Below are positions 1 through 64,000 of a DNA stretch of 64,000 bases, in pieces. Under the pieces are notes generated by a model. That model searched no databases. It had not been told where the DNA came from and saw only the letters and a list, made by a program, of their open reading frames with translations. The translations under genes were made by a program, and so were the position numbers. How positions within the stretch are numbered: the first letter of the stretch is position 1; each line of letters starts with the position of its first letter. The DNA is from Candidatus Sulfotelmatobacter sp. (lineage in GTDB: Bacteria > Verrucomicrobiota > Verrucomicrobiia > Limisphaerales > UBA11358), in assembly GCA_035503455.1 (NCBI GenBank), contig DATJTK010000074.1, forward strand, positions 3,536 to 67,535. The letters are read 5' to 3'.

Positions 1-251
1 GGCATTTGGCGAGTTGGAAGGGAAAAACGATCGAGCTGACGGCCACTGAATTCAAACTTCTTACCACTTTGGCGCAGCGGGCGGGCCGCGTCCAATCGCG
101 CGACCAGCTCCTGCGCGACGTCTGGGAATATGACAGCCTTATTGACACGCGCACGGTGGATACTCATATGCGGCGTTTGCGCGAAAAACTGGGTCCCGCA
201 TCAAAGCATCTGGACACGGTGCGCGGGGTCGGGTATCGGTTTATGGAGTAA
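1..251 (+). CDS. OmpR/PhoB-family response regulator, C-terminal winged-helix DNA-binding domain (5' end cut by window edge)
   Basis: ORF 6..251 reads LTATEFKLLTTLAQRAGRVQSRDQLLRDVWEYDSLIDTRTVDTHMRRLREKLGP..LDTVRGVGYRF, the trans_reg_C pattern. A histidine kinase gene follows 63 nt downstream. Confidence 0.85.
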   Translation, partial: HLASWKGKTIELTATEFKLLTTLAQRAGRVQSRDQLLRDVWEYDSLIDTRTVDTHMRRLREKLGPASKHLDTVRGVGYRFME

Positions 252-314
252 CGGACGGCGTGGGCGCGGCGCGGACTGTCACGATGCCGTGCCGGTCCAG
301 CCCGCATTTTAGCC

Positions 315-1523
315 ATGTGGCAATTGTTGACAATTCTCTTCTTCGTCGCAGCCATTGCAATTTATCTCTTTTGGCGAAGAAAATTCAGGCGCCTGGAAGT
401 CAAAATGCAGGGCGACATCGAGGATTTTCAACGGCATCAGCAACAAACGACCATCGATGCCCGGGCGCAGCAGCAGGTGCTGTTCAATTCCATGCTCGAA
501 GGATTGCTGCTGCTGGACCGCAGCCGAAAAATTTATCTGGCGAATCGCGCGTTCAAGAACCTTTTCGGCATCAAATCCGAGTTGCGCGGAAAGACGGTGA
601 TGGAAGTGCTGCGTCTCCACGAATTGGCCGAACTGGTCGAGCGCGCCGAATCCGAGAAACAGGTTTTTGACTACGAATTAAAGGTGCCGGAATTGAATGA
701 ACGCTGGCTGCAGGTCAACGCGGCGGTCATTTCGAACTCGGCCGGCGAGCGGGAAGGGACGATTTTGGTTTTCCACGATCTGACGCGGCTCAAACAGCTC
801 GAGCGCACCCGCGAGGAATTTGTCGCCAATGTCAGCCACGAACTTCGCACGCCGCTCTCGCTGATTAAGGGCTACGTGGAAACATTGTTGGATGGGGCGC
901 GGAATAACCCCGATGTTGCGGAACATTTTCTCCGTATCGTCGCCCGCAATGCCGAGCGTCTTGATTTGCTCATTCAGGACCTGTTGACCATATCGGCGCT
1001 GGAATCCGGGCGTGTGCAACTGCAACTGCAGCCGGTTTCGCTCCGGGCGGTGGCCGACAGGGTCTTTTCCGACCTGAAATCACGCGCAAACGCGCGGAGC
1101 GTAGCCCTGAAAAGCGAATTGCCGGACCTGACCGCTCATGCCGATGAAAATCGCCTTGAACAGGTCCTTGCCAACCTCATTGACAACGCGATTAAGTATG
1201 GCCGTTCCCAGGGCAACGTCATCGTGGGGGGCAAAAGCCTGGAGGACGGCAAAATCGAAGTATTCGTGAAGGATGACGGCCCGGGAATCCCTGCTGAATC
1301 GCTGGATCGCATTTTCGAGCGGTTTTATCGCGTGGACAAGGCGCGTTCCAGGGAGCAGGGGGGCACGGGTTTGGGGCTTTCCATCGTAAAACACATCGTC
1401 CAGAACCACGGCGGGGAGGTGTGGGCAAAAAGCGAGCCCGGCAAAGGCGCGACGTTCTTTTTTACCCTCCCGGCCTCGCCAGCCAGTCCTGTTGAGGCAA
1501 TCGAGGCTGTTGAAGCTGCGTAA
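315..1523 (+). CDS. Sensor histidine kinase (N-terminal TM helix, PAS-like region, HisKA, HATPase_c); PhoR-like
   Basis: H-box FVANVSHELRTPLS, N-box LANLIDNAIKY, G1 DDGPGI and G2 GGTGLGLSIV are all present. Located directly downstream of the response regulator. Confidence 0.9.
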   Translation: MWQLLTILFFVAAIAIYLFWRRKFRRLEVKMQGDIEDFQRHQQQTTIDARAQQQVLFNSMLEGLLLLDRSRKIYLANRAFKNLFGIKSELRGKTVMEVLRLHELAELVERAESEKQVFDYELKVPELNERWLQVNAAVISNSAGEREGTILVFHDLTRLKQLERTREEFVANVSHELRTPLSLIKGYVETLLDGARNNPDVAEHFLRIVARNAERLDLLIQDLLTISALESGRVQLQLQPVSLRAVADRVFSDLKSRANARSVALKSELPDLTAHADENRLEQVLANLIDNAIKYGRSQGNVIVGGKSLEDGKIEVFVKDDGPGIPAESLDRIFERFYRVDKARSREQGGTGLGLSIVKHIVQNHGGEVWAKSEPGKGATFFFTLPASPASPVEAIEAVEAA

Positions 1524-1542
1524 TTGCAGGAACATGGGAACA

Positions 1543-1573
1543 AACATCGAACATCGAACATCGAACGCCGAAG
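1543..1573 (+). repeat. CATCGAA heptamer-tract element, solo arm
   Basis: AACATCGAACATCGAACATCGAACGCCGAAG, 19 nt after the kinase stop codon. The lead-in TGCAGGAAC resembles the lead-in at 13795. Confidence 0.8.
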
Positions 1574-1626
1574 TTAAATTTTTATGTTAAATTCAGGCAG
1601 AGGTGAAGGTCCAGGTCGCGAAGCGG

Positions 1627-1677
1627 TTGCAACCTGCAATCTCTAATTCAAAAAGATTGCGGTATGCAAGTTTTTTT
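1627..1677 (+). terminator. Candidate intrinsic terminator of the RR/HK operon
   Basis: TTGCAACCTGCAATCT ... AGATTGCGGTATGCAA forms an imperfect 16-bp stem with 3 mismatches, followed by G and TTTTTTT. Confidence 0.45.
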
Positions 1678-1817
1678 CGCGCCTTTTTTAGACCGATTTT
1701 TATAAATGCTTGATTTTCCGGCGTAATTTCTGCGGCATACCCAATGCTAAAACAGCCGCATCGGACGAACGGATTTTATCAGCAAGTCAAAAAGGGTAAT
1801 AAACGGGAAAGGGAATT

Positions 1818-2327
1818 ATGAGAATGCTGGAAGATTTATTTTTGGATGCGCTGGCGGATACCTATTATTGCGAGCAGCAGCTCGAAAAGGCACTCCCCAA
1901 AATGGCGAAAACGGCCACGCATCAGGATTTAAAGGCGGCATTTGAATCGCATCTCGTTGAAACCGAAGGACATGCCCAGAAATGCGAGCAGATTTTCGAA
2001 ATGTTTGGCAAGAAAGCCAAAGCCAAACGCTGCCCGGCGATACTGGGCATCATTGACGAAGCGGAGGATTTAATAGCCGAAAATAAGAAGTCGCCTACGA
2101 TTAACGCGGCGCTGGTATTAGGCGCGCAAAAGGCTGAGCATTATGAAATTGCGACCTATGGCACATTACGGGAATGGGCCAAGAGTCTGCAGCGCGAGGA
2201 CGTAGCGAAGGTCCTTGACTCCATCCTCGCTGAGGAAAAGGCGGCGGACGCAAAATTGACGAAGCTCGGCTTGGAACAATCCAATCCCGCTGCAAGGAGT
2301 GGCGAAGACATGCGTATGGCTGCATAA
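1818..2327 (+). CDS. DUF892 / YciE-YciF-like ferritin-like four-helix protein
   Basis: 169 aa. The N-terminus LEDLFLDALADTYYCEQQLEKALPKMAK and ...AEHYEIATYGTLREWA match my memory of the YciE/DUF892 pattern. Confidence 0.75.
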   Translation: MRMLEDLFLDALADTYYCEQQLEKALPKMAKTATHQDLKAAFESHLVETEGHAQKCEQIFEMFGKKAKAKRCPAILGIIDEAEDLIAENKKSPTINAALVLGAQKAEHYEIATYGTLREWAKSLQREDVAKVLDSILAEEKAADAKLTKLGLEQSNPAARSGEDMRMAA

Positions 2328-2373
2328 AAGAATCTCCCCGGCGCAATCAACAAGCGCCAGTTACCCCCAAAAG

Positions 2374-2409
2374 GGCCGGAATTTGCCTGTATTCCGGCCT
2401 ATTTTTTTG
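2374..2409 (+). terminator. Rho-independent terminator after the DUF892 gene
   Basis: GGCCGGAAT (2374-2382), 8-nt loop, ATTCCGGCC (2391-2399), then TATTTTTTT. Confidence 0.7.
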
Positions 2410-2416
2410 TCCACTG

Positions 2417-2466
2417 GTTGCGCCGCTGCACGCGGCGCTACACGGCGCAGCGCGCCGTGTTCCACC
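2417..2466 (-). repeat. 50-nt GC-rich double-hairpin element (copy 1 of 3)
   Basis: The reverse complement is 50/50 identical to 59839..59888 and about 47/50 identical to 58095..58144. It contains ACACGGCGC-gct-GCGCCGTGT and GCGCCGC-gtgca-GCGGCGC hairpins. Confidence 0.9.
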
Positions 2467-2536
2467 GTAGTGGCGGGGTTTGGCGCAAGCACAGGTGGAC
2501 ATTGGCCGTACTTTTTCGTAGCTTGGAGCGCCATAT

Positions 2537-4039
2537 ATGAACGGAAACGAAGCAGACAAAAAAGATCCGGGACAAAAAGCGCTGCATATCAATCTGGACG
2601 CCACAAAATACGGCACTTTTGCCGAAATTGGGGCCGGCCAGGAGGTTTGCCGCTGGTTTTTCCACGCGGGCGGCGCGTCAGGCACGGTCGCCAAGACGAT
2701 TTCCGCGTACGATATGGCCGTAAGCGACGCAATTTACGGTGTTTCCGACCGTTATGTAAGCCGGCAGCGGTTGCAGGCCATGCTGGATTACGAATATAAT
2801 TTGCTTCTCCAACGGCTTGATAAAAAACGCGGCGATAAAACCGCGTTTTTCGTTTTTGCCGATACCGTGGCGACGCACAGCTTTTCACGCCAGACCGATG
2901 GGCACGGCTGGCTTGGAATCAAGTTCCAGGCCCGCCCGCGCGAAGAAGCGTCGCAAATCATCATTCATACGCGGCTCCTTGATAAAGTCGTTGTCCGCGA
3001 GCAGGAAGCGCTGGGTATCATCGGCGTCAATCTCATCTACGCCGCGTTTTATCATCATGACGAACCGGAAAAGATCATTTCCATGCTCATGGATGATCTG
3101 AACCGGGAACGGATTGAAATCGAAATGATCAAGCTTTCCGGCCCGTGCTTTGCCAAAGTGGACAATCGCCTGATGGCGCTGCAACTGGTCCAGCAAAACG
3201 TGGCCGATGGCGCGATGTTTACCTCAGACGGTGAAGTCGTCATTCCGAGCGAAGTCCTCTATAAAAAGCCCGTGCTGGTGGAACGCGGCAGTTTTCGGCC
3301 CATTACCAAGACGACGCTGGATATTTTGGATCGCGCGCAGGAACAGTTCCTGCGGGAGCCGCAAATGCAGGGCGAGACGCCGGTCGTCCTGATGGAGATG
3401 ACCCTCCACAGCGTTCTTGAAGACGCCACGCTTGCCCACAAGGATTTTCTCGACCGCGTGGACCTGTTGAGCACGCTTGGCAAGCCGGTGCTCATTTCCA
3501 ATTTCGGCCGCTACTATCGCCTTGTCGAATACCTGGCACGCTACACTCAAAAACAGAAGGGCATTGCGCTGGGTATACCGAGTCTGCGGAGTATATTTGA
3601 TGAGAAGTTCTATACCGACCTGTCCGGCGGTCTGCTGGAATCGCTGGGGCGGCTGTTTAAGGACATGACGAAACTGTACGTTTATCCGATGCGCGAACCG
3701 TCCGCCAGCGCGCTGGCGGCCATCAGTCCCGTTGGCAGCGACAGCGGAATATGGCAGCGACAATCGCTGGCCAATGAAATTGTCACTCCGGAGAATCTCC
3801 AGGTCGCGCCCAATTTGCGCCATCTCTATGCGCATTTGATTGAAAACGGCTTCATCACCGGCATTCAAAATTACAATCCGGATTATCTTGCCCTCTTCCC
3901 GCCGTTTGTGCTGTCGAAGCTCCAGTCCGGGGATGTTTCCTGGGAAAAGGACGTGCCCGCGCCCATCGTCGAAATCATCAAAAAGGAAAAAATGTTTGGC
4001 TGGCAGGACAGGCCCAGGATGATATTGGAGACCACGTAA
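2537..4039 (+). CDS. Conserved hypothetical protein (500 aa), function unknown
   Basis: Long ORF with coding-like composition. The N-terminal YGTFAEIGAGQEVCRWFF...TISAYDMAVSDAIYG looks like a conserved family I cannot name. Its stop is 1 nt before the next gene's start. Confidence 0.75.
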   Translation: MNGNEADKKDPGQKALHINLDATKYGTFAEIGAGQEVCRWFFHAGGASGTVAKTISAYDMAVSDAIYGVSDRYVSRQRLQAMLDYEYNLLLQRLDKKRGDKTAFFVFADTVATHSFSRQTDGHGWLGIKFQARPREEASQIIIHTRLLDKVVVREQEALGIIGVNLIYAAFYHHDEPEKIISMLMDDLNRERIEIEMIKLSGPCFAKVDNRLMALQLVQQNVADGAMFTSDGEVVIPSEVLYKKPVLVERGSFRPITKTTLDILDRAQEQFLREPQMQGETPVVLMEMTLHSVLEDATLAHKDFLDRVDLLSTLGKPVLISNFGRYYRLVEYLARYTQKQKGIALGIPSLRSIFDEKFYTDLSGGLLESLGRLFKDMTKLYVYPMREPSASALAAISPVGSDSGIWQRQSLANEIVTPENLQVAPNLRHLYAHLIENGFITGIQNYNPDYLALFPPFVLSKLQSGDVSWEKDVPAPIVEIIKKEKMFGWQDRPRMILETT

Positions 4040-4040
4040 C

Positions 4041-6176
4041 GTGGAGCAAACCCGGCGACTTTCTAACTTTGCATGGACAGAATGGATTGTTCCGGGACTC
4101 GTATGTGCGCTGGTGATTGGCATCTTTGCCTGGACCGCAGCACCCGGTTTCCACGACATTGCAACGCTGCGCGCGCAGGATTGTTACTACAATTTATTGG
4201 TTCAAGGTTTTCGTGAAGGTCAATTAAGCGTAAACAGAGACGTGGCGCCCGGCCTCGCTTCGCTGGCAAACCCGTACGACCCTACCGCGAATAAGCCGTA
4301 TTTGTGGGACATCCACCATATCTGCCACGACATGAGCTATTATAAAGGCAAGCTATACCTTTATTTTGGGATCACGCCGGCTTTGACGCTGTTCTGGCCG
4401 TATGTCGTATTAACGAAACACTATTTGGCCGATACAGCCGCCGTCGTGATTTTTTTTGCAGTCGGATTGTTGGTTGCCACTGGTCTTTTGGAGGCTGTCA
4501 GACGGCGTTATTTTTCCGAGACAAGCGCATGGATAACGGCGTCTGGCGTGATGGCGATAGGGCTGGTCACGGGCACATTGGAGCTTTTGTCTTCATGCGA
4601 TGTCTATGAAGTGGCGATCAGCTGCGGCTTTGCCTTTACGATGCTTGCATTGGCCGGGATATGGAAGTCATTGCACGAGCCAAATCGAAACGTGAAATGG
4701 CTTTTGTTGGCCAGCCTGGCATATGGGCTCGCGGTAGGGGCAAGACCGTCGCTGCTATTTGGCGCGATAATTCTTGTGATGCCGGCAGCCCAGGCATGGG
4801 CGCGCGCGAGTGGGCCGGGTTCCCGCCGGCGCGCAGGTTTATGGCTCGTGCCTGCCGTAATTCCGATAACGCTCATCGGGCTTGGCTTAATGCTTTACAA
4901 TGATTGGCGGTTCGGCAATCCATTCGAATTCGGCTGGCACTACCAATTGACAGACCACCTTCAGAACACGGGCACGCGGGAGCTTGGCTGGTCCTTTCTG
5001 TGGTACAATTTCCGTTTTTATTTTATTGGGCCAATGCACTGGACAAGTCATTTTCCTTTTCTGGAATATGTCCCGTTGTCGCCGCAGCCGCCGAGTTACG
5101 GCGGAATTGAGATGCCCTATAGCGGCATATTAACCGACTATCCAATAGCATGGCTGGCGTTGGCGGCGCCGTTGGCATTGAGAGCCATCCCAGGAAAAGA
5201 CATTTCGCCACTGCGCTGGTTTGTAGCGGCCATATTCCTCCTCTTTCTAACCAGCGCGGTGACCGTTTGCCTCTTCTTAAGCGGCAGCAGCCGTTACGAG
5301 TTCGATTTTCTGCCCGATTTGATGTTGCTGGCCGTCATTGGCATCTTCGGGCTGGAACGCGCTTTGGCACATTCAATCGCCTGGCGATGGCCTGTTCGTG
5401 GAATATGGTGCCTGCTGTTGGTTTATTCGATTTTCTTCAACGCCATGGCAGGTGTGAAAGCTCATGCGATGCAGAACAACCTCGACGGCAATGTTATTTT
5501 TAACCAGGGCGACACGGCCAAAGCGGTCGAATATTTTAAAAAGGCGTCGGAACTTGATCCTCAATCCGCTTCTTTTCACTTTGCGCTTGGCAACGCTCTT
5601 TCTCGATCTGGGCGAATGGACGAATCCATCGCCCAATATCGGAAGACTTTAGAGATAATGCCCAACGATGCCGAGGCCGCTAACAACCTGGCGTACACGC
5701 TCCTGCAAGCCGGCCGGGCGACCGATGCCATCCAGTATTTCCAGCGGGCTTTGCAGATTCAACCCAGTTACCAGGCCTATTACAACCTCGGCTATGTGTA
5801 TGGCCGAAGCGGTAATGCGACGGAGGCGTTGGCCTGTTTTCAGGAAGCAATTAAGCTTCAGCCTCAATTTATGCCGGCGAAAATCCATCTGGCCTGGATA
5901 CTTGCCACATGTCCTGATCCAAATGTTCGCAATGGAAATGAGGCTGTTGCATTATTGGAAGGAGTCAGCCAGGCCGGCGGAGGCGCTGATGCGGGATTTC
6001 TCCGCACCCAGGCAGCCGCTTATGCCGAGGTCGGGCGTTTTTCAGAGGCAATAACAACGGCGCAAAAGGCGTTAGCGCTGGCAAACGCACGATCCAAGGC
6101 CGGTCTGATAGATGAACTGCAATCCGAAATAAAACTCTATCAAAAAGGTTCTCCCTGCCGCGCTACGATTTATTAA
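4041..6176 (+). CDS. Polytopic membrane protein (GT-C/ArnT-like topology suspected) with C-terminal TPR repeats
   Basis: 711 aa with about 12 hydrophobic segments over aa 15-480, followed by TPR-like repeats (AVEYFKKASELDP, AIQYFQRALQIQP, ALACFQEAIKLQP). GTG start. The N-terminal 480 aa are paralogous to 45199..46641. Confidence 0.8.
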   Translation: MEQTRRLSNFAWTEWIVPGLVCALVIGIFAWTAAPGFHDIATLRAQDCYYNLLVQGFREGQLSVNRDVAPGLASLANPYDPTANKPYLWDIHHICHDMSYYKGKLYLYFGITPALTLFWPYVVLTKHYLADTAAVVIFFAVGLLVATGLLEAVRRRYFSETSAWITASGVMAIGLVTGTLELLSSCDVYEVAISCGFAFTMLALAGIWKSLHEPNRNVKWLLLASLAYGLAVGARPSLLFGAIILVMPAAQAWARASGPGSRRRAGLWLVPAVIPITLIGLGLMLYNDWRFGNPFEFGWHYQLTDHLQNTGTRELGWSFLWYNFRFYFIGPMHWTSHFPFLEYVPLSPQPPSYGGIEMPYSGILTDYPIAWLALAAPLALRAIPGKDISPLRWFVAAIFLLFLTSAVTVCLFLSGSSRYEFDFLPDLMLLAVIGIFGLERALAHSIAWRWPVRGIWCLLLVYSIFFNAMAGVKAHAMQNNLDGNVIFNQGDTAKAVEYFKKASELDPQSASFHFALGNALSRSGRMDESIAQYRKTLEIMPNDAEAANNLAYTLLQAGRATDAIQYFQRALQIQPSYQAYYNLGYVYGRSGNATEALACFQEAIKLQPQFMPAKIHLAWILATCPDPNVRNGNEAVALLEGVSQAGGGADAGFLRTQAAAYAEVGRFSEAITTAQKALALANARSKAGLIDELQSEIKLYQKGSPCRATIY

Positions 6177-6187
6177 ATTAAAGGGGC

Positions 6188-7162
6188 TCACATCGCCGCC
6201 GTGCGCAAGATGATTTCCCGCAGCGGCGTTTGCGGACGAAACTTCAAAAAGTGTTCCAGTTTTTCCACCCGCGGTTTTCGTCGCCGCATATCGTCAAATC
6301 CCGGCGCATACGCCTTTTCGTAAGGCACGAATTCAATTTTGGATTTTGAATCGAGCGTTTTTAAGACCAGTTCAGCCAGTTCCAAAATGGAAACTTCCTC
6401 GGTACCGCCGATGTTGAATATTTCACCGCGGGCTTCTTTACAATTCTTCAAAAGCACGAGCGCTTCGACCGCGTCGTTCACGAGGCAAAAGCAGCGCGTC
6501 TGCTTGCCGTCGCCAAAAACCTGCAACGGTTTGTTTTCTTTTGCGGCGGCAATGAATCGGGGCAACACCATACCGTAACGCCCGGTTTGTCTCGGCCCGA
6601 CGGTGTTAAACAGGCGCGAAATGATGATCGGCAAATGTCTTTCGCGCGCGCATGCGAGCGCAAAGAATTCGTCTGAAAGTTTCGAGCAGGCGTAGCTCCA
6701 GCGCGATTGGCTGGGCGGGCCGATGAGCAGATCGTCATCTTCCGCAAATTCGGTTTTTGCGCTTTTGCCATAAACTTCCGAGGTCGAAGTCACCAGGACC
6801 GGCGTGGAACTTTTGACGGCGGCGCGGAGCAACGCTTGTGTTTCTGTGAAATTCGATTCCAACACCCGAAGGGCGGATTTAACGACGAGTTCGACGCCTA
6901 CGGTCGCCGCGAGGTGAAACACAAAGTCGGATTTCTCAACGAGCCGCGGCAGGTTTTTGCATTCGGATATCTTAGACCGAATGATTTTCAGGCGCGGATT
7001 CTTTCTGAGCGCGCGCAAATTTTCAGCACGACCTGTCGAGAAATCATCGATTACAATGACGCGCTCGCCATCATTTAGCAAGCGTTCCACCAAATGCGAA
7101 CCAATAAAGCCAGCCCCGCCTGTTACCAGGATGTGCGAGGATGGAGGATGGAGAGTTGGCAT
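6188..7162 (-). CDS. NAD-dependent sugar-nucleotide epimerase/dehydratase (extended SDR; UDP-glucuronate decarboxylase-like)
   Basis: VTGGAGFIGSHLVERLL Rossmann motif and YACSKLSDE (YxxxK). 324 aa. Confidence 0.88.
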   Translation of the reverse strand: MPTLHPPSSHILVTGGAGFIGSHLVERLLNDGERVIVIDDFSTGRAENLRALRKNPRLKIIRSKISECKNLPRLVEKSDFVFHLAATVGVELVVKSALRVLESNFTETQALLRAAVKSSTPVLVTSTSEVYGKSAKTEFAEDDDLLIGPPSQSRWSYACSKLSDEFFALACARERHLPIIISRLFNTVGPRQTGRYGMVLPRFIAAAKENKPLQVFGDGKQTRCFCLVNDAVEALVLLKNCKEARGEIFNIGGTEEVSILELAELVLKTLDSKSKIEFVPYEKAYAPGFDDMRRRKPRVEKLEHFLKFRPQTPLREIILRTAAM

Positions 7163-7246
7163 CGTCGACCTTCTATTTTCTATTATCGTTTTTTTCGCGA
7201 TATTCTTCGTTCGTGCGCACTTATTCTCTTTTCCATCTTCAATCCT

Positions 7247-8350
7247 CTATCGTCCATCCTCGCTGATGGGCCTCAAAGCCCCCGCCAGGGCCGCGGCCAA
7301 CTTTTGGCGATAATCAGGATTTTCGATTAGGGACGCTTCGTGGGGATTGGATAAATAGCCTGCTTCGATCAAAATTGCCGGCCGCAGTTGTCCCTGCAGC
7401 ACAGTGATGAACCGCGCCCGGCGGACACTGCGATCGGGCATGCCCATCGTATGCACCAGCGCGGAATGAACGCGGACCGCCAGCCGGAGATTCTGCGCGT
7501 CGAAAGCGTTGTTGGGGAGATTTTGAGTCCAGGGATCAGCGAAACTGCCGCGCGAAATGGTCGATGGCATTCCCATGGCCGGCACACAATACGTCTCCAG
7601 TCCTGCCTGTGTTTCGTCCGGCGCGGCGGAATTGAAATGAAGGCTGATGAACGCATCCGCCTGGCGGTCATTCGCAAAGACCACGCGGTCTGAGTTTGTG
7701 ACAAAAACGTCGCTCTCTCGCGTGAGATAGACCTTCCATCCTTCGGCTTCCAGCAACGGTTTGAGGCGTTTCGCCAAATCCAGAGTAAATTCCTTTTCGA
7801 ATCGTCCGTCCAAAACGCTGTGGGTTCCCACATTTGAACCGCCATGCCCGGGGTCAATGACGATGACTTCGTTCGGTGTAAAGGCCAGGGGCGGTTCACA
7901 CAAGAGCGGCTCCAGATTTTTTTGCAAATCCAGGCCGTAAAGGGAGATGTCGCCGTCAATTAATTGCGGGGCAAAGCCGAGCGAGATTTGAATTCCATTC
8001 CATGTGGCCTCGCGGGCGCCGATTTCCAAAACCATCGTGCCGTATTGGGAACTGATCGAATATGCAGCCACTGGCGCGTCGGAAACGCGGCGTGGCGCTG
8101 CGAGGTGATGTTCCGCGGCCCAGTCAGCGAGTGAAGTCCATGTGGCAGTGGGCGCGGAAGTCGGGGGCGTTGGGTACGGGGCATGAACGGGCGGAATCGG
8201 CTGCACCACGGGGGACGGGGTGGACGGGGTGGGAAACGCGTGCACCACATTTGTTCCCGGCGATTCCGACGGCGGCAGGCGTTGAACTGAATTTCCAGCG
8301 CAGCCGGCCAGCAAAATGACGGCGACGAAAAAGATTCCGGATTTGAACAC
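7247..8350 (-). CDS. N-acetylmuramoyl-L-alanine amidase (Amidase_3), lipoprotein
   Basis: Lipobox LLAGC at the N-terminus. VIVIDPGHGG...EKEFTLDLAKRL...ADAFISLHFNS...ETYC...PAILIEAGYLSN is typical of AmiC-type amidases. Confidence 0.9.
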   Translation of the reverse strand: MFKSGIFFVAVILLAGCAGNSVQRLPPSESPGTNVVHAFPTPSTPSPVVQPIPPVHAPYPTPPTSAPTATWTSLADWAAEHHLAAPRRVSDAPVAAYSISSQYGTMVLEIGAREATWNGIQISLGFAPQLIDGDISLYGLDLQKNLEPLLCEPPLAFTPNEVIVIDPGHGGSNVGTHSVLDGRFEKEFTLDLAKRLKPLLEAEGWKVYLTRESDVFVTNSDRVVFANDRQADAFISLHFNSAAPDETQAGLETYCVPAMGMPSTISRGSFADPWTQNLPNNAFDAQNLRLAVRVHSALVHTMGMPDRSVRRARFITVLQGQLRPAILIEAGYLSNPHEASLIENPDYRQKLAAALAGALRPISEDGR

Positions 8351-8424
8351 GCCGCTATTTTGCTGAAGCCAAAATGGGACTCAAGACCATTCCGGATTGG
8401 GTTGACGGATTTTTGGGTTGGCGG

Positions 8425-8491
8425 TTCGGTGTACACGCTTTAGCGTGCTCCTGCATTATGCCTGGAACACCCTAAAGGGTGGACACCAAAC
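8425..8491 (+). repeat. Palindromic two-hairpin element (copy 1 of 3)
   Basis: GGTGTACACGCTTTAGCGTGCTCC..GGAACACCCTAAAGGGTGGACACCAAAC. Same family as 43475..43532 (inverted) and 56150..56236. Confidence 0.85.
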
Positions 8492-8496
8492 AGTGT

Positions 8497-8742
8497 TTAG
8501 GGCGGAGTGGCGTGGTCAAGCTGGTTGGAATTGGAATCGGCTGATGGGGCGGATTGCTGCTGAATGTACTTTGCGCACGCGCCGAGGCCGAAAACCATCA
8601 TAATGTAAAAGGCATAGCATGCCGGCGCCGCCCAGGCGACCAAAAGCACAATGATGATGTCCCGCCATTTGGAATTGGAGCGTTGATTGGGGATGGCGCC
8701 TGCCTGGACAGCGGAATCCCCCGGCGCGTCTTCAGGTCGCAT
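8497..8742 (-). CDS. Possible small membrane protein (81 aa)
   Basis: The only support is an ORF with a hydrophobic core (IIIVLLVAWAAPACYAFYIMMVFGLGACA). No recognisable family. Confidence 0.3.
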   Translation of the reverse strand: MRPEDAPGDSAVQAGAIPNQRSNSKWRDIIIVLLVAWAAPACYAFYIMMVFGLGACAKYIQQQSAPSADSNSNQLDHATPP

Positions 8743-8836
8743 AGAATGTGATCGGCTTGCTTTCGGTAACTGGGGGGAGGATAGGAATTTCTGCGCCAGA
8801 AAAACCAGCCTTTTTAGGCGGCTCTCGACACCGCCC

Positions 8837-9955
8837 CTAATTCGAATCGTTGGATTTTTCGAATGTCACCCGAATGAACCGGGGCCAATAGAGCCGGGTG
8901 TCATTCAGCACTTCCGAAACGCTATCCGAATTGGCCGCATAGCTAATCAGCAATTCGTTGGTTGCGCTCAATTCCGGATGGCCCTTTGCCGCGTAGCAGA
9001 AAACATGCGGCGAAATCTTCATGTCCGGACATTGATAAAGTTTCGTCGGGGCGCTCCACGGCCCTTCCGGCGCGTCAGCGGTGCGCATGGCAATTTCGCC
9101 CCAAATTTCGACTGAATAAACATAGACAAATTTTTTCAAAAACGGCTGCCATGAGACCGATCCCTCGGCTCCGGCGCCCGAAAAGATGGGCGTGGTTTTG
9201 TCAAAATCCATCGTCCAGCCACCGTTCGAATAAAATTCCCATAAATCCGGGTTGCCCGGCTCGTTTTTCGGCGCCCGGGCCAGGATTAAATTCTTCTGCG
9301 CCGAGGAATTTGTCTGGCTACTGTAGCCGTAAATGTAAATGTAATCCCCGCTTTGCAGTATTTCGCACCCTAAAACGACGTCCTGGCCGCCGGGAAACCC
9401 GGTAAAGGGCAGCTTGCGGGTCGAAATTTTCCAATGGGCTGGCGGGGCGTCAGGATTTTCAATGGAGGCCAGCCAAGTGCCAACGCATTTGAATCCCCAG
9501 ACCGAATTGTTGACCGTGTCCACTTGTTGCATAAACAAGCAAAGCCCCTGGCCCGTTCGCACGCCGTCGTCGAGCCAGAAATAGCTTTTTGGCCCGGGCG
9601 ATTTTATAAAGGATTGCGGGCTGCGTTTCTTGTCCACGGGATAGTAAAACCGGGGCTGTTCGCCAAGTTGTTGAATGGCAATGGAACTATGAATCATTCT
9701 TGGCTGAATCCGCTTGCCCGCTCGAATCTGCCCAACGAATGTATCGCCGAACACCCAGAGCGTTTTGTTGTCAGCCAGGAGGACGGAATACGCCACGTCC
9801 GCGCCCAGCCAGCCGTTGGTTCTTTGGAACATTTGGTTCCATTCCGGGGCGGGAGAGACGCGAAATGAAAAATCGTTGGCGACGGCGTGGAGCATTGCCA
9901 TCGCAGTTGCCACAGCGAGTATTGTCGCGGCTTTGAACATCCGGAAGCTTTGCAT
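8837..9955 (-). CDS. Secreted DUF4185-like protein (putative beta-propeller glycoside hydrolase)
   Basis: Signal-like MQSFRMFKAATILAVATAMAMLHAVA. NGWLGADVAYSV...LWVFGDTFVG resembles the DUF4185 signature. Start moved to the ATG at 9955 to avoid overlapping the repeat. Confidence 0.55.
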   Translation of the reverse strand: MQSFRMFKAATILAVATAMAMLHAVANDFSFRVSPAPEWNQMFQRTNGWLGADVAYSVLLADNKTLWVFGDTFVGQIRAGKRIQPRMIHSSIAIQQLGEQPRFYYPVDKKRSPQSFIKSPGPKSYFWLDDGVRTGQGLCLFMQQVDTVNNSVWGFKCVGTWLASIENPDAPPAHWKISTRKLPFTGFPGGQDVVLGCEILQSGDYIYIYGYSSQTNSSAQKNLILARAPKNEPGNPDLWEFYSNGGWTMDFDKTTPIFSGAGAEGSVSWQPFLKKFVYVYSVEIWGEIAMRTADAPEGPWSAPTKLYQCPDMKISPHVFCYAAKGHPELSATNELLISYAANSDSVSEVLNDTRLYWPRFIRVTFEKSNDSN

Positions 9956-9989
9956 CACAAGGACCAAAATCCAAGCAGAACAATTCTCC

Positions 9990-10032
9990 AAACATCGAAC
10001 ATCGAACCTCGAACATACCCAACATCGAATGC
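9990..10032 (+). repeat. CATCGAA heptamer-tract element, solo arm
   Basis: AAACATCGAACATCGAACCTCGAACATACCCAACATCGAATGC, lying between divergent genes. Confidence 0.8.
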
Positions 10033-10062
10033 TGAGTGAAAGGTGACGGCGTGGCCGTTCAG

Positions 10063-10671
10063 ATGGATAAGTGCTTTTTTTCCGATAACAAGGTCAGTAT
10101 CCTGTCGTCCAATTTGAAAATTCTTGTCGCCATCACCGGGGCCAGCGGCGCTCTTTATGCGCAACGGCTGCTGGACAATTTGAATCCGCGCGAGCACGAA
10201 ATCCACGCCGTGCAGAGCAATTACGCTCAACAGGTCATCTCCGAGGAACTGGCCGGCGGCTTGAAACTTCCCGACGGCGTGAAAATGCATGGGATCAAGA
10301 GCATGAACGCGCCGTTTGCCAGCGGCTCAAATCCACCCGACGCCATGGTGGTCATTCCCTGCACGATGGGGACAATGGGCCGCATCGCCCACGGTTACAG
10401 TGAAGATGTTCTTCTGCGCGCGGCGGACGTGGTGTTAAAAGAAAAGAAAAGATTGATTCTCGTTCCCCGTGAAACGCCCCTCAGCCTGGTCCACGTCAAG
10501 AACATGGAATTGCTGCTGCTTACCGGCGCGGTGATTTTGCCGGCCAACCCGGTTTTTTACTCGGGGGCGAAGACGATTGTTGAACTGGCCGATACTGTCG
10601 TGGCCCGGGTGCTCGACCACCTAGGCATCAAAAACAATCTGGCGCCGCGGTGGGCGGAGGAAAACGAATAA
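10063..10671 (+). CDS. ubiX: Flavin prenyltransferase UbiX (MqnL-like in a futalosine context)
   Basis: KILVAITGASGALYAQRLL, MVVIPCTMGTMGRIAHG and LILVPRETPLS are UbiX/Pad1 family motifs. The ATG at 10063 was chosen. Confidence 0.88.
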   Translation: MDKCFFSDNKVSILSSNLKILVAITGASGALYAQRLLDNLNPREHEIHAVQSNYAQQVISEELAGGLKLPDGVKMHGIKSMNAPFASGSNPPDAMVVIPCTMGTMGRIAHGYSEDVLLRAADVVLKEKKRLILVPRETPLSLVHVKNMELLLLTGAVILPANPVFYSGAKTIVELADTVVARVLDHLGIKNNLAPRWAEENE

Positions 10672-10686
10672 AGGCATGGCAAATCA

Positions 10687-11589
10687 TTGGAAATGATTTT
10701 AACGATACAAAAATGGGGAAGTTTCGTGCGTTTTTCGCACACGGTTTTTGCGCTGCCGTTCGCGCTGGCGGCCATGATGGTCGCCGCCCGCGCCAACCGC
10801 GGCTGGCCCGGCTGGAAAGCGTTCCTGCTCATTCTTGCGGCAATGGTTTCCGCGCGGACGTGCGCCATGGCATTTAACCGGATTGTGGACCGCAAATTCG
10901 ATGCGCTCAATCCGCGCACCAAAAACCGCCATTTGCCGTCAGGCCAAATTTCCCTGGCCAGTGCCATTGCGCTTTGCGCGATTTCCGCGGCTGGCCTGAT
11001 TGCGGCCTCCTGGTTCCTCAATCCGATTTGTTTCTATTTGTCGCCGGTCGCGCTGGTTGTCATTTGTTTTTATTCGCTCACGAAGCGGTTTACGGATTAT
11101 ACCCATGTTTTTCTGGGCGTTTCATTGGCTTTGGCTCCCATCGGCGCGTGGCTGGCCGTCAAGGGCGCGAACATCTCCGTGGACGAAATCCTCGAAATGA
11201 GCGTTTTGGCGCTTGCTGTGGTCCTGTGGTTGGTGGGTTTCGACATCATTTATGCGCTGCAGGACCATGAATTCGATAAAGCGCACGGGCTGCATTCGCT
11301 GGTTGTCGCATGGGGACAGAGCAACGCGCTGGCGGCGGCGTTTCTGGCACACATGCTCATGTGCGGCCTGCTTTTCGCGTTTGGATTGCTTTGCCGGTTC
11401 CACCTGGCATATCTCATCGGCTGGTTCATCATTGTGGGTTGCCTTTCGCTGGAACACTGGATTGCGCGTCGGCGCAGTTTAAATTGGATTAATGTCGCTT
11501 TTTTCCGGCTCAACGCGCTGGTCAGCGCCGTGTTTTTTGTGGTTGTTGCCGCGGAAGTAGTTTTTCGCGGACCGTTACTGTTTCGGTAA
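10687..11589 (+). CDS. UbiA-family aromatic prenyltransferase (4-hydroxybenzoate polyprenyltransferase-related; MqnP-like)
   Basis: 300 aa, about 8 TM segments. NRIVDRKFDALNPRTKNRHLPSG is the aspartate-rich UbiA motif, with a second motif YALQDHEFD. Confidence 0.85.
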   Translation: MEMILTIQKWGSFVRFSHTVFALPFALAAMMVAARANRGWPGWKAFLLILAAMVSARTCAMAFNRIVDRKFDALNPRTKNRHLPSGQISLASAIALCAISAAGLIAASWFLNPICFYLSPVALVVICFYSLTKRFTDYTHVFLGVSLALAPIGAWLAVKGANISVDEILEMSVLALAVVLWLVGFDIIYALQDHEFDKAHGLHSLVVAWGQSNALAAAFLAHMLMCGLLFAFGLLCRFHLAYLIGWFIIVGCLSLEHWIARRRSLNWINVAFFRLNALVSAVFFVVVAAEVVFRGPLLFR

Positions 11590-11650
11590 CAGAAAGCAGA
11601 AAAACCATTGACTATTAAAGGTTTTGAATGGGTTGGCATAAATCCAGCTA

Positions 11651-12409
11651 TTGGATTTGCCCATGGACAGTTTCTCACAATTTTACGATTCAGGATTGCA
11701 GCCGGGAGCATCGAAACAGCCCGGGGGTAATGCGGCCCGCAAGCTCGCCACATTCATTCTGCACGAATTCATTGAAGGACTGGTCGCGCTTCGCACGCAG
11801 GATCTCATCGCCAATCTCCTGGAACTCAATGCGCTGGAAAAATTTATCGCAAAGAAAAGCCCTTGTGAAGTAGGCGCGGTACTGAAAGAAAGCATTGAAC
11901 ATCACAAATTGCCTGCCGCCCGCAAGCAGATTGTTTTTCTCAGTGGAATTTCGGGCGGCCTTTGGGCGCAAGCCAGCCAGTCCGTCCTCAGGCGAGTCTT
12001 CGACAACGTTATTTCAAACGCCGTAAAATATTCCCCGGCAAATTCCACCATCCAGGTGCATGCGTTGGCTGAAGACGCCAATATTGTTGTCAATGTTCGC
12101 GACCAGGGGGTAGGCATCAATGAGGAAGGGCGGCAAAAGCTATTTCAGAAATTCGCCCGACTCGTTGCCGGTCCGGTGGGCGGGCCCGGTTCCGCAGTTG
12201 TTCGCCAGGCCATTGTCAAAAAGCTGGCCGAGACATTATCCGGTTCCGTTCGCTGGCGCAGCGCCCTGGGCTCCGGTTCGACATTCACCTTGAAGCTGCC
12301 GGTCTCGACGAAGCCGGCGGAGGCTGTGGACTTGCCGGATATCACGATGCTTGAACGAAATATCGTGGAGTTGGCCGAGCCGATGCCCCGGGTCGCGTCC
12401 AGAAATTGA
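11651..12409 (+). CDS. Soluble histidine-kinase-like ATPase core protein (no sensor or TM region)
   Basis: N-box FDNVISNAVKYS, G1 RDQGVGI, and a G2-like GSGSTFTLKLP. Only a degenerate H-box (ILHEFIEGLVALR). TTG start in the track; the first ATG is at 11663. Confidence 0.65.
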   Translation: MDLPMDSFSQFYDSGLQPGASKQPGGNAARKLATFILHEFIEGLVALRTQDLIANLLELNALEKFIAKKSPCEVGAVLKESIEHHKLPAARKQIVFLSGISGGLWAQASQSVLRRVFDNVISNAVKYSPANSTIQVHALAEDANIVVNVRDQGVGINEEGRQKLFQKFARLVAGPVGGPGSAVVRQAIVKKLAETLSGSVRWRSALGSGSTFTLKLPVSTKPAEAVDLPDITMLERNIVELAEPMPRVASRN

Positions 12410-12471
12410 ACGCTGGCTGTTTGTCTTCGATCCTTATTCCTTAAGTTCGTACGATAGATCTCCCCTGGGCT

Positions 12472-12566
12472 TTCGATGTTCAGCATGTTCGAGGTTGGAT
12501 GTTCGATGTTTGGAATTCATTCACCGACCCTGAAACATTCGAACATCGAACACCCAACATCGAATG
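12472..12566. repeat. CATCGAA-tract hairpin, both arms with a 21-nt loop (the ORF-less form)
   Basis: Left arm 12472-12511 (TTCGATGTTCAGCATGTTCGAGGTTGGATGTTCGATGTTT) and right arm 12533-12566 (AAACATTCGAACATCGAACACCCAACATCGAATG) are imperfect reverse complements. Confidence 0.8.
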
Positions 12567-12616
12567 GTCAGACTTGTAAAATGCTTTGCGCAACGGCCTC
12601 TTTGCGTTAAATATAG

Positions 12617-13792
12617 ATGGTGAATTTTTTCGTACAACGGAGCCAATTACGGGACATTTACGACAAGGTTGTCGCCGGCGAACGCATCTCGGAATCCGAC
12701 GCATTGCGGTTATTTGAATCCAGGGACATCAATGCCATTGGCGCCATCGCGGATTTCGTCCGCCAGCGCAAAGTCGGCAACCGCGCCAGTTACATCGTCA
12801 ACCGTTACATCAACTATTCCAATTATTGCATCCTTTCCTGCCAGTTTTGTTCGTTTGCCCGCAAGAAACGCGACGCGGATGGTTTTCAGTTCACGACTGA
12901 AGAAATCGTCGAAAAGGCCCGGGAAGCGCTCAAAATCGGCATTACGGAACTTCACATCGTGGGCGGACTGCATCCGTCGCTGCCGTTTAGTTATTACACG
13001 GACATGCTCCGGGCGCTCAAGAACCTTGATTCGCGCCTGCAATTAAAATGCTTTACCGCCATCGAAATTCTTCATCTGGCGTGGCTTGCCAAAAAAACCG
13101 TCGAGCAAACATTGATTGAATTGAAGGACGCCGGTCTCGAATCGCTGACGGGCGGCGGCGCGGAAATCTTTCGCAAGGAAGTCCGCGGCGCCATCGCGCG
13201 GGGCAAGGAATCCGCGGAAGAGTATTTGGACGTGCACCGCATCTGGCATCGCCTTGGCGGGCGCAGCACCTGCACCATGCTTTACGGCCACGTGGAGAGC
13301 CTGGCCGACCGCGTGGACCATCTCCGGCAGTTGCGCGCCTTGCAGGATGAAACGCGGGGTTTTGTCGGCTTCGTGCCGCTCGCCTACCAGCCCAAAGACA
13401 ATGATATTCCGGTGGATCATCCGCCGACGGGTTTTGATTCACTCCGGACCGTCGCCATCAGCCGCATTTACCTGGACAACTTCGACCATATTACCGCCTA
13501 TTGGGTTGGGCTGGGATTGAAGCTGGCGCAGGTCGCATTGAGTTACGGCGCGGACGATTTGCATGGAACCATCGTGGAGGAACATATTTTCCACATGGCG
13601 GGCGCCGAATCACCCCAGCTTCAAACCGAGGCGGACATGCTCAAGGCGATCCGCGAAGCGGGCAGAACACCCGTTCAGCGCAATACGTTCTACGAGCCCA
13701 TCAAGATTCTTGAAGAGATGAATCCTGCCCGCGACAGCGAAGCGGCGGAGGGTCACTCCAAAGTTTTGGAGGAAAATCTGGCGACAGCATGA
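12617..13792 (+). CDS. Radical SAM menaquinone (futalosine pathway) enzyme, MqnE/MqnC (CofH-like) family
   Basis: CILSCQFCSF radical-SAM cysteine triad in the NRYINYSNYC context. HIVGGLHP and TCTMLYGHVE are CofH/Mqn family-like. 391 aa. Confidence 0.85.
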   Translation: MVNFFVQRSQLRDIYDKVVAGERISESDALRLFESRDINAIGAIADFVRQRKVGNRASYIVNRYINYSNYCILSCQFCSFARKKRDADGFQFTTEEIVEKAREALKIGITELHIVGGLHPSLPFSYYTDMLRALKNLDSRLQLKCFTAIEILHLAWLAKKTVEQTLIELKDAGLESLTGGGAEIFRKEVRGAIARGKESAEEYLDVHRIWHRLGGRSTCTMLYGHVESLADRVDHLRQLRALQDETRGFVGFVPLAYQPKDNDIPVDHPPTGFDSLRTVAISRIYLDNFDHITAYWVGLGLKLAQVALSYGADDLHGTIVEEHIFHMAGAESPQLQTEADMLKAIREAGRTPVQRNTFYEPIKILEEMNPARDSEAAEGHSKVLEENLATA

Positions 13793-13803
13793 ATGCAGAA
13801 CCC

Positions 13804-14380
13804 GGAAAACATCGAACATCGAACATCGAACGCTGAACATCGAATGGAAAAGACCTGCATTTGACCATGGAAACTGAATACGGACGATCCGATAAAGACA
13901 GCAGCGCATGGGTTTTGAACGATGGAAATGAAAACGGGCGTAAGTATAACCTGGAAGAGCGACTACTGGAATTTGCAACTGCGGTAATTAATTTATCTGA
14001 AAAGCTTCCTTCATCGCGCGCCGGGAATCACGTTGCGGGACAAATTCTTCGGTCCGGCACATCACCTTATCCAAATCATGGCGAGGCCGAATCAGCCGAG
14101 TCGCGCGAAGATTTCATTCACAAATTGAAGGTCTGCCTGAAAGAGTTGCGCGAGACGCGCCGCTGGGCGCGGTTGATCGCCCGCATGAATTGGGCAAATA
14201 GTGACCCGACGCTACGCTTCATCTTAGGTGAGTCAGATGAGTTAATTCGTATTTTCTCGGCCAGCATTAAAACAGCCCACGAAAACACCCTTAAGCAAAA
14301 ACGTTCCAATAGCGGTGGCTAACAGTTTGACGCTCTGCATTCGATGTTCAGCGTTCGATGTTCGATGTTCGATGTTTTCC
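13804..14380. mobile_element. Hairpin-bracketed cassette: perfect 43-bp inverted repeats enclosing a four-helix-bundle gene
   Basis: 13804-13846 is the exact reverse complement of 14338-14380 (43/43). Mobility is hypothetical. Confidence 0.4.
13867..14322 (+). CDS. Four-helix-bundle protein (23S rRNA intervening-sequence protein / Avd-like family, PF05635-type)
   Basis: YNLEERLLEFATAVINLSEKLP...AGNHVAGQILRSGTSPYPNHGEA....REDFIHKLKVCLKELRETRRWARLI matches my memory of the family pattern. Confidence 0.85.
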   Translation: METEYGRSDKDSSAWVLNDGNENGRKYNLEERLLEFATAVINLSEKLPSSRAGNHVAGQILRSGTSPYPNHGEAESAESREDFIHKLKVCLKELRETRRWARLIARMNWANSDPTLRFILGESDELIRIFSASIKTAHENTLKQKRSNSGG

Positions 14381-14391
14381 GAGTTCCGCAG

Positions 14392-15579
14392 TCAAAGCCG
14401 TTCCGGCTGCTGCATCAGGCTCGCAATGCGCTGGAGCAGGCGGCCGGCAGCTCCGCCGTCGAGGACGCGATGGTCGAAACTGAGAGTCAAACATGCTTCG
14501 ATGACCGGGACAAACTGGCCTTTTTGCTCATTCCAATGCGGAGCAGGCAGTCCGGCGCCCATGCCCAGCACCAGCGTTTGTTCGGGTAATGGAATGGGGG
14601 TTGCCCAGGCGAGGCCAAATGTGCCGAAATTTGTGACGGTGGCGATCGAGCCGCCGGTGGCATCGGCTGGCAGTTTTCTTTGGCGGGCCAATTCCACCAA
14701 TTCATTGTAGCGTTCCGTCAAATCGCGAAGGCCTTTTTGGTCGGCATGGCGGATGACAGGAACGAGCACGCCGTCCTCGGCTTCGACGGCAAATCCCACG
14801 TCGATGGAACCCGGATGAAAAATTTTATTGCCGACGAGCCGGCCCGCGGGGGCTGAATTTTCCGAAAGGGCCATGGCGAGCGCGCGCAACGCGTAAAGGG
14901 CAGGGCCGGGTTTGGGCGCCAAAGTTTTTCTGTGCGCGAGCACCGCATCCAATTGCACTGGCAGGCCAACGGTCGCGAGCGGCCGCGTCCAACTGCGGCG
15001 CATGGCATCGGCTACGGCGACGCGCATGGATGAGGCGCCGCTCATCTTGTGCTTTTCAAGGGCGGTGATGAATTTCTCGAAATCTTCAATGGTGACCCTG
15101 CCCGCGGCTCCGCTGCCGGCCACTCCCGCCAAATCGGCCGCGCTCAGGCCGAGTTCCGTCATCCGCGCTTTAAGGCGCGGGGAAAGATAACTCGCGCCGG
15201 CGGCATTTGCGGGAACGGGCAGGCCGCGCACGGTCGGCTGCACGCGAGTGCGCCCATTGGGTCCTGCCTTTGCGGTCCGCTCAGTATCGGGAGTTTTTGA
15301 CGGGGCGGCGGTGTCCAGGCCAAGGCGGGTGGCTTCCTCCTGCGTTGCCTCGATATAACCGAGCACGGCATCCACGGCGTAACTCTCATTCAACTGCGCG
15401 GTAAACGTTTCAATCCTGCCGGCGCAAGGCGACGTCACGGTCATCGTGGCCTTGTTCGTTTCAACTTCGATGATGTCCTGGTCAGCCGACACGTTGTCGC
15501 CGGGCTTGACCAGAAAGGAGATAATGTTTGCCTCTGCTATGGACTCGCCGAACTGCGGCATGATGATGGAAACGCGCAT
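14392..15579 (-). CDS. Dihydrolipoamide acyltransferase, E2 component of a 2-oxoacid dehydrogenase complex
   Basis: Lipoyl domain MPQFGESIAEANI...VETNKATMTV, a peripheral subunit-binding domain, and a catalytic C-terminus LSFDHRVLDG. Start set at the ATG at 15579 (MRVSIIMPQ), 12 nt after the E1beta stop. Confidence 0.9.
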   Translation of the reverse strand: MRVSIIMPQFGESIAEANIISFLVKPGDNVSADQDIIEVETNKATMTVTSPCAGRIETFTAQLNESYAVDAVLGYIEATQEEATRLGLDTAAPSKTPDTERTAKAGPNGRTRVQPTVRGLPVPANAAGASYLSPRLKARMTELGLSAADLAGVAGSGAAGRVTIEDFEKFITALEKHKMSGASSMRVAVADAMRRSWTRPLATVGLPVQLDAVLAHRKTLAPKPGPALYALRALAMALSENSAPAGRLVGNKIFHPGSIDVGFAVEAEDGVLVPVIRHADQKGLRDLTERYNELVELARQRKLPADATGGSIATVTNFGTFGLAWATPIPLPEQTLVLGMGAGLPAPHWNEQKGQFVPVIEACLTLSFDHRVLDGGAAGRLLQRIASLMQQPERL

Positions 15580-15590
15580 GGGATTAAAAT

Positions 15591-16556
15591 TTATTGCCGT
15601 AACAGGTTCCTCGCCGCGGCGGCCACACTGCGGGCGGTCGGACGATGCGCCGCCCAAAGGTTGGGGTGATAAGGCACCGGCGTGTCCTTGGCGTTGAGAC
15701 GCTGCGGCGGCGCGTCCAAGAGTCCAAAACCTTCGGCCGCTACGCGTGAAACGATCTCCGCGGTGACGCCGCCCCATGGCCATGCTTCTCCGACGCACAG
15801 AAGTTTTCCCGTGCGCGCGACGCTCGCCACGATGGTGTCTGTGTCCAGCGGTTTGACCGATCGTAAATCGACAACTTCGATTTCCCAGCCTTCGCTGGAA
15901 AGTTCATTTGCGGCTTCGATGGCTTCGTGGACCATCGCGCTATAGGTGACGATTGTCAGGTCGCGGCCTTCGCGCGCAATCCTGGCCTTGCCAATGGGAA
16001 GCGCTTCGTCCGGCAATTTTTCGGCCTTAAGATGGTAATAAAGAAACCTGTGTTCGCAAAAGATAACGGGGTCGTCCAGCGCCACGGCTTCGAGGAGCAT
16101 GGAATAGGCGTCTTCAACGGTGGCCGGCGTGAGTACAATCAGGCCCGGATAATAGGCATAGAGCCCTTCAAGACACTGGCTGTGAAATGGGCCGCTTCCG
16201 GACACGCCTCCGAACGGAAGCCGGACGGTGATGGGGCAGGGGACGTTTGTGCGCCAATACATTGTTCCAGCCTGGTTAACGATTTGGTTGAAGCCCACCA
16301 GCGAGAAGTCAGCGAATTGCATTTCGATGATTGGGCGCATGCCTTCGATAGCCGCGCCCACGGCCATCCCGACCATTGCGTCTTCGGAGATGGGCGAATC
16401 CAACACGCGGCCCGGAAATTCGACTGCCAGGTTTTTCGTGGCTTTGAAAGCACCTCCAAATGCCCCAACGTCCTGCCCGTAGATGAAAACCCTGGGATCG
16501 TCGCGCAGGGCGCGCGCCTGGGCTTCGCGAATAGCTTCAAGATAGGTCAGGCTCAC
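15591..16556 (-). CDS. 2-oxoacid dehydrogenase E1 component, beta subunit
   Basis: 321 aa with a transketolase-like pyrimidine-binding and C-terminal domain pattern (YGQDVGAFGGAFKATKNL, ISEDAMVGMAVGAA). Confidence 0.92.
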   Translation of the reverse strand: MSLTYLEAIREAQARALRDDPRVFIYGQDVGAFGGAFKATKNLAVEFPGRVLDSPISEDAMVGMAVGAAIEGMRPIIEMQFADFSLVGFNQIVNQAGTMYWRTNVPCPITVRLPFGGVSGSGPFHSQCLEGLYAYYPGLIVLTPATVEDAYSMLLEAVALDDPVIFCEHRFLYYHLKAEKLPDEALPIGKARIAREGRDLTIVTYSAMVHEAIEAANELSSEGWEIEVVDLRSVKPLDTDTIVASVARTGKLLCVGEAWPWGGVTAEIVSRVAAEGFGLLDAPPQRLNAKDTPVPYHPNLWAAHRPTARSVAAAARNLLRQ

Positions 16557-16602
16557 AGCCGATGTCGTGGGAATGGCGGGAAATTAAACGATTTCAGCCG
16601 TT

Positions 16603-17634
16603 TCATGCGATGTTTCCCTCGTTCAAATGTTCAGATGCAACGGCGCACCATTCTTCGATGAATGGATCCGGCGCGGGTTCCCGCTGCACCCGCGCAACGG
16701 CTGTTTCAATTTCGTGGTGAAATTCTTCCTTCATGGCCGCAAGCTGCGAGTCGTCGAGCCATCGTTTTTTTAATAAAAATTCCTGCGCCACTTCCAGGCA
16801 ATCGCGGCCCAGGGGAGAGTTCTTCAATTCGGGGTCCACGTAATCGGGCACGTCGTGTTCGCCATGGCCGCAGAGGCGCAAAAAATTGGCGACAACCAAT
16901 TGAGGGCCGCTCCCGCGACGGGCGCGTGAGACCGCCTCACCGAGGACTTTGAGACAAGCTGAAAAATCGGTGCCGTCAACGGTCTGAACGGCCACGCCGT
17001 AGCCGATGGCCCTGTCGGCCAGGCTGTCGCACGCAAATTGGCGGGAGGTCGGGGTCGAGTAGGCGTATTGATTATCAGCAATGACCAGGACGAGCGGCAG
17101 CTTCTCGACGGCCGCCTGATTAATCGCCTCGTGGAATGAGCCGGTTGAAGTGGCTCCGTCGCCGATGCATGCGGCGCCAACTGTTCCCAACTTCTTTTGG
17201 AGCCGCCGTGCCAGCAAAATACCATTTACCACTGAAATCATGGCGCCCAAATGACTGATCATGGGAAGGAGGCCTTCCGACGGGTTTCCGCGGTGAACAT
17301 TGCCGTCGCGCCCGCGCATGGGACCATGAGCCGACCCTAAAAACGTCCGAAGCGAGTCCAGCACCGTTTCGCCAAATGCGAGGCGTCCGGCGGCGTCGCG
17401 GATGAGCGGGGCGAAAACATCGCCCTTTTGAAGGGAAACACCCACTGCCGCGCTCAGGCCCTCCTGTCCGCGCCCGAGGTAAACCCCTCCGTGAATTTTT
17501 CCGGTGCGATAAAGGGCCGCAAGTTTATCGTCAAGCAACCGCGCCAGCAGCATGAACCGAAATGCGGACAAATGGATGTCGCGCACGGATTTCGTTTCCT
17601 GAGACGGCTTGGTCTCCAGCGCCGTTTGAAGCAT
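16603..17634 (-). CDS. 2-oxoacid dehydrogenase E1 component, alpha subunit (TPP-dependent)
   Basis: TPP motif GDGATSTGSFHEAINQAAVEKLPLVLVIADNQYA. 343 aa. Confidence 0.92.
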   Translation of the reverse strand: MLQTALETKPSQETKSVRDIHLSAFRFMLLARLLDDKLAALYRTGKIHGGVYLGRGQEGLSAAVGVSLQKGDVFAPLIRDAAGRLAFGETVLDSLRTFLGSAHGPMRGRDGNVHRGNPSEGLLPMISHLGAMISVVNGILLARRLQKKLGTVGAACIGDGATSTGSFHEAINQAAVEKLPLVLVIADNQYAYSTPTSRQFACDSLADRAIGYGVAVQTVDGTDFSACLKVLGEAVSRARRGSGPQLVVANFLRLCGHGEHDVPDYVDPELKNSPLGRDCLEVAQEFLLKKRWLDDSQLAAMKEEFHHEIETAVARVQREPAPDPFIEEWCAVASEHLNEGNIA

Positions 17635-17700
17635 GAATAAAGTTTATCCTTAATGGCCCCCGGCGGCAACATTTAACGGCCAACGCGGGGCGCCCGGATC

Positions 17701-18570
17701 TCAGCGGCCCAGTTGATCGGGTGATTTGACCGCGGGGACTTGACCGGGCTCCGGCTCCCGCACGCCGCCTCGAACAATGATATTGCCGTCGTTGTCCAGG
17801 CCCAAACGCGGGCGCGTATTGACGTAATCGTAGTACTCCTTCTGAATAACTTTGCCGCCCGGGCTGACGACGGAATGAATAAACGTCGTAGCGGCGGTTT
17901 GACAAAGCACGTGCAAATTGCTGACGCGGTCGAGTTGGGCCTCCGGCTGGCTGAATGAAATCAAATTGCCGAGCGCGCGCACCGCCAGGATGCTGCCATT
18001 CGCTTCGTCGCTGACCTGCGCGTATAACCGGAGTTGGTCCTTTAGATAATTTGCCTCGATCAGCGTATATCTCCGCACGCGCGGGGGCTGATCAGGCATC
18101 TCCGGGTCTGACACGCCAAATGACTGCGACCATAACTCTGCTCCGTCGATCACGTCGAATTTCTGCGGGGCGCTGCTGATATCGGCGTTCCACGCGCCGA
18201 TATGGACTGTGGCGGTGACATGGTAAGTTCCGGTGCGTTGCAAAGCGAAATACGGGCCCAGGTTCACGTGTTTGATGGCCATGTCTGAATTGTTCAAGTC
18301 AAAGAGGCCCGTAACAGGCGGGTCCAACTTTTTCGCCACCACCGACCCGTCATCCGCCTGAATAAAGAACGTGAGCCAGCCGGTATCGCCCAAATGCAAC
18401 AATTGGCCTGACCGGTTTGTGACGTGGACGACGACTGGAAGGTCTTCGCCCGGCAGAAACTGTTGCTGGTCCAGAGACAAATCCACGGTGAGCTGCGCGG
18501 CTGCGTTGAAACCAACTGCCGCCAACCCCAGACACAGGATGGAGAACAGGACTTTCATTAAGGTCACCAT
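17701..18570 (-). CDS. Secreted hypothetical protein
   Basis: Signal-like MVTLMKVLFSILCLGLAAVGFNAAAQ. No family recognised. Start trimmed so it does not overlap the lon 3' end. Confidence 0.6.
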   Translation of the reverse strand: MVTLMKVLFSILCLGLAAVGFNAAAQLTVDLSLDQQQFLPGEDLPVVVHVTNRSGQLLHLGDTGWLTFFIQADDGSVVAKKLDPPVTGLFDLNNSDMAIKHVNLGPYFALQRTGTYHVTATVHIGAWNADISSAPQKFDVIDGAELWSQSFGVSDPEMPDQPPRVRRYTLIEANYLKDQLRLYAQVSDEANGSILAVRALGNLISFSQPEAQLDRVSNLHVLCQTAATTFIHSVVSPGGKVIQKEYYDYVNTRPRLGLDNDGNIIVRGGVREPEPGQVPAVKSPDQLGR

Positions 18571-18673
18571 TCTAAATCGCCTGCTGCCACGGGCGCAACA
18601 TAAATCCTCTCTGCATAATTCTTTGAAAGGTTGAAACGTCGAAACGGTGCAGGCATCGGTGGCAGCCGCCGTT

Positions 18674-21100
18674 TCAACGTTTTTTTTCAAGTGCCGCCGC
18701 GAGGACCTCATCCACGGTTTCAGCGGGCGTGAATTTTAACTTGTGTTTCACTTCCTCGGGCAGTTCCGGCAGGTCTTTTTCGTTTAGCTTTGGGATGATG
18801 ACGTTATCGATTCCCGCCCGGGCCGCGGCCAGGGATTTCTCTTTCAAGCCGCCAATCGGCAGGACCAATCCGCGGAGGGAAATTTCGCCGGTCATCGCGA
18901 CGTCTGAACGGACTGGCGTGTCTGTGAAAAGGGAAGCAATGGCCGTGAACATAGCGATGCCCGCGGACGGCCCGTCTTTTGGAACAGCGCCACTGGGCAC
19001 GTGGATGTGAATATCCGTATCTTTAAATGCGTCGGCGGCTATGCCCAGCTCTTTGACGCGGCTGCGGACCAGGCTGATGGCTGCCTGGGCGGACTCGCGC
19101 ATGACGTCGCCGATGTGTCCCGTGAGCTTAATATTGCCGGTGCCTGGATAACGCGTGGCTTCGATGTGCAGGATTTCCCCGCCGTAGGGTGTGAATGCGA
19201 GGCCCGTCACGACGCCTGGCTTGGCGGTTTTAAGCCGAGTTTCGCGAATATACCGTTGCGGGCCGAGCATCTCCTGGATCTGCTCAGGCGTGATGGTCAC
19301 TTTTTCGCACTCGCCCCGGGCAATCCTGGCGGCCACAGCGCGGCAGATGGACCCAATTTGGCGTTCCAATTCGCGGACTCCGGCTTCGTGCGTGTAATCG
19401 GCGATGACCTTTTCCAACGCGTCATCGTGGAATTCGCATTGTTCGGGTTTGATTCCGTTTTCCTTGAGCTGGCGCTGGACCAAATATTTTTTTGCAATGT
19501 GAAGTTTTTCGCTTTCGGTATAGCCGGGAATTTCAATTACTTCCATCCGGTCGCGCAGGGCAGGGGGAACGGGATCCATGTAATTGGCCGTTGCAATAAA
19601 AATAACCTGGGACAAATCGAACGGCACATCCAGGAAGCGATCCACAAAGCTATTGTTCTGGCGGGGATCAAGCACTTCCAGGAGCGCGCTGGCGGGATCG
19701 CCGCGGAAATCGGCGCCGATTTTGTCCACTTCGTCCAGCATGATGACGGGGTTGCGGGTGCCGACACGGCGCAGTTCCTGGATGATTCGCCCCGGCATCG
19801 CCCCGATATAGGTGCGGCGATGGCCGCGAATTTCCGCTTCGTCACGAATGCCGCCCAGGCTCATGCGGGAGAATTTTCGGCCAAGGGCATCCGCGATAGA
19901 CTGGCCCAGGCTGGTTTTGCCGACGCCGGGCGGGCCGAGAAAGCAAAGGATGGGGCCGCGTCCCTGTGGATTCAATTTGCGGACGGCGAGATACTCGATG
20001 AGCCTGCGTTTGACTTTTTCCAGGTCGTAATGGTCGCGGTCGAGAATTTTTTGCGCCTGGTCCAGGTCGAGTTTGTCCGGCGACATTTTCGACCATGGCA
20101 AATCCGCCAGGGTTTCGACATAGCCGACGATGACCGAAAATTCCGGGCTGGCGGGCGGGATGACATTGAGCCGGCTCAATTCCTTTTCCGCCTGTTCCAT
20201 GACTTCCGCCGGGGGCTGAGATTCATCGAGGCGTTTTTTTAATTGATCAATTTGGGCTTGCGAGCCGGGCGATTCTTCGCCGAGTTCTTTTTGAATGGCG
20301 CGAAGCTGCTCGCGCAGGTAGGCGCGGCGTTGGGCATCTGTAAATTGCGACTGCACGTCCTTTTGGATTTTTTGCTGGAGCCGGGCGATTTCGAGTTGGG
20401 CAGAAACCCGGACCTGCACGGCGCGGACGCGCTTGACCACGTCCAGTTCCTCGAGCAAATCCTGCTTTTGCGGAACGTCCAGGGGCATGCTGCCGGCGAG
20501 AAAATCGGCAAGCGTGCCGGCGTCTTCGATGTTGCCAAGCAGCATTTGGGCTTCCGGCGGCGCATCCGGGGCCAACGCGATCAATTGCAATGCGCTCTCG
20601 CGCAAGCTGCCAATGGTCGCCTCCCAGTGTTTGTCGAGGTTGGATGGCAACTGGGATTGAAGGATCTCGATGCCGGCGCGAATAAAGGGTTGAGTTTGGA
20701 GCACGCGCGCGATTTTTATGCGGCGCAACGCCTGGACCACGACCAGGGTGCTTTCCTCCGACTGGCTGATGAGCTTTAGAACGAGAGCGGCCGTGCCGAC
20801 CTGGTACAAATCAATCGCCGCGGGATCATCCTGCTCCGGGTTGCGCTGGGTGAATATGCCGATGACTTTGCTCTGCGACAGGGACTCCTGCAACATCCGG
20901 CGCGACGCGGCGCGACCAACGGTCAGCGGAACAACGGTTCCCGGGAATATGACCATGTTTCGCAAGGGCAAAATTGGGAGGGAATCGGGAATGGTTTGCG
21001 ACTGTTCTTCCTCGTTCCGCGTGACTGCGATGACCGGCGGATTGCGCGTATCGCGGCCGGGATCAGCGCGGGTCAGGAGTGGATTTTCTTCAAGAGCCAT
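18674..21100 (-). CDS. lon: ATP-dependent Lon protease (endopeptidase La)
   Basis: 808 aa. LON N-domain, Walker A GPPGVGKTSLGQSIA, and protease motif PKDGPSAGIAMFTAI with the catalytic Ser. Confidence 0.97.
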   Translation of the reverse strand: MALEENPLLTRADPGRDTRNPPVIAVTRNEEEQSQTIPDSLPILPLRNMVIFPGTVVPLTVGRAASRRMLQESLSQSKVIGIFTQRNPEQDDPAAIDLYQVGTAALVLKLISQSEESTLVVVQALRRIKIARVLQTQPFIRAGIEILQSQLPSNLDKHWEATIGSLRESALQLIALAPDAPPEAQMLLGNIEDAGTLADFLAGSMPLDVPQKQDLLEELDVVKRVRAVQVRVSAQLEIARLQQKIQKDVQSQFTDAQRRAYLREQLRAIQKELGEESPGSQAQIDQLKKRLDESQPPAEVMEQAEKELSRLNVIPPASPEFSVIVGYVETLADLPWSKMSPDKLDLDQAQKILDRDHYDLEKVKRRLIEYLAVRKLNPQGRGPILCFLGPPGVGKTSLGQSIADALGRKFSRMSLGGIRDEAEIRGHRRTYIGAMPGRIIQELRRVGTRNPVIMLDEVDKIGADFRGDPASALLEVLDPRQNNSFVDRFLDVPFDLSQVIFIATANYMDPVPPALRDRMEVIEIPGYTESEKLHIAKKYLVQRQLKENGIKPEQCEFHDDALEKVIADYTHEAGVRELERQIGSICRAVAARIARGECEKVTITPEQIQEMLGPQRYIRETRLKTAKPGVVTGLAFTPYGGEILHIEATRYPGTGNIKLTGHIGDVMRESAQAAISLVRSRVKELGIAADAFKDTDIHIHVPSGAVPKDGPSAGIAMFTAIASLFTDTPVRSDVAMTGEISLRGLVLPIGGLKEKSLAAARAGIDNVIIPKLNEKDLPELPEEVKHKLKFTPAETVDEVLAAALEKKR

Positions 21101-21103
21101 AAA

Positions 21104-21523
21104 TCATGCCTGGGCGCGCAAAGGTAAATAGATCCATAACAATCCATTTTTGTGGTTCGCGGTGACCCGGGCGGTGTCTATGGTCATTGGCGACAATGTG
21201 AGTTCGCGTTCAAACGGGCCGTAATCAATTTCCATGGCAAGCACTTGCACCGCTTTGCATACGTCCTTATCGGGTTCGGGCGCGGCGCGCCGGCCACGGA
21301 CCAGCAGACGTTGCGGTTCAACTTTCAGGTTGATTGAGTCCTTTTCCACGCCTGCGAGGTCCAGACAAACAGTGATGCAGTGTTCGCCGCGATAGACATT
21401 CAGCGAAGGCGCCCATGGACTGGCGGGTTTGAAATGCGAGAACTGCAGTTTCATCATTTCGTAAACCAATTCGCCTAACTGGCCGTGAAGCCGCTGGAGA
21501 CGAGACGTTGAAATATCACTCAT
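21104..21523 (-). CDS. Hsp20/alpha-crystallin family small heat-shock protein
   Basis: 139 aa; DLAGVEKDSINLKVEPQRLLVRGRR ... NGLLWIYLP. AGGAGA Shine-Dalgarno 8 nt upstream. Its stop is 3 nt before the lon start. Confidence 0.88.
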   Translation of the reverse strand: MSDISTSRLQRLHGQLGELVYEMMKLQFSHFKPASPWAPSLNVYRGEHCITVCLDLAGVEKDSINLKVEPQRLLVRGRRAAPEPDKDVCKAVQVLAMEIDYGPFERELTLSPMTIDTARVTANHKNGLLWIYLPLRAQA

Positions 21524-21550
21524 TGTTTTTCTCCTCTTACTGACGCGTAC

Positions 21551-21579
21551 ACTTTAGCCTCCAATGGATGTCGGTTCAA
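21551..21579 (-). promoter_or_regulatory. Candidate sigma70-like promoter for hsp20-lon
   Basis: On the minus strand: TTGAAC (21579-21574), a 17-nt spacer, then TAAAGT (21556-21551), about 28 nt upstream of the ATG. Sequence match only. Confidence 0.3.
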
Positions 21580-21594
21580 CGAGGATTTCCGTTT

Positions 21595-21627
21595 ATTCGA
21601 TGTTTGGCGTTCGATGTTCGATGTTCC
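21595..21627 (-). repeat. CATCGAA heptamer-tract element, solo arm (reverse orientation)
   Basis: ATTCGATGTTTGGCGTTCGATGTTCGATGTTCC, between the divergent hsp20 and oxidoreductase genes. Confidence 0.8.
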
Positions 21628-21647
21628 ATTGCGTATAATTTGCGTCT

Positions 21648-23090
21648 ATGCGGCCAGGCGCAAAAATTTCCTGCGATGCAGTCGTTGTGGGCGCGGGTCC
21701 CAACGGCCTGGCTGCAGCCATTCGCATGGCCCGGGAGAAGCTTTCGGTCCTTATGATCGAGGCCAACGAAACCGTCGGCGGCGGCGCGCGGTCTGCCGAG
21801 TTGACATTGCCCGGTTTTGTCCACGACGTGTGCTCGGCGGTTCATCCTCTGGCCGTGGGCTCGCCCTTCTTTCGCCAATTGCCGCTCGAACAATTTGGAT
21901 TGAAGTGGATTGAACCGGAAGTCCCGCTTGCCCATTCGCTGGATGGAGGCTGGGCGGCAGCCCTGTACCGTTCCCTTGCGCAAACGGCAAAAGAACTTGG
22001 ACCCGACCAACGCCCGTATGAACGGTTAATGCAGCCGCTTGTATCAAATTGGGAAAACCTGGCGGCGGAATTTTTGAAGCCGATGTTGCACGTGCCGCGG
22101 CATCCGGTCCAATTTGCCCGCTTCGGCTTGCGGGGCATGCTTGCTGCGTCATCGCTGGCGCGAGGCTGGTTTTCGGGCGAACCGGCGCGGGCCCTATTTG
22201 GCGGTTTGGCAGCGCATGCATTTTTGCCGCTCGAACAAATTCCGTCCGCAGCGTTTGGATTGGTGTTGGGAATGACTGGGCATGCTGTCGGTTGGCCAAT
22301 GCCCCGCGGAGGGGCGCAACAAATTGCGAATGCGCTCGCGGCTTATCTTAAGTCGCTCTCGGGGGAAATCGTCACCGGTTGGCGAGTTGAAAATATTCAG
22401 GAACTTCCAAAGTCGCATGTGGTTTTGCTCGACTTGACACCACGGCAATTGCTCCCGCTTTTCCGTGAGAAACTGCCGTCGGGCTATCGCCGCAGGCTCG
22501 AACATTTTTCGTACGGGCCGGGCGTATTCAAAATGGATTTCGCATTGGATGGACCCATCCCGTGGACTGCTGAGGTCTGCCGGCGCGCGGGTACTGTCCA
22601 TGTATGCGGCACGCTTGACGAAATTGCCAGAAGCGAACGGGAAGCCTTTCGCGGTGAACATCCGGAGAGACCGTTCGTTTTATTGTCGCAACCCAGTTTG
22701 TTTGATTCCACGAGGGCGCCCGAAGGCAAGCATAGCGTGTGGGCTTATTGTCACGTTCCTCACGGTTCGTCGGTTGACATGGCGCCGCGAATCGAGGCGC
22801 AGATCGAACGCTTCGCCCCTGGCTTTCGGGACCGGATTTTGGCGCGGCATGCGGAAAACTGCGCGGACCTGCAAAAGAAAAATGCGAACCTTATCGGCGG
22901 CTCGATCAATGGAGGGGCGAACGATCTCCGGCATTTGCTGGCGCGCCCAATCGCAGGATCGTCACCGTACCGCATGCCGATTCCCGGTTATTACATTTGT
23001 TCGTCATCGACGCCTCCCGGCGGCGGCGTGCACGGGATGTGCGGGTACTATGCGGCGGAGACGGCGATAGGGGATTTGTCGATGCGTTGA
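21648..23090 (+). CDS. FAD/NAD(P)-dependent oxidoreductase, phytoene desaturase (CrtI)-like family
   Basis: DAVVVGAGPNGLAAAIRMAREKLSVLMIEANETVGGGARS dinucleotide-binding motif. 480 aa. Confidence 0.82.
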   Translation: MRPGAKISCDAVVVGAGPNGLAAAIRMAREKLSVLMIEANETVGGGARSAELTLPGFVHDVCSAVHPLAVGSPFFRQLPLEQFGLKWIEPEVPLAHSLDGGWAAALYRSLAQTAKELGPDQRPYERLMQPLVSNWENLAAEFLKPMLHVPRHPVQFARFGLRGMLAASSLARGWFSGEPARALFGGLAAHAFLPLEQIPSAAFGLVLGMTGHAVGWPMPRGGAQQIANALAAYLKSLSGEIVTGWRVENIQELPKSHVVLLDLTPRQLLPLFREKLPSGYRRRLEHFSYGPGVFKMDFALDGPIPWTAEVCRRAGTVHVCGTLDEIARSEREAFRGEHPERPFVLLSQPSLFDSTRAPEGKHSVWAYCHVPHGSSVDMAPRIEAQIERFAPGFRDRILARHAENCADLQKKNANLIGGSINGGANDLRHLLARPIAGSSPYRMPIPGYYICSSSTPPGGGVHGMCGYYAAETAIGDLSMR

Positions 23091-23124
23091 ATTTCTTTCT
23101 TAGGACGAGAACGAGAAAGATTCG

Positions 23125-24135
23125 TTAAGAATTCTTCAAAAAATCACTCGGTGAAACTTTGTATCGCTTACGAAAACGAGTTGCAAAGTATTGGCTGGAA
23201 TTGAAACCATTGGCGAAGGCGATATCGGTTATCGAAAGTTCAGGTTTCGAGCGCAATTGCCCGGCTGCCCGTTCGAGGCGGCATTGGTTTAGGAATTCCA
23301 TCGGCCCCGTATTTACCAATTCGCGGCAATATTTTGAAAACGCGGTGATGCCCATTTTGCAGTGTGAGGCCATGCGGTCCAAAGTCCAGGGATCGCCGAG
23401 GTCAATTCGGCCTTGTTTAAGGTCGTGGAAGAACATTTCCACGGCTCGTTTGCGGGAAACCAGTTGTTCATTTTCATGCGTCTGCTGTTCGGCGAGGGCG
23501 TCCAGGATGCCGATGAGCAGTTGGTTTAGATTGACCGCCATGCGGGATACGATGTGCGGGCGTTCCCACGCAGCCACGCAACGGGCGAGTTCGCGGAAAG
23601 ATTGAGCAATCAGCGGCGTGGAGTTCCAAACGGGATTCTCGTTATGGCGCAACTTCCGGGTGAGCCTGGCGAGATCGTCTTTTGTCAATATGACCCACTT
23701 GGGCCAGCGCCACTCCTGATGCGGCCGGCGGATGCCGACATCCAGAATCAACCAATGCAGCTTGCCCGGCCCGATATTGGGGGCGCCCAATTTGTGAAGC
23801 TGCCATGGGCGCGTAATCGTGATTTGGCCAGCGTGTAAATGGTGCGTCTTCTGGTCCACTGTGAACTCGCTCGCCCCGGTTTCCAGAAATACGAATTCAA
23901 TACCTTCATTCCGATGCGGATTCAGGCCCCAATCCTGCGAGGTATTGGCATTCCAAAAGCCGATGCTGTTTAAGCCGGGCAGGACGTCCGATGGGATTGG
24001 TGTGCCGGGGTAATGCCCTTTGGTCAAGGCGTGGAACTCGATTTTCCCATTCCGCACTGCCTCTTTTTGCGGTTCGCAAAGGTCCACCTCGTAGCGCTTG
24101 TCGTGCTCGCGGTAGACGAGTTCTGTGGTGGACAT
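23125..24135 (-). CDS. AraC-family transcriptional regulator with N-terminal cupin-like sensor domain
   Basis: C-terminal ITDIAFANGFNSSQYFATRFRKRYKVSPSDF (HTH_18). Divergent from the sugar-transport/catabolism operon. Confidence 0.9.
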   Translation of the reverse strand: MSTTELVYREHDKRYEVDLCEPQKEAVRNGKIEFHALTKGHYPGTPIPSDVLPGLNSIGFWNANTSQDWGLNPHRNEGIEFVFLETGASEFTVDQKTHHLHAGQITITRPWQLHKLGAPNIGPGKLHWLILDVGIRRPHQEWRWPKWVILTKDDLARLTRKLRHNENPVWNSTPLIAQSFRELARCVAAWERPHIVSRMAVNLNQLLIGILDALAEQQTHENEQLVSRKRAVEMFFHDLKQGRIDLGDPWTLDRMASHCKMGITAFSKYCRELVNTGPMEFLNQCRLERAAGQLRSKPELSITDIAFANGFNSSQYFATRFRKRYKVSPSDFLKNS

Positions 24136-24289
24136 AAATGTTTAATAATCTTCGCCGAAGGATTTTGCAAGTCTTACCTGCCCAGCCTGTGGCATTTTAG
24201 AGGCATACCAAATCGATTTTCGGCTAACGTCCGATTCGCGATAAGGTTAAACTGACAGTTGACGGGAAATAACGCCGCGCAGAGCAAAC

Positions 24290-25972
24290 ATGAACAGGCT
24301 CGATTGGACATTGATCGCCGCGTACCTCATCGCGGTGTGCGGCATTGGCGTCGCGGCGGGCTTTGTGCATCGCCGTAATGAACGGGGCGGAGAAGGGGGC
24401 CATTATTTTTTAGCCGGCAACACCCTGGCGTGGCCGGTCATTGGTCTGGCCATGTTTGCGGCAAATATATCGACAGTCCACCTCGTGAGCCTGGCCGAAG
24501 CTGCGTACAAGTTCGGCCTTGTCTTTGGAAATTTCGAATGGATGGCCGGTTTTACGCTGATATTGCTGTCACTGTTTTTCGCTCCCCTGTATTTGCGGTC
24601 GCGGGTGGCGACACTGCCTGATTTTCTGGAACGGCGCTTTAATCGCGGTTGCCGTGACGTGTTGTCCGTCATCTCGCTTTTTTCGGCCATTGTCATCCAT
24701 ATGGGAGTCGCGCTTTATACCGCGGCCTGGGTATTGCGGGGCATTCTGGGTCTGGCCCCGGACGCCACAATCCTCGGCGTGAATGCCTTGATGCTGTTCG
24801 TCATCGTGTTGGGTGCCGTCACTGGCATCTACACGGTATTCGGAGGGTTGCTGGCGGTGGTGTGGACTGAAAGCGTGCAAACCATTTTGCTTCTGACCGG
24901 CGCCGTCGTGATCACCGTGACCGGCTATCTGAAAGTTGGCGGATGGACGGAACTCGCCCGCACGCTGGCATCCCATCCACACCCGCTCGCCGCTGTCGCG
25001 GGCAGTAGTGTTACTTGGGGAACAGGAAATTTTCTGAACATGGCTCGCAATGCCGGGGACCCCAGCGGTTTGCCGTGGTATTCCATTCTGCTCGGCTATC
25101 CGGTTTTGGGGATTTGGTATTGGTGTTGTGACCAAACCATCGTCCAGCGTGTCCTGGCGGCCAAAGATGAAAAAAACGCCCGGCTCGGTCCGTTGTTTTG
25201 CGCTTTCCTGAAAATTTTCCCGGTGTTTTTCTTTGTGCTGCCGGGTGTCATCTGTGTCGCGCTCGTCCAAAAAAATTATTTTAACGGCGCCGCTCCCCAA
25301 ACCTCGGCGGACACCTACACCTTCATGCTGACCCACCTGCTGCCTTCCGGGCTGAAAGGACTGGTCGCCGCCGCGATGCTGGCGGCTGCGATGCAAACCT
25401 GTTCGGCTGCCCTGAACTCCGCGGCAACCCTGGTGGCTTACGATTTGTTTAAACGTTACAAGCCGGGGCTCAATGACCAACAACTGGTTCGCATCGGAAA
25501 AATCGCAACGGTTGCCGGAGCGGTTATTGCCATCATCGCTTCGCCATTATTCGGCCATTACACGACGATTTTTCAGGGCATTAACAAGCTGATTTCTTAT
25601 ATCGCTCCGCCGATCACTGCGGTCTTCCTGCTGGGAGTTTTTTGGAAACGCGCTTCGGGCAAGGCGGCTTTTATAACGCTGCTCGCCGGGACGGCTCTCG
25701 GATTTGTCGCTTTTTATTTGGATTGGAACAACATTTACCATGGCGATTTTATGCTCACGGCTTTTGGGTTGTTGGTGGCTTGCATATTCATCATGGTCGC
25801 CATGACGTTTTTGTTTCCCGAACCGCTCAAGGCCGGAGCTGAGCCGCTCATTTGGGATAGCTGGCGCGAACCCCTGCGAGGCCATGCCGGGGGATTTGGG
25901 CTGGCGGACTGCCGGTTGGCGAGCCTGGTTATCCTGGCTGTGTTTATTGGCCTTTATTTTACCTTTCGTTAA
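24290..25972 (+). CDS. Sodium:solute symporter family (SSF/SLC5) transporter
   Basis: 560 aa, about 13-14 TM segments; YFLAGNTLAWPVIGLAMFAANIS and VWTESVQT are SSF-like. Confidence 0.88.
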   Translation: MNRLDWTLIAAYLIAVCGIGVAAGFVHRRNERGGEGGHYFLAGNTLAWPVIGLAMFAANISTVHLVSLAEAAYKFGLVFGNFEWMAGFTLILLSLFFAPLYLRSRVATLPDFLERRFNRGCRDVLSVISLFSAIVIHMGVALYTAAWVLRGILGLAPDATILGVNALMLFVIVLGAVTGIYTVFGGLLAVVWTESVQTILLLTGAVVITVTGYLKVGGWTELARTLASHPHPLAAVAGSSVTWGTGNFLNMARNAGDPSGLPWYSILLGYPVLGIWYWCCDQTIVQRVLAAKDEKNARLGPLFCAFLKIFPVFFFVLPGVICVALVQKNYFNGAAPQTSADTYTFMLTHLLPSGLKGLVAAAMLAAAMQTCSAALNSAATLVAYDLFKRYKPGLNDQQLVRIGKIATVAGAVIAIIASPLFGHYTTIFQGINKLISYIAPPITAVFLLGVFWKRASGKAAFITLLAGTALGFVAFYLDWNNIYHGDFMLTAFGLLVACIFIMVAMTFLFPEPLKAGAEPLIWDSWREPLRGHAGGFGLADCRLASLVILAVFIGLYFTFR

Positions 25973-26038
25973 AATGAATCATAACATAAATAAGATTGCG
26001 AGCTGTCTGGATGGCAGCAGGGAAATGTGTTTTTTATC

Positions 26039-26812
26039 ATGGGCTCATTACTAAAAGACAAAGTGATTTTTTTGACCGGCGGTTCGTGCGGCATCGGCCG
26101 CGACTGCGCAAAGGCTTACGCGGCCGAGGGCGCGTCGGTAGTCATCGCCGCCAATGATCGGGAGGGCATTGAAAAAGTCGGGGCCGAACTCGGCAATGGC
26201 CATCTCGCCCTGTACTGTGACATAACACGTGATGACCAGGTCAAAACCGCGCTGGATAAAACGTTATCGCAATACGGGAGGTTGAATGCCGTTCACAATA
26301 ACGCCGGCATTTCACAGCCGTCCAAACCCATCCACGAAACGACGGATGATGAATGGGATAAATTGTTCGACGTAAATTTGAAAGGCGTGCTGCGCACGAT
26401 GCGATATGCGTTTGACGCTCTGGTCGCGAGCAAGGGTTGTGTGCTCAACACGTCCAGCCTGGTAGGGGTCATCGGTCAGGAAATTCATGCGGCCTACACG
26501 GCGACAAAAGGAGGATTGAATGCGCTGACCAAATCCATGGCGCTCGATTACGCAAGATATGGCATCCGCGTGAATGCGGTTTGTCCGGCCGGCGCCTGGA
26601 CCCCGATGCTCCGACAATGGTGTGAGGAACAACCGAACCCCGATTCGACCGAGTCCTATTTAAATGGCATCCATCCCCTCGGGTACTGTCCGAAAGGTGA
26701 TGCCATCGCGGATGCGTGCGTTTTTTTGCTTTCAGAAAAAGCGAGTTTTATTACCGGGCATATCATGCATGTGAGCGGCGGCGCGGAATTGGGCTATCGC
26801 CGGACTTCATGA
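26039..26812 (+). CDS. Short-chain dehydrogenase/reductase (candidate L-fucose or sugar 1-dehydrogenase)
   Basis: TGGSCGIGRD, NNAG and YTATKGG (YxxxK). Pathway role inferred from context only. Confidence 0.85.
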   Translation: MGSLLKDKVIFLTGGSCGIGRDCAKAYAAEGASVVIAANDREGIEKVGAELGNGHLALYCDITRDDQVKTALDKTLSQYGRLNAVHNNAGISQPSKPIHETTDDEWDKLFDVNLKGVLRTMRYAFDALVASKGCVLNTSSLVGVIGQEIHAAYTATKGGLNALTKSMALDYARYGIRVNAVCPAGAWTPMLRQWCEEQPNPDSTESYLNGIHPLGYCPKGDAIADACVFLLSEKASFITGHIMHVSGGAELGYRRTS

Positions 26813-26816
26813 TATT

Positions 26817-28043
26817 ATGATCCGGCATATTTCTTTCCGCGATGCGCGTTTCCCAATCGGCCACGGCCATGGAAGCGACGCCATCCATAGAGATCCAGTC
26901 TATTCCTATGCAGTCACGGAATTGCATGACGACAAAGGACCGACGGGCGTTGGCCTGGCCTTTACGCTGGGCGAAGGAAACCAGCTTGTCTGCGAAGCGG
27001 CGAAATTTTACGCCCAACGGCTGGTTGGCAAGCCGATTGACGAGATTATGGCGAATTTCGGAGCGCTGCAGCGCGCGATGGCGGATGAACAACAATTTCG
27101 CTGGCTCGGTCCGCATAAAGGGATTGTTCAACTGGCACTGGCCTCCGTGACAAACGCCTGCTGGGACCTTTGGGCCAAATCCCGCGGCTTGCCCCTTTGG
27201 AGATTGCTCCTGGATCTTGCGCCTGAACAGATCGTTGCCACTCTGGACCTGTCGTATTTGGAAGACGAACTCACCGCGCCGCTCGCGCTAAAAATACTTC
27301 GCGACTGGCGGCCGACGCGCTCCTCCCGCGAATCCGTTTTGAAATCGGGGTATCCCGGCTATGACACGTCGGTGGGCTGGTTTAATTACGATGACGCGCG
27401 GATACGTGAGAATTGCCGGCGGGCGGTCGCGGCAGGATTCACCGCGATGAAATTAAAGGTCGGATCCAGTGACCCGGAACGCGATTTGCGCCGGGCCAGG
27501 ATTGTTCGCGACGCGGCAGGCAGCGAAAGCCGAGTCATGGTGGATGCCAACCAGCAGTGGAATTTACCCCAGGCGATCGATATCTGCCGGAAATTGCGGG
27601 CCATCGATCCTTTCTGGATTGAAGAACCGACCCATCCCGATGATGTGCTGGCCCATAAAACGCTCGCCGACGCCGTCGCGCCAGTCAAAATCGCGCTTGG
27701 CGAGCATGTGGCCAACCGTGTGGCGTTCAAAAACTATTTGCAGGCGAAGTGCGCGGGCTTCATTCAGGTTGATGCCGTGCGCGTGGCCGGTGTGAGCGAG
27801 TTTCTCGGAGTGAGCTTGCTGTGCAGCAAGTTTGGCGTGCCCGTTGTGCCGCACGTAGGCGACATGGGGCAACTTCATCAGCATCTCGTTTTGTTCAATC
27901 ACATCGCGCTGGGCCAGGAAATTGTTTTCCTGGAGCATATTCCGCATTTGCGCGCGCATTTTGTGCATCCGTGTCGCGTTTCCAATGGGGTGTATCAAAC
28001 GCCGCAGGAAGCAGGCGCCAGTTGCGACTTGAAGTCCATATGA
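26817..28043 (+). CDS. fucD: L-fuconate dehydratase (enolase superfamily, mandelate racemase subgroup)
   Basis: Collinear with my recollection of Xanthomonas FucD: RFP..HGSDA, FRWLGPHKG, PLWRLL, KLKVG, VDANQQW, FWIEEPTHPDDVLAH, ALGEH..NRVAFK, QVDAVRVAGVSE, KFGVPVVPH. Confidence 0.75.
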   Translation: MIRHISFRDARFPIGHGHGSDAIHRDPVYSYAVTELHDDKGPTGVGLAFTLGEGNQLVCEAAKFYAQRLVGKPIDEIMANFGALQRAMADEQQFRWLGPHKGIVQLALASVTNACWDLWAKSRGLPLWRLLLDLAPEQIVATLDLSYLEDELTAPLALKILRDWRPTRSSRESVLKSGYPGYDTSVGWFNYDDARIRENCRRAVAAGFTAMKLKVGSSDPERDLRRARIVRDAAGSESRVMVDANQQWNLPQAIDICRKLRAIDPFWIEEPTHPDDVLAHKTLADAVAPVKIALGEHVANRVAFKNYLQAKCAGFIQVDAVRVAGVSEFLGVSLLCSKFGVPVVPHVGDMGQLHQHLVLFNHIALGQEIVFLEHIPHLRAHFVHPCRVSNGVYQTPQEAGASCDLKSI

Positions 28044-28058
28044 CAGAAAGGATCGATT

Positions 28059-28799
28059 ATGTTTAGCTTGAAAAAAAAGACAGCACTCGTCACAGGCGCT
28101 GCTTCGGGCATCGGCGCGGCGATTGCCCAAACATTTGCCGAAGCCGGAGCGGTTGTCTGGATTGCTGATACAAATGCGCCCGGCGGCAAAGCAATCGCGG
28201 ACCGGATTGGCGGAAAATTTATCGCCCTGGATGTCACCCATGAAGCGGCCTGCGAACAGGCTGCACAGTCGGTCGGTGCGTTGGATATCGTGGCAAATGT
28301 AGCCGGGATTGGCCACGTTGGGACGTTGATCAATACAACGGCTGCGGACCTGGACCGGCTGTATGCGGTTAACGTCCGGGGAATATTCAATTGTTGCAAA
28401 GCGTTTGTGTCTGCGATGCTGAGTCGAAAGAGCGGAAGCGTTATCAATATGGCGTCGATTGGAGGAATCGTCGCTGTGCGGGAGCGCTTGGCGTATACGA
28501 CAAGCAAGTTTGCCGTAGTGGGTCTGACCAAGGCGCTCGCGCTGGATCATTCGCATACCGGCGTCAGGTTTAATTGCATTTGTCCGGGCAGGGTTGAGAC
28601 GCCGTTTGTTCTTGAACGGCTCAAAGAATATCCCGATCCGCAGGCGGCATACCGTGAGATGGCGTCAACGCAGTTGAACGGGCGCATGGCAACGCCTCCC
28701 GAGATCGCCGCTGCGGCGCTCTATTTGGCGGCGAACGAAAGCGCTATGGTTACCGGCAGCACGATGATGATCGACGGTGGCTGGAGCGCGGGAAAATAA
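28059..28799 (+). CDS. Short-chain dehydrogenase/reductase (candidate 2-keto-3-deoxy-L-fuconate dehydrogenase)
   Basis: TGAASGIGAA and YTTSKFA motifs. Located immediately downstream of fucD. Confidence 0.85.
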   Translation: MFSLKKKTALVTGAASGIGAAIAQTFAEAGAVVWIADTNAPGGKAIADRIGGKFIALDVTHEAACEQAAQSVGALDIVANVAGIGHVGTLINTTAADLDRLYAVNVRGIFNCCKAFVSAMLSRKSGSVINMASIGGIVAVRERLAYTTSKFAVVGLTKALALDHSHTGVRFNCICPGRVETPFVLERLKEYPDPQAAYREMASTQLNGRMATPPEIAAAALYLAANESAMVTGSTMMIDGGWSAGK

Positions 28800-28802
28800 T
28801 TC

Positions 28803-30932
28803 ATGAATATTGTTCGCGGCTTCGTTCGAAAAATAATTTATTTCGGTGTTTTAGCCTGGTTGCCGGCTGCGCCTGGGAGTGTATTGCCGGCTGGCGTGCC
28901 GCCGCTTGATGAAATGGCCGGAAGCTGGCTGCCCGAAAAGAATGTGGCCAATCCGCCGGACGTAAACAATTTTCATGATATGCTGCTGGTCAACCGGGAC
29001 CTGACTTCGTTTTTCTGCAATCCGGAAGACTGGTTATGGGGATGGGGAGATGAAAAGTTTCAATCTGGATATCCACTGGTCGGGCTGACGGTTGCCGGCA
29101 GGGAATATCCGGCAATGGAATGCCGCTGGTATCCATATCGTGCCTTGCGCCGAAACAGAGATTGCGCGGGTTTTGTCCTGCAAACGGACACGCGAATGAT
29201 TAACGAGCAGCGAGCCGTCCTTGTCCAGGTTCAAATCTCCAATCCGGCTGGAACCGGGACAAATGTTCAAATTACGCTGTCGGTCCCGGGAATTTTGCAG
29301 ACGGATGGAATATCCGTGCTGAACACCAAACAACGTCCGGGATTTGTGACGGTCATTTGTCCCGCAACGAAGCCCGATGCTGTCACTAATGGTAACGGCA
29401 TGATCCATTGGTCCTGGAACGTGATGCTGCCGGCGCGTGGCGCAAATGAAATAGGATTTGTCGCGGGTGACGGGCATGCAACTGAGGCGCAAAATGTCCA
29501 GGCGAATGTAGCGCGCTGGGCGGCGAATTTTTCCAAAGAGTTCGATGGATTCAAGCAGTGTTGGGAGCAGCGTTGGGCCGACGCGTTTACGCCGGGCAAC
29601 CATCATTTTTCAGGCAGCCTGCCGGTACTGGTTACGGATAACGCGGCAATGAAACGGAACTATTATATGGGCATCCTCACGATGCTGGAGCTGGAGCGCA
29701 CGCAATTTCCGGTGTCTCCACGTTCGTTCATCACGAGCGGTGAACGCGCGCCGGGCACGCAGTTTTATTGGGATGCTTCGATGCAAAGCACCGTTTGGGC
29801 GCTGCTCGAACCCAATGGCATGAAATCCACGTTGCGCCGTTGGCTGGCTCAAAACGTGCGCAGCGGGGTGTCGATTAATTTGTTGCAGACGAACGGATTC
29901 GATTCGACGGTGTATGATCACATCGATGGCTACGCTTTCAACGCGTGCGCGATTTTCAAGACGACGCTGGATTATCTTCGCGTCACCGGCGATACGAATT
30001 TTCTCGATGAAAAATTGGAGAACGGCAAAACCGTGCTTCAGCGCATGGATGAAATGGCTGTGGACTGGCAAACGCTCACGCACCCGGACAGCCCGCTCGC
30101 GGATTATGGAGGGAATCGGAACCTGCTCGAATGTGCGCCGGCTTATATCGGGCGCGTTGCTTCCTGCAACGCACAAAATGTCTGGATGATGCGCAAGGAT
30201 GCCGAACTTCAAGAGCTAAAAGGCAATACCGGCCGCGCCAGAGAACTGCGGGGCTATGCGGAAAAACTTTTGCCCGCCGTGTTGTCGCTTTATAAATCCG
30301 GCGACGGTGTTTGGTATGGATTGCACGACGACGGCCAACGCGTCGAATTGCGGCATTGCGTTGATTATATCTATGTCGGCAATGCGCTCGCCAACGACCT
30401 GACGCCTCGCATGCGCCGTGAAATGACGGATTTCGTCAAACGCGAATTATTGACGCGCTACTGGATGCGCGCGATGAGCCTTAAAGACGCTGCCGCAAGA
30501 ATTTCCGACCGGCCCGATCATGGGCCGATGGGGGCTTACGACGGTTGGCCGGCCCTTACAGTCGGGACAATGTGGCGGCTTGGTTTTCCAGGCGACGCAT
30601 TTAATTTTTATTGTCGAACGGCTGGCGTGACGAGGGAAGGTCCGTTCGCCCAGGCGCGGGAATTTTACGGGCCAAAGCGCGAGCAATATGATGCGCCGGT
30701 TCGGATTGCTGAGCGCGAGGGTTGCATGAAGGAATGTATCAGCGGCGCCGCATTTGCGGACGTCGTTGTTAGCACTTTTTTTGGTTTCTCGCCGTCGGTA
30801 GACGGAGAAAATATCCTGGCTGATCCAAAAACGCCCAGGCCGTTTAGCGGCAAATTGCTCCATGTTTCGTTTCGTGGCCAAAGATTGACAATTGATGCCG
30901 GTGGCAAGGGCGCGGTGGTTGTTAAGGAATGA
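28803..30932 (+). CDS. Secreted hypothetical protein, 709 aa (possible six-hairpin-type glycosidase)
   Basis: N-terminal signal-like segment. Its ATG is 4 nt after the SDR stop, so it is probably co-transcribed. The glycosidase idea rests only on context and a FYWDASMQS segment. Confidence 0.6.
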   Translation: MNIVRGFVRKIIYFGVLAWLPAAPGSVLPAGVPPLDEMAGSWLPEKNVANPPDVNNFHDMLLVNRDLTSFFCNPEDWLWGWGDEKFQSGYPLVGLTVAGREYPAMECRWYPYRALRRNRDCAGFVLQTDTRMINEQRAVLVQVQISNPAGTGTNVQITLSVPGILQTDGISVLNTKQRPGFVTVICPATKPDAVTNGNGMIHWSWNVMLPARGANEIGFVAGDGHATEAQNVQANVARWAANFSKEFDGFKQCWEQRWADAFTPGNHHFSGSLPVLVTDNAAMKRNYYMGILTMLELERTQFPVSPRSFITSGERAPGTQFYWDASMQSTVWALLEPNGMKSTLRRWLAQNVRSGVSINLLQTNGFDSTVYDHIDGYAFNACAIFKTTLDYLRVTGDTNFLDEKLENGKTVLQRMDEMAVDWQTLTHPDSPLADYGGNRNLLECAPAYIGRVASCNAQNVWMMRKDAELQELKGNTGRARELRGYAEKLLPAVLSLYKSGDGVWYGLHDDGQRVELRHCVDYIYVGNALANDLTPRMRREMTDFVKRELLTRYWMRAMSLKDAAARISDRPDHGPMGAYDGWPALTVGTMWRLGFPGDAFNFYCRTAGVTREGPFAQAREFYGPKREQYDAPVRIAEREGCMKECISGAAFADVVVSTFFGFSPSVDGENILADPKTPRPFSGKLLHVSFRGQRLTIDAGGKGAVVVKE

Positions 30933-30994
30933 GGGGTATTTTTGACAGAGTGTGAATTAATTAGAGCGGACGCATGTCCGCTGCTACGAATTCG

Positions 30995-31690
30995 CTACGG
31001 TTGCTCCAGCAATTTTTCAATGTCCGCTGCTATCGGGGCGGATTGGATGGTAATGCCCAGACCATTAAAGTGCACATTGTCCTGGTGATACTCGGGATGG
31101 CCGCGCATGGGCGTATTCAGATCTTCCACCGGGATGCCCTGGGCCTGCATTAATTTCGCCGCTATCGCATTCCGTGCGTCGATGCGCTTGTCCGTCGCTA
31201 TGGTATCGTTTTCTGATGAGGGAGGGGAAACTTTTAGAGGGGTTGTATTGGCCCAAATGAGTTTCGCATTGGGTGCATACTCACGGATTGTCTTGAGATA
31301 TTCCGGCAAGGCCTCTTCATATTCCTGTTCACTGTGCTGCCAGCCATGCATGCCGTTGTTAATGTGAATTACATCGAATTTGTACTGGCTTAACACCATT
31401 TTGATTTGCATGAGCAAAACCGGATCCGAAATAAAGGCGGAGCTGCAGAGCCTGCCAACATAAGCCTTGCCGGCGAGGCGTTTTTCCACCTGGGGATAGT
31501 AGGCGCGAGTAATGGAGTCACCAATGAGCAATACGCGAGGAAGATTGGTTTCGTTGGCGTGGGATATCCAGATGTCGCACCACTCGATGGATTCGCGGGC
31601 GGACGGCGGATAGTCGGCCGCTTTACCGGTTTCAGTGAATGTAAAAATGGCGGGAATGAGCAGGAGAAAAAAGAATTTGGTTTTAAGCAT
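30995..31690 (-). CDS. SGNH/GDSL-family hydrolase (carbohydrate esterase-like), secreted
   Basis: Block I LLIGDSITRAY, block III NNGMHG, block V DNVHF. Signal peptide MLKTKFFFLLLIPAIF. Confidence 0.8.
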   Translation of the reverse strand: MLKTKFFFLLLIPAIFTFTETGKAADYPPSARESIEWCDIWISHANETNLPRVLLIGDSITRAYYPQVEKRLAGKAYVGRLCSSAFISDPVLLMQIKMVLSQYKFDVIHINNGMHGWQHSEQEYEEALPEYLKTIREYAPNAKLIWANTTPLKVSPPSSENDTIATDKRIDARNAIAAKLMQAQGIPVEDLNTPMRGHPEYHQDNVHFNGLGITIQSAPIAADIEKLLEQP

Positions 31691-31794
31691 GGCCTCTATT
31701 TTAGAATGTCCCCGGTTTTGCATCAAACAAACCGCCGGACTTTTCCTTCAGTCCGGCGGTCTGAATTAGAATGCGAGTGTTGTCGTCATCCACG

Positions 31795-34731
31795 TTACTG
31801 CCTGATGATATAGAACCGTTGCGGACCCGAGAGCGAATTGGTCACACTGAAGCCGCCGCTGCCATTGAATGAGTTGGTGGCGATGGGCGTCCATTGTGAC
31901 AGCGGGGTCAGCAGGTTCGTGCTGGTGAGTACGTAGTACGTTCCATTGTCCGAACCGCCTGTTCCGCTAAAGATGAAGTTTCCGCCGGATGTATAGGTGC
32001 TGCTAACTACTGGTCCTGTGCCGGAGGAAACCACGCTGATAATGCCGCTGCTCAACTGGCTTGTGTTCCATGCCAGACCAGTGCCAGGCGAGGCGGGGCT
32101 GATGCTCGTAAACGAGCCCGAATAAGTGGCCGCGCTGAATATCTGGAACGAGCTGCCGGCAGTCAGCGGCGAACTGCTGACGTTGGCGAGATTCAGCGTG
32201 CCGCCGTAGGTGATATTTGCAGCAGCTTCAATTTCGTCATTTGTCGTTCCATCCAGTTTGATGAGTGTCGTGCCGTTCAGGGTGACATTGTCGGACGCCG
32301 CCAGGATGCCAACGGGATTGGCGCCTGTGGTAATGCCGATGGTCGTGTTCGTGCCACCCGGCGAAATGATCGCGCCGCTGGAAACCACGAGGCTTCCATT
32401 GATACCGCCAATGCCCTCGAGGATTTGATCGTTGGCCAATGTGAATGTCTGGTCAGAGCGACCGCTGACGTCGATATGGCTGACTGTGGGGTCGTTGCCC
32501 CCGAAGAAAATCAGGGAACTGTGCGTGATGGAGCCGTTGCCGGTCAAGGCCACGATTGGCGTATTGCCGCTGCTGCCAATGACCGTCGGCCCGCTATAAG
32601 TATTGGATGCCGAAAACTGCATGGCATTGTTGTAGTTATCCAACACGAAACCGCCAACGCCGCTGACGACATTGGTGTAATCCATGTAATGGTCCCCGAC
32701 CACAAAATGGACGACACCATTCAGGGTCACGGCGCTGTCAATCGGCGTGGTGTCGCCGGTGTTGTAATAGCTTTCGAAGGTCGAACCCTCGTCCATCACC
32801 AGTGTGCTGCCATAAAAACCGCCCGGCGCCGAATAGTGATCGATCGCGGCTCCGCTTTCGAGATGAATGCTGCCGTTGAAGCCGCCTCCGTAAAAGACCA
32901 ACTGGTCATTGGTGCAGACGGTCATAACCGTCGAGGGGTTCTGGAAACTGTCATCCATTCCGCTAAATCCCAGGGAATTGGTCACCCCGTTTGCCGCCTG
33001 GGCGTTCGTTACGGTAATGCCCAGGACATTGCCAATAGTCAGCGAATTCCATTGTGCATAGTGGCTGTCTGCATCGGATGACCAATCCACCGTCAAATTG
33101 TGAGGGCCGCTGATTTGCGAGCCGCTGCCCAAATCCCAGCGATTGGCTCCGCCGAAACTGGTGTCGCCGGCCAGGGTGATATTGAGCTGTTCAACTGGAT
33201 AATCGTCATAGCTGTTGTAAAGCGCGCCTTCCCCGTTGACTCCTGTGCCTGAGACAGTGGCGGGGGTGATGTTGTTAAACTGACCGCCGCCAAAATCCAA
33301 TGTGGCGTTGTTGGTCACGGTAATTGCCGAAATCACGCGCAAACAGTTATTGCCTGCGTAGAAAGAGCCGCCAGCGATAGTGGCGGTGCCGGTAAAGCTG
33401 CCCGCGCTGGTAATGGTCAACGGACTGGTTCCTAATTTGACGAGACTGCCCGAACCGCTAATGGCGCCTGATGAGATGTCAAAAGTATTTGTCGAGGTGT
33501 TGACGGTGATGAGGCTGGGCGTAACGGTGCCGCTCACCGTGACGGACGTGGGCACACCGGGGGTATCGTCAAACAACACGTTGTCGCCCTGGTTGAACAC
33601 CGTTTGAGTATCGTTTGAGAGGTTCAGCCAATTGGCTGACGTATCCACGTCCCATTGCCCGTTGTTACCGTTGGCGGTCCATTCCAGATGGTTTGGAGTA
33701 GAAACAGTAAGAGTGGCGGAAAGACTGTTAGTGGTTCCGTTGGCGTTGCCGACCACGACGCTATAGTTGCCGGCATTGGTGAGCTGCAGGTTATTTAAAG
33801 TTAGAGAGGTGCCGGTCTGGCCGGGCAGGGGAGTGCTGCCCTCATACCATTGATTTGTGGTGGACAAGCCACTAACCGCGGTGACGGTGAAGGTAGCCGA
33901 ACCGCCCACAAAGCTGGACTGCGACTGGGGTTGAGTGATGATAATCGGCCTGGAGGTCGCCGGAGAAGCATTCAATTCCGCTGCGAAGTAGTGCTTTAAT
34001 ACCTGGGCGGCTGTCAAACCATGGTCGTACATGGCCACCTGGCAAAGGTTGCCGTAGAATTCCCGGCCATCCCCACCGGAGGTTCCATTTCCAATTGCCC
34101 ACGTATCAGGATTGGAAAAGGCAATCGATCCTGTTGTATCCGCGGCGCTGGCAACCAATTGCCCGTTGATATACAGGTAATCGTTGGTGCCGTCGTTGGA
34201 CAACACAATATATACCCACTGCGTGTTTTGCTGGCCGCCGCTAAGCCCGCCGGTGCCGAAATAGCCGAAGTAGTTGGCGCCATAGACGCCATTTTCCCTT
34301 AGCGCGATTTCCTGATAATTGTCCGAATCATATCCCTTGCCGATGATATCACCAAAGGTGGTTGAATCAGCGGGTTGGGCCCATGCTTCCAGGGTAGTAG
34401 GGCCGGTGAAATTCAACAAAGAGGTGTTGGGCCCGGTGCTCAGGTCAACCTCAGCCGCATTAAAACTGACGGCATTGGTGATATAGGCCGTCGGCCCGGG
34501 GACGGTGTTGGCGGGAGTAATATTGTAATAGGTCCCATAGTTGCCATTCCCTGAAAAGTCAGTGGCGATAGAATAACCGCCAGCGGTATTGGTATCCTCG
34601 CTGAAGTTGAGGGGCCAATACCCCAATGGATTATCTGAAAGAACGGTTGATTGATAATCAGCGCGGGCGCTGATGGTGGCCATTGCAGAGAGTATGGCAA
34701 TGAGCCAATTAAGACAGTAGGAATTGCGCAT
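31795..34731 (-). CDS. Large secreted protein: LamG/ConA-like lectin domain, Ig-like domain, autotransporter-associated beta-strand repeats
   Basis: 978 aa with a signal peptide. LamG-like region (TLEAWAQP...YLYINGQLV...CQVAMYDHGLTAAQV), Ig-like region (PIIITQPQSQSSFVGGSATFTV...NAGNYSVVV), then repetitive G/T/N-rich beta-strand repeats (GSGSLVKLGTSPLTI). Confidence 0.8.
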   Translation of the reverse strand: MRNSYCLNWLIAILSAMATISARADYQSTVLSDNPLGYWPLNFSEDTNTAGGYSIATDFSGNGNYGTYYNITPANTVPGPTAYITNAVSFNAAEVDLSTGPNTSLLNFTGPTTLEAWAQPADSTTFGDIIGKGYDSDNYQEIALRENGVYGANYFGYFGTGGLSGGQQNTQWVYIVLSNDGTNDYLYINGQLVASAADTTGSIAFSNPDTWAIGNGTSGGDGREFYGNLCQVAMYDHGLTAAQVLKHYFAAELNASPATSRPIIITQPQSQSSFVGGSATFTVTAVSGLSTTNQWYEGSTPLPGQTGTSLTLNNLQLTNAGNYSVVVGNANGTTNSLSATLTVSTPNHLEWTANGNNGQWDVDTSANWLNLSNDTQTVFNQGDNVLFDDTPGVPTSVTVSGTVTPSLITVNTSTNTFDISSGAISGSGSLVKLGTSPLTITSAGSFTGTATIAGGSFYAGNNCLRVISAITVTNNATLDFGGGQFNNITPATVSGTGVNGEGALYNSYDDYPVEQLNITLAGDTSFGGANRWDLGSGSQISGPHNLTVDWSSDADSHYAQWNSLTIGNVLGITVTNAQAANGVTNSLGFSGMDDSFQNPSTVMTVCTNDQLVFYGGGFNGSIHLESGAAIDHYSAPGGFYGSTLVMDEGSTFESYYNTGDTTPIDSAVTLNGVVHFVVGDHYMDYTNVVSGVGGFVLDNYNNAMQFSASNTYSGPTVIGSSGNTPIVALTGNGSITHSSLIFFGGNDPTVSHIDVSGRSDQTFTLANDQILEGIGGINGSLVVSSGAIISPGGTNTTIGITTGANPVGILAASDNVTLNGTTLIKLDGTTNDEIEAAANITYGGTLNLANVSSSPLTAGSSFQIFSAATYSGSFTSISPASPGTGLAWNTSQLSSGIISVVSSGTGPVVSSTYTSGGNFIFSGTGGSDNGTYYVLTSTNLLTPLSQWTPIATNSFNGSGGFSVTNSLSGPQRFYIIRQ

Positions 34732-34804
34732 GGGAATCTGTTGTTTTATGGGTGGTTTTGTTTTACGAGAGTTTGTGCGGAGGCTGGTTGACTAATAACA
34801 AACA

Positions 34805-35746
34805 CTAGGGATGGTTCGGCGCGACGCAGTGCTGGATAAGCCAGGGCGCATCGTGCCCGCTGGTGTCAGGTTTATAGGGTGATAATTGGTAATCGTATAT
34901 GCCGGAACCCACCGCCAATGTTGCTGTGCCCGTTGCCTGAATCGCCGGATCCAGCCATTTTCTGGCTTCGGCATGGCCGTCGGCAAAAGAAAACGTGCCG
35001 ACGTCGCCGTGATAGGTCGCAAAAATATCAACAAAATTGAACGTGATTGGAGGGAGCGGCCCAGTGACGTTCATCGCGAAAGTATCATTGTTGTATCCCC
35101 TGGTATCGGATTGCTCCGCGAAGATCATGCAATCGGAAACTCTGCGTATCTGCGACATTTCTGAATAACTTTCATCGAATCCCGAATTTGGAATGCCTTC
35201 CACATTTTCCGTAACGGCATAACTGTCATAGGCCCACCCGATGGCCGGACTGCTGCCAATCGGCAGATTGAACCGCACATCGCCGGGACAATGAAAGACC
35301 CCTGGATTGCCACAATAGGGGGCCAGGAGATTATTCGTCGTAAAATCTCCCTCGATATCCGCCAAAGCGGTCCCCACAGATGCGCCGGCGCCGCTGAGAG
35401 GGGGAAGACTCGGATTGATGCCCCAAAAACCTCCGCCGTCCAACATGCCGGACCAGATAGGCAATCCCGCTGAGGTTCCCGTCATGATATGTGACTGAAT
35501 GAGATTATTGTTGTTTTCATTCACATACATGGTGAAGGCCAAACCCATCTGTTTTTGGTTATTCAAGCAGGCTGCTTCCGTCGCTTTTAGCCGGGCCCGC
35601 TCCAGCACTGGCAACAATATTGCGGCGAGAATGGCGATGATGGCGATGACGACCAACAACTCAATTAAAGTGAATGCTCCAAAACGAGAGGCGTTGGCAC
35701 CCAACCGGCCCTTGCCCCGCAAAGTTCTGTCTAACGTGCAATACAT
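34805..35746 (-). CDS. Prepilin-type N-terminal cleavage/methylation domain protein with H-X9-DG motif (type II pseudopilin-like)
   Basis: [25 protein letters not shown]-terminus and C-terminal [14 protein letters not shown] (H-X9-DG). Confidence 0.9.
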
Positions 35747-36020
35747 GCGTTTCGTTTTCTTTCTTGCTGGCAGATTGATGTCAAATTAACCGATTCGTAA
35801 GTGCCAATCTTCCAATTTTATTCGGCGAAGAATATTGAACACCGTTTGTGGGTTCCGGCCGGCGGTTTCGACGTCCAGCGGCATTTCGCAAGTCACTTTC
35901 ATGTTCGGCCAAATTCAACAGTTAGCGGGAGCTTTAACCCCTGCAATACCCAATGCGAGGATTCCGGGAAGAGTCGCTAAATAATTTTGGAAATTTTTTT
36001 GCATGCATTGGGGCCGTGAA

Positions 36021-36240
36021 CCGTAGCGCAGGTTTCCAAACCAGCTGTATCGCGGGTTTCTAAACCCGCTGACCGTGCGAAGTCGCGCGCCCGTTCAATT
36101 TGGGAATGCGCACACTGCGTGCGAAGCTGCCTGGAAACACGACAAATTATGGCGTTTCTAAACCCCGGCGCCGTACAACGTCGCACGGCCAGCCGATTTG
36201 GAAATCGGCGATACAGCAGGTTTGGAAACCTGCGCTACGG
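36021..36240. repeat. 60-nt inverted repeats (36021-36080 / 36181-36240) built from GCAGGTTTCCAAACCTGC-type mini-hairpins
   Basis: The arms are reverse complements except for a module in which both arms keep an internal 8-bp hairpin using different base pairs. A single related module lies at 54380-54397. Confidence 0.85.
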
Positions 36241-36274
36241 TGCTGCGAGCGGTCAAAACCTTCAAAACGGCAAC

Positions 36275-36862
36275 CTACGATCGATTGAGTTCGTTCAGTA
36301 TCCAGGCACGGGCGAAGGTCCAATAATTTCGCGCGGTGGCGTCCGATATGCCCAGGACGTGGGCGGTTTCCTCGTGAGTCATGCCCGCGAAGAAGCGAAG
36401 TTTTACCACCTCGGCCTTTACGGGATGTTGCCGCGCAAATTCATCGAGCACTTCATCCAGGGCCAGTATCTCCTGGTCTGCATCGGGCGCCGCAAGATTC
36501 AGTTGTTCGAAATCGATCCGTGTGTAACCGCCGCCATGACGTACCGTCAGCTTGCGGCGGGCACGATCAATGAGAATGCGGCGCATGGCTTCGGCCGCGG
36601 CGGAAAAAAAGTGGGCGCGATTTTCATATGCTGGCTGGTTGGCGCCCACCAATCGCAACCAGGCTTCGTGCACCAGGGCGGTGGGTTGGAGGGTTTGATT
36701 CGGTGCTTCCCGGGAAATCTTGCTGGCGGCTAAACGGCGCAACTCCTCGTAAACCAATTCCAGCAGCTTTTCGGCGGCAGTCGGATTGCCCTGTTCAATG
36801 GCGTTCAACAATAAGGTGGCGTCGCTCACGCTTCGAAGTACAAATTGGATACCGCTAACCAT
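36275..36862 (-). CDS. ECF-type sigma-70 family factor (Sigma70_ECF, kinase-associated type)
   Basis: ATLLLNAIEQGNPTAAEKLLELVYEELRRLAASKI...TLQPTALVHEAWLRLVG is typical of the PF07638-type ECF sigma. The region-4 HTH is TAHVLGISDATARNYW. Confidence 0.88.
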   Translation of the reverse strand: MVSGIQFVLRSVSDATLLLNAIEQGNPTAAEKLLELVYEELRRLAASKISREAPNQTLQPTALVHEAWLRLVGANQPAYENRAHFFSAAAEAMRRILIDRARRKLTVRHGGGYTRIDFEQLNLAAPDADQEILALDEVLDEFARQHPVKAEVVKLRFFAGMTHEETAHVLGISDATARNYWTFARAWILNELNRS

Positions 36863-36963
36863 AGCATCAAACGCCTGTCAGAGCGACAGAATTTCGGCGT
36901 TTTTTTAATTGGGCGCCTTTGGCAGGGACAGCGCGCTGCGCTGTCCCCGCCCGCGCAGATGCC

Positions 36964-39900
36964 TCAATTGTGGGTCAGCGAACCAGATTGAATCAGTGCG
37001 GCAGCTTCATCCAATTGAATCCGCGCAAAGAGCCAGGCTTGCCAGGCGAACCCCGAATCCTCTGCGATGGCTGCGGGCATGCTGGGCGGCGCCAGGTCAT
37101 TGCCCCTGGCCAAATCGGCTCGGGCCTCATCGATTCTTCCCAGACGCCAGTTTGCCATGGCCAGGACTGCATAGGCATGGCCATGGGAATAATTACCTTC
37201 AATCTTAAGCGGTCGTTGAGCCCATTCCAGCGCCGCGTCATAGTGCCCCTGCCGATATTCAGACAAAGCCTTGCAGACTTCAAAGAACGGCATAGCGTTC
37301 TGATCCCGGGCTCCTTGCGTCACTGTAAAATCCGCGAGACGATAGATAAGATCGGCATTCGTCCTTGTGACGGGCGCGAAGAGGCAGGCTTTCGCCACTT
37401 GATCAGCAACGTAAACATTGGTCGTGTCTCCAAATTTGGAGAGAAGTGTGTCGCAGAACTGTTCATATTTGGACTGCTCTTTGGCTTCCAGCAAGAGCGC
37501 CGCAAGCATCGCATATAATCCACGGTCGGTGGGTTGATATTCAAACGCCAGCGCTGCGTCGTCAGCGGCTTCGTTCCATTGTCCGCTTCGGGCACGCAGA
37601 TCTGCGCGCAACGAGAGCAATCTTTGGCTGGATGCCTTCCCGGCCAGCTCCGGCGTAAGGATTTCATCCAGCAGGCGCTCGGCATCGCTAAATTTTTTTT
37701 CGGATTTCAAAACGCGCACGAGATTTTCAACTGCAGACAGCGCGTCCGGATTTTCCGTGTCGCCCTGCTTGAGGTAAGTGTCCAGGGCCTGGCGATCTGC
37801 CTGCTCGGCGTCCGTCAACTTGCCCTCGGATTCCAGTGCAAGGCCGAGGCTGCGCAACGTGTAAAGTGCGTCGGGATCTTCGTCTCCCAAAAGCTTGCGC
37901 TGGACCGAATACGCCGCTCTCAGGATGGAATCGGCCGATTGTAAATCATTCAATTGCCGCATGCGATCGCCGATCAGATAAAGCGAAATGGCAACGTCAG
38001 GATGATTCTCGGGCAGGAGTTTGAGCCGCATCGCAAGGGCGTCTTGTTCCAATTTTTGGGCCTCTTCCTGTTTCCCCCGCGCTCCGCAGGCCCATGCGAG
38101 ATCATCCATGGCCGCCGCCACTGAGGGGTGAACCGGGCCGAGGAGTTTGCGCCGAATTTCGAGCACTCGCCGGGCCGTGCTTTCCGATTCCTCCCATTTG
38201 CCCTCGTCACCCAGAATGATGCAAAGATTGCGCAGCGAATCCGCCACATCAAGACTGTCATCGGTGGATAATTTTTGCCGAACTGCCAACGCCGCCCGCG
38301 CCATCGTCTCCGCCTCCGTATGTTTTCCTTCCTGCCTGTAAACCGCGCTCAAATCGTTAAGCGAAGCCGCAGTATCGGCATTGTCCGGGCCAAAAATCTT
38401 CTGCCGGATGTTCCAGGCCTGGCTGTAGGCCTGCTCAGCCTCGGGCAGTTTGCTCTGGACCATATACGCATCTCCCAGGTTGTTGAGCGAAGTTGCCGTT
38501 TCGGCGGATTCCGGGCCGGATACTTTGTGCCGGATTGCGACCGCGGTCCCAAGCAAATCCTCGGCGCGCCGGTAGTTGCCCACTTCGCGATAGAGATTGC
38601 CAATCACATCGCACAGTTCGGCTTCGACCGCCGGCTGATTGGTCATGTCGCCCACGCGATCGGCTGTCTTGTCGAGTATTTCCCGCAACATGGTGGTGTC
38701 CCGGCCGAGGGCCACCGAGGGCCCTACACCCTGTAACGTGGTTTCCAGGAACCTCGTGACCTGTTGTGCCTCGATCTTGTCAGTGTCCGCCTCGCGGCGC
38801 ACCTGTCGTTCCCTTGCCAGCAGCACCGACACCACGATCAAACTGGTGACCAGGAGTATTGCGACAATGCCTCCGGCCGTGAATACAAGCTTATTGCGGA
38901 CCACTGTTTTCTGAAACCTATAGAGCCTGCCCGGCGGACGTGCGGATACGGTTTCATTTCCCAGGAAACGTTTAACATCGAGCGCCAGGCCGTTTGCGGT
39001 TTCATACCGGCGCGTCCGGTCTTTCTCGAGCGCCTTTATGACGATCCAATCCAGGTCACCGCGCACCGTGCGGATGAGCCTGGCAGAGTCGGTTTTGCGG
39101 CGTTTTGCGACGGCGATCAACTCTGCCGACGGAAGGCTGTTGAGCCGCGAGGAAGGGCGCTGAGGTTCCTGTTCCCGAATCACCCGGCGGATTTCATCTG
39201 GACTGATTTTCAGCAAAGCTCCGGTATCAAACGGCGTCGAACCGGCCAGCAATTCGTAAAGCAACACACCCAGGCTGTAGATATCGGTGCGCGTGTCTAC
39301 TTCCATGCTTGTGAGCGATGCCTGTTCCGGGCTCATGTAGGCCGGCGTGCCCACGACCATTTCGAAGGAAGTGAAAAGTGTCGCTTCCGACAGGCGCTGG
39401 TCGGATGTGGCCTTGGCGATGCCGAAATCGATGACGACGGGCAAGGGACGGCCTTCGGCCGGTTCTGTCACCAGGATGTTTGATGGTTTGATGTCCCGGT
39501 GAATGATTCCTTTTTGATGCGCGTGCTGAATCGCCTGGCAGACCTGAATAAATAAATCCAGCCGTTTTTCCGTCGTCAGTGAATTCTGATCGCAATAAGC
39601 GGTGATTTTGATGCCCCGAATCAGTTCCATCACGAAATAAGGACGGCCGGATTCGGTGGCGCCCGCATCGAAGACTTTGGCGATGCCCGGATGATCCATC
39701 AACGTCAGCGCTCGCCGCTCCGCTTCGAACCGCGCAATCACACTCCGGGTATCCATGCCCGGCTTGATGATTTTGAGCGCGACCTTTCGGTGCGTCGGAT
39801 TTTCCTCCTCGGCCATGAAGACGATTCCGCCTCCGCCCTCGCCGATTTGTTGCAGTAGCTTATAAGGGCCAATGCGATCGCCCGGTTTCTCGCCTACCTG

Positions 39901-40110
39901 GATGCTCGCCCTGGCCGAGATGGCCATCCGTTGCGCCGTCTGTTCCAGGAATACGCCGGCGCGATCGTGCGCCTTCAGCAAGGCTTTGACCCGCTGGAGC
40001 AGGGGGGTGTCATCGCCACAGGCGCGCTCGAGGAAATCGGAGCGCTCGCCTGTGGGCAATCCAAGGGCCTGTGTAAACAGTTCCTCATCGCGGCTTAGCG
40101 GATCGTTCAA
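36964..40110 (-). CDS. Ser/Thr protein kinase with one TM helix and a long TPR-repeat C-terminal domain
   Basis: VALKIIK, HRDIKPSNIL, DFGIAK and GTPAYMSPE kinase motifs. TM helix at about aa 400-425, followed by many TPR-like repeats. 1048 aa. Confidence 0.95.
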   Translation of the reverse strand: MNDPLSRDEELFTQALGLPTGERSDFLERACGDDTPLLQRVKALLKAHDRAGVFLEQTAQRMAISARASIQVGEKPGDRIGPYKLLQQIGEGGGGIVFMAEEENPTHRKVALKIIKPGMDTRSVIARFEAERRALTLMDHPGIAKVFDAGATESGRPYFVMELIRGIKITAYCDQNSLTTEKRLDLFIQVCQAIQHAHQKGIIHRDIKPSNILVTEPAEGRPLPVVIDFGIAKATSDQRLSEATLFTSFEMVVGTPAYMSPEQASLTSMEVDTRTDIYSLGVLLYELLAGSTPFDTGALLKISPDEIRRVIREQEPQRPSSRLNSLPSAELIAVAKRRKTDSARLIRTVRGDLDWIVIKALEKDRTRRYETANGLALDVKRFLGNETVSARPPGRLYRFQKTVVRNKLVFTAGGIVAILLVTSLIVVSVLLARERQVRREADTDKIEAQQVTRFLETTLQGVGPSVALGRDTTMLREILDKTADRVGDMTNQPAVEAELCDVIGNLYREVGNYRRAEDLLGTAVAIRHKVSGPESAETATSLNNLGDAYMVQSKLPEAEQAYSQAWNIRQKIFGPDNADTAASLNDLSAVYRQEGKHTEAETMARAALAVRQKLSTDDSLDVADSLRNLCIILGDEGKWEESESTARRVLEIRRKLLGPVHPSVAAAMDDLAWACGARGKQEEAQKLEQDALAMRLKLLPENHPDVAISLYLIGDRMRQLNDLQSADSILRAAYSVQRKLLGDEDPDALYTLRSLGLALESEGKLTDAEQADRQALDTYLKQGDTENPDALSAVENLVRVLKSEKKFSDAERLLDEILTPELAGKASSQRLLSLRADLRARSGQWNEAADDAALAFEYQPTDRGLYAMLAALLLEAKEQSKYEQFCDTLLSKFGDTTNVYVADQVAKACLFAPVTRTNADLIYRLADFTVTQGARDQNAMPFFEVCKALSEYRQGHYDAALEWAQRPLKIEGNYSHGHAYAVLAMANWRLGRIDEARADLARGNDLAPPSMPAAIAEDSGFAWQAWLFARIQLDEAAALIQSGSLTHN

Positions 40111-40160
40111 AGTGATAATACTAATCTTGCGGGAACCTACGGGGTTGTCAAATTACACGC

Positions 40161-40910
40161 TCATTTAGTCCCGAAATAGCATACGTTCAGGCCGTTTCTG
40201 TGCAAAACGTCGTATTCCTTGAACCCGCTGCGGCGAAGGAGTTCAAACTGGAACGGAAGGGAACGAGGGGAGTCTTCCTTGTGAACATAGGCAAATACTT
40301 TTTGACGGTAGGCGGCTCCGCCGAGTGTTTCCAGGTGTTTTCCAAAACGATTCCACATGAGTTCCTGGACGTCGTCGGCGTCAAAGATTGTAAAATCAGC
40401 GACATAAAGGCGGCCACCGGGTTTCAACCAATCCTGTAAACGGGCGAAGACGTTCATCCAGTCCGCTTCATCACGCAAATGGTGCAAAACGGCTCCAGCC
40501 ACAATGCAGTCGAAAGAATGCGATGGAAAATCCAGTTGTCGCATGTCGGTTTGGTGGCAAGTGACGGAAGTAACGCCTGTTGTCTGGATGCGTGTACGCG
40601 CGCGTTCAAGCATCGGGCGGCTTAAATCGACCAAATGACACTGAAGCGGGCTTATTTCCTGGAGGATGCGAAGGGTAAAATTGCCGGCGCCACAGCCTAA
40701 ATCCAGGAGGGTGCTGCCCGGCTGAAGGCGCCGGGCGGCGGATTGGGCCAGCAATTCGAGAACCAAGGGAGCGTCCATTATGGCTTGCTGCCCGGTTTCC
40801 AATTGGCTGAACCGTTCCACGTCGTGATCGAAGCGTTCCCTGATTTCCTCAATGCTCGATTTTTCCGAGAGAGGACAGCCAAAGGTTTCGGTAGTTGAAT
40901 TGTTTTGCAT
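40161..40910 (-). CDS. Class I SAM-dependent methyltransferase
   Basis: LLDLGCGAGNFT motif I, LVDLS, and the IVAGAVLHHL pattern. Confidence 0.88.
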   Translation of the reverse strand: MQNNSTTETFGCPLSEKSSIEEIRERFDHDVERFSQLETGQQAIMDAPLVLELLAQSAARRLQPGSTLLDLGCGAGNFTLRILQEISPLQCHLVDLSRPMLERARTRIQTTGVTSVTCHQTDMRQLDFPSHSFDCIVAGAVLHHLRDEADWMNVFARLQDWLKPGGRLYVADFTIFDADDVQELMWNRFGKHLETLGGAAYRQKVFAYVHKEDSPRSLPFQFELLRRSGFKEYDVLHRNGLNVCYFGTK

Positions 40911-40980
40911 GGGGTCACCGTAACAGAAATCGTAATATTGTTTAATTGCTATAAATGAATAGAATTGATACTATTTCGGT

Positions 40981-41907
40981 ATGAATAGAGCCGGGATTTA
41001 CGAATTGGAATGTTTCGTCGCTGTCGCGGAAGAACTCAGTTTTTCCCGTGCTGCCAGGCGTTTGCACCTGAGCCAGCCGCCTTTGTCGCGGCAGATCAAA
41101 TCACTAGAGGAAAAACTCGGCGTACGCTTGTTGAATCGGAACACCCGCTCAGTCACGCTAACATCGGCCGGAGGCCTTTACCTTCAGGATATCCGGCAAA
41201 TTCTGACGCGGCTTGACGCCGCAACGGCATCCGTTCGCCGCGCCGGCACCGGTCAAATTTCGCGCCTGAATCTGGCATTTGTCGGCGTATTGCTGGGGGA
41301 AGACATGGCCGCCGTTCTTCAATCGTTTCGGAAACTTCATCCGCAATGCCAGATTCATCTTACGGACCTGCCGCCTGCGGCGCAACTGAATGCATTGCAG
41401 GCAGGGCAAGTGGATGGAGCGTTCATAGGCGCAGCGCCTCAGAAGCTCAATAAAGGCCTTTCGTCGGTTATTTGGAAACGGGAACCATTGTTGATCGCCC
41501 TGCCTGAAGGCCACGCATTTGCTGCGGCCAAAAAGGTGACCCTTTCGGCGCTCAAAAATGAGAATTGGGTGATGGTAGCGCGGACGGCGGCCCCGGCATA
41601 TCGCCGGCAATTTGACCGGGTGTGCATGGACGCGGGCATCCATCCACAAGTGGTGCAGGAATCCGAGCGGGTGCCGGCGGTGCTCACGATGATTGCCGCG
41701 CAACAGGGTATCAGTTTGCTCCCGGAAGCTGTTTCTCGCCTGGTCCATCCGGGCGTTGTCTTTCGCGCAGTCAAGGGCCGGGCACCCATGCTGGAGCATG
41801 CTTTCGTCTATCGGGCGGACGGGGAGAATCCATTGGTTTCGGACTTTTTGAATTTGTTGGGGAGGGCCCGGTCGTCAAAAAAAATGAAACTCTTGTCTCG
41901 TGAATGA
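40981..41907 (+). CDS. LysR-family transcriptional regulator
   Basis: N-terminal HTH LECFVAVAEELSFSRAARRLHLSQPPLSRQIKSLEEKLGVRLLNR plus a LysR substrate-binding domain. Confidence 0.92.
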   Translation: MNRAGIYELECFVAVAEELSFSRAARRLHLSQPPLSRQIKSLEEKLGVRLLNRNTRSVTLTSAGGLYLQDIRQILTRLDAATASVRRAGTGQISRLNLAFVGVLLGEDMAAVLQSFRKLHPQCQIHLTDLPPAAQLNALQAGQVDGAFIGAAPQKLNKGLSSVIWKREPLLIALPEGHAFAAAKKVTLSALKNENWVMVARTAAPAYRRQFDRVCMDAGIHPQVVQESERVPAVLTMIAAQQGISLLPEAVSRLVHPGVVFRAVKGRAPMLEHAFVYRADGENPLVSDFLNLLGRARSSKKMKLLSRE

Positions 41908-41911
41908 ATCC

Positions 41912-41952
41912 AAAACATCGAACATCGAACATCGAACACTGAACATCGAATG
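41912..41952 (+). repeat. CATCGAA heptamer-tract element, solo arm
   Basis: AAAACATCGAACATCGAACATCGAACACTGAACATCGAATG, 4 nt after the LysR stop and 14 nt before the convergent gene's stop. Confidence 0.85.
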
Positions 41953-41966
41953 CCGGAAATCGCGGT

Positions 41967-43415
41967 TTATGGAATGAAGTGCAATAGAGCAGCGGAAGCC
42001 GGGGGCACCTCAATCGTGAGGGTGCTGGATTTGGCGTGTTTGACTTTATGCCATTTGCCCCGCCAAATGCCGTCCGTACCAATGGCTGCGCCGCCAAGCG
42101 TAACGCCCGTTTTTGCGGCTACGTCCGCCTGCTTTTGCGCCAGGTCCATCCGTTTCCATGATCCGGCTATGGCATTTTGTCCGAGTTGAAATGAAACCTT
42201 CGCGGATTCGGCATGGTCGCCATAGCTTTTGTTGATGAGGGTCACGTAATACGAGCCGTCATTATCGCGATAGGCGTACGCGTCAAAATTAAAACCCGGC
42301 GCCGGGTCCGCATTCACCGGCAGAGGGCGTCCGCGGGCTGCCTGGGTGAAGGCCAAAAGAGCATACGCCTGGGGCCGCATCGCAAAGCCCTGGCCATCCG
42401 GTGCCCGGACGAAGGCGGCGTAGTTGGCCGCGGCGAATCCACCGTCGCGTCCCACGGCTTCGCCGGTGTGGTAATTGACTCCCACAATGTGATGAGCCGC
42501 CCACCAATGGGTGCAGTCCAATGCCCATAACGTGGATGCATAGGTATCGCTCGCGTCTTTTGCGCCTCCGTTGAAACAACTGTTCATCTCATCAATCCGA
42601 TACGGCACGCCTTTGGCGGCGAGAACCGCGCCGACATGGGCATAATCTTTTGCGTAGTCGTTATGAAGATTGTCGTCAAGGAAGCGGGCCCGGGTTGCAG
42701 GCGGGTTTGTTTCTCCGGCGCGGCCTGAACCGAGAAAATAATAATGGTCGCTCGCGATGGCCAGATGCCCGCCGGCGGCGACAGCATCGGCCAATTGGAC
42801 GGCATAAATGTTGGCCCCGGCCACACTGGGGCCATCGAACATCGCGTTGGGGACGGCGTTCAATATGGCGTCGTAGTGCGGTTTCCATGCGGCAAAAAAT
42901 GCGGGGAATGTCTTGAGATAAAACGAAGGTTCGTTGCCGATGGCGAAGGAGTCGAGGTTGCCGGCATAATTGGCTTCGATGTAACGGGCCAGGCGGGCGG
43001 ACTCGGCCGGGTCTCCTTTTTTCAAACGGAACGAATAGATGACCTGGACGCCAGCAGCGCGCGCAAACTTGAAGAGCATGTCAATGTCCGGCCCATGCGG
43101 GACGGGCACGCGCCGGTCATCCACGGCGTTGGCGCCGACGCGCAGACTTTTGATGCCGAGGGTCTGAAAGGCATTGATGAGCGATTGGTCATTGGGGTCA
43201 AAGTAATATTTCCCGTTGGTCGGCAGCAGCATGGACGACTCGTAGCTTAAGCCGAGGAACCGGGAAGGCAGTTCCGGGCCGCTGCCGTTGGGCGCGATCG
43301 TGATGGTGACGGGCTGCGTTTGGCCTTCAAGGAAACGCGGCGCCAGCAGGACGGGAGTCAACAGGACGGCCAAAAGCAGTTTGCGTGTCCAGATGACGAA
43401 AGAAGCGGAATTCAT
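41967..43415 (-). CDS. Secreted glycoside hydrolase, clan GH-A (GH79/GH30-like)
   Basis: Signal peptide. FLGLSYESS...LGIKSLRVGANAVD and the IGNEPSFY (NEP acid/base motif) are typical of (beta/alpha)8 clan A enzymes. The family assignment is tentative. Confidence 0.55.
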   Translation of the reverse strand: MNSASFVIWTRKLLLAVLLTPVLLAPRFLEGQTQPVTITIAPNGSGPELPSRFLGLSYESSMLLPTNGKYYFDPNDQSLINAFQTLGIKSLRVGANAVDDRRVPVPHGPDIDMLFKFARAAGVQVIYSFRLKKGDPAESARLARYIEANYAGNLDSFAIGNEPSFYLKTFPAFFAAWKPHYDAILNAVPNAMFDGPSVAGANIYAVQLADAVAAGGHLAIASDHYYFLGSGRAGETNPPATRARFLDDNLHNDYAKDYAHVGAVLAAKGVPYRIDEMNSCFNGGAKDASDTYASTLWALDCTHWWAAHHIVGVNYHTGEAVGRDGGFAAANYAAFVRAPDGQGFAMRPQAYALLAFTQAARGRPLPVNADPAPGFNFDAYAYRDNDGSYYVTLINKSYGDHAESAKVSFQLGQNAIAGSWKRMDLAQKQADVAAKTGVTLGGAAIGTDGIWRGKWHKVKHAKSSTLTIEVPPASAALLHFIP

Positions 43416-43474
43416 GAATGGAATTTTAGATAAAAGGCGGAGGATGTCAGGGAGAAATTGCTAGTGGCCTAATC

Positions 43475-43532
43475 GGTTTGGTGTCCACCCTTCAGGGTGT
43501 TCCGGAGCACGCTAAAGCGTGTACACCAAACC
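43475..43532 (-). repeat. Palindromic two-hairpin element (copy 2 of 3, compact form)
   Basis: GGTTTGGTGTCCACCCTTCAGGGTGTTCCGGAGCACGCTAAAGCGTGTACACCAAACC. The terminal 10 nt are reverse complements, and there are two internal hairpins. Confidence 0.9.
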
Positions 43533-43669
43533 AAAATAGGACACTCCCGATAAATTGATCGCAATGATTCCACTTGTCTTATTTTGAAAGTGGCGCACGT
43601 TGATGGGTGGAGGATTGGAGCCCGATGGCTCGGGGCACAAAAAGGAGCAGGGAAATAAAAGGATATTCT

Positions 43670-44233
43670 ATGAGCGCATTTTCAGATTTTAATCGTGAGA
43701 TCCGATGGTCCATGGTTGTGAGTATATTGATGATCCTGGCGGGCTGTCTGGCAATCATTGTGCCGCCAATATCGGGGATCGCTGTGACGCTGTTCGTGGC
43801 GTGGCTGTTAATATTGTCTGGTGTGGCACACTGGGCCTATACGTGGGACCGGCGGCAACAGCCCGGGATTTGGTGGGGATGGTTGCTGGGCGTCCTGTTC
43901 GTTGTTGTCGGGATTCGCATGCTGATGTTTCCCGTGGCGGCCCTGGCTTCATTGACGCTGCTGCTGGGAATTTATCTGCTGGTGAATGCGGGGTTGGAGT
44001 TTTCCCTGGCATTTCGTCTGCGCCGGCAGAACGGCTGGGGATGGGTGTTGGTTGACGGGTTGGTGTCGCTTGCTCTCGCGGTGCTCATATTACACAGGTG
44101 GCCCCACAATGCCTTGTGGGTGATCGGCCTGTTGGTTGGTTTCAGCATCCTTTTCGCCGGCATATCCAGGTTTATGCTGTCATTGGCGGCGCGGCATACG
44201 GCCAAGTCCCTGGAAGAACCTGCGCCGGGATAA
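43670..44233 (+). CDS. HdeD/DUF308-family membrane protein
   Basis: Repeated TM pairs (ILMILAGCLAIIVPPISGIAVTLFVAWLLILSGVAHWAY). The ATG at 43670 was chosen. Confidence 0.75.
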   Translation: MSAFSDFNREIRWSMVVSILMILAGCLAIIVPPISGIAVTLFVAWLLILSGVAHWAYTWDRRQQPGIWWGWLLGVLFVVVGIRMLMFPVAALASLTLLLGIYLLVNAGLEFSLAFRLRRQNGWGWVLVDGLVSLALAVLILHRWPHNALWVIGLLVGFSILFAGISRFMLSLAARHTAKSLEEPAPG

Positions 44234-44242
44234 GCTCGTAAT

Positions 44243-44455
44243 CTACCCGCCTTGTGCTGGTGGCTCCCGTTTTTGGAAGCAGACAATATAAACAATAGGC
44301 AGGATGCCCGCCGTGTTGAAGATGGCGATGAATATGTACCAGGCGAGTTGGTTATGCCGGCCACACTTCCACATGGCAATGATCTTCCAGACGGCGTCCC
44401 AAACTGCAACCAGGACGATGATTACGATGAATGCAACTTGTAGCGGACCTTTCAT
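44243..44455 (-). CDS. Small two-TM membrane protein (DUF5652/PLD-N-terminal-like)
   Basis: VAFIVIIVLVAVWDAVWKIIAMWKCGRHNQLAWYIFIAIFNTAGILPIVYIV. Start trimmed to the ATG at 44455. Confidence 0.5.
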   Translation of the reverse strand: MKGPLQVAFIVIIVLVAVWDAVWKIIAMWKCGRHNQLAWYIFIAIFNTAGILPIVYIVCFQKREPPAQGG

Positions 44456-44625
44456 AGGTTTCTTTCCATTGGTTGTTTGCTGAATTTCCCATCGATCCAA
44501 TTTAATATCCGGAAAGGCAAATGTTTTAAACGTCGGTTGCTGATTGCTTACCATATGTTGTTCGCCTTTCCGTTTTTGATGCCTGGTCATCGCCAAGTGC
44601 TGTACGCCAGTACAATTGGTACTGC

Positions 44626-44704
44626 CACCGCCGTCTCGGTGCGTGTTCCTCGAGACTGGCGGCGAGACGCCGCCCGAACCGGCAGGCGAGACGCCTACCC
44701 TACG
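44626..44704 (-). repeat. GGCAGGCGAGACGCC-type repeat (related to segments inside the 59.2/59.6 kb direct repeats)
   Basis: CCGAACCGGCAGGCGAGACGCCTACCCTACG is the reverse complement of CGTAGGGTAGaCGTCTCGCCTGCCGGTTCGG at 59319-59349 and of the matching segment at about 59738-59768. Confidence 0.8.
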
Positions 44705-45198
44705 GCCTGGAAGCTTCGTTCACGAAATCGCGAGTGTAGGGTGTTGAAAAGGTGAACGAAGTTTTTTGAGACCAAAAAACGGGCTTTTTATTGGGAAATT
44801 CGAATAGTTTTTCGTTCACGCCAGGCGTGTTTTGATATGCGTTCGTTTACCAGTTCGTGCACGAAATGGCGCCTGGAAATGGGGAGCCGCGAAATACTCG
44901 AACCAGACGAAATCGGGCATGTCGGCGGGTGGGTGGGTGTGCTCCGCAAACCCGTAACACCCGTAACGGTTACATGCCTCAAAATCAATGACTTAAGGGT
45001 TAACAAACCATTAACCGGGGGGTTAACAAAGATACGCAAGTTATTGAATGTAACAAGTTTAAGTGTTAACAGGACATGGGCTGCACACCGCTATGTTTTC
45101 TTCGATATAAAAAAAGGGTTTTGGCATTGAAAGATAGCTTGCAAAGCCAAGGGATGGGAGGATAATCGCCGATATGACCGCAAAACTCAGATTGCAGC

Positions 45199-46641
45199 AT
45201 GAACAACAAGCCAAATGGGAGATCCCAGTCTAAACCCAGTTGGACGATTGGCGCAAAACGAACTGCTGGAATTGGCCTGGTTTGCGCATTAGTCATTGCA
45301 ATTTTTGCCTGGAACGCTTACTGGGACTTTACTCAATTAGACATTCCACGCGCGGAAGATTGCTACTATAACCTGTTAGTGCAGGGATTTCGCGCAGGTC
45401 AACTTAATGTAAAACGAGAACCACCGCCCGCTCTCGCCCGCCTTCCCGATCCATATAATCCAACTGCCATTCGTCCATATTTACACAGCAAGCAATCCGG
45501 CATTATCTATGACATGAGCTATTACAAGGGGAAGTTATACCTGTATTTCGGACCTTCGCCGGCTTTGGTGCTTTTCTGGCCTTATGTCACCCTGACCGGG
45601 CACTATATTTCGCAGAAGGGTGCGGTCGTGATTTTTCTCGCAATCGGCTTCGTGACCAGCGCGGTCTTATTATGGGCGCTCTGGCGGCGTTACTTTCCGG
45701 AAGCGAGGATTTGGGTTCTTTCCGTCGGCATACTCATACTGGCTTTGGTCCCTGGCCTGCCGCAAGTGCTATCGACCTGTGGCATTAATGTAGTTGCGAG
45801 AACTTGTGCGTTTGCGTTTACCATGCTCGCTTTGGCGGCGATTTGGTGCGCGTTGCATGAGCCGAAACGGCGGGTGATTTGGCTGTCGTCGGCAAGTCTG
45901 GCTTACGGATTGGCGATAGGGTCGGTGCCCTCATTATTGTTTGGCGCAATAATACTTTTGATGCCTGTGGCTCAGGCATGGCGTTCGGCAACTGAACCGG
46001 TTTCCCGCAGGGGGGTTGCGTTGCTTTTAGCGGCTGCGGCCGGTCCATTGATGCTAATCGGGATTGGGCTGATGCTTTACAATACGCTGCGTTTTGGCAG
46101 CCCATCTGAATTTGGCTGGCACTATCAGATAGGCGGTTTTCGGCAAATTGCCACCCACCCATTCAGTCTGCGCTACCTTTGGTTCAACTTTTTCTTCTAT
46201 TTTCTGGACCCGACACACTGGACAAGTCATATCCCTCTTTTGCGGGCTTTCCACTCTTTGCCGCTTCCATCAGGTTACCAAATGTCGGGAGGATCTTACG
46301 GTGGAATTCTAATCATCTATCCGCTGGCGTGGCTGGCTTTGGCTGCGCCGCTGGCATGGAGGGGCAGGCCGGCGGAAGAGGTTTCCGGCTTGCGCTGGTT
46401 TGTGGCGGCGATAGTTTCGCTATTCGTAATTAATGCATTGACGGTTTGCCTCTTTTGTTCTGCCTACAGCCGCTATGAATTGGATTTCCTCCCAGCTCTG
46501 ATGATGCTGGCTGCCATAGGTGTCTTTGGTTTGGAACGGTCATTGGCAGATTATCCAGCCTGGGGGCGCGTAACGCGCTGGATTTGTTGCTCGCTGGTAG
46601 CCTATTCGGTTGGATTTCATGTATTTTTAATCGGAGCATAA
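45199..46641 (+). CDS. Polytopic membrane protein, paralog of the membrane domain of 4041..6176 (no TPR tail)
   Basis: Shared blocks: EDCYYNLLVQGFRAGQLNV, DMSYYKGKLYLYFGPSPAL, FGAIILLMPVAQAW, LMLYN..RFG.P.EFGWHYQ, HWTSH, YELDFLP. Confidence 0.8.
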   Translation: MNNKPNGRSQSKPSWTIGAKRTAGIGLVCALVIAIFAWNAYWDFTQLDIPRAEDCYYNLLVQGFRAGQLNVKREPPPALARLPDPYNPTAIRPYLHSKQSGIIYDMSYYKGKLYLYFGPSPALVLFWPYVTLTGHYISQKGAVVIFLAIGFVTSAVLLWALWRRYFPEARIWVLSVGILILALVPGLPQVLSTCGINVVARTCAFAFTMLALAAIWCALHEPKRRVIWLSSASLAYGLAIGSVPSLLFGAIILLMPVAQAWRSATEPVSRRGVALLLAAAAGPLMLIGIGLMLYNTLRFGSPSEFGWHYQIGGFRQIATHPFSLRYLWFNFFFYFLDPTHWTSHIPLLRAFHSLPLPSGYQMSGGSYGGILIIYPLAWLALAAPLAWRGRPAEEVSGLRWFVAAIVSLFVINALTVCLFCSAYSRYELDFLPALMMLAAIGVFGLERSLADYPAWGRVTRWICCSLVAYSVGFHVFLIGA

Positions 46642-47098
46642 AACCGACATTCCGCGTCATCGCATTCGCCAAAAATTTAAAGGGGGGGCAATGAGCCGCC
46701 GATGGCATTGGCCACGCTGCCCTCCAGCTCCGTAGGAGAGCAACCGCCAAAATCGGAATATAATGGCGGGAATAGTGTAGGCCGTGTGTCCTCACACGGC
46801 GCTTCCCGCTCATCGTCCATACACCGTCCAGAACCGGAAGATTCGTAAGAACTCGCTTCGCGTCTTGGAGTGCGGTGGCAAGTCTGCGCGACACCGCTTT
46901 TCGCACTTCATTGGACTTTCAAACGGCGATTGACGCGTCGAAGTGGGCTCCCCGAAACCGGGGGTTAATTGGAAGCGCAATATTTGTAGTAAACGCTCGC
47001 CAAAAAAACCTTCCCAGGCGCCGCAGACCGAGTTTCTGCGTGTTGACAGCGATTGCCGCGCAGCAAATACTTCGGCAACCTGGGAAACCACATTGGAA

Positions 47099-48463
47099 AT
47101 GTCAGATAGATTGCGACCGATACAGGCGTATTTGTTTCGCCTGATGTGTTCAGCCATTTTGTGCGCCGTACTCGCCGGCTGTTCTTTGGCCGCGACTCAT
47201 TCAAAATCAGGAGATCCCGCGGTCAATGTCAATCTCCCGTGGGATTGGTCGGGAATTATAGGCACCGGGCAGAGCCTGTCAGTCGGCGCGCGCGGCCTGC
47301 CGGTTCTTTCAACGAACCAGCCGTATCATAATCTCAAACTTTCGACCGATCACCTGCCCTGGCCGATCGACCCGAACGACACCCATCTGACGCTGACGCC
47401 GCTGGTCGAACCCGTTGGCAGGCTCGCTCGGCGCTGGGGGCCTCCGAGTTCATGGCCGGAAAACATTTACGGTGAAACTCCGCATTCGGCTATGGCCAAC
47501 GAAATCACCGCGCTGATCCGCGCAAACGGGGACCGTGACTTCGTTAGCGTTCACTGTGCAGTCGGTGAAGGCGGTCGGGGAATGATTTACCTGAAAAAGA
47601 ATCCCGTTAAGAACGGAGTCAGCGGCCGGTCTTATGAGGCGGCCATGATTGCAACCAAAGCCATTACCCGCCTGGCCAAGGCCGCGGGTAAAACATACGG
47701 GGTCGGGGCAATTATCCTCACCCACGGCGAAACCGACGCGACAAACGCCGATTACGAGAATGAACTTCGGCAACTTTGGTCTGATTACAACACCGACATC
47801 CCGGCTATCACCGGGCAGAGACAAAAAATCCAGATGATCGTGTCACAGCAAAATTCCTGTGCCGACCACTCGGCGTCCGCTCTCGCGCAATGGAGGATCG
47901 GCGTGGACTATCCCGCGGACATCGCATGCTCGGGTCCAAAATATCAATACCCCTACGCGCCCGACTGCATCCACCTGACTGCTGATGGATACCGCCAACT
48001 CGGTGAGAAGTACGGACAAATCTATTACGAGCGTGTGATTCTCAAAAAAAACTGGCAGCTGCTGGAACCTGTTGGCATCGAACGCAACGGCAGGACTATC
48101 ACCGTTCGCTATCATGTTCCCGTCCCGCCGCTGATGTGGGCCGCGGATTTTGAACTGCCTCATCGGTCCATCGCGGAGTGGAGGAATGGCAAGGGTTTCG
48201 AAGTCTGCTCTGCGGTTGGTGACAGGATTGCGATTGCGTCCGTAACCATTTCCGGGGATGCAGTGATCATTACGTGCGCATCCGACCCCGGCCCCGGCGC
48301 GCGCGTGGGTTATGCCATGACCGGTGAAAAGCCGCGCATGACCGCTCCGTTTCCAGGTACCTTCCGCTGGGGATTGCTTCGAGATTCCGATCCGTTCGTT
48401 GGCGCGGTCACAGGGTTGGCGCAACCCAATTACAGCGTCGCGTTCGAAATGTCAGTGCATTGA
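47099..48463 (+). CDS. Lipoprotein, SASA/DUF303-like carbohydrate esterase candidate
   Basis: Lipobox LAGC. GTGQSLSVG, ILTHGETDA and DCIHLTADGYRQLG resemble the GQS / HQGE / DxxH blocks of sialate-O-acetylesterase-like enzymes. Confidence 0.5.
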   Translation: MSDRLRPIQAYLFRLMCSAILCAVLAGCSLAATHSKSGDPAVNVNLPWDWSGIIGTGQSLSVGARGLPVLSTNQPYHNLKLSTDHLPWPIDPNDTHLTLTPLVEPVGRLARRWGPPSSWPENIYGETPHSAMANEITALIRANGDRDFVSVHCAVGEGGRGMIYLKKNPVKNGVSGRSYEAAMIATKAITRLAKAAGKTYGVGAIILTHGETDATNADYENELRQLWSDYNTDIPAITGQRQKIQMIVSQQNSCADHSASALAQWRIGVDYPADIACSGPKYQYPYAPDCIHLTADGYRQLGEKYGQIYYERVILKKNWQLLEPVGIERNGRTITVRYHVPVPPLMWAADFELPHRSIAEWRNGKGFEVCSAVGDRIAIASVTISGDAVIITCASDPGPGARVGYAMTGEKPRMTAPFPGTFRWGLLRDSDPFVGAVTGLAQPNYSVAFEMSVH

Positions 48464-48501
48464 GCGACGAATTGCCTAAAAGCTCGTGCACGCATCAGGG
48501 A

Positions 48502-49311
48502 TTATCTGATATTCCCACTGCACCCGTTCCACGTTTCTAATACTAAAGAGTGCTCAAATTGCATGATGTCCTCGTAGTCAAAGTTATCAGGAATGCGCAG
48601 CGGCGTCGGGTAAAGTCGAACCGGGCATTCTCCACGCTGACTTTGATAGGTTACATTTGCGTTCGGCATTTGCCCCAAACGCAAAAGCAAATGGTTAAAC
48701 TGAACGTTGAATTTGAATCCGTCCCCATTATTTAGGACCTGGTCTTGTGGCTTGCCGCCGTTTATGACATGGAAGTGTCTCGTAATTGTGCCGCCTACTT
48801 TAGAAGCAACGGACTTGGAATACGCCAAATCTGCCCAGCAGTTTTCGGGCAGGATTCCGTCCTTTACCTTTTGCATCACATCTGCCGAAAACTCGACCGG
48901 GTACTCGCCCTGCAAGCTGGCCTTGCTGAACATAATGGCCGTTTTCATCAGCCATTGCGCCAGCTTGTTCCGCTCTGACCTCAATTCCTCAATCATCATC
49001 AAAGCCAGTTTCGGCCACTGTGGTTCAATCAGATAGCCAAGCCGCGACTCAAACCATGCTTCCAAATCATTCATCCATCCGTTGTTACACTTTGCGCAAA
49101 CGTGACGGACTGTAAGGTTTTGGATTAAATGTCCGTTTCGGGTGAAAGGCTCTCTCCCTTCGATGGATAGTCCGGCGACTACTGGATACTTGACTGCGCC
49201 TGCACGCTCGCAAAGGCGCAGGGCTAAAACGTGTTCTCGACTGTCTGCGGCAGAACCGCAGAAAACGCAGGAACGACCCGGAGCCGTAGCGGCCTGTGTG
49301 GTCTGATTCAC
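48502..49311 (-). CDS. HNH-type (HNH_5-like) zinc-finger nuclease domain protein with unknown C-terminal domain
   Basis: CVFCGS...SREHV ... RHVCAKCNNGWMNDLE matches the CxxC..EH...CxxCN beta-beta-alpha-Me layout. The C-terminal 170 aa or so have no recognisable family. Confidence 0.65.
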   Translation of the reverse strand: MNQTTQAATAPGRSCVFCGSAADSREHVLALRLCERAGAVKYPVVAGLSIEGREPFTRNGHLIQNLTVRHVCAKCNNGWMNDLEAWFESRLGYLIEPQWPKLALMMIEELRSERNKLAQWLMKTAIMFSKASLQGEYPVEFSADVMQKVKDGILPENCWADLAYSKSVASKVGGTITRHFHVINGGKPQDQVLNNGDGFKFNVQFNHLLLRLGQMPNANVTYQSQRGECPVRLYPTPLRIPDNFDYEDIMQFEHSLVLETWNGCSGNIR

Positions 49312-49341
49312 CGTACTTAATATTTGATGTTCAGCCCACGA

Positions 49342-49830
49342 TTAGCAACGTGGCCTCGGACAGCATTTGGGCCCGCAGGAGCCGCGAGTTTGAATCTTCT
49401 GAAGTGTTTGAACTTTCTTAGTGGACGACGAAGAGTTTTCGGCTAGACGAAGGATATTTTCAGCTTCATGTTTTTCGGTGAGCGTCAGGCTATGCAGAAT
49501 TTGACGGATGTTCTTCTCATACACTCGGGCGGCCAAGTTTGGGGCTAAATGTAGAAAGTCTGGCCCCGTTTCTTCGTAAAGAATGAATTTGTCAAACCAT
49601 ACCAATGGGCCACCCCCGTGAATCTCTCCCTTGTGTGCGCCGATGCCGACCCAGTTGATTTTGCCATCTATAGAATGCGAGCTTGCTTCGCTGCCGATGC
49701 CGCCGACACCGATGACAGCATCGAACTCCCAATTGCGGACGCTCCCCATGCAGTCCTCAACGCCGAACCACCCATCCTTCCGTGGGTCGCCGGGATGGGT
49801 TCGCTTGTATATCAGGATACGCTTGGACAT
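49342..49830 (-). CDS. Hypothetical protein (162 aa), Cys-rich C-terminus
   Basis: ORF in the operon. No motif recognised (YKRTHPGDP...DCMGSVRNWEFDAVIGVGGIG...; the tail is GSCGPKCCPRPRC). Confidence 0.6.
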   Translation of the reverse strand: MSKRILIYKRTHPGDPRKDGWFGVEDCMGSVRNWEFDAVIGVGGIGSEASSHSIDGKINWVGIGAHKGEIHGGGPLVWFDKFILYEETGPDFLHLAPNLAARVYEKNIRQILHSLTLTEKHEAENILRLAENSSSSTKKVQTLQKIQTRGSCGPKCCPRPRC

Positions 49831-49856
49831 TTTCGGCACTTTGCCCTGCGCGACTA

Positions 49857-50084
49857 TCAAGACAGTGAGTAAGTAACCATTTCGCCAGTGAGTCGCAAAT
49901 AGGTCGTGTCCTGGCTGTTTGCGCGGATAGTGCCTTCACCAATCATGTCTGCAATCACCAAATGGGCTGTATTTGGAGGAATCGAAAGCTGTTTGGAGAT
50001 TTGGCTGAATGGCACGGGACCACCCCAGCCTCGCAAAAAATCGGCGATGCCTATTTTCAAATTCTTAATTTTTAGATTGTCCAT
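49857..50084 (-). CDS. Small winged-helix-like DNA-binding protein (75 aa)
   Basis: The helix-turn-helix-wing pattern FSQISKQLSIPPNTAHLVIADMIGEGTIRAN..TYLRLT is inferred from sequence only. First gene of the three-gene operon. Confidence 0.45.
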   Translation of the reverse strand: MDNLKIKNLKIGIADFLRGWGGPVPFSQISKQLSIPPNTAHLVIADMIGEGTIRANSQDTTYLRLTGEMVTYSLS

Positions 50085-50266
50085 ATATTAGCGTAATATC
50101 CGCTGCTCACATAACTGTGTCAATGGCTGTTGGCTAAATTTTTACGTCCACCTTTTCCTGCTCCCAGCACCGCGAGCAAAACAGAACGGGGGGCTGTCGG
50201 GTTGGGCTTGGCGTGCCGCGTGAAAGGCTTGTCGCACATGCCGCCGCCAGCTATCTTGGAATTGTT

Positions 50267-50728
50267 ATGGGCCTGTTCAAATTATTGAAAGGCGCTATCG
50301 GCATACCGCACTACGCGGGAGTCGCGGACTGCAAGAAAGCGGCGCTCTCTGGCGACGCGCAGGCTCAGTTCACTCTAGGTGGTTTCTACGAACGCGGCCA
50401 GTTTGGTTTGCCACATGACTATACTGAATCTGGGAAGTGGTATCGGAAAGCCGCAGAACAAGACCACCACGCCGCACAGCTTTATTTAGGGGTGTACCTT
50501 GCTCAAGGCCAAGGAGTGGAACAGAACGTCGTCGAGGGCTTGAAGTGGATTCTGCTGGCAAAGCGGGGAGGAGCATGGGACCGCCATGCGGCGAACGATA
50601 CACAAACGCGACTTGAGGCTCTGATGACGGACCAACAGATTGCCGAAGCGCGTGTCATGGCGGCTATTTTTTCGGCGGAACGCGGCGACAAAGAGGCTGC
50701 GCGATGGTTGAAAACGCTGCGACGGTGA
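50267..50728 (+). CDS. Sel1-repeat (TPR-like) protein
   Basis: GDAQAQFTLGGFYERGQFGLPHDYTESGKWYRKAAEQDHHAAQLYLGVYLAQGQGVEQNVVEGLKWILLA gives at least two clear Sel1 repeats. Confidence 0.82.
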   Translation: MGLFKLLKGAIGIPHYAGVADCKKAALSGDAQAQFTLGGFYERGQFGLPHDYTESGKWYRKAAEQDHHAAQLYLGVYLAQGQGVEQNVVEGLKWILLAKRGGAWDRHAANDTQTRLEALMTDQQIAEARVMAAIFSAERGDKEAARWLKTLRR

Positions 50729-50812
50729 CAGCGGCAACATTTGCTCGGTAAGCAGGGCGTTGAACAACGTGCGCAACGAAGGGGCGGAATTGTTGAGGCC
50801 CACAGGGAAGTC

Positions 50813-51319
50813 CTAACGGGGATAATCAATTTCCAAAGCCTTTGCGATGGCCTCGATGCCCTTTTCGTTTTTAAATTCATCCAGCGCTTCTCCCTTGGTG
50901 TGAACTTTTTGCCAGCCCGATTCCATGATTTTATGGTGCTTGCGAATCCATTCCGCAGGCAACGTGTATAGCTCCAGTTCTGTAAAGCCTTCAAGCACGG
51001 GCTTGCGCCGGTAGAAATAACCGATGTTCATAAACACCACGATGAGGTACTCGAACGCGTCTATAGTTTTTTCTTTGACCGGAAAAGCGCGGTCACAATC
51101 TGTCTGGTAGCGGCTTTTCACCTGAACGCGAATTAGCTTTTTTGCATTGCTTGGGTGGACGCAAATTAGGTCGTATCCCGCATTATACGGCGGAGCTTTG
51201 TACGCGAGAATGTTCCGGCGCATCAAATAACCCATAGCCAAATGTTCTGCTCCTAGCGAAACTACGGGCAGCCTTCTGGCTTCTTTCTTTTCCTTCGTGG
51301 TTAAACTTTCGATTCCCAT
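50813..51319 (-). CDS. PD-(D/E)xK-fold nuclease-like protein (DUF4365/Hjc-like core)
   Basis: GAEHLAMGYL ... AGYDLICV ... IRVQVKSR gives an E ... D ... QxK arrangement. Start set at the ATG at 51319. Confidence 0.5.
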   Translation of the reverse strand: MGIESLTTKEKKEARRLPVVSLGAEHLAMGYLMRRNILAYKAPPYNAGYDLICVHPSNAKKLIRVQVKSRYQTDCDRAFPVKEKTIDAFEYLIVVFMNIGYFYRRKPVLEGFTELELYTLPAEWIRKHHKIMESGWQKVHTKGEALDEFKNEKGIEAIAKALEIDYPR

Positions 51320-51332
51320 AATGATGTCATGT

Positions 51333-51632
51333 TCACTTGCGCTTTTTGGCGGATTGTTTCCTGACTCGACGGACGCGAGACAGATTGCCCCTGCCGTCAC
51401 GTGCCCCAAGTTCCTTGCCGACTTTGATTCGGCGGCTGCCGCATTTGCAAACAGGCACCATGTCCCTGGCGCTCACCCGCTGTCTGATAACGCTCGTGGC
51501 ATCCGGTTTCTCGCTTTTGAATCCTTCCCATGAAGTTTCAGAACGGCCCCAGTTATCCGAAGAGCTAATGCAAAAGCCTTTTGCGCCGCAATCTTCGCAA
51601 TGCGCCTCATACGTTGTATGTTCCCAACTCAT
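51333..51632 (-). CDS. Small zinc-ribbon-like protein with basic tail
   Basis: HCEDCGAKGF ... PVCKCGS cysteine pairs. Its stop is 14 nt upstream of the nuclease-like gene. The start is uncertain. Confidence 0.35.
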   Translation of the reverse strand: MSWEHTTYEAHCEDCGAKGFCISSSDNWGRSETSWEGFKSEKPDATSVIRQRVSARDMVPVCKCGSRRIKVGKELGARDGRGNLSRVRRVRKQSAKKRK

Positions 51633-52048
51633 TACTGCACAGTATCCGGGATGGCAAAACGGTGTCAATCGCTGCTCGACGAAAGTGCGCAAAACGTGCC
51701 GGCCGCGCTCTACGCTCGCGCAGGACGCGCCGGGACCGGAAAAGGGCAGGGATTCTGTTTTGTGCTCATTTTTTGACAGCCTAACGCCCGGAGAGGAACA
51801 GGGCTGCTTCGCTCTGCACGCTTTCCCCCATTTTCCAAAGAAACTGAATGGAGGCGAGGGCCGGAATCGTGCTTCCCTTCTCGGCCACAGTCGCCCCGCT
51901 TTATCAGTGTTTGCTACCGCTCTATTTCGTCCAGAGACTTCTTAATCGCTCGCTTGATGGCATCTCGATATCGGGTGTTTGTCGTTAATAAGTATCACGC
52001 ACGAATTGCCTTGTTTGCCTTGCTGTCCGTCTGGCAGCATCCGCCATC

Positions 52049-53953
52049 ATGAGTAAGATTGGGAACCAATTTCCCCCTTCCCCCAACCCCACAGCATCGG
52101 TGTCGGCGCGGCAAAAAGGCAGATTCCAGCCAGTCAACTGGCTGGAATCCGCGCACGGAAGCCGGACCATCCACAGACTGCTCGCCTGCATTTCGCTATT
52201 GATGTCCCTCTCATCCGGCTCGGCGGCCGGACTGATCCTCGCCAACCATGGTCAGAGTCGTTACACGATCGTCATTGCCAGGGATGCGAGTCCGACGGTG
52301 AAGCGGGCGGCGCAGGAACTCGGTGACGACCTGAAAGAGATTTCGGGCGCGGCGCTGCCGGTGGTGAACGGTAAACCCCACGGCCCGGCGATTTTTGTCG
52401 GGGCAAGTACGTTTTTGCCATCCGGCTTTCGCCAGGAACGGCTCGACACGCTGCCGGCGGAAGGCTTCATTGTTCGAACGGACCGCCACAATCTTTATCT
52501 GGCCGGCCACGACGACCGAGGCACGCTGTATGCGGTTTACTCCTTTCTTGAAGACCAATTGGGCGCCCGCTGGTATGCGCCGGATGCCACAATCCTGCCA
52601 CCCAAAAACGTGGTGCAGGTTCCAAGTTTGAATGAGACCCAGTCCCCGGCCTTCACTTATCGGGACACCGACGAGGCGATTGTTTTTGGAAACGCCCAAT
52701 GGGATGCGCACCTCAAGCTGAATGGCGTCAGCGTGCCCGATCAAGCCGACCTGGGTGGCATCAACCGGCTTTTCAACGGGGCGGAGAACTTTTATAGCCT
52801 GGTTCCGCCCAGCCGCTATTTCACCGACCACCCTGATTACTACAGCCTGATAAACGGAAAACGAAAGTCCTCACCGGATTCCCAGCTTTGCCTGAGCAAT
52901 CCCGGCGTGTTCAAGGTGGTGGTGGACGAACTGGTGGCGGAGGCAAAGGCCAATCCGAAAGAGCTGACCCTGGGTCTCTCACCCAACGACGCCGTAGATG
53001 GAAGCTGCCAGTGCGACGACTGCCGGGCAGCCGATGCGAAGTTTGGCTCCCCGGCCGGAACTCTTCTGGACTTCGTGAACCGGGTCGCGTCGGCAGTGCA
53101 GGCGGCGCTGCCGGGGCGTAAGATCTGGGTGGAAACGCTGGCCTATCAATACACCGAGAAAGCCCCGACGCCCGGCACCATTGCCCCGGCCGAAAACGTG
53201 CTGGTCTGCCTGGCCCCCATCTACGCCTGCGACGGCCATCCGCTTGCCAGCGACCCGCAGAACAAAAAGTCCAACGAGGCGCTTCTGGCCTGGAGCAAGG
53301 TTGCCCGGGGTCATTTGCAGGTCTGGCACTATGTCACCAACTTTGCACACTATCTCCAACCTTATCCCGACTGGGACGAACTGGGCGCCGACATGGCCTA
53401 TTACCGGGCTAATGGCGTCTCCGGCATGTTCTGCGAAGGTGACTATCAGGGGAACTGCGAGTTGCAGACCATGCGCACCTGGGTGATGGCCCACCTCTTT
53501 TGGAATCCGCATCAGGATGTATGGGCGCTGGTTCGTGACTTCTGCGATGGCTACTACGGCAAGGCCGGCAACGATATCTACAACTATCTCCGGCTGTTCC
53601 ATGACCGGTTGCAGCAGCCCGGTGTCCACCTGCATCTCTACGATCCGCCCACCTCTCCGCTTTTCAGTGCCGGGTTACTCAAGTCGGCCAACCAAATCTT
53701 CGACCACGCCGAGACTGCCGCCGACAACCCGGAGATAAAGCGCCGCGTGCAGGAGGCCCGGCTGGGGATCCGCTATGTTGAACTGGTAAACGATATCCCC
53801 GGCAGGAATGCCACGATGCCGGAACGGGAAGCATTTCGGGCCCGGCTGGATGCTTTCATCGCTGACATCACCCGATTCAAAATCGCATCCCTCGCCGAAG
53901 GCCATAACTCCGACGAATGGATCAAGAACATGAAGGCGGCAGCAGGGGATTAA
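52049..53953 (+). CDS. DUF4838 domain protein (putative secreted glycoside hydrolase)
   Basis: ANHGQSRYTIVIARDASPTVKRAAQELGDDLKEISGAALPVV...GFIVRT..NLYLAGHDDRGTLYAVYSFLEDQLGARWY is the typical DUF4838 N-terminal pattern as I recall it. Confidence 0.75.
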   Translation: MSKIGNQFPPSPNPTASVSARQKGRFQPVNWLESAHGSRTIHRLLACISLLMSLSSGSAAGLILANHGQSRYTIVIARDASPTVKRAAQELGDDLKEISGAALPVVNGKPHGPAIFVGASTFLPSGFRQERLDTLPAEGFIVRTDRHNLYLAGHDDRGTLYAVYSFLEDQLGARWYAPDATILPPKNVVQVPSLNETQSPAFTYRDTDEAIVFGNAQWDAHLKLNGVSVPDQADLGGINRLFNGAENFYSLVPPSRYFTDHPDYYSLINGKRKSSPDSQLCLSNPGVFKVVVDELVAEAKANPKELTLGLSPNDAVDGSCQCDDCRAADAKFGSPAGTLLDFVNRVASAVQAALPGRKIWVETLAYQYTEKAPTPGTIAPAENVLVCLAPIYACDGHPLASDPQNKKSNEALLAWSKVARGHLQVWHYVTNFAHYLQPYPDWDELGADMAYYRANGVSGMFCEGDYQGNCELQTMRTWVMAHLFWNPHQDVWALVRDFCDGYYGKAGNDIYNYLRLFHDRLQQPGVHLHLYDPPTSPLFSAGLLKSANQIFDHAETAADNPEIKRRVQEARLGIRYVELVNDIPGRNATMPEREAFRARLDAFIADITRFKIASLAEGHNSDEWIKNMKAAAGD

Positions 53954-53988
53954 ACCCAGATGCTTTGCGGCTGACTCATTGATTTTAT

Positions 53989-54065
53989 TGGTGCACGCAT
54001 CAGGAGTTGAACCTGAAACCTTCTGATCCGTAGTCAGATGCTCTATCCAATTGAGCTATGCGTGC
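53989..54065 (-). tRNA. tRNA-Arg (anticodon ACG), CCA encoded
   Basis: Minus-strand sequence GCACGCA-TA-GCTC-AATTGGATA-GAGC-A-TCTGA-CTACGGA-TCAGA-AGGTT-TCAGG-TTCAACT-CCTGA-TGCGTGC-A-CCA folds as a full cloverleaf. Confidence 0.95.
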
Positions 54066-54192
54066 CCATGAAATACTGAAGATTCAATCCGCGACTGGTG
54101 CCGCGTGGTCAAGCGACATCGGGACGCCTCTTGCAAATAGCACTGGAAAAGTAAACAAAAGTGGGCGGAACGGCAAGGGGAAATTAATGCCG

Positions 54193-54232
54193 GAAACATC
54201 GAACATCGAACGTCGAACGCTGAACATCGAAT
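54193..54232 (+). repeat. CATCGAA heptamer-tract element, solo arm
   Basis: GAAACATCGAACATCGAACGTCGAACGCTGAACATCGAATG. Confidence 0.85.
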
Positions 54233-54243
54233 GCCCTCGTCTG

Positions 54244-54270
54244 CAGCCTCACGCAAAGGGCGCAAAGTCC
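54244..54270 (+). repeat. 27-nt direct repeat, left copy (partner at 56059..56085)
   Basis: CAGCCTCACGCAAAGGGCGCAAAGTCC is identical at both sites. Together they bracket hipBA. Confidence 0.85.
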
Positions 54271-54290
54271 GCAAAGGAATTTTGGCATTT

Positions 54291-55634
54291 TCAATCCTTT
54301 GCGCCTGTCCGGCGTAGCCTTTGGCGGAGCCGGGGCCGTTGCGGCCTCTGCTTGGGAGTCGCGCGACCACGAACGACTCGCAGGTTTGGAAACCTGCGGT
54401 ACGTCTGTGAGCCAATCAACTGTTTGGCTTCGGCTATGAGTGGATGTTGAAATGCGCTGGCATAGGCATCGAGCGTGGAGGCTTTGATGCGCAGTCGCCG
54501 TCCCGTTTCGCGCCAACCGGAGACAGCGGTAAAAACCTCTCGAAGAATTTCTTTCGATTCACTGGGTCCGAGGCCGAAACGTTCGGCAGCGTCTAATGCA
54601 ATTCCAATGGCCGGTTCAGCCAGATCCTCGGTAATGGGCATTTTATTGATATAGACGCGATCCACTTCCGGCACGGGATTGATGTCGTAAGCTGGTGAGA
54701 GCGACCAGCGTCCGGGCTCGGGCATCAAGAAACCATGATTACGAGGATGATCGTCATAGTTGCTGGCCAGAAGCGAAAAAATCAGACGGCGCCATAATTC
54801 ACGCAGGTCGGAGGGAACGTCGTTGCCAAACTGCCGGATGCCGTCGGCTAGCAATGTGTATGCGCCGGGATTACCTTGAGGCAAACCGAGCAGGCTCGAT
54901 GCGGAAACGAATGGAATGCGACTTTTGTCCACTCGGTCAAAGCGGGTAATGACCGCAACACCGTATCCGCCGACCGGTACGAGTTGATGCTCTGCCACGT
55001 GGACGCCCGCTTTTTCGGCCAGCGTGAGCGCGAGAATTTCTCCTGCGGCGATGTCGCGCGTATCGTCAGGTTTCGGGAACTTCGCAATGGCAAGCCGGCC
55101 GTCCCTTAGGGCGACGGCTGCTTTTGGGCGAGCGCCGCCTAATGGCGAACCCGCCCCAAGAAGAAAGCGCAAATCCTGGGCAGTTTCGTTTTCACTGTGA
55201 ACCGCATCGGTGGCGCGCAGCAAGGCGTTGAGACGGACCAATGGCGGGATTTTTCCGCTCGTGGCGGCAAGAAACGGACTTTTGGGGTCCAGGCGAAAAC
55301 GCAGAGCGCCGACACGCGACATATCATCCAGTGCCAAAACATAATCAATATCACGATATGGTTGTTGCGGGAGAACTTTTTTCCGGACAGCACGTTCAAT
55401 CAAGACCCGTCCCCATCGGTCGGGGCCGCAGTCCTGGATCGCGCCAAACAAAGTCGCGCCATGATAAGTCCCTCGTTGCAACGGCAGAGATGTCGGGTCA
55501 ATGGCAAAAGTATCCTCGCGTTGAAGCCATTCGAGAGCATATTCAAACGAAACGGACGCTCCCCGTTCTGCCGCAAAAAGCCGTCCAACAAGATGCGTTT
55601 GTCCTCTCCAATCAATATGAACTTCGAGGGTCAT
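54291..55634 (-). CDS. hipA: HipA-family Ser/Thr kinase toxin (type II TA)
   Basis: N-terminal coupling domain plus GAGSPLGGARPKA and NYDDHPRNHGFL catalytic motifs. The last 40 codons or so run through repeat sequence (see findings). Confidence 0.88.
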   Translation of the reverse strand: MTLEVHIDWRGQTHLVGRLFAAERGASVSFEYALEWLQREDTFAIDPTSLPLQRGTYHGATLFGAIQDCGPDRWGRVLIERAVRKKVLPQQPYRDIDYVLALDDMSRVGALRFRLDPKSPFLAATSGKIPPLVRLNALLRATDAVHSENETAQDLRFLLGAGSPLGGARPKAAVALRDGRLAIAKFPKPDDTRDIAAGEILALTLAEKAGVHVAEHQLVPVGGYGVAVITRFDRVDKSRIPFVSASSLLGLPQGNPGAYTLLADGIRQFGNDVPSDLRELWRRLIFSLLASNYDDHPRNHGFLMPEPGRWSLSPAYDINPVPEVDRVYINKMPITEDLAEPAIGIALDAAERFGLGPSESKEILREVFTAVSGWRETGRRLRIKASTLDAYASAFQHPLIAEAKQLIGSQTYRRFPNLRVVRGRATPKQRPQRPRLRQRLRRTGAKD

Positions 55635-55987
55635 AAATGGGAGCGGCGATGGATGCGTTGGGGCAGACGGCGTTCATCCATGCTCAGGGCGAGTTCATCG
55701 CTGGCGGGCGCGGCAAGATTTGCCAGACGGTTATGCAATTGAAGAACAAAAACGGCCGTCGCCAAAGTTCCAATAGCGATGGTCGGGTCCCCGCGTTCAA
55801 GCCGCCAGAGCGTGTCGCGGCTGACAAATAGCCGGGACGCCATATCATTTGTGGAGATACCACGTTTCCGCCGGGCCAAAGCCAGGTCGCGTCCCAATTT
55901 GCGAAGCGCATGGGATGCCGGCAACGGAATGGAGCCAGTTTTTGACATGGACATAGTGTCTGCTATATCTGACAAAATGTCAAACAA
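55631..55987 (-). CDS. XRE-family HTH antitoxin (HipB-like)
   Basis: LALARRKRGISTNDMASRLFVSRDTLWRLERGDP HTH. There is a 4-nt overlap with the hipA start. Confidence 0.8.
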   Translation of the reverse strand: MFDILSDIADTMSMSKTGSIPLPASHALRKLGRDLALARRKRGISTNDMASRLFVSRDTLWRLERGDPTIAIGTLATAVFVLQLHNRLANLAAPASDELALSMDERRLPQRIHRRSHL

Positions 55988-56058
55988 GGTCCGGTTTATA
56001 AGACGTTATTTGTTTTTAAGGGCCGGGCGAGGCGTTCCCAGGTCGTGAGAAATAGCTC

Positions 56059-56085
56059 CAGCCTCACGCAAAGGGCGCAAAGTCC
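56059..56085 (+). repeat. 27-nt direct repeat, right copy
   Basis: Identical to 54244..54270. Confidence 0.85.
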
Positions 56086-56149
56086 ACAGCGCGGCGGAGC
56101 CGCAACCAAAAGGTGAAACATGGATAAAATGGCTTTTGGTCTTAAATTC

Positions 56150-56236
56150 GTTTGGTGTACACGCTTTAGCGTGCTCCGGAGCAGCTTCGAGACTGGACGG
56201 CGAACCCGGAACACCCTGAAGGGTGGACACCAAACC
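56150..56236 (+). repeat. Palindromic two-hairpin element (copy 3 of 3, with 28-nt central insertion)
   Basis: GTTTGGTGTACACGCTTTAGCGTGCTCCGGA-[28 nt]-CCGGAACACCCTGAAGGGTGGACACCAAACC. Confidence 0.9.
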
Positions 56237-56314
56237 GAATTCGGCTGCTACATTTTGCTTGCAATCGTTCCTAATTGTAATCATAATTAGTTCCTATTGT
56301 GAGTTGCCTTTTAT

Positions 56315-57178
56315 ATGAAATCAAACCTTCTCATTTGCGTCGTCATCGCTTCCGTTAGCTTTCTGCCGCGCGCTTTCGGACAAGGCGCTTTGACACCGCC
56401 GGGACCGCCGGGGCCCACGATGCTGACGCTTTCGCAGGTCGAGCCGCGAATACCGGTGGATGCCTCTCATACCCCAGGGAACAGTAGCGGGGAATTTGTC
56501 ATTACCAATTCCGGCTCGTATTTTCTGACAACAAACATTATTGGCATCAGCGGCAAAGACGGAATTGATATTTATACCAACGATGTGACGTTGGATCTAA
56601 ATGGCTTCTCGCTGACGGGCGTCAGCGGCAGTCTTAGCGAGGGTGTCCAGATATTTCCCGGTTGCACCAACATAACCGTGCGCAATGGCGCCATTCGCGG
56701 CTGGAGCCAGCATGGCGTTTACAGTGTTGGAAACAATGTGACTTTGGAGGGGCTGTCTGTTTCGGGTAACGCTAATTACGGCCTTGTCGTTGTCGGGGTC
56801 AGCGTCATTCGAAATTGTATGTCCAGTGGTAATTATTACACGGGCATAGCAATTGAAGCCAACGGCTGTCTGGTATCAGGCAATGTTTGTGCCGGAGATG
56901 ATATAGGCGGCACGTCGGGTAACGGGGGTATAGTCATTTTGGGTTCCTATAATCGCATTGAAGGCAACCATATAACCGGGACTGGCGCCGGCGGGGATGG
57001 CATCGTGGTCGAAACCTACGGCCTGTGCACCAACAACATCATCATTCAAAATTCCGTGCAGGGCAGCGGCGCAAATGATTATGTATTCAACACGTTGCAA
57101 CTTGTTGGCCCGATCATTACCAATAGTGTTTCCGGAGTCATCACCAATTCAAATCCCTGGGCGAACTTTGGGTTTTAA
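56315..57178 (+). CDS. Secreted right-handed parallel beta-helix repeat protein (paralog A)
   Basis: Signal peptide and N-terminal LTPPGPPGPTMLTLSQVEPRIPV. Periodic G/N-rich coils (VTLDLNGFSLTG, ITVRNGAIRG, NRIEGNHITG). Confidence 0.78.
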   Translation: MKSNLLICVVIASVSFLPRAFGQGALTPPGPPGPTMLTLSQVEPRIPVDASHTPGNSSGEFVITNSGSYFLTTNIIGISGKDGIDIYTNDVTLDLNGFSLTGVSGSLSEGVQIFPGCTNITVRNGAIRGWSQHGVYSVGNNVTLEGLSVSGNANYGLVVVGVSVIRNCMSSGNYYTGIAIEANGCLVSGNVCAGDDIGGTSGNGGIVILGSYNRIEGNHITGTGAGGDGIVVETYGLCTNNIIIQNSVQGSGANDYVFNTLQLVGPIITNSVSGVITNSNPWANFGF

Positions 57179-57197
57179 TCTTCAACGCACTGAAACA

Positions 57198-58043
57198 ATG
57201 AAAACTCCAATTTCAATCCTCGCCGTGTTAATCGCCGTGGGTCTCCAGCCATTGGCTTTGTTGGGGCAGGGCAGTCTCACGCCGTCTGGACCGCCCGCGC
57301 CGGGGATGCTGACGCTCGCGCAAGTTCAGCCACGCACGCCCGTGGACTCTGTTCATACTCCGGGCAACAGCGCCAACGAATTCGTCATTTCCAATCCCGG
57401 TTCCTATTACCTGACGACAAATATCATGGGCGTGAGCAGCGAGGAGGGGATAGACATTGTGGCGAGCGATGTGACGCTGGATTTGAACGGGTTTTCGTTG
57501 ATTGGTCCTTCGACTGCGTATTCCGGAATCGCCATCTATTCCACCGTAACCAACGTGGTGGTCCGGAACGGTATCATTAGTGGTTGGGGAACTCTGTATA
57601 ATGGCATTTCTTGCCTTGGGAACAACGTGGATTTTGAAAATCTTACTATTTACGGGGAACTCACGGGCATATCCTGTTTCGGCGACGGCGGCGTGATCAA
57701 AAATTGCACGCTGAGCCGCACCGGTCAGTATGGAATTTATTTAACCGGCTCGAATTATCTGGTGACCTGCAACAACTTTATTGAGATAAACACCGGGAAC
57801 AACGGAAACGGGGCGGCCATGTACATCGCTTCAGTCGGCAATCATATCGATGGCAATAATGTCATTGGCAACAATCCGGCGGGTTACGGACTTTGGGTCT
57901 TGGGCACCAACAACGTCGTCGTTCGCAACTCCATCTCAGGCAACGCGCCAAATAATTATGCCATCTCGAGTGTGCCCAATGACGTTGGCCCGATTGGCAA
58001 TGCGTCAACCAATACGAGCCCTTGGGGAAACATTTCAAATTAG
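57198..58043 (+). CDS. Secreted right-handed parallel beta-helix repeat protein (paralog B)
   Basis: Collinear with paralog A (LTPSGPPAPGMLTLAQVQPRTPVDSVHTPGNSANEFVISNPGSYYLTTNIMG...VTLDLNGFSLIG). Start at the ATG at 57198, 20 nt after the paralog A stop. Confidence 0.78.
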   Translation: MKTPISILAVLIAVGLQPLALLGQGSLTPSGPPAPGMLTLAQVQPRTPVDSVHTPGNSANEFVISNPGSYYLTTNIMGVSSEEGIDIVASDVTLDLNGFSLIGPSTAYSGIAIYSTVTNVVVRNGIISGWGTLYNGISCLGNNVDFENLTIYGELTGISCFGDGGVIKNCTLSRTGQYGIYLTGSNYLVTCNNFIEINTGNNGNGAAMYIASVGNHIDGNNVIGNNPAGYGLWVLGTNNVVVRNSISGNAPNNYAISSVPNDVGPIGNASTNTSPWGNISN

Positions 58044-58094
58044 CCGCAACTACGATGCTATGAGAAACGAATGTCTTTCCATGAACCACGGCAT

Positions 58095-58144
58095 GGTGGA
58101 ACACGGCGCGCTGCGCCGTGTGGCGCAGCGTGCAGCGGCGCAAC
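58095..58144 (+). repeat. 50-nt GC-rich double-hairpin element (copy 2 of 3)
   Basis: GGTGGAACACGGCGCGCTGCGCCGTGTGGCGCAGCGTGCAGCGGCGCAAC. Confidence 0.9.
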
Positions 58145-58167
58145 AAGCGGGTTCAAGGTCCCAGCGC

Positions 58168-59064
58168 ATGATTCGGGAATCATTGAGACTTTCGATTGCG
58201 ATCATTGCGTCCTGTTTTATTTGTTCTTCGACCGCGCTTCACGCCACCACCTCAATCGACCTTGTAAACTGTTACGCTTACGGCGCAAACATTGGTTGGA
58301 TCAACTGCGTGGCCGATACGAACAACGGCGCGGTCATGGGCGATTACGTTTGCTCCGGTTATATTTATTCCGCCAATGTCGGCTGGATAAACCTTGGCAG
58401 CGGCAGTCCCACGAACGGCATTTATTACCAGAATCTTTCGGCCAGCGATTTTGGCGTGAACCAGGATGGGTTGGGGGACCTCACCGGCTATGCCTGGGGC
58501 GCGAATATTGGCTGGGTTACGTTCGAGCAAACGTACGGCAAACCGAAAGTGAACCTGTTGACCGGTGCGTTGAGCGGCTACGTCTGGAGCGCCAATTGCG
58601 GTTGGATTTCACTGAGCAACGCCGAGGCCCAGGTGCAAACGGATTATCTGTATCCCGGACCGCTCGCGCCGAACGGCCTGCCGATTCCCTGGCTGTTGAA
58701 TTATTTCGGCACGACCAATGTGAATGCCAATGCAGATCCGACAGGCAAGGGCATGACCATCGGCCAGGACTACGTGGCAGGCACGGACCCGAATGTAACC
58801 ACGAGTGTATTCCGGATTACCTCCGAAAGATTTACATCGCTGGGAACCATTGACAGCCTTACCTGGGACAGCGAACCAACCCGGCAATACTACATCCTGG
58901 AAAACACGAACGTTACGACGGCAACGTGGGTGGACAGCTCTTTAGGCCTGATTGCGCCCTCCGCCGGTTCCACGACTACCGCCGGCTTCACGCAAACTCC
59001 CAATGTGCCCGGTCGATTTTTCCGTGTGGAAGCAAGCCTGCCATTGCCGCCACCCCAAAGATGA
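58168..59064 (+). CDS. Secreted repeat protein with four G-Y-x-[WY]-[SG]-A-N-x-G-W-[IV] repeats
   Basis: CYAYGANIGWINC, GYIYSANVGWINL, GYAWGANIGWVTF, GYVWSANCGWISL. Signal-like N-terminus; C-terminus ends ...GRFFRVEA. Confidence 0.68.
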   Translation: MIRESLRLSIAIIASCFICSSTALHATTSIDLVNCYAYGANIGWINCVADTNNGAVMGDYVCSGYIYSANVGWINLGSGSPTNGIYYQNLSASDFGVNQDGLGDLTGYAWGANIGWVTFEQTYGKPKVNLLTGALSGYVWSANCGWISLSNAEAQVQTDYLYPGPLAPNGLPIPWLLNYFGTTNVNANADPTGKGMTIGQDYVAGTDPNVTTSVFRITSERFTSLGTIDSLTWDSEPTRQYYILENTNVTTATWVDSSLGLIAPSAGSTTTAGFTQTPNVPGRFFRVEASLPLPPPQR

Positions 59065-59197
59065 AACGCCTGGATTGATGGATTTTTGGATAAATGTCCC
59101 CCCGGGGGGTAGGGCGGAAGTGCCCGTCCGCCAGGCGAGCGCCTCCGGCGCTCGCGATTCACATGTTCGAGGTTCGACCCGTCTATTGCCGAGGATA

Positions 59198-59385
59198 CGT
59201 TCGTTTCGGTTTACAGTGGTGCATTTTGCCAAATTTGCCAATAAAAACGCATCATTTGGCCCATTTTCCCCGTTCGTTTCCTGTTTACACGCCTATATAC
59301 ACTAAAATGTGCACAAGTCGTAGGGTAGACGTCTCGCCTGCCGGTTCGGACACCGTCTCGGTGCCAGTTGCCGTCTACTGCAAGC
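59198..59385 (+). repeat. 188-nt direct repeat, copy 1
   Basis: Aligns without gaps to 59617..59804 at a constant offset of 419 nt, roughly 85-90% identity by eye. Confidence 0.9.
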
Positions 59386-59398
59386 GTTAGAGCGAGAG

Positions 59399-59580
59399 TA
59401 CGCCGCCCCTAACGGGGCTTGTGAATTTTTCGGTCGGTTTTCTACAAATACACCAGCCCTACGGGCTTCGAGCAGACGCCGAAGCGTGGCGAATCGGTCA
59501 CTGCCGCAAAGCCCGTAGGGCTGGTGTATTTGTAGCTAAAGCGCGCCCATTAAAATCCGAGCCCCGTTAGGGGCGACGTA
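59399..59580. repeat. 182-nt composite hairpin between the two direct repeats
   Basis: Outer arms TACGCCGCCCCTAACGGGGC (59399-59418) and GCCCCGTTAGGGGCGACGTA (59561-59580) pair 19/20. Inner arms 59442-59467 and 59510-59535 are perfect (26/26). Confidence 0.9.
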
Positions 59581-59616
59581 TTCCGTAATTAAAAAGTGAG
59601 ATGCACCCGCGAAAAC

Positions 59617-59804
59617 CGTTCGTTTCAGTTTACAGTGGTGCATTTTGCCAAATTTGCCAATAAAAAGGGATCATTTGACCCATTTTCCCCGTTCGTTTCC
59701 TGTTTCCCCGCCTATATACAATAAAATGTCCACGGGGTGTGGGGCAGGCGTCTCGCCTGCCGGTTCGGGCACAGTCTCGGTGCCAGTTTCCGTCTACCGC
59801 AAGC
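59617..59804 (+). repeat. 188-nt direct repeat, copy 2
   Basis: See 59198..59385. Confidence 0.9.
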
Positions 59805-59838
59805 ATTACGCTGGATGCTCTCCCCATGGACCAAAGGT

Positions 59839-59888
59839 GGTGGAACACGGCGCGCTGCGCCGTGTAGCGCCGCGTGCAGCGGCGCAAC
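59839..59888 (+). repeat. 50-nt GC-rich double-hairpin element (copy 3 of 3)
   Basis: Exactly the reverse complement of 2417..2466. Confidence 0.92.
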
Positions 59889-60099
59889 AAGCGGGTTCAT
59901 GGGTCGTGAGCAGGTCAAAAAGCAATTGGGAACTTTCCATGAACCGCCTTCGGAGCGCGGCTGTGTCGGAGACCAGCCGCAGCGCGTAGCAACATTCGTG
60001 GCTGCTGCGGCTGGTGCCCCTTCACCCCGCACACAGCCGCGGTCCGTGCTCGCCCCGCCTTTCCGCCAAGCAGGCGCCCTTGGCGCGTGCGTTTCAAAT

Positions 60100-60140
60100 C
60101 ATTCGATGTTCAGCGTTCGATGTTGAATGTTCGATGTTCT
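60100..60140 (-). repeat. CATCGAA heptamer-tract element, solo arm (reverse orientation)
   Basis: CATTCGATGTTCAGCGTTCGATGTTGAATGTTCGATGTTC. Confidence 0.85.
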
Positions 60141-60213
60141 CCGCTTGCTCACGCTCTTACGCCCTTGCCTGCCACCCTCCATCCTCCATCTTCGATCCGC
60201 CATCTCCCATCTC

Positions 60214-61116
60214 CTATCTTCCATCTCCCGCCGGCTTAGCCCTGGAGATGATCGCCTGAACCGCCGGGTGCGATCGCCGTCGCTCGGCGGTAATGGCGTA
60301 GAATTGTTGCCGGCAGCCTTTGGCTTTTCCGATGGTGTGCAGACTCAGTTGCGTGACCGATTCTTTGGCGACCAGCGTGGGGATGGCCATGAAACCCAGA
60401 CCATGTGACGCAAGCGTTCTCACAAAGGCCGGATCTTCGAGTTCGCCCACCAACCGGGGCCGCACACCGACGTCGTGAAACCACTGTTCCAGGGAACGCC
60501 GCAAACCGCTGTTCGACATCGGCAACAGCGCGGGCGCTCCATCCAGGGATTTGGGAAAGCCGCGTCGCAATTTTGCGGCCAGGCGCCGCTCGGCGCAAAA
60601 TACAATGCCGCTTTCTTCGAGCAAATGGTTAAAGACGTTGCCGGACACGCCGCTGGCCGCCGGCTGATCGGCCAGCACCACGTCGAGCCGATGCGCCGCG
60701 AGGTCCGTGAGCATGTCGGACACGTTGGTTTCCCAGCAAGCCACCTGCACCGCCTGCGGCAGGCGAAAGATGGGCTCGATAATGCGATAGGCCACCAGCT
60801 TGGGCAGCGCATCGGCCACGCCCAGGTGCACGCGCAGCGGGCGCAGGGTGGGACGCTGCTTGATCGTGCTGATCAAATCCTGGCCCAGGGAGAAAATCTC
60901 CTCCGCGTAGCTTAATGCTTCCTGGCCCGTGTCCGTCAGCACGAGATGGCGTCCGGTTCGCCGAAACAGTTTCTCGGCCAGCGCCTCTTCGAGGTCCGCA
61001 ATTTGGGCGCTGATGGTCGGCTGGGACACGTGCAACTTTTTCGCCGCCTTCCGCAAGCCGCCTTCTTTGGCGACCATCCAGAAATATCGCAAATGATGAT
61101 AGTTGAGGAAATCCAT
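60214..61116 (-). CDS. LysR-family transcriptional regulator (NhaR-like subfamily)
   Basis: LNYHHLRYFWMVAKEGGLRKAAKKLHVSQPTISAQIADLEEALAEKLFRR resembles the NhaR-type N-terminus. Confidence 0.9.
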   Translation of the reverse strand: MDFLNYHHLRYFWMVAKEGGLRKAAKKLHVSQPTISAQIADLEEALAEKLFRRTGRHLVLTDTGQEALSYAEEIFSLGQDLISTIKQRPTLRPLRVHLGVADALPKLVAYRIIEPIFRLPQAVQVACWETNVSDMLTDLAAHRLDVVLADQPAASGVSGNVFNHLLEESGIVFCAERRLAAKLRRGFPKSLDGAPALLPMSNSGLRRSLEQWFHDVGVRPRLVGELEDPAFVRTLASHGLGFMAIPTLVAKESVTQLSLHTIGKAKGCRQQFYAITAERRRSHPAVQAIISRAKPAGDGR

Positions 61117-61206
61117 TAGGACAGCATGTTAACTTAAACCTATCAGTCAATTTTAAATTTCGTAATAGTCGAAGTGTCGGACCGCGGCTATGCTCAAGGC
61201 GTGAAT

Positions 61207-61437
61207 ATGAAAATTACATTTAAACCTCTGCGGAACCTGGCCGGCAGGCCGGTCAGGATTAACAACAAAAAAGCGGTTAAAGTGGTGGTGAAACCCGCGG
61301 CAAAAATCGGCCGGGCCGTCTGGCGGGGACTTTGCTTCCACCTGCGGCCTCGCGAGGACTTCCGCAAGATGTTGGACCGTCTGGCGACTGCGCCGTTTCG
61401 GATCAACCTTCCCGGCTTCAAAGCCGGGAAGGCATGA
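61207..61437 (+). CDS. Possible small basic protein (76 aa), divergent from the LysR gene
   Basis: ORF with coding-like third-position GC. No family recognised. Its 3' end contains the hairpin CTTCCCGGC-ttcaaa-GCCGGGAAG. Confidence 0.3.
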   Translation: MKITFKPLRNLAGRPVRINNKKAVKVVVKPAAKIGRAVWRGLCFHLRPREDFRKMLDRLATAPFRINLPGFKAGKA

Positions 61438-61460
61438 ACGTTCATTCGGCGGATTTGGAA

Positions 61461-61491
61461 ATATCGAACGCCGAACGCCGAACATCGAATT
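61461..61491 (+). repeat. Degenerate CATCGAA-tract arm
   Basis: ATATCGAACGCCGAACGCCGAACATCGAAT followed by TTTTTT. Confidence 0.6.
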
Positions 61492-61514
61492 TTTTAGGAG
61501 AGCGCCGGGTTGCG

Positions 61515-62146
61515 CTATCCCGCGATGATCGCCCATGCGGCCAGCGCGCCGTTGTAACTCGTATAGACGCCGTAGGCATCGTAAACGGTGCTTCCCCAGT
61601 TTCCCTGGGCGCGCGAGGGCAGGCCGGCGTCCTGAACGGGATCGGAAATGGTTCGAACGAAGCCGAATGCCGTTTGATGGTTTTGGCAAACACTGGCGAT
61701 AATGGCGTCATCCATCTCGACGCATGCGAACTCGCTCAGATTGCCCGCGCTGGTCGCGACGACAAACGAGTTGGTCGTCAATAACGACGTATCGTTCCCG
61801 GTCAGGTTGTTGATTGCTGGTGAACTATCGCCCATGTTGAGGTTCTCCACATTCATTTTCGGGCGTATCATCCATTAAGATCAATCGGCAGCCTTACGGC
61901 GCTCTTGAAGGGCCAGCCGGCTCCCGTTGTGTCCGGGAATCGAGCATCCGTCACACGGGCAAAAGCCGTTGGGGTGAAAAGCGTCGTGCCAAAGAAAAAA
62001 GCGGTTGCTAATGTCTGAATGGATTGAATCCATACTGATTTCCCAACTCCAAACATTGTTGCCACGGCAAAACGCCATCGGAAGCCGTTGGCGATTTCAG
62101 GCATGCCGTGGCGGCGCAGACGCCGAGTTTCAAGGCTTCCGGCCAC
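61515..62146 (-). pseudogene. Nucleoside phosphorylase/nucleosidase (PNP_UDP_1; MTA/SAH- or futalosine-nucleosidase-like) gene split across two frames
   Basis: ORF 61515..61871 carries the C-terminal half (FACVEMDDAIIASVCQNHQTAFGFVRTISD, compare AVEMEATAIAHVC...VVRAISD). The upstream ORF 61868..62146 in another frame carries an FGVGKS (GIGK-like) segment and overlaps the PfkB 3' end by 139 nt. Confidence 0.4.
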
Positions 62147-63045
62147 GGCATTTCATGATGCCGCGCGAGCAGGACGCCGGCGGCCAGGGCATCACCCGCG
62201 CCAACCGTGCCCTGGATTTCTGAGTCCGGGAAATTCACCGAGCCTTGCGCCAGACGTTGGCCGTCTGCCGTCACAGCGACCACGCCTTCGCGAAAATGGA
62301 GCACCACTGCGCCGCGCATGCCAAGTCCCCGGACACTCTCGGCAAATTCGCCGGCCTGAGTCGCAGTGAACGGCGCCGGCAAGTCTTTGCCGAGCAATTG
62401 CGCTGCCTCCCATTCGTTCAAAAACAGAATGTCGAGATGAGGCAGGCAGGGCGCAACCTGCGCGCGAAGGTTTGGGTTTGGCGCGCTGACCAAATCGCCT
62501 GCGGTTATGAAACCGTTTTCCGCAGCTTCCCGCAGCAACCGCGCGGAGGCGTTCAGACCATCGCCGTTGGTCATATCCAGAAGCGGCAGGAATCCGAGGT
62601 ATCCCAGGCAGAAAATTTTCGCGGGCGACGCCATGGGCCGCAGATGGCTTTCTGTCAGGCGTTCATTGGCTCCGGGACAGTAAAAAAAGGTGCGGCGTCC
62701 CGAGCCGGTTTCCGTCATTACATCGGTAAAACTTGTCGGGGCTTCGGTGGTGATGCGCAGCATCGCATCATTGATCTTCAATCGGCGGCAGCGTTCGCGA
62801 ATGAAACGGCCATGGGCGTCGTCTCCGACCAAACCGGCGGCGAAGAGGGGACATGACGGATCCAGGGCGGCCAAATCAGACAGCAAATTGAACGCAAACC
62901 CGCCGTTGGCGATGTGCTGCTGTTCGATGCGCGCCAGCGTGGAGGGCGCCGGCCAATGGTCAATGCGCTTGACGCAGTCAACGATCCAGTGACCGGCGGC
63001 TAAGATTCCATGTCTTGAATTGTTCATTGGCGTGTTAGGAATCAT
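62008..63045 (-). CDS. PfkB-family carbohydrate kinase (ribokinase-like)
   Basis: C-terminal TVGAGDALAAGVLLA motif and N-terminal GG-type region. Start trimmed to the ATG at 63045, downstream of a GAAGAACGCGAAG-type repeat. Confidence 0.88.
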   Translation of the reverse strand: MIPNTPMNNSRHGILAAGHWIVDCVKRIDHWPAPSTLARIEQQHIANGGFAFNLLSDLAALDPSCPLFAAGLVGDDAHGRFIRERCRRLKINDAMLRITTEAPTSFTDVMTETGSGRRTFFYCPGANERLTESHLRPMASPAKIFCLGYLGFLPLLDMTNGDGLNASARLLREAAENGFITAGDLVSAPNPNLRAQVAPCLPHLDILFLNEWEAAQLLGKDLPAPFTATQAGEFAESVRGLGMRGAVVLHFREGVVAVTADGQRLAQGSVNFPDSEIQGTVGAGDALAAGVLLARHHEMPWPEALKLGVCAATACLKSPTASDGVLPWQQCLELGNQYGFNPFRH

Positions 63046-63085
63046 ACGAACTTCTTCGCGTTCTTCGCGCCTTTCGCGCGACAAA

Positions 63086-64000
<915 letters not shown>

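Follow-up and report, generated by a model that had tools for sequence, protein, structure and literature searches.

A four-helix-bundle (4HB) gene and two inverted arrays of tandem heptamers form one unit that is found in five or more bacterial phyla; we describe it here from the mqnE|E2 junction of Candidatus Sulfotelmatobacter sp., within a stretch of 64,000 nt (GCA_035503455.1 DATJTK010000074.1:3536-67535) referred to below as the window. The arms of this unit represent a dispersed heptamer-tract element, (AACATCG)n, and are not private to the mqnE|E2 locus. The small 4HB gene and the dispersed 7-base repeats may each explain the other.

The features of the window are collected in Table 1. 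An inverted-repeat search returned the two arms of the unit as 57-nt sequences lying 491 nt apart and complementary at 54 of 57 positions (95%). Reading of the sequence showed perfect reverse complementarity in the core, 13804-13846 against 14338-14380 (43/43), and 3 mismatches in the outermost 14 nt of each arm, where 11 of 14 positions are paired. The outermost paired positions are the TGA of the plus-strand mqnE (13790-13792) and the TGA of the minus-strand E2 gene (14392-14394), the latter within the outer part of the 3' arm. A preliminary description of this DNA had reported the perfect 43-bp repeat with its imperfect extension, the two stop codons at its edges, and 20 nt, a 151-codon ORF and 15 nt inside the stem, and all of these were recovered at the same positions. 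The neighbours are also those named there: the left one matched the MqnE profile TIGR03700 with 462 bits (cut-off 434), and the right one, on the minus strand and convergent with mqnE, is a 2-oxoacid dehydrogenase E2. The core of the 5' arm consists of GGAAA, five tandem heptamers (AACATCG three times, AACGCTG and AACATCG) and AATG; this make-up of five tandem heptamers was absent from the preliminary description. The ORF opens with ATG at 13867 and its stop codon occupies 14320-14322, and it has 153 codons if counted from the TTG at 13861. A translation start on the upstream side of the arm is precluded in the window by the in-frame stop that the AACGCTG unit creates (TGA, 13834-13836); in relatives such a start is possible. 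The inverted-repeat score of the window unit was well above the maximum of 18 found for the controls, 430 random ORFs of similar size from related loci scored in the same way (median 9).

Table 1. Heptamer-bearing features of the window and parts of the gene-bearing unit (positions counted from the first nucleotide of the window).
Feature	Position	Strand	Remarks
Solo, 4 units	1543..1575	+	15 nt past stop of plus-strand gene
Solo, 4-5 units, ending AACATCGAATG	9991..10031	+	5 nt upstream of ubiX ORF
Empty ancestral site, ubiX|ubiA spacer	10672..10712	+	41 nt, without heptamers; occupied by the complete unit in 62 related loci
ORF-less doublet	12472..12566		between upstream plus-strand ORF and mqnE
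5' arm	13790..13846	+	outer 14 nt 13790-13803 with mqnE stop; core 13804-13846
20-nt spacer, 5' arm to ORF ATG	13847..13866	+	alternative TTG start 13861 inside
4HB gene	13867..14322	+	151 codons plus stop; TIGR02436/PF05635
15-nt spacer, ORF stop to 3' arm	14323..14337	+	sequence reading
3' arm	14338..14394	+	(CGATGTT)n on plus strand, reverse complement of 5' arm; five units
Solo, 4 units	21594..21625	-	between divergent genes; sense to minus-strand gene starting 21523
Solo, 5 units	41914..41952	+	between convergent genes, 2 nt past plus-strand gene stop
Solo, 5 units	54195..54234	+	130 nt from tRNA-Arg (53989-54065, minus strand)
Solo, 5 units	60102..60138	-	71 nt past minus-strand gene stop
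Degenerate solo (AATATCG, AACGCCG x2, AACATCG)	61460..61489	+

The ORF product scored above the cut-offs of both TIGR02436 (E = 6e-21, 74.7 bits, cut-off 24; profile positions 3-108 of 109) and PF05635 (E = 7e-11, 42.8 bits, cut-off 33.8), which upholds the family assignment made from the sequence pattern. It matched PDB 2RLD (E = 8e-16), and the profile matched 2GSC, the XCC0516 protein (6e-19); both structures were deposited with five chains, and the homopentamer state of the 4HB protein is given in PMC4990558, which cites Lin et al. 2006. By homology to 2RLD and 2GSC, the window protein is predicted to be a 4HB fold that assembles as a homopentamer. The published motif of the S23p family is GxxRxxxSxxxNxxE (PMC3936711), and the window protein carries G58-Q-I-L-R62-S-G-T-S66-P-Y-P-N70-H-G-E73, i.e., GxxxRxxxSxxxNxxE, with one extra residue between G and R; Q59, E73 and E96 were invariant in alignment A1. 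The isoelectric points of the window protein and of 2RLD are near neutral (7.9 and 5.6, respectively). When compared with orthologues, the gene gave dN/dS values of 0.04-0.08 with saturated synonymous sites, and it is therefore functional and under strong purifying selection. An identical 4HB gene was called on an independent JGI contig. The relatives of XCC0516 number at least 7784 at E<=1e-10, and Avd was absent among the sequence-profile matches of the 4HB family at E<=0.001.

The arm-type heptamer element has 34 matches in the window versus 0.72 expected. It occurs there as seven solos, one ORF-less doublet and one gene-bearing doublet, and all but one of the period-7 arrays in the window share the unit of the arms. 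The ORF-less doublet has the reverse polarity of the gene-bearing unit: a (CGATGTT)-type arm at about 12472-12510 comes first, then a loop (about 24-31 nt), then an (AACATCG)-type arm at 12535-12566. In the inverted-repeat search, 12488-12510 paired with 12542-12564 at 91% complementarity, and the RNA was predicted to fold with an MFE of -41 kcal/mol (z=-4.2). The almost ORF-less hairpin listed in the preliminary description is thus real, but it was the one further copy given there, and the seven solos are also in the window. The solo at 60102-60138 adjoins an array of a second heptamer family.

Among 80 homologous loci, the 4HB ORF was bracketed by inverted heptamer arrays in 77, as against 1 of the 430 control ORFs, and the bracketed loci had a median inverted-repeat score of 23.5, so the suspected association of 4HB genes with such repeats is a recurrent one. 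Period-7 arrays numbered 192 in 1.26 Mb, and periods 5, 6 and 8-11 gave 0-41 arrays each; 111 of the 192 lay within 200 nt of a 4HB ORF. Exactly five units were counted in 43/70 left arms and 51/70 right arms, and this count was held although synonymous sites are saturated. Counts far from five were found in Nostoc edaphicum (8 and 5) and Pseudanabaena (15 and 10), and some lineages have octamers or an 11-mer in place of heptamers. The repeat unit follows the protein clade (AACATCG, AACATCC or AACATTC), different 4HB paralogues in one genome go with different units, and seven of nine distant paralogues have arms made of their own unit. Arms were missing at two 4HB genes on phage scaffolds and at two in locus L078. 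The Verrucomicrobiota loci all have the (AACATYS)n arm on the upstream side, as read on the coding strand. The layout was also observed on cyanobacterial and Gemmatirosa plasmids (Cyanobacteriota and Gemmatimonadota), in Bacteroidota, and in Xanthomonadales, where XCC0516 orthologues lie between accB and accC with GGGAATC arrays on both flanks; some units are inserted in cas operons and between RNR genes. As in the window, one and the same element is present in solo, doublet and gene-bearing form in the relatives and in the Xanthomonas loci.

The synteny table, together with reading of loci L002 and L010, placed the unit between ubiX and ubiA in 62 related loci. The window 4HB protein nests among orthologues from that site. 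Since the ubiX|ubiA site is empty in the window and the unit lies after mqnE, the unit moved, in agreement with the earlier suggestion of a cassette that travels. A hairpin-only empty site had been envisaged for the mqnE|E2 junction; instead, its closest relatives have a solo arm (L090) or an inverted and truncated copy of the unit (L091). Relocation and a decay series are both documented, and as a solo may be a relic, as in L090, solos need not be functional sites. The presence of the unit at ubiX|ubiA in 62 loci while synonymous sites are saturated indicates that mobility is rare.

The whole unit was predicted to fold at -235 kcal/mol (z=-6.95), closed by the long stem. A consensus scan found no promoter-like or terminator-like sites in the unit, and no rRNA or other Rfam match was obtained in 9000-16000. 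The unit is probably transcribed by read-through, given the lack of a promoter-like site in it and its tight fit between the host genes. The perfect 43-bp duplex is a plausible RNase III substrate, and by analogy the stem is probably cut by this enzyme. The mismatches in 79 stems were 75 of the G.U type versus 101 of the A.C type (p=0.06), with no sense-strand excess of G.U; as G.U-compatible mismatches are not in excess, selection on pairing at the RNA level is not evident from these stems. Arms slid by one unit paired equally well (0.83-0.87 versus 0.84), and at variable positions the complementarity of an arm to its own partner (0.71) was only slightly above that to an arm from another locus (0.63). 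The arms could therefore be similar through gene conversion, or because they share a unit bound by protein, and not through selection on the stem.

We consider it somewhat probable that this is an IVS-type unit outside rRNA, transcribed by read-through, with a stem cut by RNase III and heptamers that are the cognate sites of the pentameric 4HB protein. In such a case, the 4HB gene and its two inverted arrays of about five heptamers would be inherited as a whole, and likewise duplicated, inverted and relocated. The anatomy, the conservation and generality of the unit, the purifying selection on the protein, the relocation and the decay series are direct observations, whereas we infer that transcripts span both arms, that RNase III cleaves the stem and that the 4HB protein binds the heptamers. 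Read-through would come from mqnE in the window and, in relatives, from within the ubiX-ubiA or accB-accC operons; the arms would pair in the transcript as a duplex of 43-57 bp, and RNase III would cut it, as experiments have demonstrated for family members residing in rRNA, so that the unit could sit between or inside essential transcripts without harm. The heptamers would be recognized by the encoded pentamer, one per subunit and five per arm, and the protein would bind its own flanks, for autoregulation or protection, as well as the dispersed solo and doublet copies. The solos would arise at least partly through decay of complete units. Several of the observations above weigh against this reading: the stems without a G.U excess, the equal pairing of slid arms, the near-neutral 4HB proteins, the counts far from five and the units of other lengths, the 4HB genes that lack arms, and the relic solo of L090.

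A different account, which we judge unlikely, takes the unit as a DNA transposon-like element whose heptamer arrays are terminal inverted repeats recognized in DNA, perhaps as single-strand hairpins in the manner of IS200/IS605 or REP-RAYT. The enzyme would be encoded elsewhere or the 4HB protein would be an accessory, the solos and doublets would be non-autonomous derivatives or footprints, and the RNA stem would be a by-product. Relocation, duplication and inversion of the unit fit this account, as do stems without G.U bias, insertions at many unrelated intergenic sites (including those in cas operons and between RNR genes), and the coexistence of solo, doublet and gene-bearing forms, as seen for REP, REPIN and RAYT-flanking REPs. 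However, no target-site duplication borders the window unit (the bases on its two sides form no direct repeat, whether the 57-nt or the 43-nt repeat is taken as its limit), no transposase-like gene adjoins any unit, and we know of no nuclease or recombinase activity in the 4HB fold. Moreover, mobility leaves unexplained the purifying selection on the protein and the kept count of five units. MITEs and other TIR elements likewise combine terminal inverted repeats with dispersed copies and short versions that have no ORF, and differ from the window unit in its tandem-array arms and its stability at one site in 62 related loci.

It is distinctly improbable, in our view, that the hairpins came first, i.e., that the heptamer doublets are host elements, such as mRNA-end stabilizers or sites of another protein, and that the 4HB cassette inserts preferentially into their loops, as into hairpin loops of 23S rRNA, the arms being target and not cargo. 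In its favour, short-loop doublets without an ORF do occur, both in the window and, among the relatives, in L012, L013 and L019; the outermost 14 nt of the stem in the window are not common to the units of relatives and could be part of a pre-existing local hairpin; and IVSs are located at helix tips in rRNA (PMC4990558). Nevertheless, the arm unit follows the protein clade even in paralogues that have changed site, units differ from one distant paralogue to the next, polarity is constant in every Verrucomicrobiota locus, no hairpin remains at the ubiX|ubiA site of the window, and L090 holds one arm and not an empty doublet. Least probable by far is a plain terminator or insulator hairpin, bidirectional in action and associated with the ORF by chance. 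The location between the convergent mqnE and E2, with both stops in the stem, would suit it, but the arms are A/C-rich, not G+C-rich, neither is followed by a U tract, and no terminator-like site was found at the unit in the consensus scan, so that the term terminator-like hairpins used in the preliminary description is not sustained. In addition, the unit lies between co-directional operon genes in the 62 related loci and in Xanthomonadales, where termination would be harmful, and the bracketing frequencies given above for homologous loci and control ORFs speak against chance. The chance terminator hairpin is thus contradicted by the comparative data.

The arrangement preferred here shares its logic with REPIN-RAYT systems. 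REP/REPIN sequences are short dispersed repeats found as singlets and as hairpin-forming inverted doublets, and the RAYT gene is low-copy, vertically inherited and flanked by cognate inverted repeats, with repeat and gene co-varying; the window has singlets, inverted doublets and a gene flanked by inverted repeats. RAYT is a Y1/HUH transposase and REP is palindromic, in contrast to the 4HB protein and the tandem heptamers described here. TRAP is a ring-shaped homo-oligomer that binds as many tandem (G/U)AG RNA repeats as it has subunits, and the likeness to a predicted pentamer with a modal five heptamers per arm is one of mechanism, by analogy only; the TRAP fold is unrelated to 4HB, and heptamer binding by the 4HB protein is putative. 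The diversity-generating retroelement (DGR) protein Avd is basic, whereas the window protein is not. In DGRs a reverse transcriptase is adjacent, whereas the window gene adjoins MqnE and E2, and neither a template/variable repeat pair nor long direct repeats were found in 12000-15500. Avd (PDB 4DWL) is likewise a 4HB pentamer classed with PF05635-like proteins (PMC10053308), and it is described as working with structured RNA that flanks its own element (bioRxiv 10.1101/2023.10.23.563531).

A close parallel is the 23S rRNA IVS of Leptospira, Coxiella burnetii, Brucella and Haemophilus, which has a protein of the same family (S23p/PF05635) and the same layout, an ORF in the loop of a long terminal-inverted-repeat stem, as the preliminary description had pointed out. 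The Coxiella IVS also contains tandem heptamers inside its terminal stem: GACAGAT, two to three copies plus one degenerate, strain-variable in number, between the stem base and the ORF; the stem is 28 bp and RNase III cuts in it (PMC4990558). However, the rRNA IVS sits in helix 9, 25 or 45 and the window unit between mqnE and E2, the ORF of Coxiella is in decay and probably untranslated whereas the window protein is under strong purifying selection, and the window arms differ in being recognizably five heptamers that belong to a dispersed genomic family. Such families have been published: GGGAATC is a dispersed repeat of Xanthomonas left without explanation (PMC4692102), TAACTGA heptamers occur in Beggiatoaceae, Cyanobacteria and Bacteroidetes (PMC4679880), and the cyanobacterial STRR are of this kind too. 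Such repeats are intergenic and scattered, with 2-15 units, and frequently form convergent pairs, of which X. campestris has 70. The two papers put forward G-quadruplexes or translational control; the text of neither mentions 4HB, S23 or IVS proteins. The window element resembles these dispersed families (STRR-like, GGGAATC and TAACTGA) in being intergenic, with a 7-nt unit, several units per site and many sites, and the GGGAATC unit is exactly the one that flanks the XCC0516-type 4HB gene.

Tentatively, and with less than even confidence, we extend the proposal to the family: PF05635/TIGR02436 proteins would be the partners of bacterial dispersed tandem heptamers (GGGAATC, the cyanobacterial arrays, the CATCGAA tracts and the 23S IVS repeats), each clade recognizing its own heptamer with one pentamer subunit per unit, with two five-unit arrays beside each gene and further copies dispersed as solos and hairpin doublets, and the 23S IVS would be one accidental landing site. 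The 4HB/23S-IVS family was reportedly first described in 1993, and to our knowledge its function outside DGRs is unexplained more than 30 years later. Tandem heptamer repeats are an old puzzle of bacterial genomes, and the analysis joins this puzzle to the 4HB family. It yields a prediction that is cheap to test, namely that the heptamer array next to each 4HB gene is bound by the product of that gene. The accB-XCC0516-accC locus of Xanthomonas campestris, with a solved structure and mapped GGGAATC sites, is a tractable model, as are Bacteroides thetaiotaomicron, the source of the 2RLD protein, and Nostoc. A self-contained unit would account for the way in which 4HB genes reside harmlessly in operons, cas loci and rRNA, and the reported CRISPR association of 23S_rRNA_IVP genes would be recast as intergenic insertion of such a unit. 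If the extension to the family is true, this would be a protein-repeat system like REPIN-RAYT or TRAP in its logic, built on an unrelated, non-enzymatic fold.

The four-helix-bundle (4HB) gene of the window was found to lie between two arms of 57 nt that are 95% complementary (perfectly so over the inner 43 nt) and separated by 491 nt in the repeat search; gene and arms are hereafter called the unit. Pairing begins with the TGA stop codons of the plus-strand left neighbor, mqnE, and the minus-strand right neighbor, the 2-oxoacid dehydrogenase E2 gene, as the outermost triplets; between the arms lie 20 nt, a 151-codon ORF, and 15 nt. This layout, claimed in the preliminary description, was confirmed by sequence reading and the repeat search, and the assignment of the ORF to the 4HB family was borne out by HMM searches, as it matched TIGR02436 (E = 6e-21) and PF05635 (E = 7e-11) beyond both curated cut-offs. 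The arm reads GGAAA, three AACATCG, one AACGCTG, another AACATCG, and AATG, i.e., it contains five tandem heptamers. The RNA fold of positions 13780-14404 gave -235 kcal/mol (z = -6.95), with the unit closed by a long stem. The identical arrangement was present on an independent 3.2-kb JGI contig (locus L001), which excludes misassembly of a single record as its source. No Rfam family matched within 9000-16000 at E ≤ 1, and phmmer and jackhmmer searches of all six-frame ORFs found no second 4HB gene in the window. The window protein is near neutral, and its charge therefore gives no support to nucleic-acid binding. An in-frame TGA at 13834-13836, introduced by the AACGCTG unit, restricts the start of the gene to 13861 or 13867. 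In the relatives at loci L002, L010, L013, L042, L044, L062, and L068, the 4HB frame is open across the whole 5' array, an in-frame ATG lies upstream of it (e.g., MKNGKHRTSNIEHRTLNE...), and the heptamer units are stop-free in all frames of both strands; judging from these sequences, the array may be translated as an N-terminal extension.

Gene and arms form a conserved unit. Scanning a single genome from each species yielded 80 loci with 4HB relatives, about 70 from Verrucomicrobiota (Limisphaerales/Pedosphaera-like MAGs; 61-83% identity) and ten more distant, nine of these being Bacteroidota by name (36-50% identity overall). An inverted repeat with a score of 16 or more enclosed the ORF in 77 of the 80 loci (median 23.5), the arms being tandem heptamer arrays, whereas among 430 randomly drawn ORFs of comparable length from the same loci 1 reached this score (median 9). 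Thus, the bracketing of 4HB genes by inverted repeats, suggested as a check in the preliminary description, was widespread. Period-7 arrays numbered 192 in 1.26 Mb, as compared with 0-41 for periods 5, 6, and 8-11, and 111 of the 192 were no more than 200 nt from a 4HB ORF. The repeat unit was AACATCG, AACATCC, or AACATTC in Verrucomicrobiota, AAGACTC in Chitinophagaceae, AATTCAC/AATTGAC in Bacteroidaceae, and AATTACG or the octamers GATGTGGG and AAAATGTG in other lineages. It tracked the protein clades of an NJ tree, so that each clade has its cognate unit; in genomes with two paralogues, each carried a different one, and 7 of 9 distant paralogues in the same loci had arms of still other units (CCATCCT, GCATCAC, AGTCCAA, AAAGTTG, AAATGAA/AAATTAA, and an 11-mer). 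The 4HB protein showed dN/dS values of 0.04-0.08, i.e., strong purifying selection, and synonymous sites were saturated, indicating that the persistence of the arms is not inertia. Of 70 arms on each side, 43 left and 51 right ones had exactly five units, and unit number is thus held at five. In L085 (Gemmatirosa), L079, L081, and L080 (3903-4393), octamers (GAGGGCAG, GATGTGGG, AAAATGTG) or a unit of about 11 nt take the place of heptamers, so the period is not strictly 7. Arms were absent from two 4HB genes in L078 and from two on phage scaffolds, the latter being the only 4HB matches in the phage collection searched; therefore, arms are not universal in the family.

A tblastn search of plasmids with XCC0516, the Xanthomonas 4HB protein of PDB entry 2GSC, retrieved 4HB genes from Cyanobacteria and Gemmatirosa, and six of the eight loci read had inverted arrays of a lineage-specific unit around the ORF. 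These were GGGTGTA in Calothrix (32/36), TAGGGAG in Nostoc edaphicum (33/34; between RNR genes), GGGTGTG in N. punctiforme (29/30), CTTCTGC in Stanieria (15/15), GGAGATA in Picosynechococcus (L087, 16/17; between cas10 and cmr3), and the octamer GAGGGCAG in Gemmatirosa (38/43). In Pseudanabaena (L088; between cas6 and cas4), long direct CTAAAAG/CCAAAAG arrays flanked the ORF and an inverted pair lay farther out, whereas Nostoc PCC 7120 had a downstream array only, with an ISL3 transposase gene directly upstream of its 4HB gene. That 23S_rRNA_IVP genes are associated with cas loci in published work (PMC3936711; PMC10910872) may come from a self-contained unit inserting between genes rather than from a CRISPR function. 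Orthologues of XCC0516 in Xanthomonas and Pseudoxanthomonas (L170-L174) lay on the same strand between accB and accC and were flanked by GGGAATC-type inverted arrays, with further single GGGAATC arrays (solos) in the same 20-kb loci. This lodging across genera parallels that at ubiX|ubiA in Limisphaerales, with the unit stably inside an essential operon. GGGAATC is a genome-wide Xanthomonas repeat, called unexplained, with 186 sites and 70 convergent pairs (PMC4692102); the texts of that paper and of PMC4679880, on TAACTGA, mention no 4HB, S23, or IVS proteins.

The unit of the window has changed place. In 62 related loci it occupies the ubiX|ubiA spacer on the strand of these genes, its arms directly adjoining the stop codon of ubiX and the start codon of ubiA (L002 and L010 were read). 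In the window, the 41-nt ubiX|ubiA gap is free of heptamers, the unit is found 3.1 kb downstream, after mqnE, and its protein nests in the NJ tree among ubiX|ubiA-site orthologues that also carry AACATCG; this emptiness and nesting indicate that the whole unit moved. The empty spacer holds a small palindrome at 10681-10699, AAATCATT-GG-AAATGATTT, which may be a scar, a target, or a product of chance. From the gene content, the one-strand cluster 10036-13792 probably serves the futalosine (menaquinone) pathway; in relatives, its 252-aa ORF is missing, or ubiA and mqnE are separated by as much as 7 kb of other DNA. The preliminary description had proposed a search for a hairpin-only empty mqnE|E2 site, and none was found: a metagenome scan with the E2 protein gave 80 E2 loci, of which two, L090 and L091, both close relatives, shared the junction, and neither was cleanly empty. 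L091 had two degenerate arms around the last 37 codons of a 4HB gene in the opposite orientation, a state that, on its sequence, is as expected from recombination between the inverted arms followed by deletion, with an independent insertion in the other orientation as the alternative that may apply. L090 has one arm only, of AACATCG type and directly next to the E2 stop. Complete units thus decay into truncated copies and solos. The window arms match at 43 of 43 positions; 33 other loci that have five units in each arm reach 27-40 of 43. This difference suggests recent homogenization. In those 33 loci, the variant unit AACGCCC was fifth in the 5' arm and fourth in the 3' arm; hence, the stems are offset and several pairing registers are possible.

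Dispersed copies of the arm element, about 40 nt long and with the variant units in the same internal order, recur in the window, where the 16-mer AACATCGAACATCGAA matched 34 times with up to 3 mismatches, against 0.72 expected. All the copies are intergenic, with a start or stop codon 2-71 nt away where genes could be assigned. The ORF-less hairpin of the preliminary description is real and is an inverted pair of arrays (doublet). The five solos of assignable orientation were all sense to the genes, too few to generalize, and published data on the Xanthomonas repeats have no strong orientation bias (PMC4692102). In L010, L022, L033, L034, and L046, a (GATTTAC)n array occupies the place just upstream of ubiX where the window has an AACATCG solo, so arrays of different families occupy one site in different genomes; at 480-1080 of L010, the same family surrounds a small Cys-rich (zinc-ribbon-like) ORF as a solo and a doublet. 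The AACATCG-family solo at 60102-60138 has an array of a second, degenerate kind 30 nt away. As CCATCCT flanks a distant 4HB paralogue in the relatives L042 and L068, the source genome may, on this sequence likeness, encode a second cognate paralogue beyond the window.

Coordinates of the unit, its neighbors, and heptamer arrays in the window
Feature	Position	Strand	Remarks
Solo	~1543		
Solo	9991-10031		just upstream of ubiX
ubiX	10036-10671		homologue of relatives' ubiX
ubiA	10687-11589		homologue of relatives' ubiA
252-aa ORF	11651-12409		
Inverted doublet	12472-12566		without ORF; RNA fold -41 kcal/mol, z = -4.2
mqnE	12617-13792	+	TIGR03700, 462 bits; sole cluster gene confirmed by HMM search; TGA 13790-13792
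Left arm	13790-13846		
4HB gene	13867-14322		ATG 13867; alternative start TTG 13861
Right arm	14338-14394		
E2 gene	TGA 14392-14394	-	
Solo	~21594	-	
Solo	~41914		
tRNA-Arg (ACG)	53989-54065	-	
Solo	~54195		130 nt from tRNA-Arg
Solo	60102-60138	-	
(CCATCCT/CCATCTC)n array	60168-60229		near 3' end of ORF 60214-61116
ORF	60214-61116	-	
Solo	~61460		

A DNA-level transposon with the arms as terminal inverted repeats is a conceivable but rather unlikely reading, since target-site duplication is absent at the window unit, there is no transposase, and the position of the unit is very stable. Insertion of a cassette into pre-existing hairpins is contradicted by the match between repeat unit and protein clade, and we consider it improbable. 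That the arms are a plain terminator is hardly credible: a U tract is missing, and the unit sits inside operons needing read-through (ubiX|ubiA, accB|accC, cas10|cmr3, and cas6|cas4). This reading was discarded, as the site scan showed neither promoter-like nor terminator-like sites in the unit; of the preliminary interpretation, the recurrent gene/inverted-repeat unit stood and the terminator-like hairpin fell. A component of a diversity-generating retroelement (DGR) was also rejected, with no RT next to the gene and no TR/VR pair in 12000-15500.

For the conserved unit, we propose that the arms would be co-transcribed and that RNase III would cleave their duplex, as it does in family members borne by rRNA. 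A pentameric 4HB protein would bind the heptamers, five per arm, both beside its own gene and wherever the element is dispersed. Cutting would let the unit be tolerated inside essential transcripts and would account for the inverted symmetry, but not for the periodicity; binding would explain why the repeats are periodic, why unit and clade match, why there are five units per arm, and why copies are dispersed. Of the relatives in the PDB, 2RLD (Bacteroides thetaiotaomicron) and 2GSC have five chains each; as caveats, unit number varies in some cyanobacteria, and some solos are relics. At the RNA level, stem mismatches were G.U in 75 cases and A.C in 101, without G.U bias and lending support to neither side. 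Arms slid by 7 nt paired as well as in register, weakening the argument from compensatory change, and complementarity to the own partner barely exceeded that across loci; covariation support for the stem is thus not claimed.

The unit works like the 23S rRNA intervening sequences (IVSs) with an ORF and evidently belongs to that kind of element, although it lies elsewhere than in 23S rRNA, their defining location. In the Coxiella IVS, tandem GACAGAT heptamers adjoin the S23p ORF and lie within the terminal stem, which is 28 bp long and cleaved by RNase III (PMC4990558). The logic also resembles that of REPIN-RAYT, but the protein is different. In the searchable, non-subscription literature, the Coxiella paper alone links heptamers to S23p/4HB proteins, and three features are undescribed: that 4HB genes are systematically enclosed by inverted heptamer pentads, that the arms are identical with heptamer families dispersed in the genome, and that such units lie between protein-coding genes. 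Collectively, the feature is a real, conserved, and occasionally mobile genetic unit, which ties a large protein family, functionally unexplained outside DGRs, to unexplained heptamer repeats of bacteria, and yields a directly testable prediction in tractable organisms.

What the first reader, a model, noticed from the sequence alone, without database searches (positions are those of the whole stretch)
48486..54004. 14-bp direct repeat of the tRNA-Arg 3' end delimits a 5.5 kb segment with a sharply low-GC half and no integrase
GTGCACGCATCAGG occurs at 53991-54004, where it forms the T-stem 3' strand, acceptor 3' strand, discriminator base and first C of CCA of the minus-strand tRNA-Arg(ACG). 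It occurs again in the same orientation at 48486-48499. There it sits 22 nt after the stop of the esterase-like gene and 2 nt before the stop of the HNH gene. A specific 14-mer is expected about 5e-4 times by chance in 128 kb of two-strand sequence (128000/4^14). Hand counts of 60-nt lines give 42% GC (48541), 45% (49441) and 38% (50821), against 72% (47401) and 65% (53041). The compositional break therefore coincides with the left repeat. This is the classic attL/attR signature of a tRNA-integrated island. However, no integrase, excisionase or transposase is present, and the tRNA-proximal gene (DUF4838, 52049-53953) has host-like GC. The island is therefore either a decayed remnant or a composite.
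Basis: partly seen in the sequence, partly recalled or inferred. Interest (0 to 1): 0.7.

Follow-up and report, generated by a model that had tools for sequence, protein, structure and literature searches.

The report
Integrase-less remnant island at tRNA-Arg
A 5.5 kb stretch next to a tRNA-Arg gene is most likely the worn-down remains of a small mobile element that once inserted into that tRNA; this is a common, well-understood kind of genomic scar and not a new system.

Summary
The 14-mer GTGCACGCATCAGG is real and occurs at exactly the stated coordinates. It extends to 15 of 16 bases up to the last base of the tRNA. The distal copy is an end-anchored 3' fragment of tRNA-Arg(ACG), downstream of the gene, in the same orientation and in an intergenic gap, which is the geometry of an integration scar. 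Comparison supports this. In another genome with an identical tRNA (L053), an intact 5.45 kb Rep-integrase element is bounded by a 28-bp repeat that contains this 14-mer. Related elements with 28-bp repeats sit at tRNA-Arg in Limisphaerales MAGs. Orthologous tRNA loci in the nearest relatives lose similarity to the window exactly at the tRNA 3' end.

The "sharply low-GC half" is not confirmed. The left 3.5 kb has 51.9% GC against 55.1% for the window and 53.4% for the 4 kb to its left. No integrase, or detectable remnant of one, lies in the segment, and none was found among the large ORFs scanned from 17.7 to 63.8 kb. The "HNH" label is unproven. The tRNA-proximal DUF4838 gene has host-like composition.

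Verdict: a decayed, composite, integrase-less tRNA islet. It is ordinary and of low interest.

The parts
53989..54065 (-). tRNA-Arg(ACG), intact, with encoded CCA; the integration target (attB side; current attL-like junction)
   Evidence: ARAGORN; Rfam RF00005 at 69.7 bits. The identical 74-nt sequence occurs in 14 metagenome contigs and in L053.
53991..54004 (.). tRNA-proximal copy of the 14-bp repeat: C74, discriminator, acceptor 3' strand and T-stem 3' strand
   Evidence: family D10
48484..48499 (.). Displaced 3'-terminal tRNA fragment (attR-like scar). It is 14/14 exact at 48486-48499 and 15/16 when extended to the A76 position. It lies in the 38-nt gap between convergent genes.
   Evidence: Same register as the 28-bp repeats of the intact elements in L053 and L045-L050.
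48494..48510 (.). Short inverted repeat ATCAG-GGATTAT-CTGAT that overlaps the distal fragment. It is a T-arm-like dyad shifted by 1 nt; its significance is uncertain.
   Evidence: Read directly from the sequence.
48502..49311 (-). 269-aa Cys-rich protein of unknown function, with conserved C15, C18, E26, H27, C72, C75, N76 and W79.
   Evidence: No Pfam, NCBIfam or PADLOC hit. HNH_5 scores E = 0.25. phrog_38451 (unknown function) scores 2.6e-8. About 90 homologue clusters, found in a tRNA-Ala integrase island with a type III R-M system (L024), 1.7 kb from a tRNA-Glu (L027), and beside an Eco57I/MmeI-like R-M gene (L028-30). AlphaFold2 model with pLDDT 87, no fold match.
49342..49860 (-). 172-aa ORFan; its start overlaps the stop of the 75-aa gene
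   Evidence: no family; GC3 z = -0.96
49857..50084 (-). 75-aa small protein, winged-helix-like; the lowest GC3 of the window's genes
   Evidence: Weak PCI and HTH_IclR hits. A 55%-identical homologue lies 1.4 kb downstream of the identical tRNA-Arg in L037. GC3 z = -2.98.
50213..50728 (+). Sel1-repeat protein
   Evidence: Pfam Sel1, 1.6e-11
50813..51409 (-). 198-aa protein (168 aa from a later start codon); possibly a PD-(D/E)xK nuclease, unproven
   Evidence: PDDEXK_5 at E = 0.056, below threshold. The single-sequence AlphaFold2 model is unusable, pLDDT 34.
51333..51692 (-). 119-aa ORF (99 aa as called in L002); doubtful gene
   Evidence: no family
52049..53953 (+). DUF4838 / GH67N-like glycoside-hydrolase-type gene. 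Its composition is host-like and it ends 35 nt from the tRNA 3' end, where intact elements carry the integrase.
   Evidence: Pfam 2.8e-84. GC 59.5%, GC3 z = +2.0, codon-usage z = +0.66. Homologues at 76-83% identity sit in unrelated contexts.
47099..48463 (+). SASA-like esterase; the presumed original chromosomal flank
54291..55987 (-). hipBA toxin-antitoxin pair on the 5' side of the tRNA. It is not part of the repeat-bounded segment, but it also looks inserted.
   Evidence: Pfam HipA_C 5.7e-44 and HTH_31. A 33-nt direct repeat at 54241-54273 and 56056-56088 brackets it.

Best explanation
The segment 48500-53990 lies between the tRNA-Arg(ACG) gene and a displaced copy of that gene's last 16 nt. 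[quoted passage not shown] In that reaction attP recombines with attB, the element supplies a new tRNA 3' end, and the original 3' end is pushed to the far side of the element.

The recombination module (integrase with or without excisionase) abuts the tRNA in intact relatives and has since been lost here. The repeat is shorter than in the intact elements (14-16 bp against 28 bp). The content is now a patchwork. It holds five small, slightly AT-richer ORFan genes, two of which belong to families also found in other tRNA-adjacent islets. It also holds a host-like DUF4838 gene in the position where the integrase should be. As it stands the segment cannot move by itself.

Shown: the repeat and its geometry; the use of the identical tRNA as an attachment site by intact elements; the absence of an integrase. 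Inferred: that this particular segment entered by such an event; the order of the losses; whether DUF4838 arrived as cargo or replaced the integrase module later.
For: 1. The end-anchored 3' fragment lies downstream, in the same orientation, in an intergenic gap. A direct match of 14 nt or more to the tRNA arose in 2 of 300 simulations. The best inverted match is 12 nt.
2. L053 has the identical tRNA and an intact 5.45 kb Rep-integrase element bounded by the repeat TGGTGCACGCATCAGGAGTTGAACCTGA, which contains the 14-mer in the same register.
3. L045-L050 carry 6.0-6.9 kb Rep / Xis(HTH_17) / Int elements, with a FitA-ParE pair in L046-L050, at tRNA-Arg(ACG), bounded by the equivalent 28-bp repeat. 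L036 has an integrase abutting the identical tRNA.
4. The orthologous loci L031, L037 and L042 share the tRNA and about 120 nt of 5' leader with the window (80-84% identity), and the similarity stops at position 53989.
5. Cargo families recur beside tRNA genes: a homologue of the 75-aa protein lies downstream of the identical tRNA in L037, and homologues of the 269-aa protein lie in a tRNA-Ala integrase island (L024) and next to a tRNA-Glu (L027).
6. All five small genes have GC3 below the window mean.
7. In the 52 loci fetched by that point, the 14-mer occurs only inside tRNA-Arg, apart from two contigs of the same organism.
Against: No integrase or fragment of one is detectable; tblastn with three integrases at E up to 10 finds only the tail that is encoded by the tRNA itself. 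The identity block is 14-16 bp, not 28, and it excludes the T-loop. Either a different element family was involved or the distal site was truncated. The gene next to the tRNA, DUF4838, looks native by composition. The compositional signal is weak. No empty site, circular junction or island-free close relative was found, so insertion is not demonstrated for this locus. Exact 14-mer coincidences do occur in this sequence.
Confidence: 0.7

Rival explanations
1. The distal 14-mer is a chance match. The region downstream of the tRNA is simply a variable or rearranged stretch, for example turnover of accessory genes by homologous recombination or illegitimate insertion, and this segment has no history of site-specific integration.
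For: Exact 14-mer pairs occur by chance in this window: two inverted pairs in 16 kb. There are also 12-nt exact and 16/18 tRNA-like matches inside coding sequences. No integrase is present. DUF4838 is host-like. The GC dip is mild. Gene order in this clade is fluid in any case.
Against: The match is anchored at the tRNA 3' end in the same register as proven att repeats on the identical tRNA. It lies on the correct side, in the correct orientation, in a 38-nt intergenic gap. The simulations give 2 of 300 before these constraints are applied.
Confidence: 0.17
2. Only the left 3.5 kb (48500 to about 52050) is foreign, and DUF4838 is the native neighbour of the tRNA. The small genes were inserted between DUF4838 and the esterase by a mechanism unrelated to the tRNA.
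For: The compositional split falls at about 51.5-52.0 kb: GC is 51.9% against 59.5%, and GC3 z values are negative against +2.0. DUF4838 ends 35 nt from the tRNA, which leaves no room for a recombination module.
Against: The tRNA fragment at the far end would then be unexplained. DUF4838 homologues at 76-83% identity are not next to tRNA-Arg in any of the contexts examined (L019-L023), so native adjacency has no support.
Confidence: 0.08
3. The segment is still mobile as a cis-mobilizable element (CIME-like). It keeps usable attL and attR sites and is excised or co-transferred when an integrase element of the L036/L053 family integrates in tandem or acts in trans.
For: The repeats are perfect over 14 bp. 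Integrase elements that target exactly this tRNA sequence exist in the same habitats. CIMEs are defined as having lost their integration and transfer genes while keeping attL and attR (PMC6323972).
Against: The distal site lacks the T-loop and T-stem half of the 28-bp repeat used by those elements. No integrase was found in the 64 kb. No circular or empty-site sequence was found. The Logan contig L001 is fully collinear with the chromosome.
Confidence: 0.05

Closest known systems
tRNA-gene-integrated genomic islands as defined by Islander (tDNA plus displaced tDNA end fragment; Hudson et al. 2015, PMC4383910)
   Same: There is an intact tRNA and a 3' end fragment of it, displaced downstream in the same orientation and outside conserved coding sequence. 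The segment is 5.5 kb, within the 2-200 kb range.
   Different: No integrase gene lies in or overlaps the interval, so Islander's integrase filter would reject it. The fragment is only 14-16 nt long.
Intact Rep(G2P-like)-integrase elements at tRNA-Arg(ACG) in Verrucomicrobia-like MAGs; an HTH_17 excisionase-like gene is also called in L045-L051
   Same: They use the same target tRNA, identical in sequence in L053 and L036, on the same side and in the same orientation. Their size is similar (5.45-6.9 kb against 5.49 kb). The repeat starts in the same register at the tRNA 3' end.
   Different: Their repeat is 28 bp and includes the whole T arm. They carry rep and int genes, plus an HTH_17 excisionase-like gene in L045-L051. 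No gene is shared with the window segment apart from generic Sel1-repeat similarity to L045.
Cis-mobilizable elements (CIMEs) of streptococcal ICE families (definition in ICEberg 2.0, PMC6323972)
   Same: The segment is flanked by att-like direct repeats and lacks integration and transfer genes. It plausibly derives from an integrative element by deletion.
   Different: Whether the two sites still function is unknown, and the distal one looks truncated. No partner ICE or integrase is known for this genome. There is no evidence of mobilization.
tRNA-adjacent defence and toxin-antitoxin islets
   Same: The small ORFan genes have homologues beside R-M systems and tRNA genes (L024, L027, L028-30). 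A hipBA pair lies on the other side of the tRNA.
   Different: No protein of the segment matches PADLOC at a meaningful level. A defence function is only a guess from context.

Membership tests
tRNA-integrated genomic island (Islander criteria, PMC4383910) | Full-length tRNA or tmRNA gene at one end | tested here: met
   tRNA-Arg(ACG) at 53989-54065 on the minus strand
tRNA-integrated genomic island (Islander criteria, PMC4383910) | Cognate tDNA end fragment (not internal) at the other end | tested here: met
   48484-48499 matches the last 16 nt of the gene at 15 of 16 positions, with 14 exact
tRNA-integrated genomic island (Islander criteria, PMC4383910) | 3' fragment lies downstream of the tDNA, in the same orientation | tested here: met
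   Both copies are on the + strand and the distal copy is on the 3' side of the minus-strand tRNA
tRNA-integrated genomic island (Islander criteria, PMC4383910) | Fragment does not overlap a conserved protein domain | tested here: met
   It lies in the 38-nt gap between the esterase stop and the stop of the 269-aa gene. The competing near-matches at 1916 and 42182 lie inside coding sequences and fail this criterion.
tRNA-integrated genomic island (Islander criteria, PMC4383910) | Length 2-200 kb | tested here: met
   5,505 bp from the start of one copy to the start of the other
tRNA-integrated genomic island (Islander criteria, PMC4383910) | Tyrosine integrase gene (PF00589) inside or overlapping the interval | tested here: not met
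   Pfam scans of all ORFs in the interval and of the large ORFs from 17.7 to 63.8 kb find none. tblastn with three integrases finds no remnant.
Cis-mobilizable element (CIME; PMC6323972) | Has lost its integration and transfer genes | tested here: met
Cis-mobilizable element (CIME; PMC6323972) | Retains intact, functional attL and attR | tested here: inconclusive
   A 14-bp perfect repeat is present, but the distal site lacks 12 of the 28 bp used by the intact elements on the identical tRNA. Function cannot be tested in silico.
Cis-mobilizable element (CIME; PMC6323972) | Mobilized by a cognate integrative element (accretion or trans-excision) | not testable with these tools
   This needs read-level or experimental data. 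No empty-site or circular junction was recovered.
Rep-Int elements of tRNA-Arg (L053 / L045-L050 type) | 427-aa tyrosine integrase abutting the tRNA, with its C-terminal tail encoded by the tRNA 3' end | tested here: not met
   DUF4838 occupies that position. Only the 12 tRNA-encoded codons match.
Rep-Int elements of tRNA-Arg (L053 / L045-L050 type) | 28-bp direct repeat covering CCA, the acceptor 3' strand and the whole T arm | tested here: not met
   Only the outer 14-16 bp are repeated. The inner 12 bp match at 3 of 12 positions without gaps.
Rep-Int elements of tRNA-Arg (L053 / L045-L050 type) | Rep (REP_ORF2-G2P-like) gene | tested here: not met
   No hit by tblastn or Pfam
Prophage | Phage structural, replication or lysis genes | tested here: not met
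   PHROGs returns only two families of unknown function. There are no relatives in IMG/VR.
   No Pfam hit at E <= 0.01, and HNH_5 scores E = 0.25. No PDB sequence or fold match. Only a CxxC...EH...CxxCN motif is conserved.

The most novel reading that the evidence does not exclude
The integrase-less, repeat-flanked segment may be a still-mobilizable hitchhiker: a CIME-like element in Verrucomicrobiota that is excised or carried along by the Rep-Int elements that target the very same tRNA-Arg sequence. Its 269-aa protein, which has a confident model with no fold match and recurs beside R-M systems and tRNA genes, may be an undescribed defence or addiction gene.
Probability: 0.08. Interest if true: 0.4.

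Novelty: new member of a known kind. Interest (0 to 1): 0.2.

Why it matters
It matters little beyond annotation. The finding marks tRNA-Arg(ACG) as an integration hotspot in this poorly studied, Verrucomicrobia-like soil and peat lineage, and it delimits a small accessory islet. It also shows how such islets decay to a bare tRNA fragment. The useful by-products are the intact 5.5-6.9 kb Rep-integrase elements with a precisely mapped 28-bp attachment site, and a conserved 269-aa island-borne protein family of unknown fold.

Tried and rejected
1. Sixteen genome loci with esterase homologues (50-83% amino-acid identity) and five loci with DUF4838 homologues (76-83%) share no neighbouring genes with the window and have no tRNA-Arg nearby. 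The test is uninformative at this evolutionary distance. Sequence similarity to the closest esterase loci ends at the stop codon.

2. Contig-end clue. Logan contig L001 equals window 48447-54046 exactly, which at first suggested graph branch points at both ends of the island. The ends do not fall where an empty-site or circle junction would place them for k = 31. The right end lies inside the tRNA, which many species share. A second contig of the same run (L052) stops at about 54248. I rejected this as evidence of excision.

3. Integrase remnants. tblastn with the integrases of L036, L046 and L024, plus the xis and rep genes of L046, against the whole window at E <= 10 found nothing except the tRNA-encoded tail.

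4. Second internal att scar. A local alignment of the tRNA 3' half against the window found no further intergenic match. The matches at 1916 and 42182 are inside coding sequences.

5. Dispersed-repeat explanation. It is rejected.

6. Function of the cargo genes. PADLOC, NCBIfam, PDB sequence search, and AlphaFold2 plus Foldseek against PDB and BFVD for the 269-aa protein gave no assignment. The single-sequence model of the 168-aa form of the 198-aa ORF was unusable.

7. IMG/VR. It holds no relatives of the 269-aa family and no copy of the tRNA 3' 30-mer.

8. Target-site duplication by a transposon. I rejected this by inference: 14 bp is too long for a typical duplication, and there are no terminal inverted repeats and no transposase.

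Full report
**The observation.** The 14-mer GTGCACGCATCAGG occurs at 48486-48499 and 53991-54004 on the + strand and nowhere else in the window, even with one mismatch on either strand. ARAGORN and Rfam place a single tRNA, tRNA-Arg(ACG), at 53989-54065 on the minus strand. The distal copy extends to 15 of 16 matches up to the position of A76: TcGTGCACGCATCAGG against TGGTGCACGCATCAGG. It is therefore an end fragment of the gene. It lies downstream of the tRNA in the same orientation, in the 38-nt gap between the stop codon of a SASA-like esterase (47099-48463) and the stop codon of a convergent 269-aa gene.

**How much is chance.** I simulated 300 first-order Markov sequences. The 77-nt tRNA found a direct exact match of 14 nt or more in 2 of 300 and of 12 nt or more in 38 of 300. 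The longest inverted match in the real window is 12 nt. Exact 14-mer pairs are not rare when all words are compared with all others: two inverted pairs occur in the same 16 kb. Two tRNA-like near-matches, 1916-1933 (16 of 18) and 42182-42201 (18 of 20 with one gap), lie inside coding sequences and are noise. The weight of the observation therefore comes from its anchoring at the tRNA 3' end, its side, its orientation and its intergenic position. Together these bring the chance probability to roughly 1e-3 to 1e-4; that figure is my estimate, not a tool output.

**Composition.** However, 60-nt lines in this window have a standard deviation of 7.8 points, so those five lines are extremes.
- GC is 55.1% for the window and 51.9% for 48500-52048.
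- GC is 53.4% for the 4 kb to the left of the repeat (44500-48485).
- GC is 59.7% for DUF4838 and 53.5% for the 4 kb to the right of the tRNA.

There is no sharp break at the left repeat. What remains is a mild, consistent dip. All five small genes have GC3 below the window mean (z from -0.96 to -2.98). The 3.5 kb window starting at 48501 ranks 8th of 122 for tetranucleotide deviation. DUF4838 has GC3 z = +2.0 and typical codon usage.

**Gene content.** The interval holds these ORFs:
- A 269-aa Cys-rich protein (48502-49311, minus strand).
- A 172-aa ORFan (49342-49860, minus strand).
- A 75-aa winged-helix-like protein (49857-50084, minus strand).
- A Sel1-repeat protein (50213-50728, plus strand).
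- A 198-aa protein with a sub-threshold PD-(D/E)xK hint (50813-51409, minus strand).
- A doubtful 119-aa ORF (51333-51692, minus strand).
- A DUF4838/GH67N-type gene (52049-53953, plus strand) that ends 35 nt from the tRNA.

No integrase, excisionase or transposase is present in the interval. None was found among the large ORFs scanned from 17.7 to 63.8 kb. tblastn with three integrases, an excisionase and a Rep protein from related elements finds no remnant. The "HNH" label is not supported. No Pfam, NCBIfam, PADLOC or PDB sequence hit was obtained, and HNH_5 scores only E = 0.25. A confident AlphaFold2 model (pLDDT 87, pTM 0.86) has no Foldseek match at E <= 0.001 in PDB or BFVD. Only a CxxC...EH...CxxCN motif is conserved.

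The source is an 86-kb MAG contig labelled Candidatus Sulfotelmatobacter, but its relatives are mostly Verrucomicrobiia/Limisphaerales. Esterase homologues (50-83% identity, 16 loci) and DUF4838 homologues (76-83% identity, five loci) share no neighbours with the window and have no tRNA-Arg nearby. Gene order is too fluid at this distance for the test to decide anything. Two near-identical contigs from other data sets (L001, L002) carry the same arrangement. No empty site was found.

**Relatives: the tRNA itself.** A scan of JGI metagenomes with the exact 74-nt tRNA gave 14 loci.
- Three of them (L031, L037, L042) also share about 120 nt of the 5' leader with the window at 80-84% identity, so they are orthologous loci. 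The similarity stops exactly at the tRNA 3' end, position 53989.
- What lies downstream differs in every case: recR and ybaB in L034 and L041; a glycosidase-like gene in L031; a YafQ/RelE-like toxin plus a 55%-identical homologue of the window's 75-aa protein in L037; and a tyrosine integrase abutting the tRNA in L036.

I followed that integrase family to longer contigs and found complete elements.
- L053 has a tRNA identical to the window's. A 5.45 kb element with a Rep-like gene, an Rce1-like/TPR gene and the integrase is bounded by the 28-bp direct repeat TGGTGCACGCATCAGGAGTTGAACCTGA, which contains the window's 14-mer in the same end-anchored register.
- In L045-L050 (Limisphaerales MAGs), 6.0-6.9 kb elements with Rep, Xis (HTH_17) and Int genes, and a FitA-ParE pair in L046-L050, sit at tRNA-Arg(ACG) with the equivalent 28-bp repeat.

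This tRNA sequence is therefore a proven attachment site, and the window's distal fragment is what such an event leaves behind. In the 52 loci fetched by that point, the 14-mer occurs only inside tRNA-Arg genes, apart from two contigs of the same organism, so it is not a dispersed repeat.

**Cargo families elsewhere.** Homologues of the 269-aa protein (about 90 clusters, 36-77% identity among near-full-length homologues) occur in three kinds of context:
- In an island next to tRNA-Ala(GGC), with an adjacent integrase and a type III R-M system (L024).
- 1.7 kb downstream of a tRNA-Glu, without an integrase (L027).
- Beside an Eco57I/MmeI-like R-M gene and a QueC-like gene (L028-30).

This is the distribution expected of accessory, island-borne genes. 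Their function is unknown.

**Interpretation.** The best reading, at confidence 0.7, is a decayed and composite tRNA-integrated islet. An element entered by tyrosine-integrase recombination at the tRNA 3' end and displaced the original 3' end to 48484-48499. The recombination module was later lost.

Two features need explaining.
- The identity block is only 14-16 bp with sharp edges; the inner 12 bp match at 3 of 12 positions. Either a different element family with a shorter attP/attB identity was responsible, or an internal deletion or replacement removed the inner half of a 28-bp repeat together with the end of the element. The stop codon of the 269-aa gene is only 2 nt away, whereas about 165 nt of spacer follow the distal repeat in L053. 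I cannot tell these two possibilities apart.
- DUF4838 sits where the integrase should be and looks native by composition. It may be cargo from a close relative, or a later replacement.

**Rival readings.**
- A chance 14-mer in an ordinary variable region (0.17).
- A foreign left half with a native DUF4838 (0.08).
- A still-mobilizable CIME-like element (0.05; definition from PMC6323972).

Under the Islander criteria (PMC4383910) the locus meets every filter except the integrase filter.

**Verdict.** The repeat is real and is most probably an att scar. The compositional claim is overstated, and the HNH label is unproven. The object is an ordinary remnant of a well-known process, so interest is low. 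The decisive missing evidence is read-level detection of an empty site or a circular junction, or a genome at 95% ANI or higher that lacks the segment.

Noticed in passing
window 54241-54273 and 56056-56088, flanking hipBA (54291-55987): A 33-nt direct repeat (94% identity, 24-nt exact core, only two copies in the window) brackets the HipA/HipB toxin-antitoxin pair on the 5' side of the tRNA. Orthologous tRNA loci lose similarity to the window at about 54186. hipBA therefore also looks like an inserted cassette.
   Followed up: partly
window 8462-8487 (-), 43473-43542 (+), 56139-56238 (-): This is a REP-like dispersed repeat built of two small palindromes (GGTGTCCACCCTTCAGGGTG... and CACGCTAAAGCGTG). 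The copies at 43.5 kb and 56.2 kb form a 33-nt perfect, 68-nt 79% inverted pair around a 12.6 kb block that holds the esterase, the repeat-bounded segment, the tRNA and hipBA.
   Followed up: partly
window 48502-49311 (-); homologues P0121-P0211: This is a 269-aa protein family with conserved CxxC...EH...CxxCN residues and a confident AlphaFold2 model (pLDDT 87, pTM 0.86). It has no Foldseek match at E <= 0.001 in PDB or BFVD. It recurs beside R-M systems and tRNA genes, so it is a possible uncharacterised defence or addiction gene.
   Followed up: partly
L053 3221-8726; L045 5215-11274; L046/L047 4319-11274; L050 664-7619: These are intact 5.45-6.9 kb integrative elements at tRNA-Arg(ACG) with a precisely mapped 28-bp direct repeat. 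They carry a G2P-like Rep and a 427-aa (400 aa as called in L053) tyrosine integrase; L045-L050 also carry an HTH_17 excisionase-like gene, and L046-L050 a FitA/ParE pair. The last ~12 codons of the 427-aa reading frame are encoded by the tRNA 3' end.
   Followed up: yes
L037 830-2139: Downstream of a tRNA-Arg identical to the window's lie a YafQ/RelE-like toxin gene, a 162-aa ORF, and a homologue of the window's 75-aa protein (55% identity) coupled to a TraB/GumN-family gene. The small winged-helix gene appears to travel with variable downstream partners.
   Followed up: partly
whole window (source contig): NCBI names the source MAG Candidatus Sulfotelmatobacter (Acidobacteriota). The closest homologues of the esterase, DUF4838 and the integrase-bearing loci are mostly labelled Verrucomicrobiia or Limisphaerales. 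The bin label is probably wrong, or the contig is mis-binned.
   Followed up: no
window 56315-58043: Tandem paralogous right-handed beta-helix genes: a 241-nt direct repeat at 70% identity with a spacing of 886 nt, plus a further 60-nt repeat at 877 nt.
   Followed up: no
window 1916-1933 and 42182-42201: Two further tRNA-Arg-like stretches in direct orientation (16/18, and 18/20 with one gap). Both lie inside coding sequences, a DUF892-like gene and a GH79-like gene. They are useful as a yardstick for how good a chance match can look.
   Followed up: yes
L001 (= window 48447-54046) and L052 (= window ~54248-55945): Logan contigs of run SRR8879137 break about 39 nt to the left of the distal repeat, inside the tRNA, and again about 43 nt past the hipA stop (window ~54248), between the tRNA leader and hipA. 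The breaks are best explained by k-mers shared between species (the tRNA and its leader), not by excision, but the left break is unexplained.
   Followed up: partly

Follow-up and report, generated by a model that had tools for sequence, protein, structure and literature searches.

McrA-type type IV enzymes are single-protein HNH nucleases of restriction and defence that carry an added recognition domain. Other nucleases of this broad kind, namely the Pfam family HNH_5 (PF14279) and groups 1 and 8 in the published classification of His-Me finger nucleases (PMC5714182), share a CxxC...(D/E)H...CxxCN signature in which a Cys quartet braces Zn, an acidic residue precedes the catalytic-type His and an Asn lies on the next helix. 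A separate set of domains, the Nmad domains ('nucleotide modification associated domain'), owes its name to comparative genomic work on systems that modify DNA bases. One of them, Nmad5, a relative of Nmad3 (PF18754), sits in phage thymidine-hypermodification cassettes (PMC9476957), and an NMAD domain is listed among predicted, unvalidated defence domains (PMC13092281). Among the papers covered by our literature search on Nmad3, PF18754 and HNH_5, none reported experimental work on these families.

Here we describe a locus that touches both of these groups, in a 64,000-nucleotide stretch of DNA from Candidatus Sulfotelmatobacter sp. (the window). It holds three adjacent genes, A, B and C (Table 1), for which the original prediction had proposed an undescribed three-gene anti-phage or abortive-infection system. 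The reading that we favour, with a probability of about 0.55, is that of a lineage-restricted composite accessory cassette, consisting of a promoter and the genes A, B and C, which brings together two modules that otherwise occur independently of each other. One module would be C, self-sufficient and normally solitary, with a zinc-braced His-Me finger N-terminus; the other would be A-B, in which B comes from a family that elsewhere appears to work with an Nmad3-domain neighbour or fusion.

Table 1. Positions of the genes and sequence features of the locus within the window.
Feature	Position	Strand	Description
Gene A	49857..50084	(-)	75 aa, ATG; ORF; putative transcriptional regulator of the cassette, weakly winged-helix-like
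Gene B	49342..49830	(-)	162 aa, ATG; widespread unnamed family, usual partner elsewhere an Nmad3-domain protein
Gene C	48502..49311	(-)	269 aa, GTG; N-terminal four-Cys-braced His-Me finger, HNH_5-like
Conserved cassette upstream region	50085..50191	(-)	promoter scan; homology with L180 and L182
B-C spacer with conserved element GAACATCAAATATTAAGTACG	49312..49341	(-)	sequences and alignment
Att-like partial copy of tRNA-Arg 3' end	48486..48499	(-)	repeat statistics
tRNA-Arg(ACG)	53989..54065	(-)	ARAGORN; Rfam tRNA, 69.7 bits

The three minus-strand open reading frames were confirmed, with gaps of 26 nt between A and B and 30 nt between B and C. In public gene calls C is cut to 190 aa and B is cut to 135 aa, but full-length homologs back the long N-terminal reading of both. 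The trio has a GC content of 0.503, compared with 0.551 for the window, which puts it in the 1st percentile of equal-size windows; it had been placed in the lowest-GC part of the window, and while its GC content is indeed low, the minimum of 0.491 lies elsewhere, near 44.2 kb. Its position directly against an att-like repeat was borne out: the 14-nt sequence CCTGATGCGTGCAC starts 2 nt beyond C's stop codon, with its other copy at the 3' end of the tRNA-Arg(ACG) gene (53991-54004), giving 2 copies where 0.04 are expected (0/100 shuffles reach two) and a match of 16/19 when the flanks are included. The two copies would delimit an islet of 5.5 kb, with the cassette of ~1.7 kb at what appears to be its far edge. 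Calling this islet a tRNA-linked island fits the tRNA at one end and the direct repeat at the other, but none of the genes located from 48.5 to 54.0 kb encodes an integrase or recombinase, and the gene beside the tRNA inside the islet encodes a high-GC DUF4838 glycosidase. When the 46-57 kb region was searched with Rfam for RNAs, including those of retrons, the tRNA alone was returned.

C belongs to a widespread family of ~260 aa that is normally solitary and spans at least five phyla, with 438 relatives among the genome-contig stretches examined. The CxxC...EH...CxxCN motif noted in C is present there and invariant throughout the family; residues C15, C18, E26, H27, C72, C75, N76 and E84 show no variation, or conservation of at least 90%, across 29 close and 60 distant members. 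The HNH assignment, which draws on these motifs and on sub-threshold profile matches, agrees with the HNH_5-like N-terminus first proposed: the N-terminal 111 aa of C match HNH_5 (PF14279) at 14.8 bits (E 0.027; gathering threshold 27.5 bits), 43/60 members of the C superfamily match the same model, all below threshold (best E 1e-4), and HNH_5 is the sole Pfam family that these 60 members match recurrently. Full-length C had no Pfam match at E<=0.1, and across NCBIfam, PHROG, PADLOC and Pfam its sole match was phrog_38451, whose function is not known. C evolves under purifying selection, with dN/dS values of 0.08-0.14. Searches with tblastn gave no match to C in phages and four weak actinomycete matches in plasmids, and a scan of viral contigs found no copy. 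The ideas that C might itself be a divergent Nmad3, or a paralogue of B, were both considered and dropped, each having an hhalign probability of 0.1.

The AF2 model of C (pLDDT 83.8) has a secondary structure compatible with a beta-beta-alpha arrangement, in which H27 ends a strand and CxxCN begins a long helix after a strand. Foldseek searches of the PDB with this model returned no match at E<=0.001, the motif probably being too small for a whole-chain search, and profiles of the C family and of its N-terminal superfamily, run against PDB sequences, yielded chance matches only (TolC, GCN4 and SHMT, counting the equivalent search with the B family). Beyond the His-Me finger, C has a helical hairpin and then a C-terminal region that is rich in beta structure and contains the motif QFNHLLLR; this part, ~170 aa long and described from the outset as lacking any recognised motif, has no PDB fold match in the AF2 model either. 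We propose that E26-H27, at the end of beta-1, would act as metal ligand and general base, that N76 and E84 would lie on the following helix, and that C15, C18, C72 and C75 would hold Zn. C would then most likely cut DNA, with its helical and beta-rich, family-specific C-terminal region giving target recognition or regulation.

B had been taken for an orphan that matches nothing, which proved incorrect, as one search returned 569 matches and another delimited 643 clusters at 50% identity. Members share the motif YKRTHxGDP...DCMG...VIGVGGIG, followed by a Cys-rich basic tail, and the B of the window is 48-58% identical to family members, with every invariant family residue intact. B is likewise under purifying selection: when the window is compared with the related locus L180 over residues 4-96, dN/dS is 0.14 (dS ~1.5). 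No Pfam, NCBIfam, PHROG or PADLOC model matched the B family above threshold, and a search of PDB sequences with its profile gave chance matches only. The AF2 model of B (pLDDT 85.8) had no Foldseek match at E<=0.001 in the PDB or BFVD; its weak PDB matches were PUA-like (best PH1033, TM 0.42-0.46, E 0.8; SRA domains; Lon N-domains), all at E>0.1, and those in BFVD were to uncharacterised phage proteins only (E 0.08). We note a PUA-like fold for B as a lead only.

Nor is an HNH protein the regular partner of B. The recurrent partner is a gene with an Nmad3 domain, which adjoins B in 19/48 loci (13 convergent, 6 co-directional); partner counts for B rest on the 43-48 loci with usable downstream DNA and, since some contigs are short, under-sample the absence of partners. 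These neighbours match Pfam Nmad3 at E-values of 4.6e-83 to 3.8e-22, and two proteins (P0228 and P0263) are in-frame Nmad3-B fusions. The B-Nmad3 pair, which occurs beside ParDE and a restriction endonuclease on pHG1 of Cupriavidus necator H16, is presumably nucleotide- or nucleic-acid-directed. A second recurrent partner was sought in the loci that have no Nmad3, where only singletons were found (Abi_alpha, AIPR, TIR, T5orf172, an integrase and housekeeping genes). A scan of viral contigs located B at four loci, none of them with Nmad3. A rough neighbour-joining ordering places the B of the window among the Nmad3-paired proteins, and a tblastn search of the 64-kb window with seven Nmad3 proteins gave nothing better than E 0.27.

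The description of A as a putative winged-helix protein is supported in part. Weak matches to the winged helix-turn-helix (wHTH) domains of AsnC and Z-alpha proteins were obtained among PDB sequences (E 0.1-0.8), but all Pfam scores fell below the cut-off of 22 bits (PCI 19.9 bits, HTH_IclR 16.3 bits). Only one non-self homolog was found among 5.8 billion proteins (P0360, 68% identity), and dN/dS against the homolog in locus L179 is 0.54. A is best described as a fast-evolving, weakly wHTH-like protein that is probably a transcription regulator and could regulate the cassette.

A promoter-like sequence, TTGACA-17-GATATT, occurs at 50123..50095, ~10 nt ahead of the ATG of A, although promoter-like sites were no more numerous in the region scanned than shuffling would predict. 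In L182, which holds the closest relative of C that has no A-B, C stands alone with a homologous promoter-proximal stretch directly upstream. The sequence ACAGGAAAAGGTGGACGTAAAAATTTA, located within the cassette upstream region, is common to the region upstream of C in L182, and local alignment of the two regions scored 29-37 (shuffled mean 14.7; 0/2000 shuffles as high). The homology block with L182 starts at 49331, 20 nt before the start codon of C, and the window, L180 and L182 all keep the element GAACATCAAATATTAAGTACG just ahead of C. In this clade A-B appears to lie between the ancestral promoter region of C and C itself, for which reason the three genes are probably co-transcribed. An AATATT in the B-C spacer may be a -10 region of C's own. 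A putative operator motif, GAACRTMAAAWWTTTA, showed no significant enrichment, with 3 matches in the window and 0.63 expected, and was dropped as an operator, so that we claim the longer upstream-region homology alone.

The trio at first appeared unique to this strain, a view that was overturned when the nearest homologs of C led to L180. There, positions 5115-6820 correspond to 50191-48498 of the window at 73% nucleotide identity, with homology beginning at 50191, so that the whole promoter-A-B-C block of ~1.7 kb recurs with exact ends; the flanks of the two loci are wholly different, and yet the block ends coincide. The A-B junction recurs in L179 as well. A and B of L180 carry apparent frameshifts while C is intact there; these frameshifts fall at homopolymers and may be errors, as the assembly looks long-read from its contig naming. 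Since the block keeps its gene order and its boundaries in both contexts and is under selection, it may be a functional unit in this clade rather than a mere juxtaposition.

Beyond this narrow clade the parts go separate ways. The complete trio was found only in the population of the window (L081, L082 and L095) and in L180/L181, whereas A or B was present at 0/87 non-self loci of C, and A or C at 0/84 non-self loci of B. Joint occurrence across genomes holds for the exact block in a second, unrelated context and for A-B in L179, but fails outside the clade, where the lack of synteny that the original prediction had named as grounds for its own refutation is largely what we see. Clustering of 3135 open reading frames flanking members of the C superfamily revealed no conserved neighbour beyond vertical synteny in related Streptomyces.

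None of the three proteins matches a PADLOC model, in keeping with the original prediction that no named defence system is present: PADLOC-DB v2.0.0 gave no match to B or C and only a chance-level Csa3 match to A (E 0.015). The same resource gave five single weak matches among 60 members of the C superfamily and none for the Nmad3 partners of B. Mobile or defence-type neighbours do occur at several B or C loci, including a type III restriction-modification (R-M) system with an integrase, an MmeI-like R-M system, PIN with Cas1/2 and TrwC fragments, a helicase with N6_Mtase, and Abi_alpha, AIPR and TIR genes. The expected enrichment near defence genes is nevertheless anecdotal and not systematic, for a census of 128 neighbours at 27 C loci, made with no background correction, contained many housekeeping genes and no dominant defence family. 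Neighbours of the C superfamily are mostly unrelated genes, and the context of one member, P0014, is housekeeping, which argues that a defence or mobile role is not general. For the three genes of the window a defence function is plausible, and any role in defence or addiction is putative.

How far these observations favour a composite cassette depends on how the alternatives fare. A true three-component defence or abortive-infection system, with A as regulator, C as nuclease effector and B as the component that detects or alters a signal made of nucleotides or nucleic acid, B being a swappable part that has Nmad3 as its partner in most lineages and the HNH protein here, would account for the exact ends of the block in two contexts, the selection on B and C and the single conserved promoter region; the grouping of this B with Nmad3-paired proteins is compatible with partner replacement, and the defence-type neighbours at several loci and the prediction of NMAD as a defence domain point the same way. 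Against it, no B-C or A-C pairing was seen in the ~170 other loci; the closest relatives of C, among them the one in L182 with its homologous promoter-proximal stretch, are solitary, B has no recurrent partner besides Nmad3, A and B but not C appear frameshifted in L180, and PADLOC matches none of the three, all of which leaves this explanation unlikely. What survives of the original prediction is a set of real, tightly spaced genes with one promoter-like region in a recurring block; the block is made of two independent modules and is clade-restricted, and the claim that the three genes form a new defence system is not established. A broader version, in which the B family is a portable conserved core with alternative partners (Nmad3 in most lineages, C here) and A-B-C is a new version, with a different effector, of a two-component conflict system that is widespread but so far undescribed and that takes in the pHG1 pair as well, strikes us as unlikely.

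At the opposite extreme, the genes might be neighbours that have no joint function, with B left behind from a B-Nmad3 pair, and with the trio a decaying remnant of an islet, held together by recent common descent only. The missing Nmad3 and integrase, the apparent frameshifts in L180 and the relaxed dN/dS of A would all fit, but decay is hard to reconcile with the constraint on B at such high dS, with its full set of invariant residues and with block ends that coincide between wholly different flanks, and the L180 frameshifts may be long-read errors; we consider this, too, improbable. A further doubt concerns C alone, whose CxxC pairs could form a non-catalytic zinc ribbon (with a role such as regulation or the binding of nucleic acids or proteins), with EH and N having structural roles. 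Every HNH_5 match is below the Pfam gathering score, neither fold nor sequence matches a solved HNH structure, and synteny in related Streptomyces is stable and some contexts are housekeeping. Yet across phyla E-H, N and E vary little or not at all and stand at the positions expected for a His-Me finger, HNH_5 is the one family matched again and again, and the predicted strand-strand-helix order fits, so that a non-nuclease C seems very unlikely.

These results delimit two sizeable protein families that have no Pfam, NCBIfam or PADLOC model: the solitary HNH_5-like family of ~260 aa in at least five phyla, and the family of ~160 aa and 643 clusters for which the linkage to Nmad3, in neighbourhood and in two fusions, provides a first functional handle. 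Both are reasonable candidates for defence-system screens, and since C. necator H16, which has a B-Nmad3 pair on pHG1, is a model organism that can be cultivated, that pair is directly testable.

Set against described systems, the composite cassette resembles several of them in part. The islet abuts a tRNA 3' end with a 14-nt direct repeat at its far boundary and carries low-GC accessory genes, as tRNA-targeted integrative islands do, but it has neither integrase nor excisionase, and its tRNA-adjacent gene is a high-GC glycosidase. Like Septu PtuA/PtuB and other ATPase-HNH pairs, it places a putative HNH-type effector in a probable operon with partner genes; unlike them, it has no ATPase partner, and a weak PtuB match was seen in 1/60 C-superfamily members (E 0.015) and not in the C of the window. 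C is reminiscent of McrA-type nucleases in being stand-alone, a few hundred residues long and often located beside R-M, integrase or toxin-antitoxin genes, although no reader domain such as SRA or EVE is recognisable in it, it has no PADLOC match, and many of its homologs occupy ordinary chromosomal contexts. With HNH_5 and the His-Me finger groups 1 and 8, C shares the signature, the Cys quartet and the placement of the acidic residue and Asn; it departs from them in having 40 residues inserted between EH and CxxCN, a WMxxLE helix peculiar to its family, the C-terminal region of ~170 aa that has no fold match, and superfamily scores that all lie below the gathering threshold. Finally, whereas the window has no Nmad3 gene and its B is followed by the unrelated C, the cassette is tied to Nmad3 (PF18754) modules through B itself, which belongs to a family that neighbours or fuses with Nmad3.

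The three reading frames of the original prediction, A, B and C, were recovered with the coordinates, minus strand and spacing it had given (table; spacers of 26 nt between A and B and 30 nt between B and C). The long frames of B and C are right, because homologs span the full lengths of both; in public gene calls (loci L081, L082) C is only 190 aa long (VMF08_08895), losing the whole CxxC...EH...CxxCN region, and B is given as 135 aa, missed, or replaced by an antisense 84-aa call. At 50.3% GC, versus 55.1% for the window, the trio falls in the 1st percentile among equal-size windows, but the minimum lies elsewhere. The trio does abut an att-like repeat: an exact copy of the tRNA-Arg(ACG) 3' end (CCTGATGCGTGCAC) starts two bases past the C stop codon, the two copies in the window compare with 0.04 expected, and copies plus flanks match at 16/19 positions. 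The 5.5 kb between them (the islet) hold the trio together with a Sel1-repeat protein, two small ORFs without assigned function and a high-GC DUF4838 glycosidase; no integrase was found there, and an Rfam scan of the region returned the tRNA alone and no other RNA.

Features of the trio, the tRNA-Arg islet and nearby repeats, in window positions
Feature	Position	Strand	Description
A	50084..49857	-	75 aa, ATG start
B	49830..49342	-	162 aa, ATG start
C	49311..48502	-	269 aa, GTG start
CCTGATGCGTGCAC, copy beside C	48486-48499
CCTGATGCGTGCAC, tRNA-Arg(ACG) 3' end	53991-54004
Other islet gene	50213-50728	+	Sel1-repeat protein; Pfam 1.6e-11, phrog_8741 1.4e-14
Other islet gene	50813-51409	-	168/198-aa protein; PD-(D/E)XK_5 match at chance level (E 0.056)
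Other islet gene	51333-51692	-	Cys-rich 119-aa ORF; no matches
HipBA-like pair	54291-55924	-	HipA kinase gene (Couple_hipA/HipA_C) and HTH_31 gene
33-nt direct repeats	54241-54273 and 56056-56088		94% identical
CGAACAT heptamer arrays	41899-41968 and 54180-54235		12.25 kb apart; 42-nt copies up to 95% identical
33-nt inverted repeat	43473-43505 / 56206-56238		perfect; arms 12.7 kb apart
Extension of inverted repeat	43475-43542 / 56139-56206		68 nt at 79%
241-nt direct repeat	56375-56615 / 57261-57501		70% identical
Beta_helix paralogues	56315-58043	+	two, in tandem

Just past the tRNA-Arg, which the second heptamer array adjoins, lies a HipBA-like toxin-antitoxin pair that looks as if it were a separately inserted cassette, given the direct repeats bracketing it. 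The inverted repeat, whose arms each contain a small hairpin (CACCCTTCAGGGTG) and together enclose tRNA-Arg, islet and HipBA pair, may be REP-like or mark the two ends of some larger unit. The 241-nt repeat is explained by the Beta_helix paralogues.

C belongs to a close family of 91 proteins (36-77% identity, ~265 aa), most of them from Verrucomicrobia subdivision 3, with little or no variation at C15, C18, E26, H27, C72, C75, N76, W79, M80 and E84 or in a C-terminal QFNHLLLR motif. A pattern scan using one genome per species confirmed 438 relatives in the 599 stretches examined, from Actinomycetota (many Streptomyces), Bacillota, Acidobacteriota, Planctomycetota and Bacteroidota, almost all 245-300 aa long. 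Across 60 diverse N-terminal domains, C..C, EH, C..CN, W, M, L and E are (near-)invariant; Pfam HNH_5 (PF14279) matched 43, every one under the gathering score (14.8 bits for the window's own domain, against 27.5), and no other Pfam family recurred among them. In the AF2 model (pLDDT 83.8) a strand ends at H27, and CxxCN opens a long helix after a strand; next come a hairpin of helices and a beta region of eight strands. Fold and profile searches of the whole chain against the PDB found no resemblance, and no PADLOC model matched. Taken together, motif conservation, the HNH_5 matches, the predicted structure and the negative PDB and PADLOC searches lead us to read C as a putative new branch, without an existing model, of the His-Me finger superfamily (classified in PMC5714182); its N-terminus is HNH_5-like, as originally described, and its nuclease activity is predicted. 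The source MAG (contig k141_181792) is labelled Candidatus Sulfotelmatobacter (Acidobacteriota), whereas the genome contigs with the nearest C homologs carry the label Verrucomicrobia subdivision 3, pointing to mis-binning or mislabelling.

B had been considered an orphan, a view overturned by a word-indexed search (569 matches) and an exhaustive profile search (643 clusters at 50% identity); nearly all of these homologs are stand-alone proteins of 150-200 aa. They share an N-terminal core (Y8 K9 R10 T11 H12 D15 P16 ... D26 C27 M28 ... R32 ... V39 I40 G41 G43 G44), after which B has a basic tail with Cys. AF2 modelled B with confidence (pLDDT 85.8), but the fold matches are weak, all PUA-like in the PDB (PH1033 at TM 0.42, SRA, Lon-N) and to uncharacterised phage proteins in BFVD.

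Clustering of flanking ORFs at 80 B loci yielded one recurrent neighbour, a ~250-aa protein directly downstream, which is the 'nucleotide modification associated domain' protein Nmad3 (PF18754; Pfam E 4.6e-83 to 3.8e-22). A neighbour HMM detected it in 19 of the 48 B loci with at least 700 nt downstream, 13 convergent and 6 co-directional, and the gap is at most 122 nt in all but one of 23 loci having Nmad3. Two in-frame fusions join an N-terminal Nmad3 to a complete B domain (P0228, 398 aa; P0263, 381 aa). On megaplasmid pHG1 of Cupriavidus necator H16 (NC_005241.1, L178), a B homolog with 41.5% identity to the window protein (185684-186088; absent from the PLSDB gene table) is followed by an Nmad3 gene (184950-185642; WP_136227936.1, annotated 'hypothetical protein'), the pair being flanked by ParDE and a restriction endonuclease. 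No Nmad3 gene was found in the 64-kb window. Rough NJ ordering places the window's own B among the Nmad3-paired proteins. By hhalign, C is unrelated to either Nmad3 or B.

A has a single non-self homolog among 5.8 billion proteins searched (P0360, 68% identity). Its assignment as a winged-helix protein draws on PCI, IclR-HTH, AsnC and Z-alpha signals that are mutually consistent, but all weak.

The nearest C homolog (P0001, 74% identity) lies on contig L180, where positions 5115-6820 align with window 50191-48498 in a single 1724-nt stretch at 73% identity. This block ends 107 nt upstream of A and 4 nt beyond the C stop codon; the 107 nt, including TTGACA-17-GATAtT, are conserved, and no further homology was found between the flanks (a helicase/DUF8437 gene and N6_Mtase in L180, Sel1 and esterase genes in the window). 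In a third lineage (L179), homology begins at the A start codon, after an unrelated 84-aa ORF, and runs through A and the first 13 codons of B to the contig end. The next relative (P0004, 71% identity, contig L182) is C alone, and its homology begins 20 nt ahead of the start codon; immediately before this comes a stretch that resembles by homology the sequence preceding A in both the window and L180, followed by TTGACA (local alignment score 29-37 versus a shuffled mean of 14.7, reached by 0/2000 shuffles). Because L182 has C alone behind this stretch, A-B lies between the ancestral promoter region of C and C itself, an arrangement that may have arisen by insertion or by later loss.

Across the families, synteny breaks down: A or B occurred at 0/87 non-self C loci (10-kb flanks in most), A or C at 0/84 non-self B loci, and no neighbour is conserved across the C superfamily. 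The trio is a unit within a narrow clade, but not across families. Set beside these counts, a true three-component system, with B having exchanged Nmad3 for an HNH effector, is unlikely, even with the block shared with L180. More doubtful still is that the genes are neighbours without function or a decaying remnant. In L180 (5233-5951), where C is intact, A and B do carry single-base indels at homopolymers (A5, C3/C4); they may be sequencing errors, since contig naming suggests a long-read assembly, or reflect real, perhaps early, decay of A-B. Purifying selection acts on both B (dN/dS 0.14) and C (0.08-0.14), at dS >1; the value for A is 0.54. Least probable is a non-catalytic zinc-ribbon protein C, a reading that the sub-threshold HNH_5 scores would allow and that the conserved EH and CxxCN positions argue against.

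We favour, with a probability of roughly 0.55, a composite cassette. C would be an autonomous, zinc-braced His-Me-finger nuclease of putative activity, with its C-terminal region conferring specificity or control, and A-B an add-on module comprising a small wHTH regulator and a protein that would normally cooperate with Nmad3. Within the narrow clade A-B would lie behind the promoter of C, and the three genes are probably co-transcribed. What had originally been observed holds, and its interpretation holds in part.

Close C homologs lie beside a type III R-M, PLD and integrase island, MmeI-like R-M with a QueC-like gene, PIN, Cas1/2 and TrwC fragments, or a helicase and N6_Mtase, as well as in a prophage-like region and among ordinary genes. 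B loci lacking Nmad3 have singleton neighbours (Abi_alpha, AIPR, Pycsar-type TIR, T5orf172, integrase, RepA, DDE transposase) and housekeeping genes, and one island combines B with integrase, TA and type I R-M. Among 128 neighbours surveyed at 27 C loci, no kind dominated and numerous genes were housekeeping ones. The neighbourhoods fit accessory genes, often island-borne, and do not amount to statistical enrichment.

Our literature search found no experimental studies of the Nmad3, B or C families. NMAD is among predicted, unvalidated defence domains (PMC13092281), and Nmad5 occurs in phage thymidine-hypermodification cassettes (PMC9476957). The B-Nmad3 linkage, testable in C. necator H16, and the delimitation of the C family are the general results of this analysis; the cassette itself, putative in function and confined to a small clade, has at its centre an effector of a known kind.
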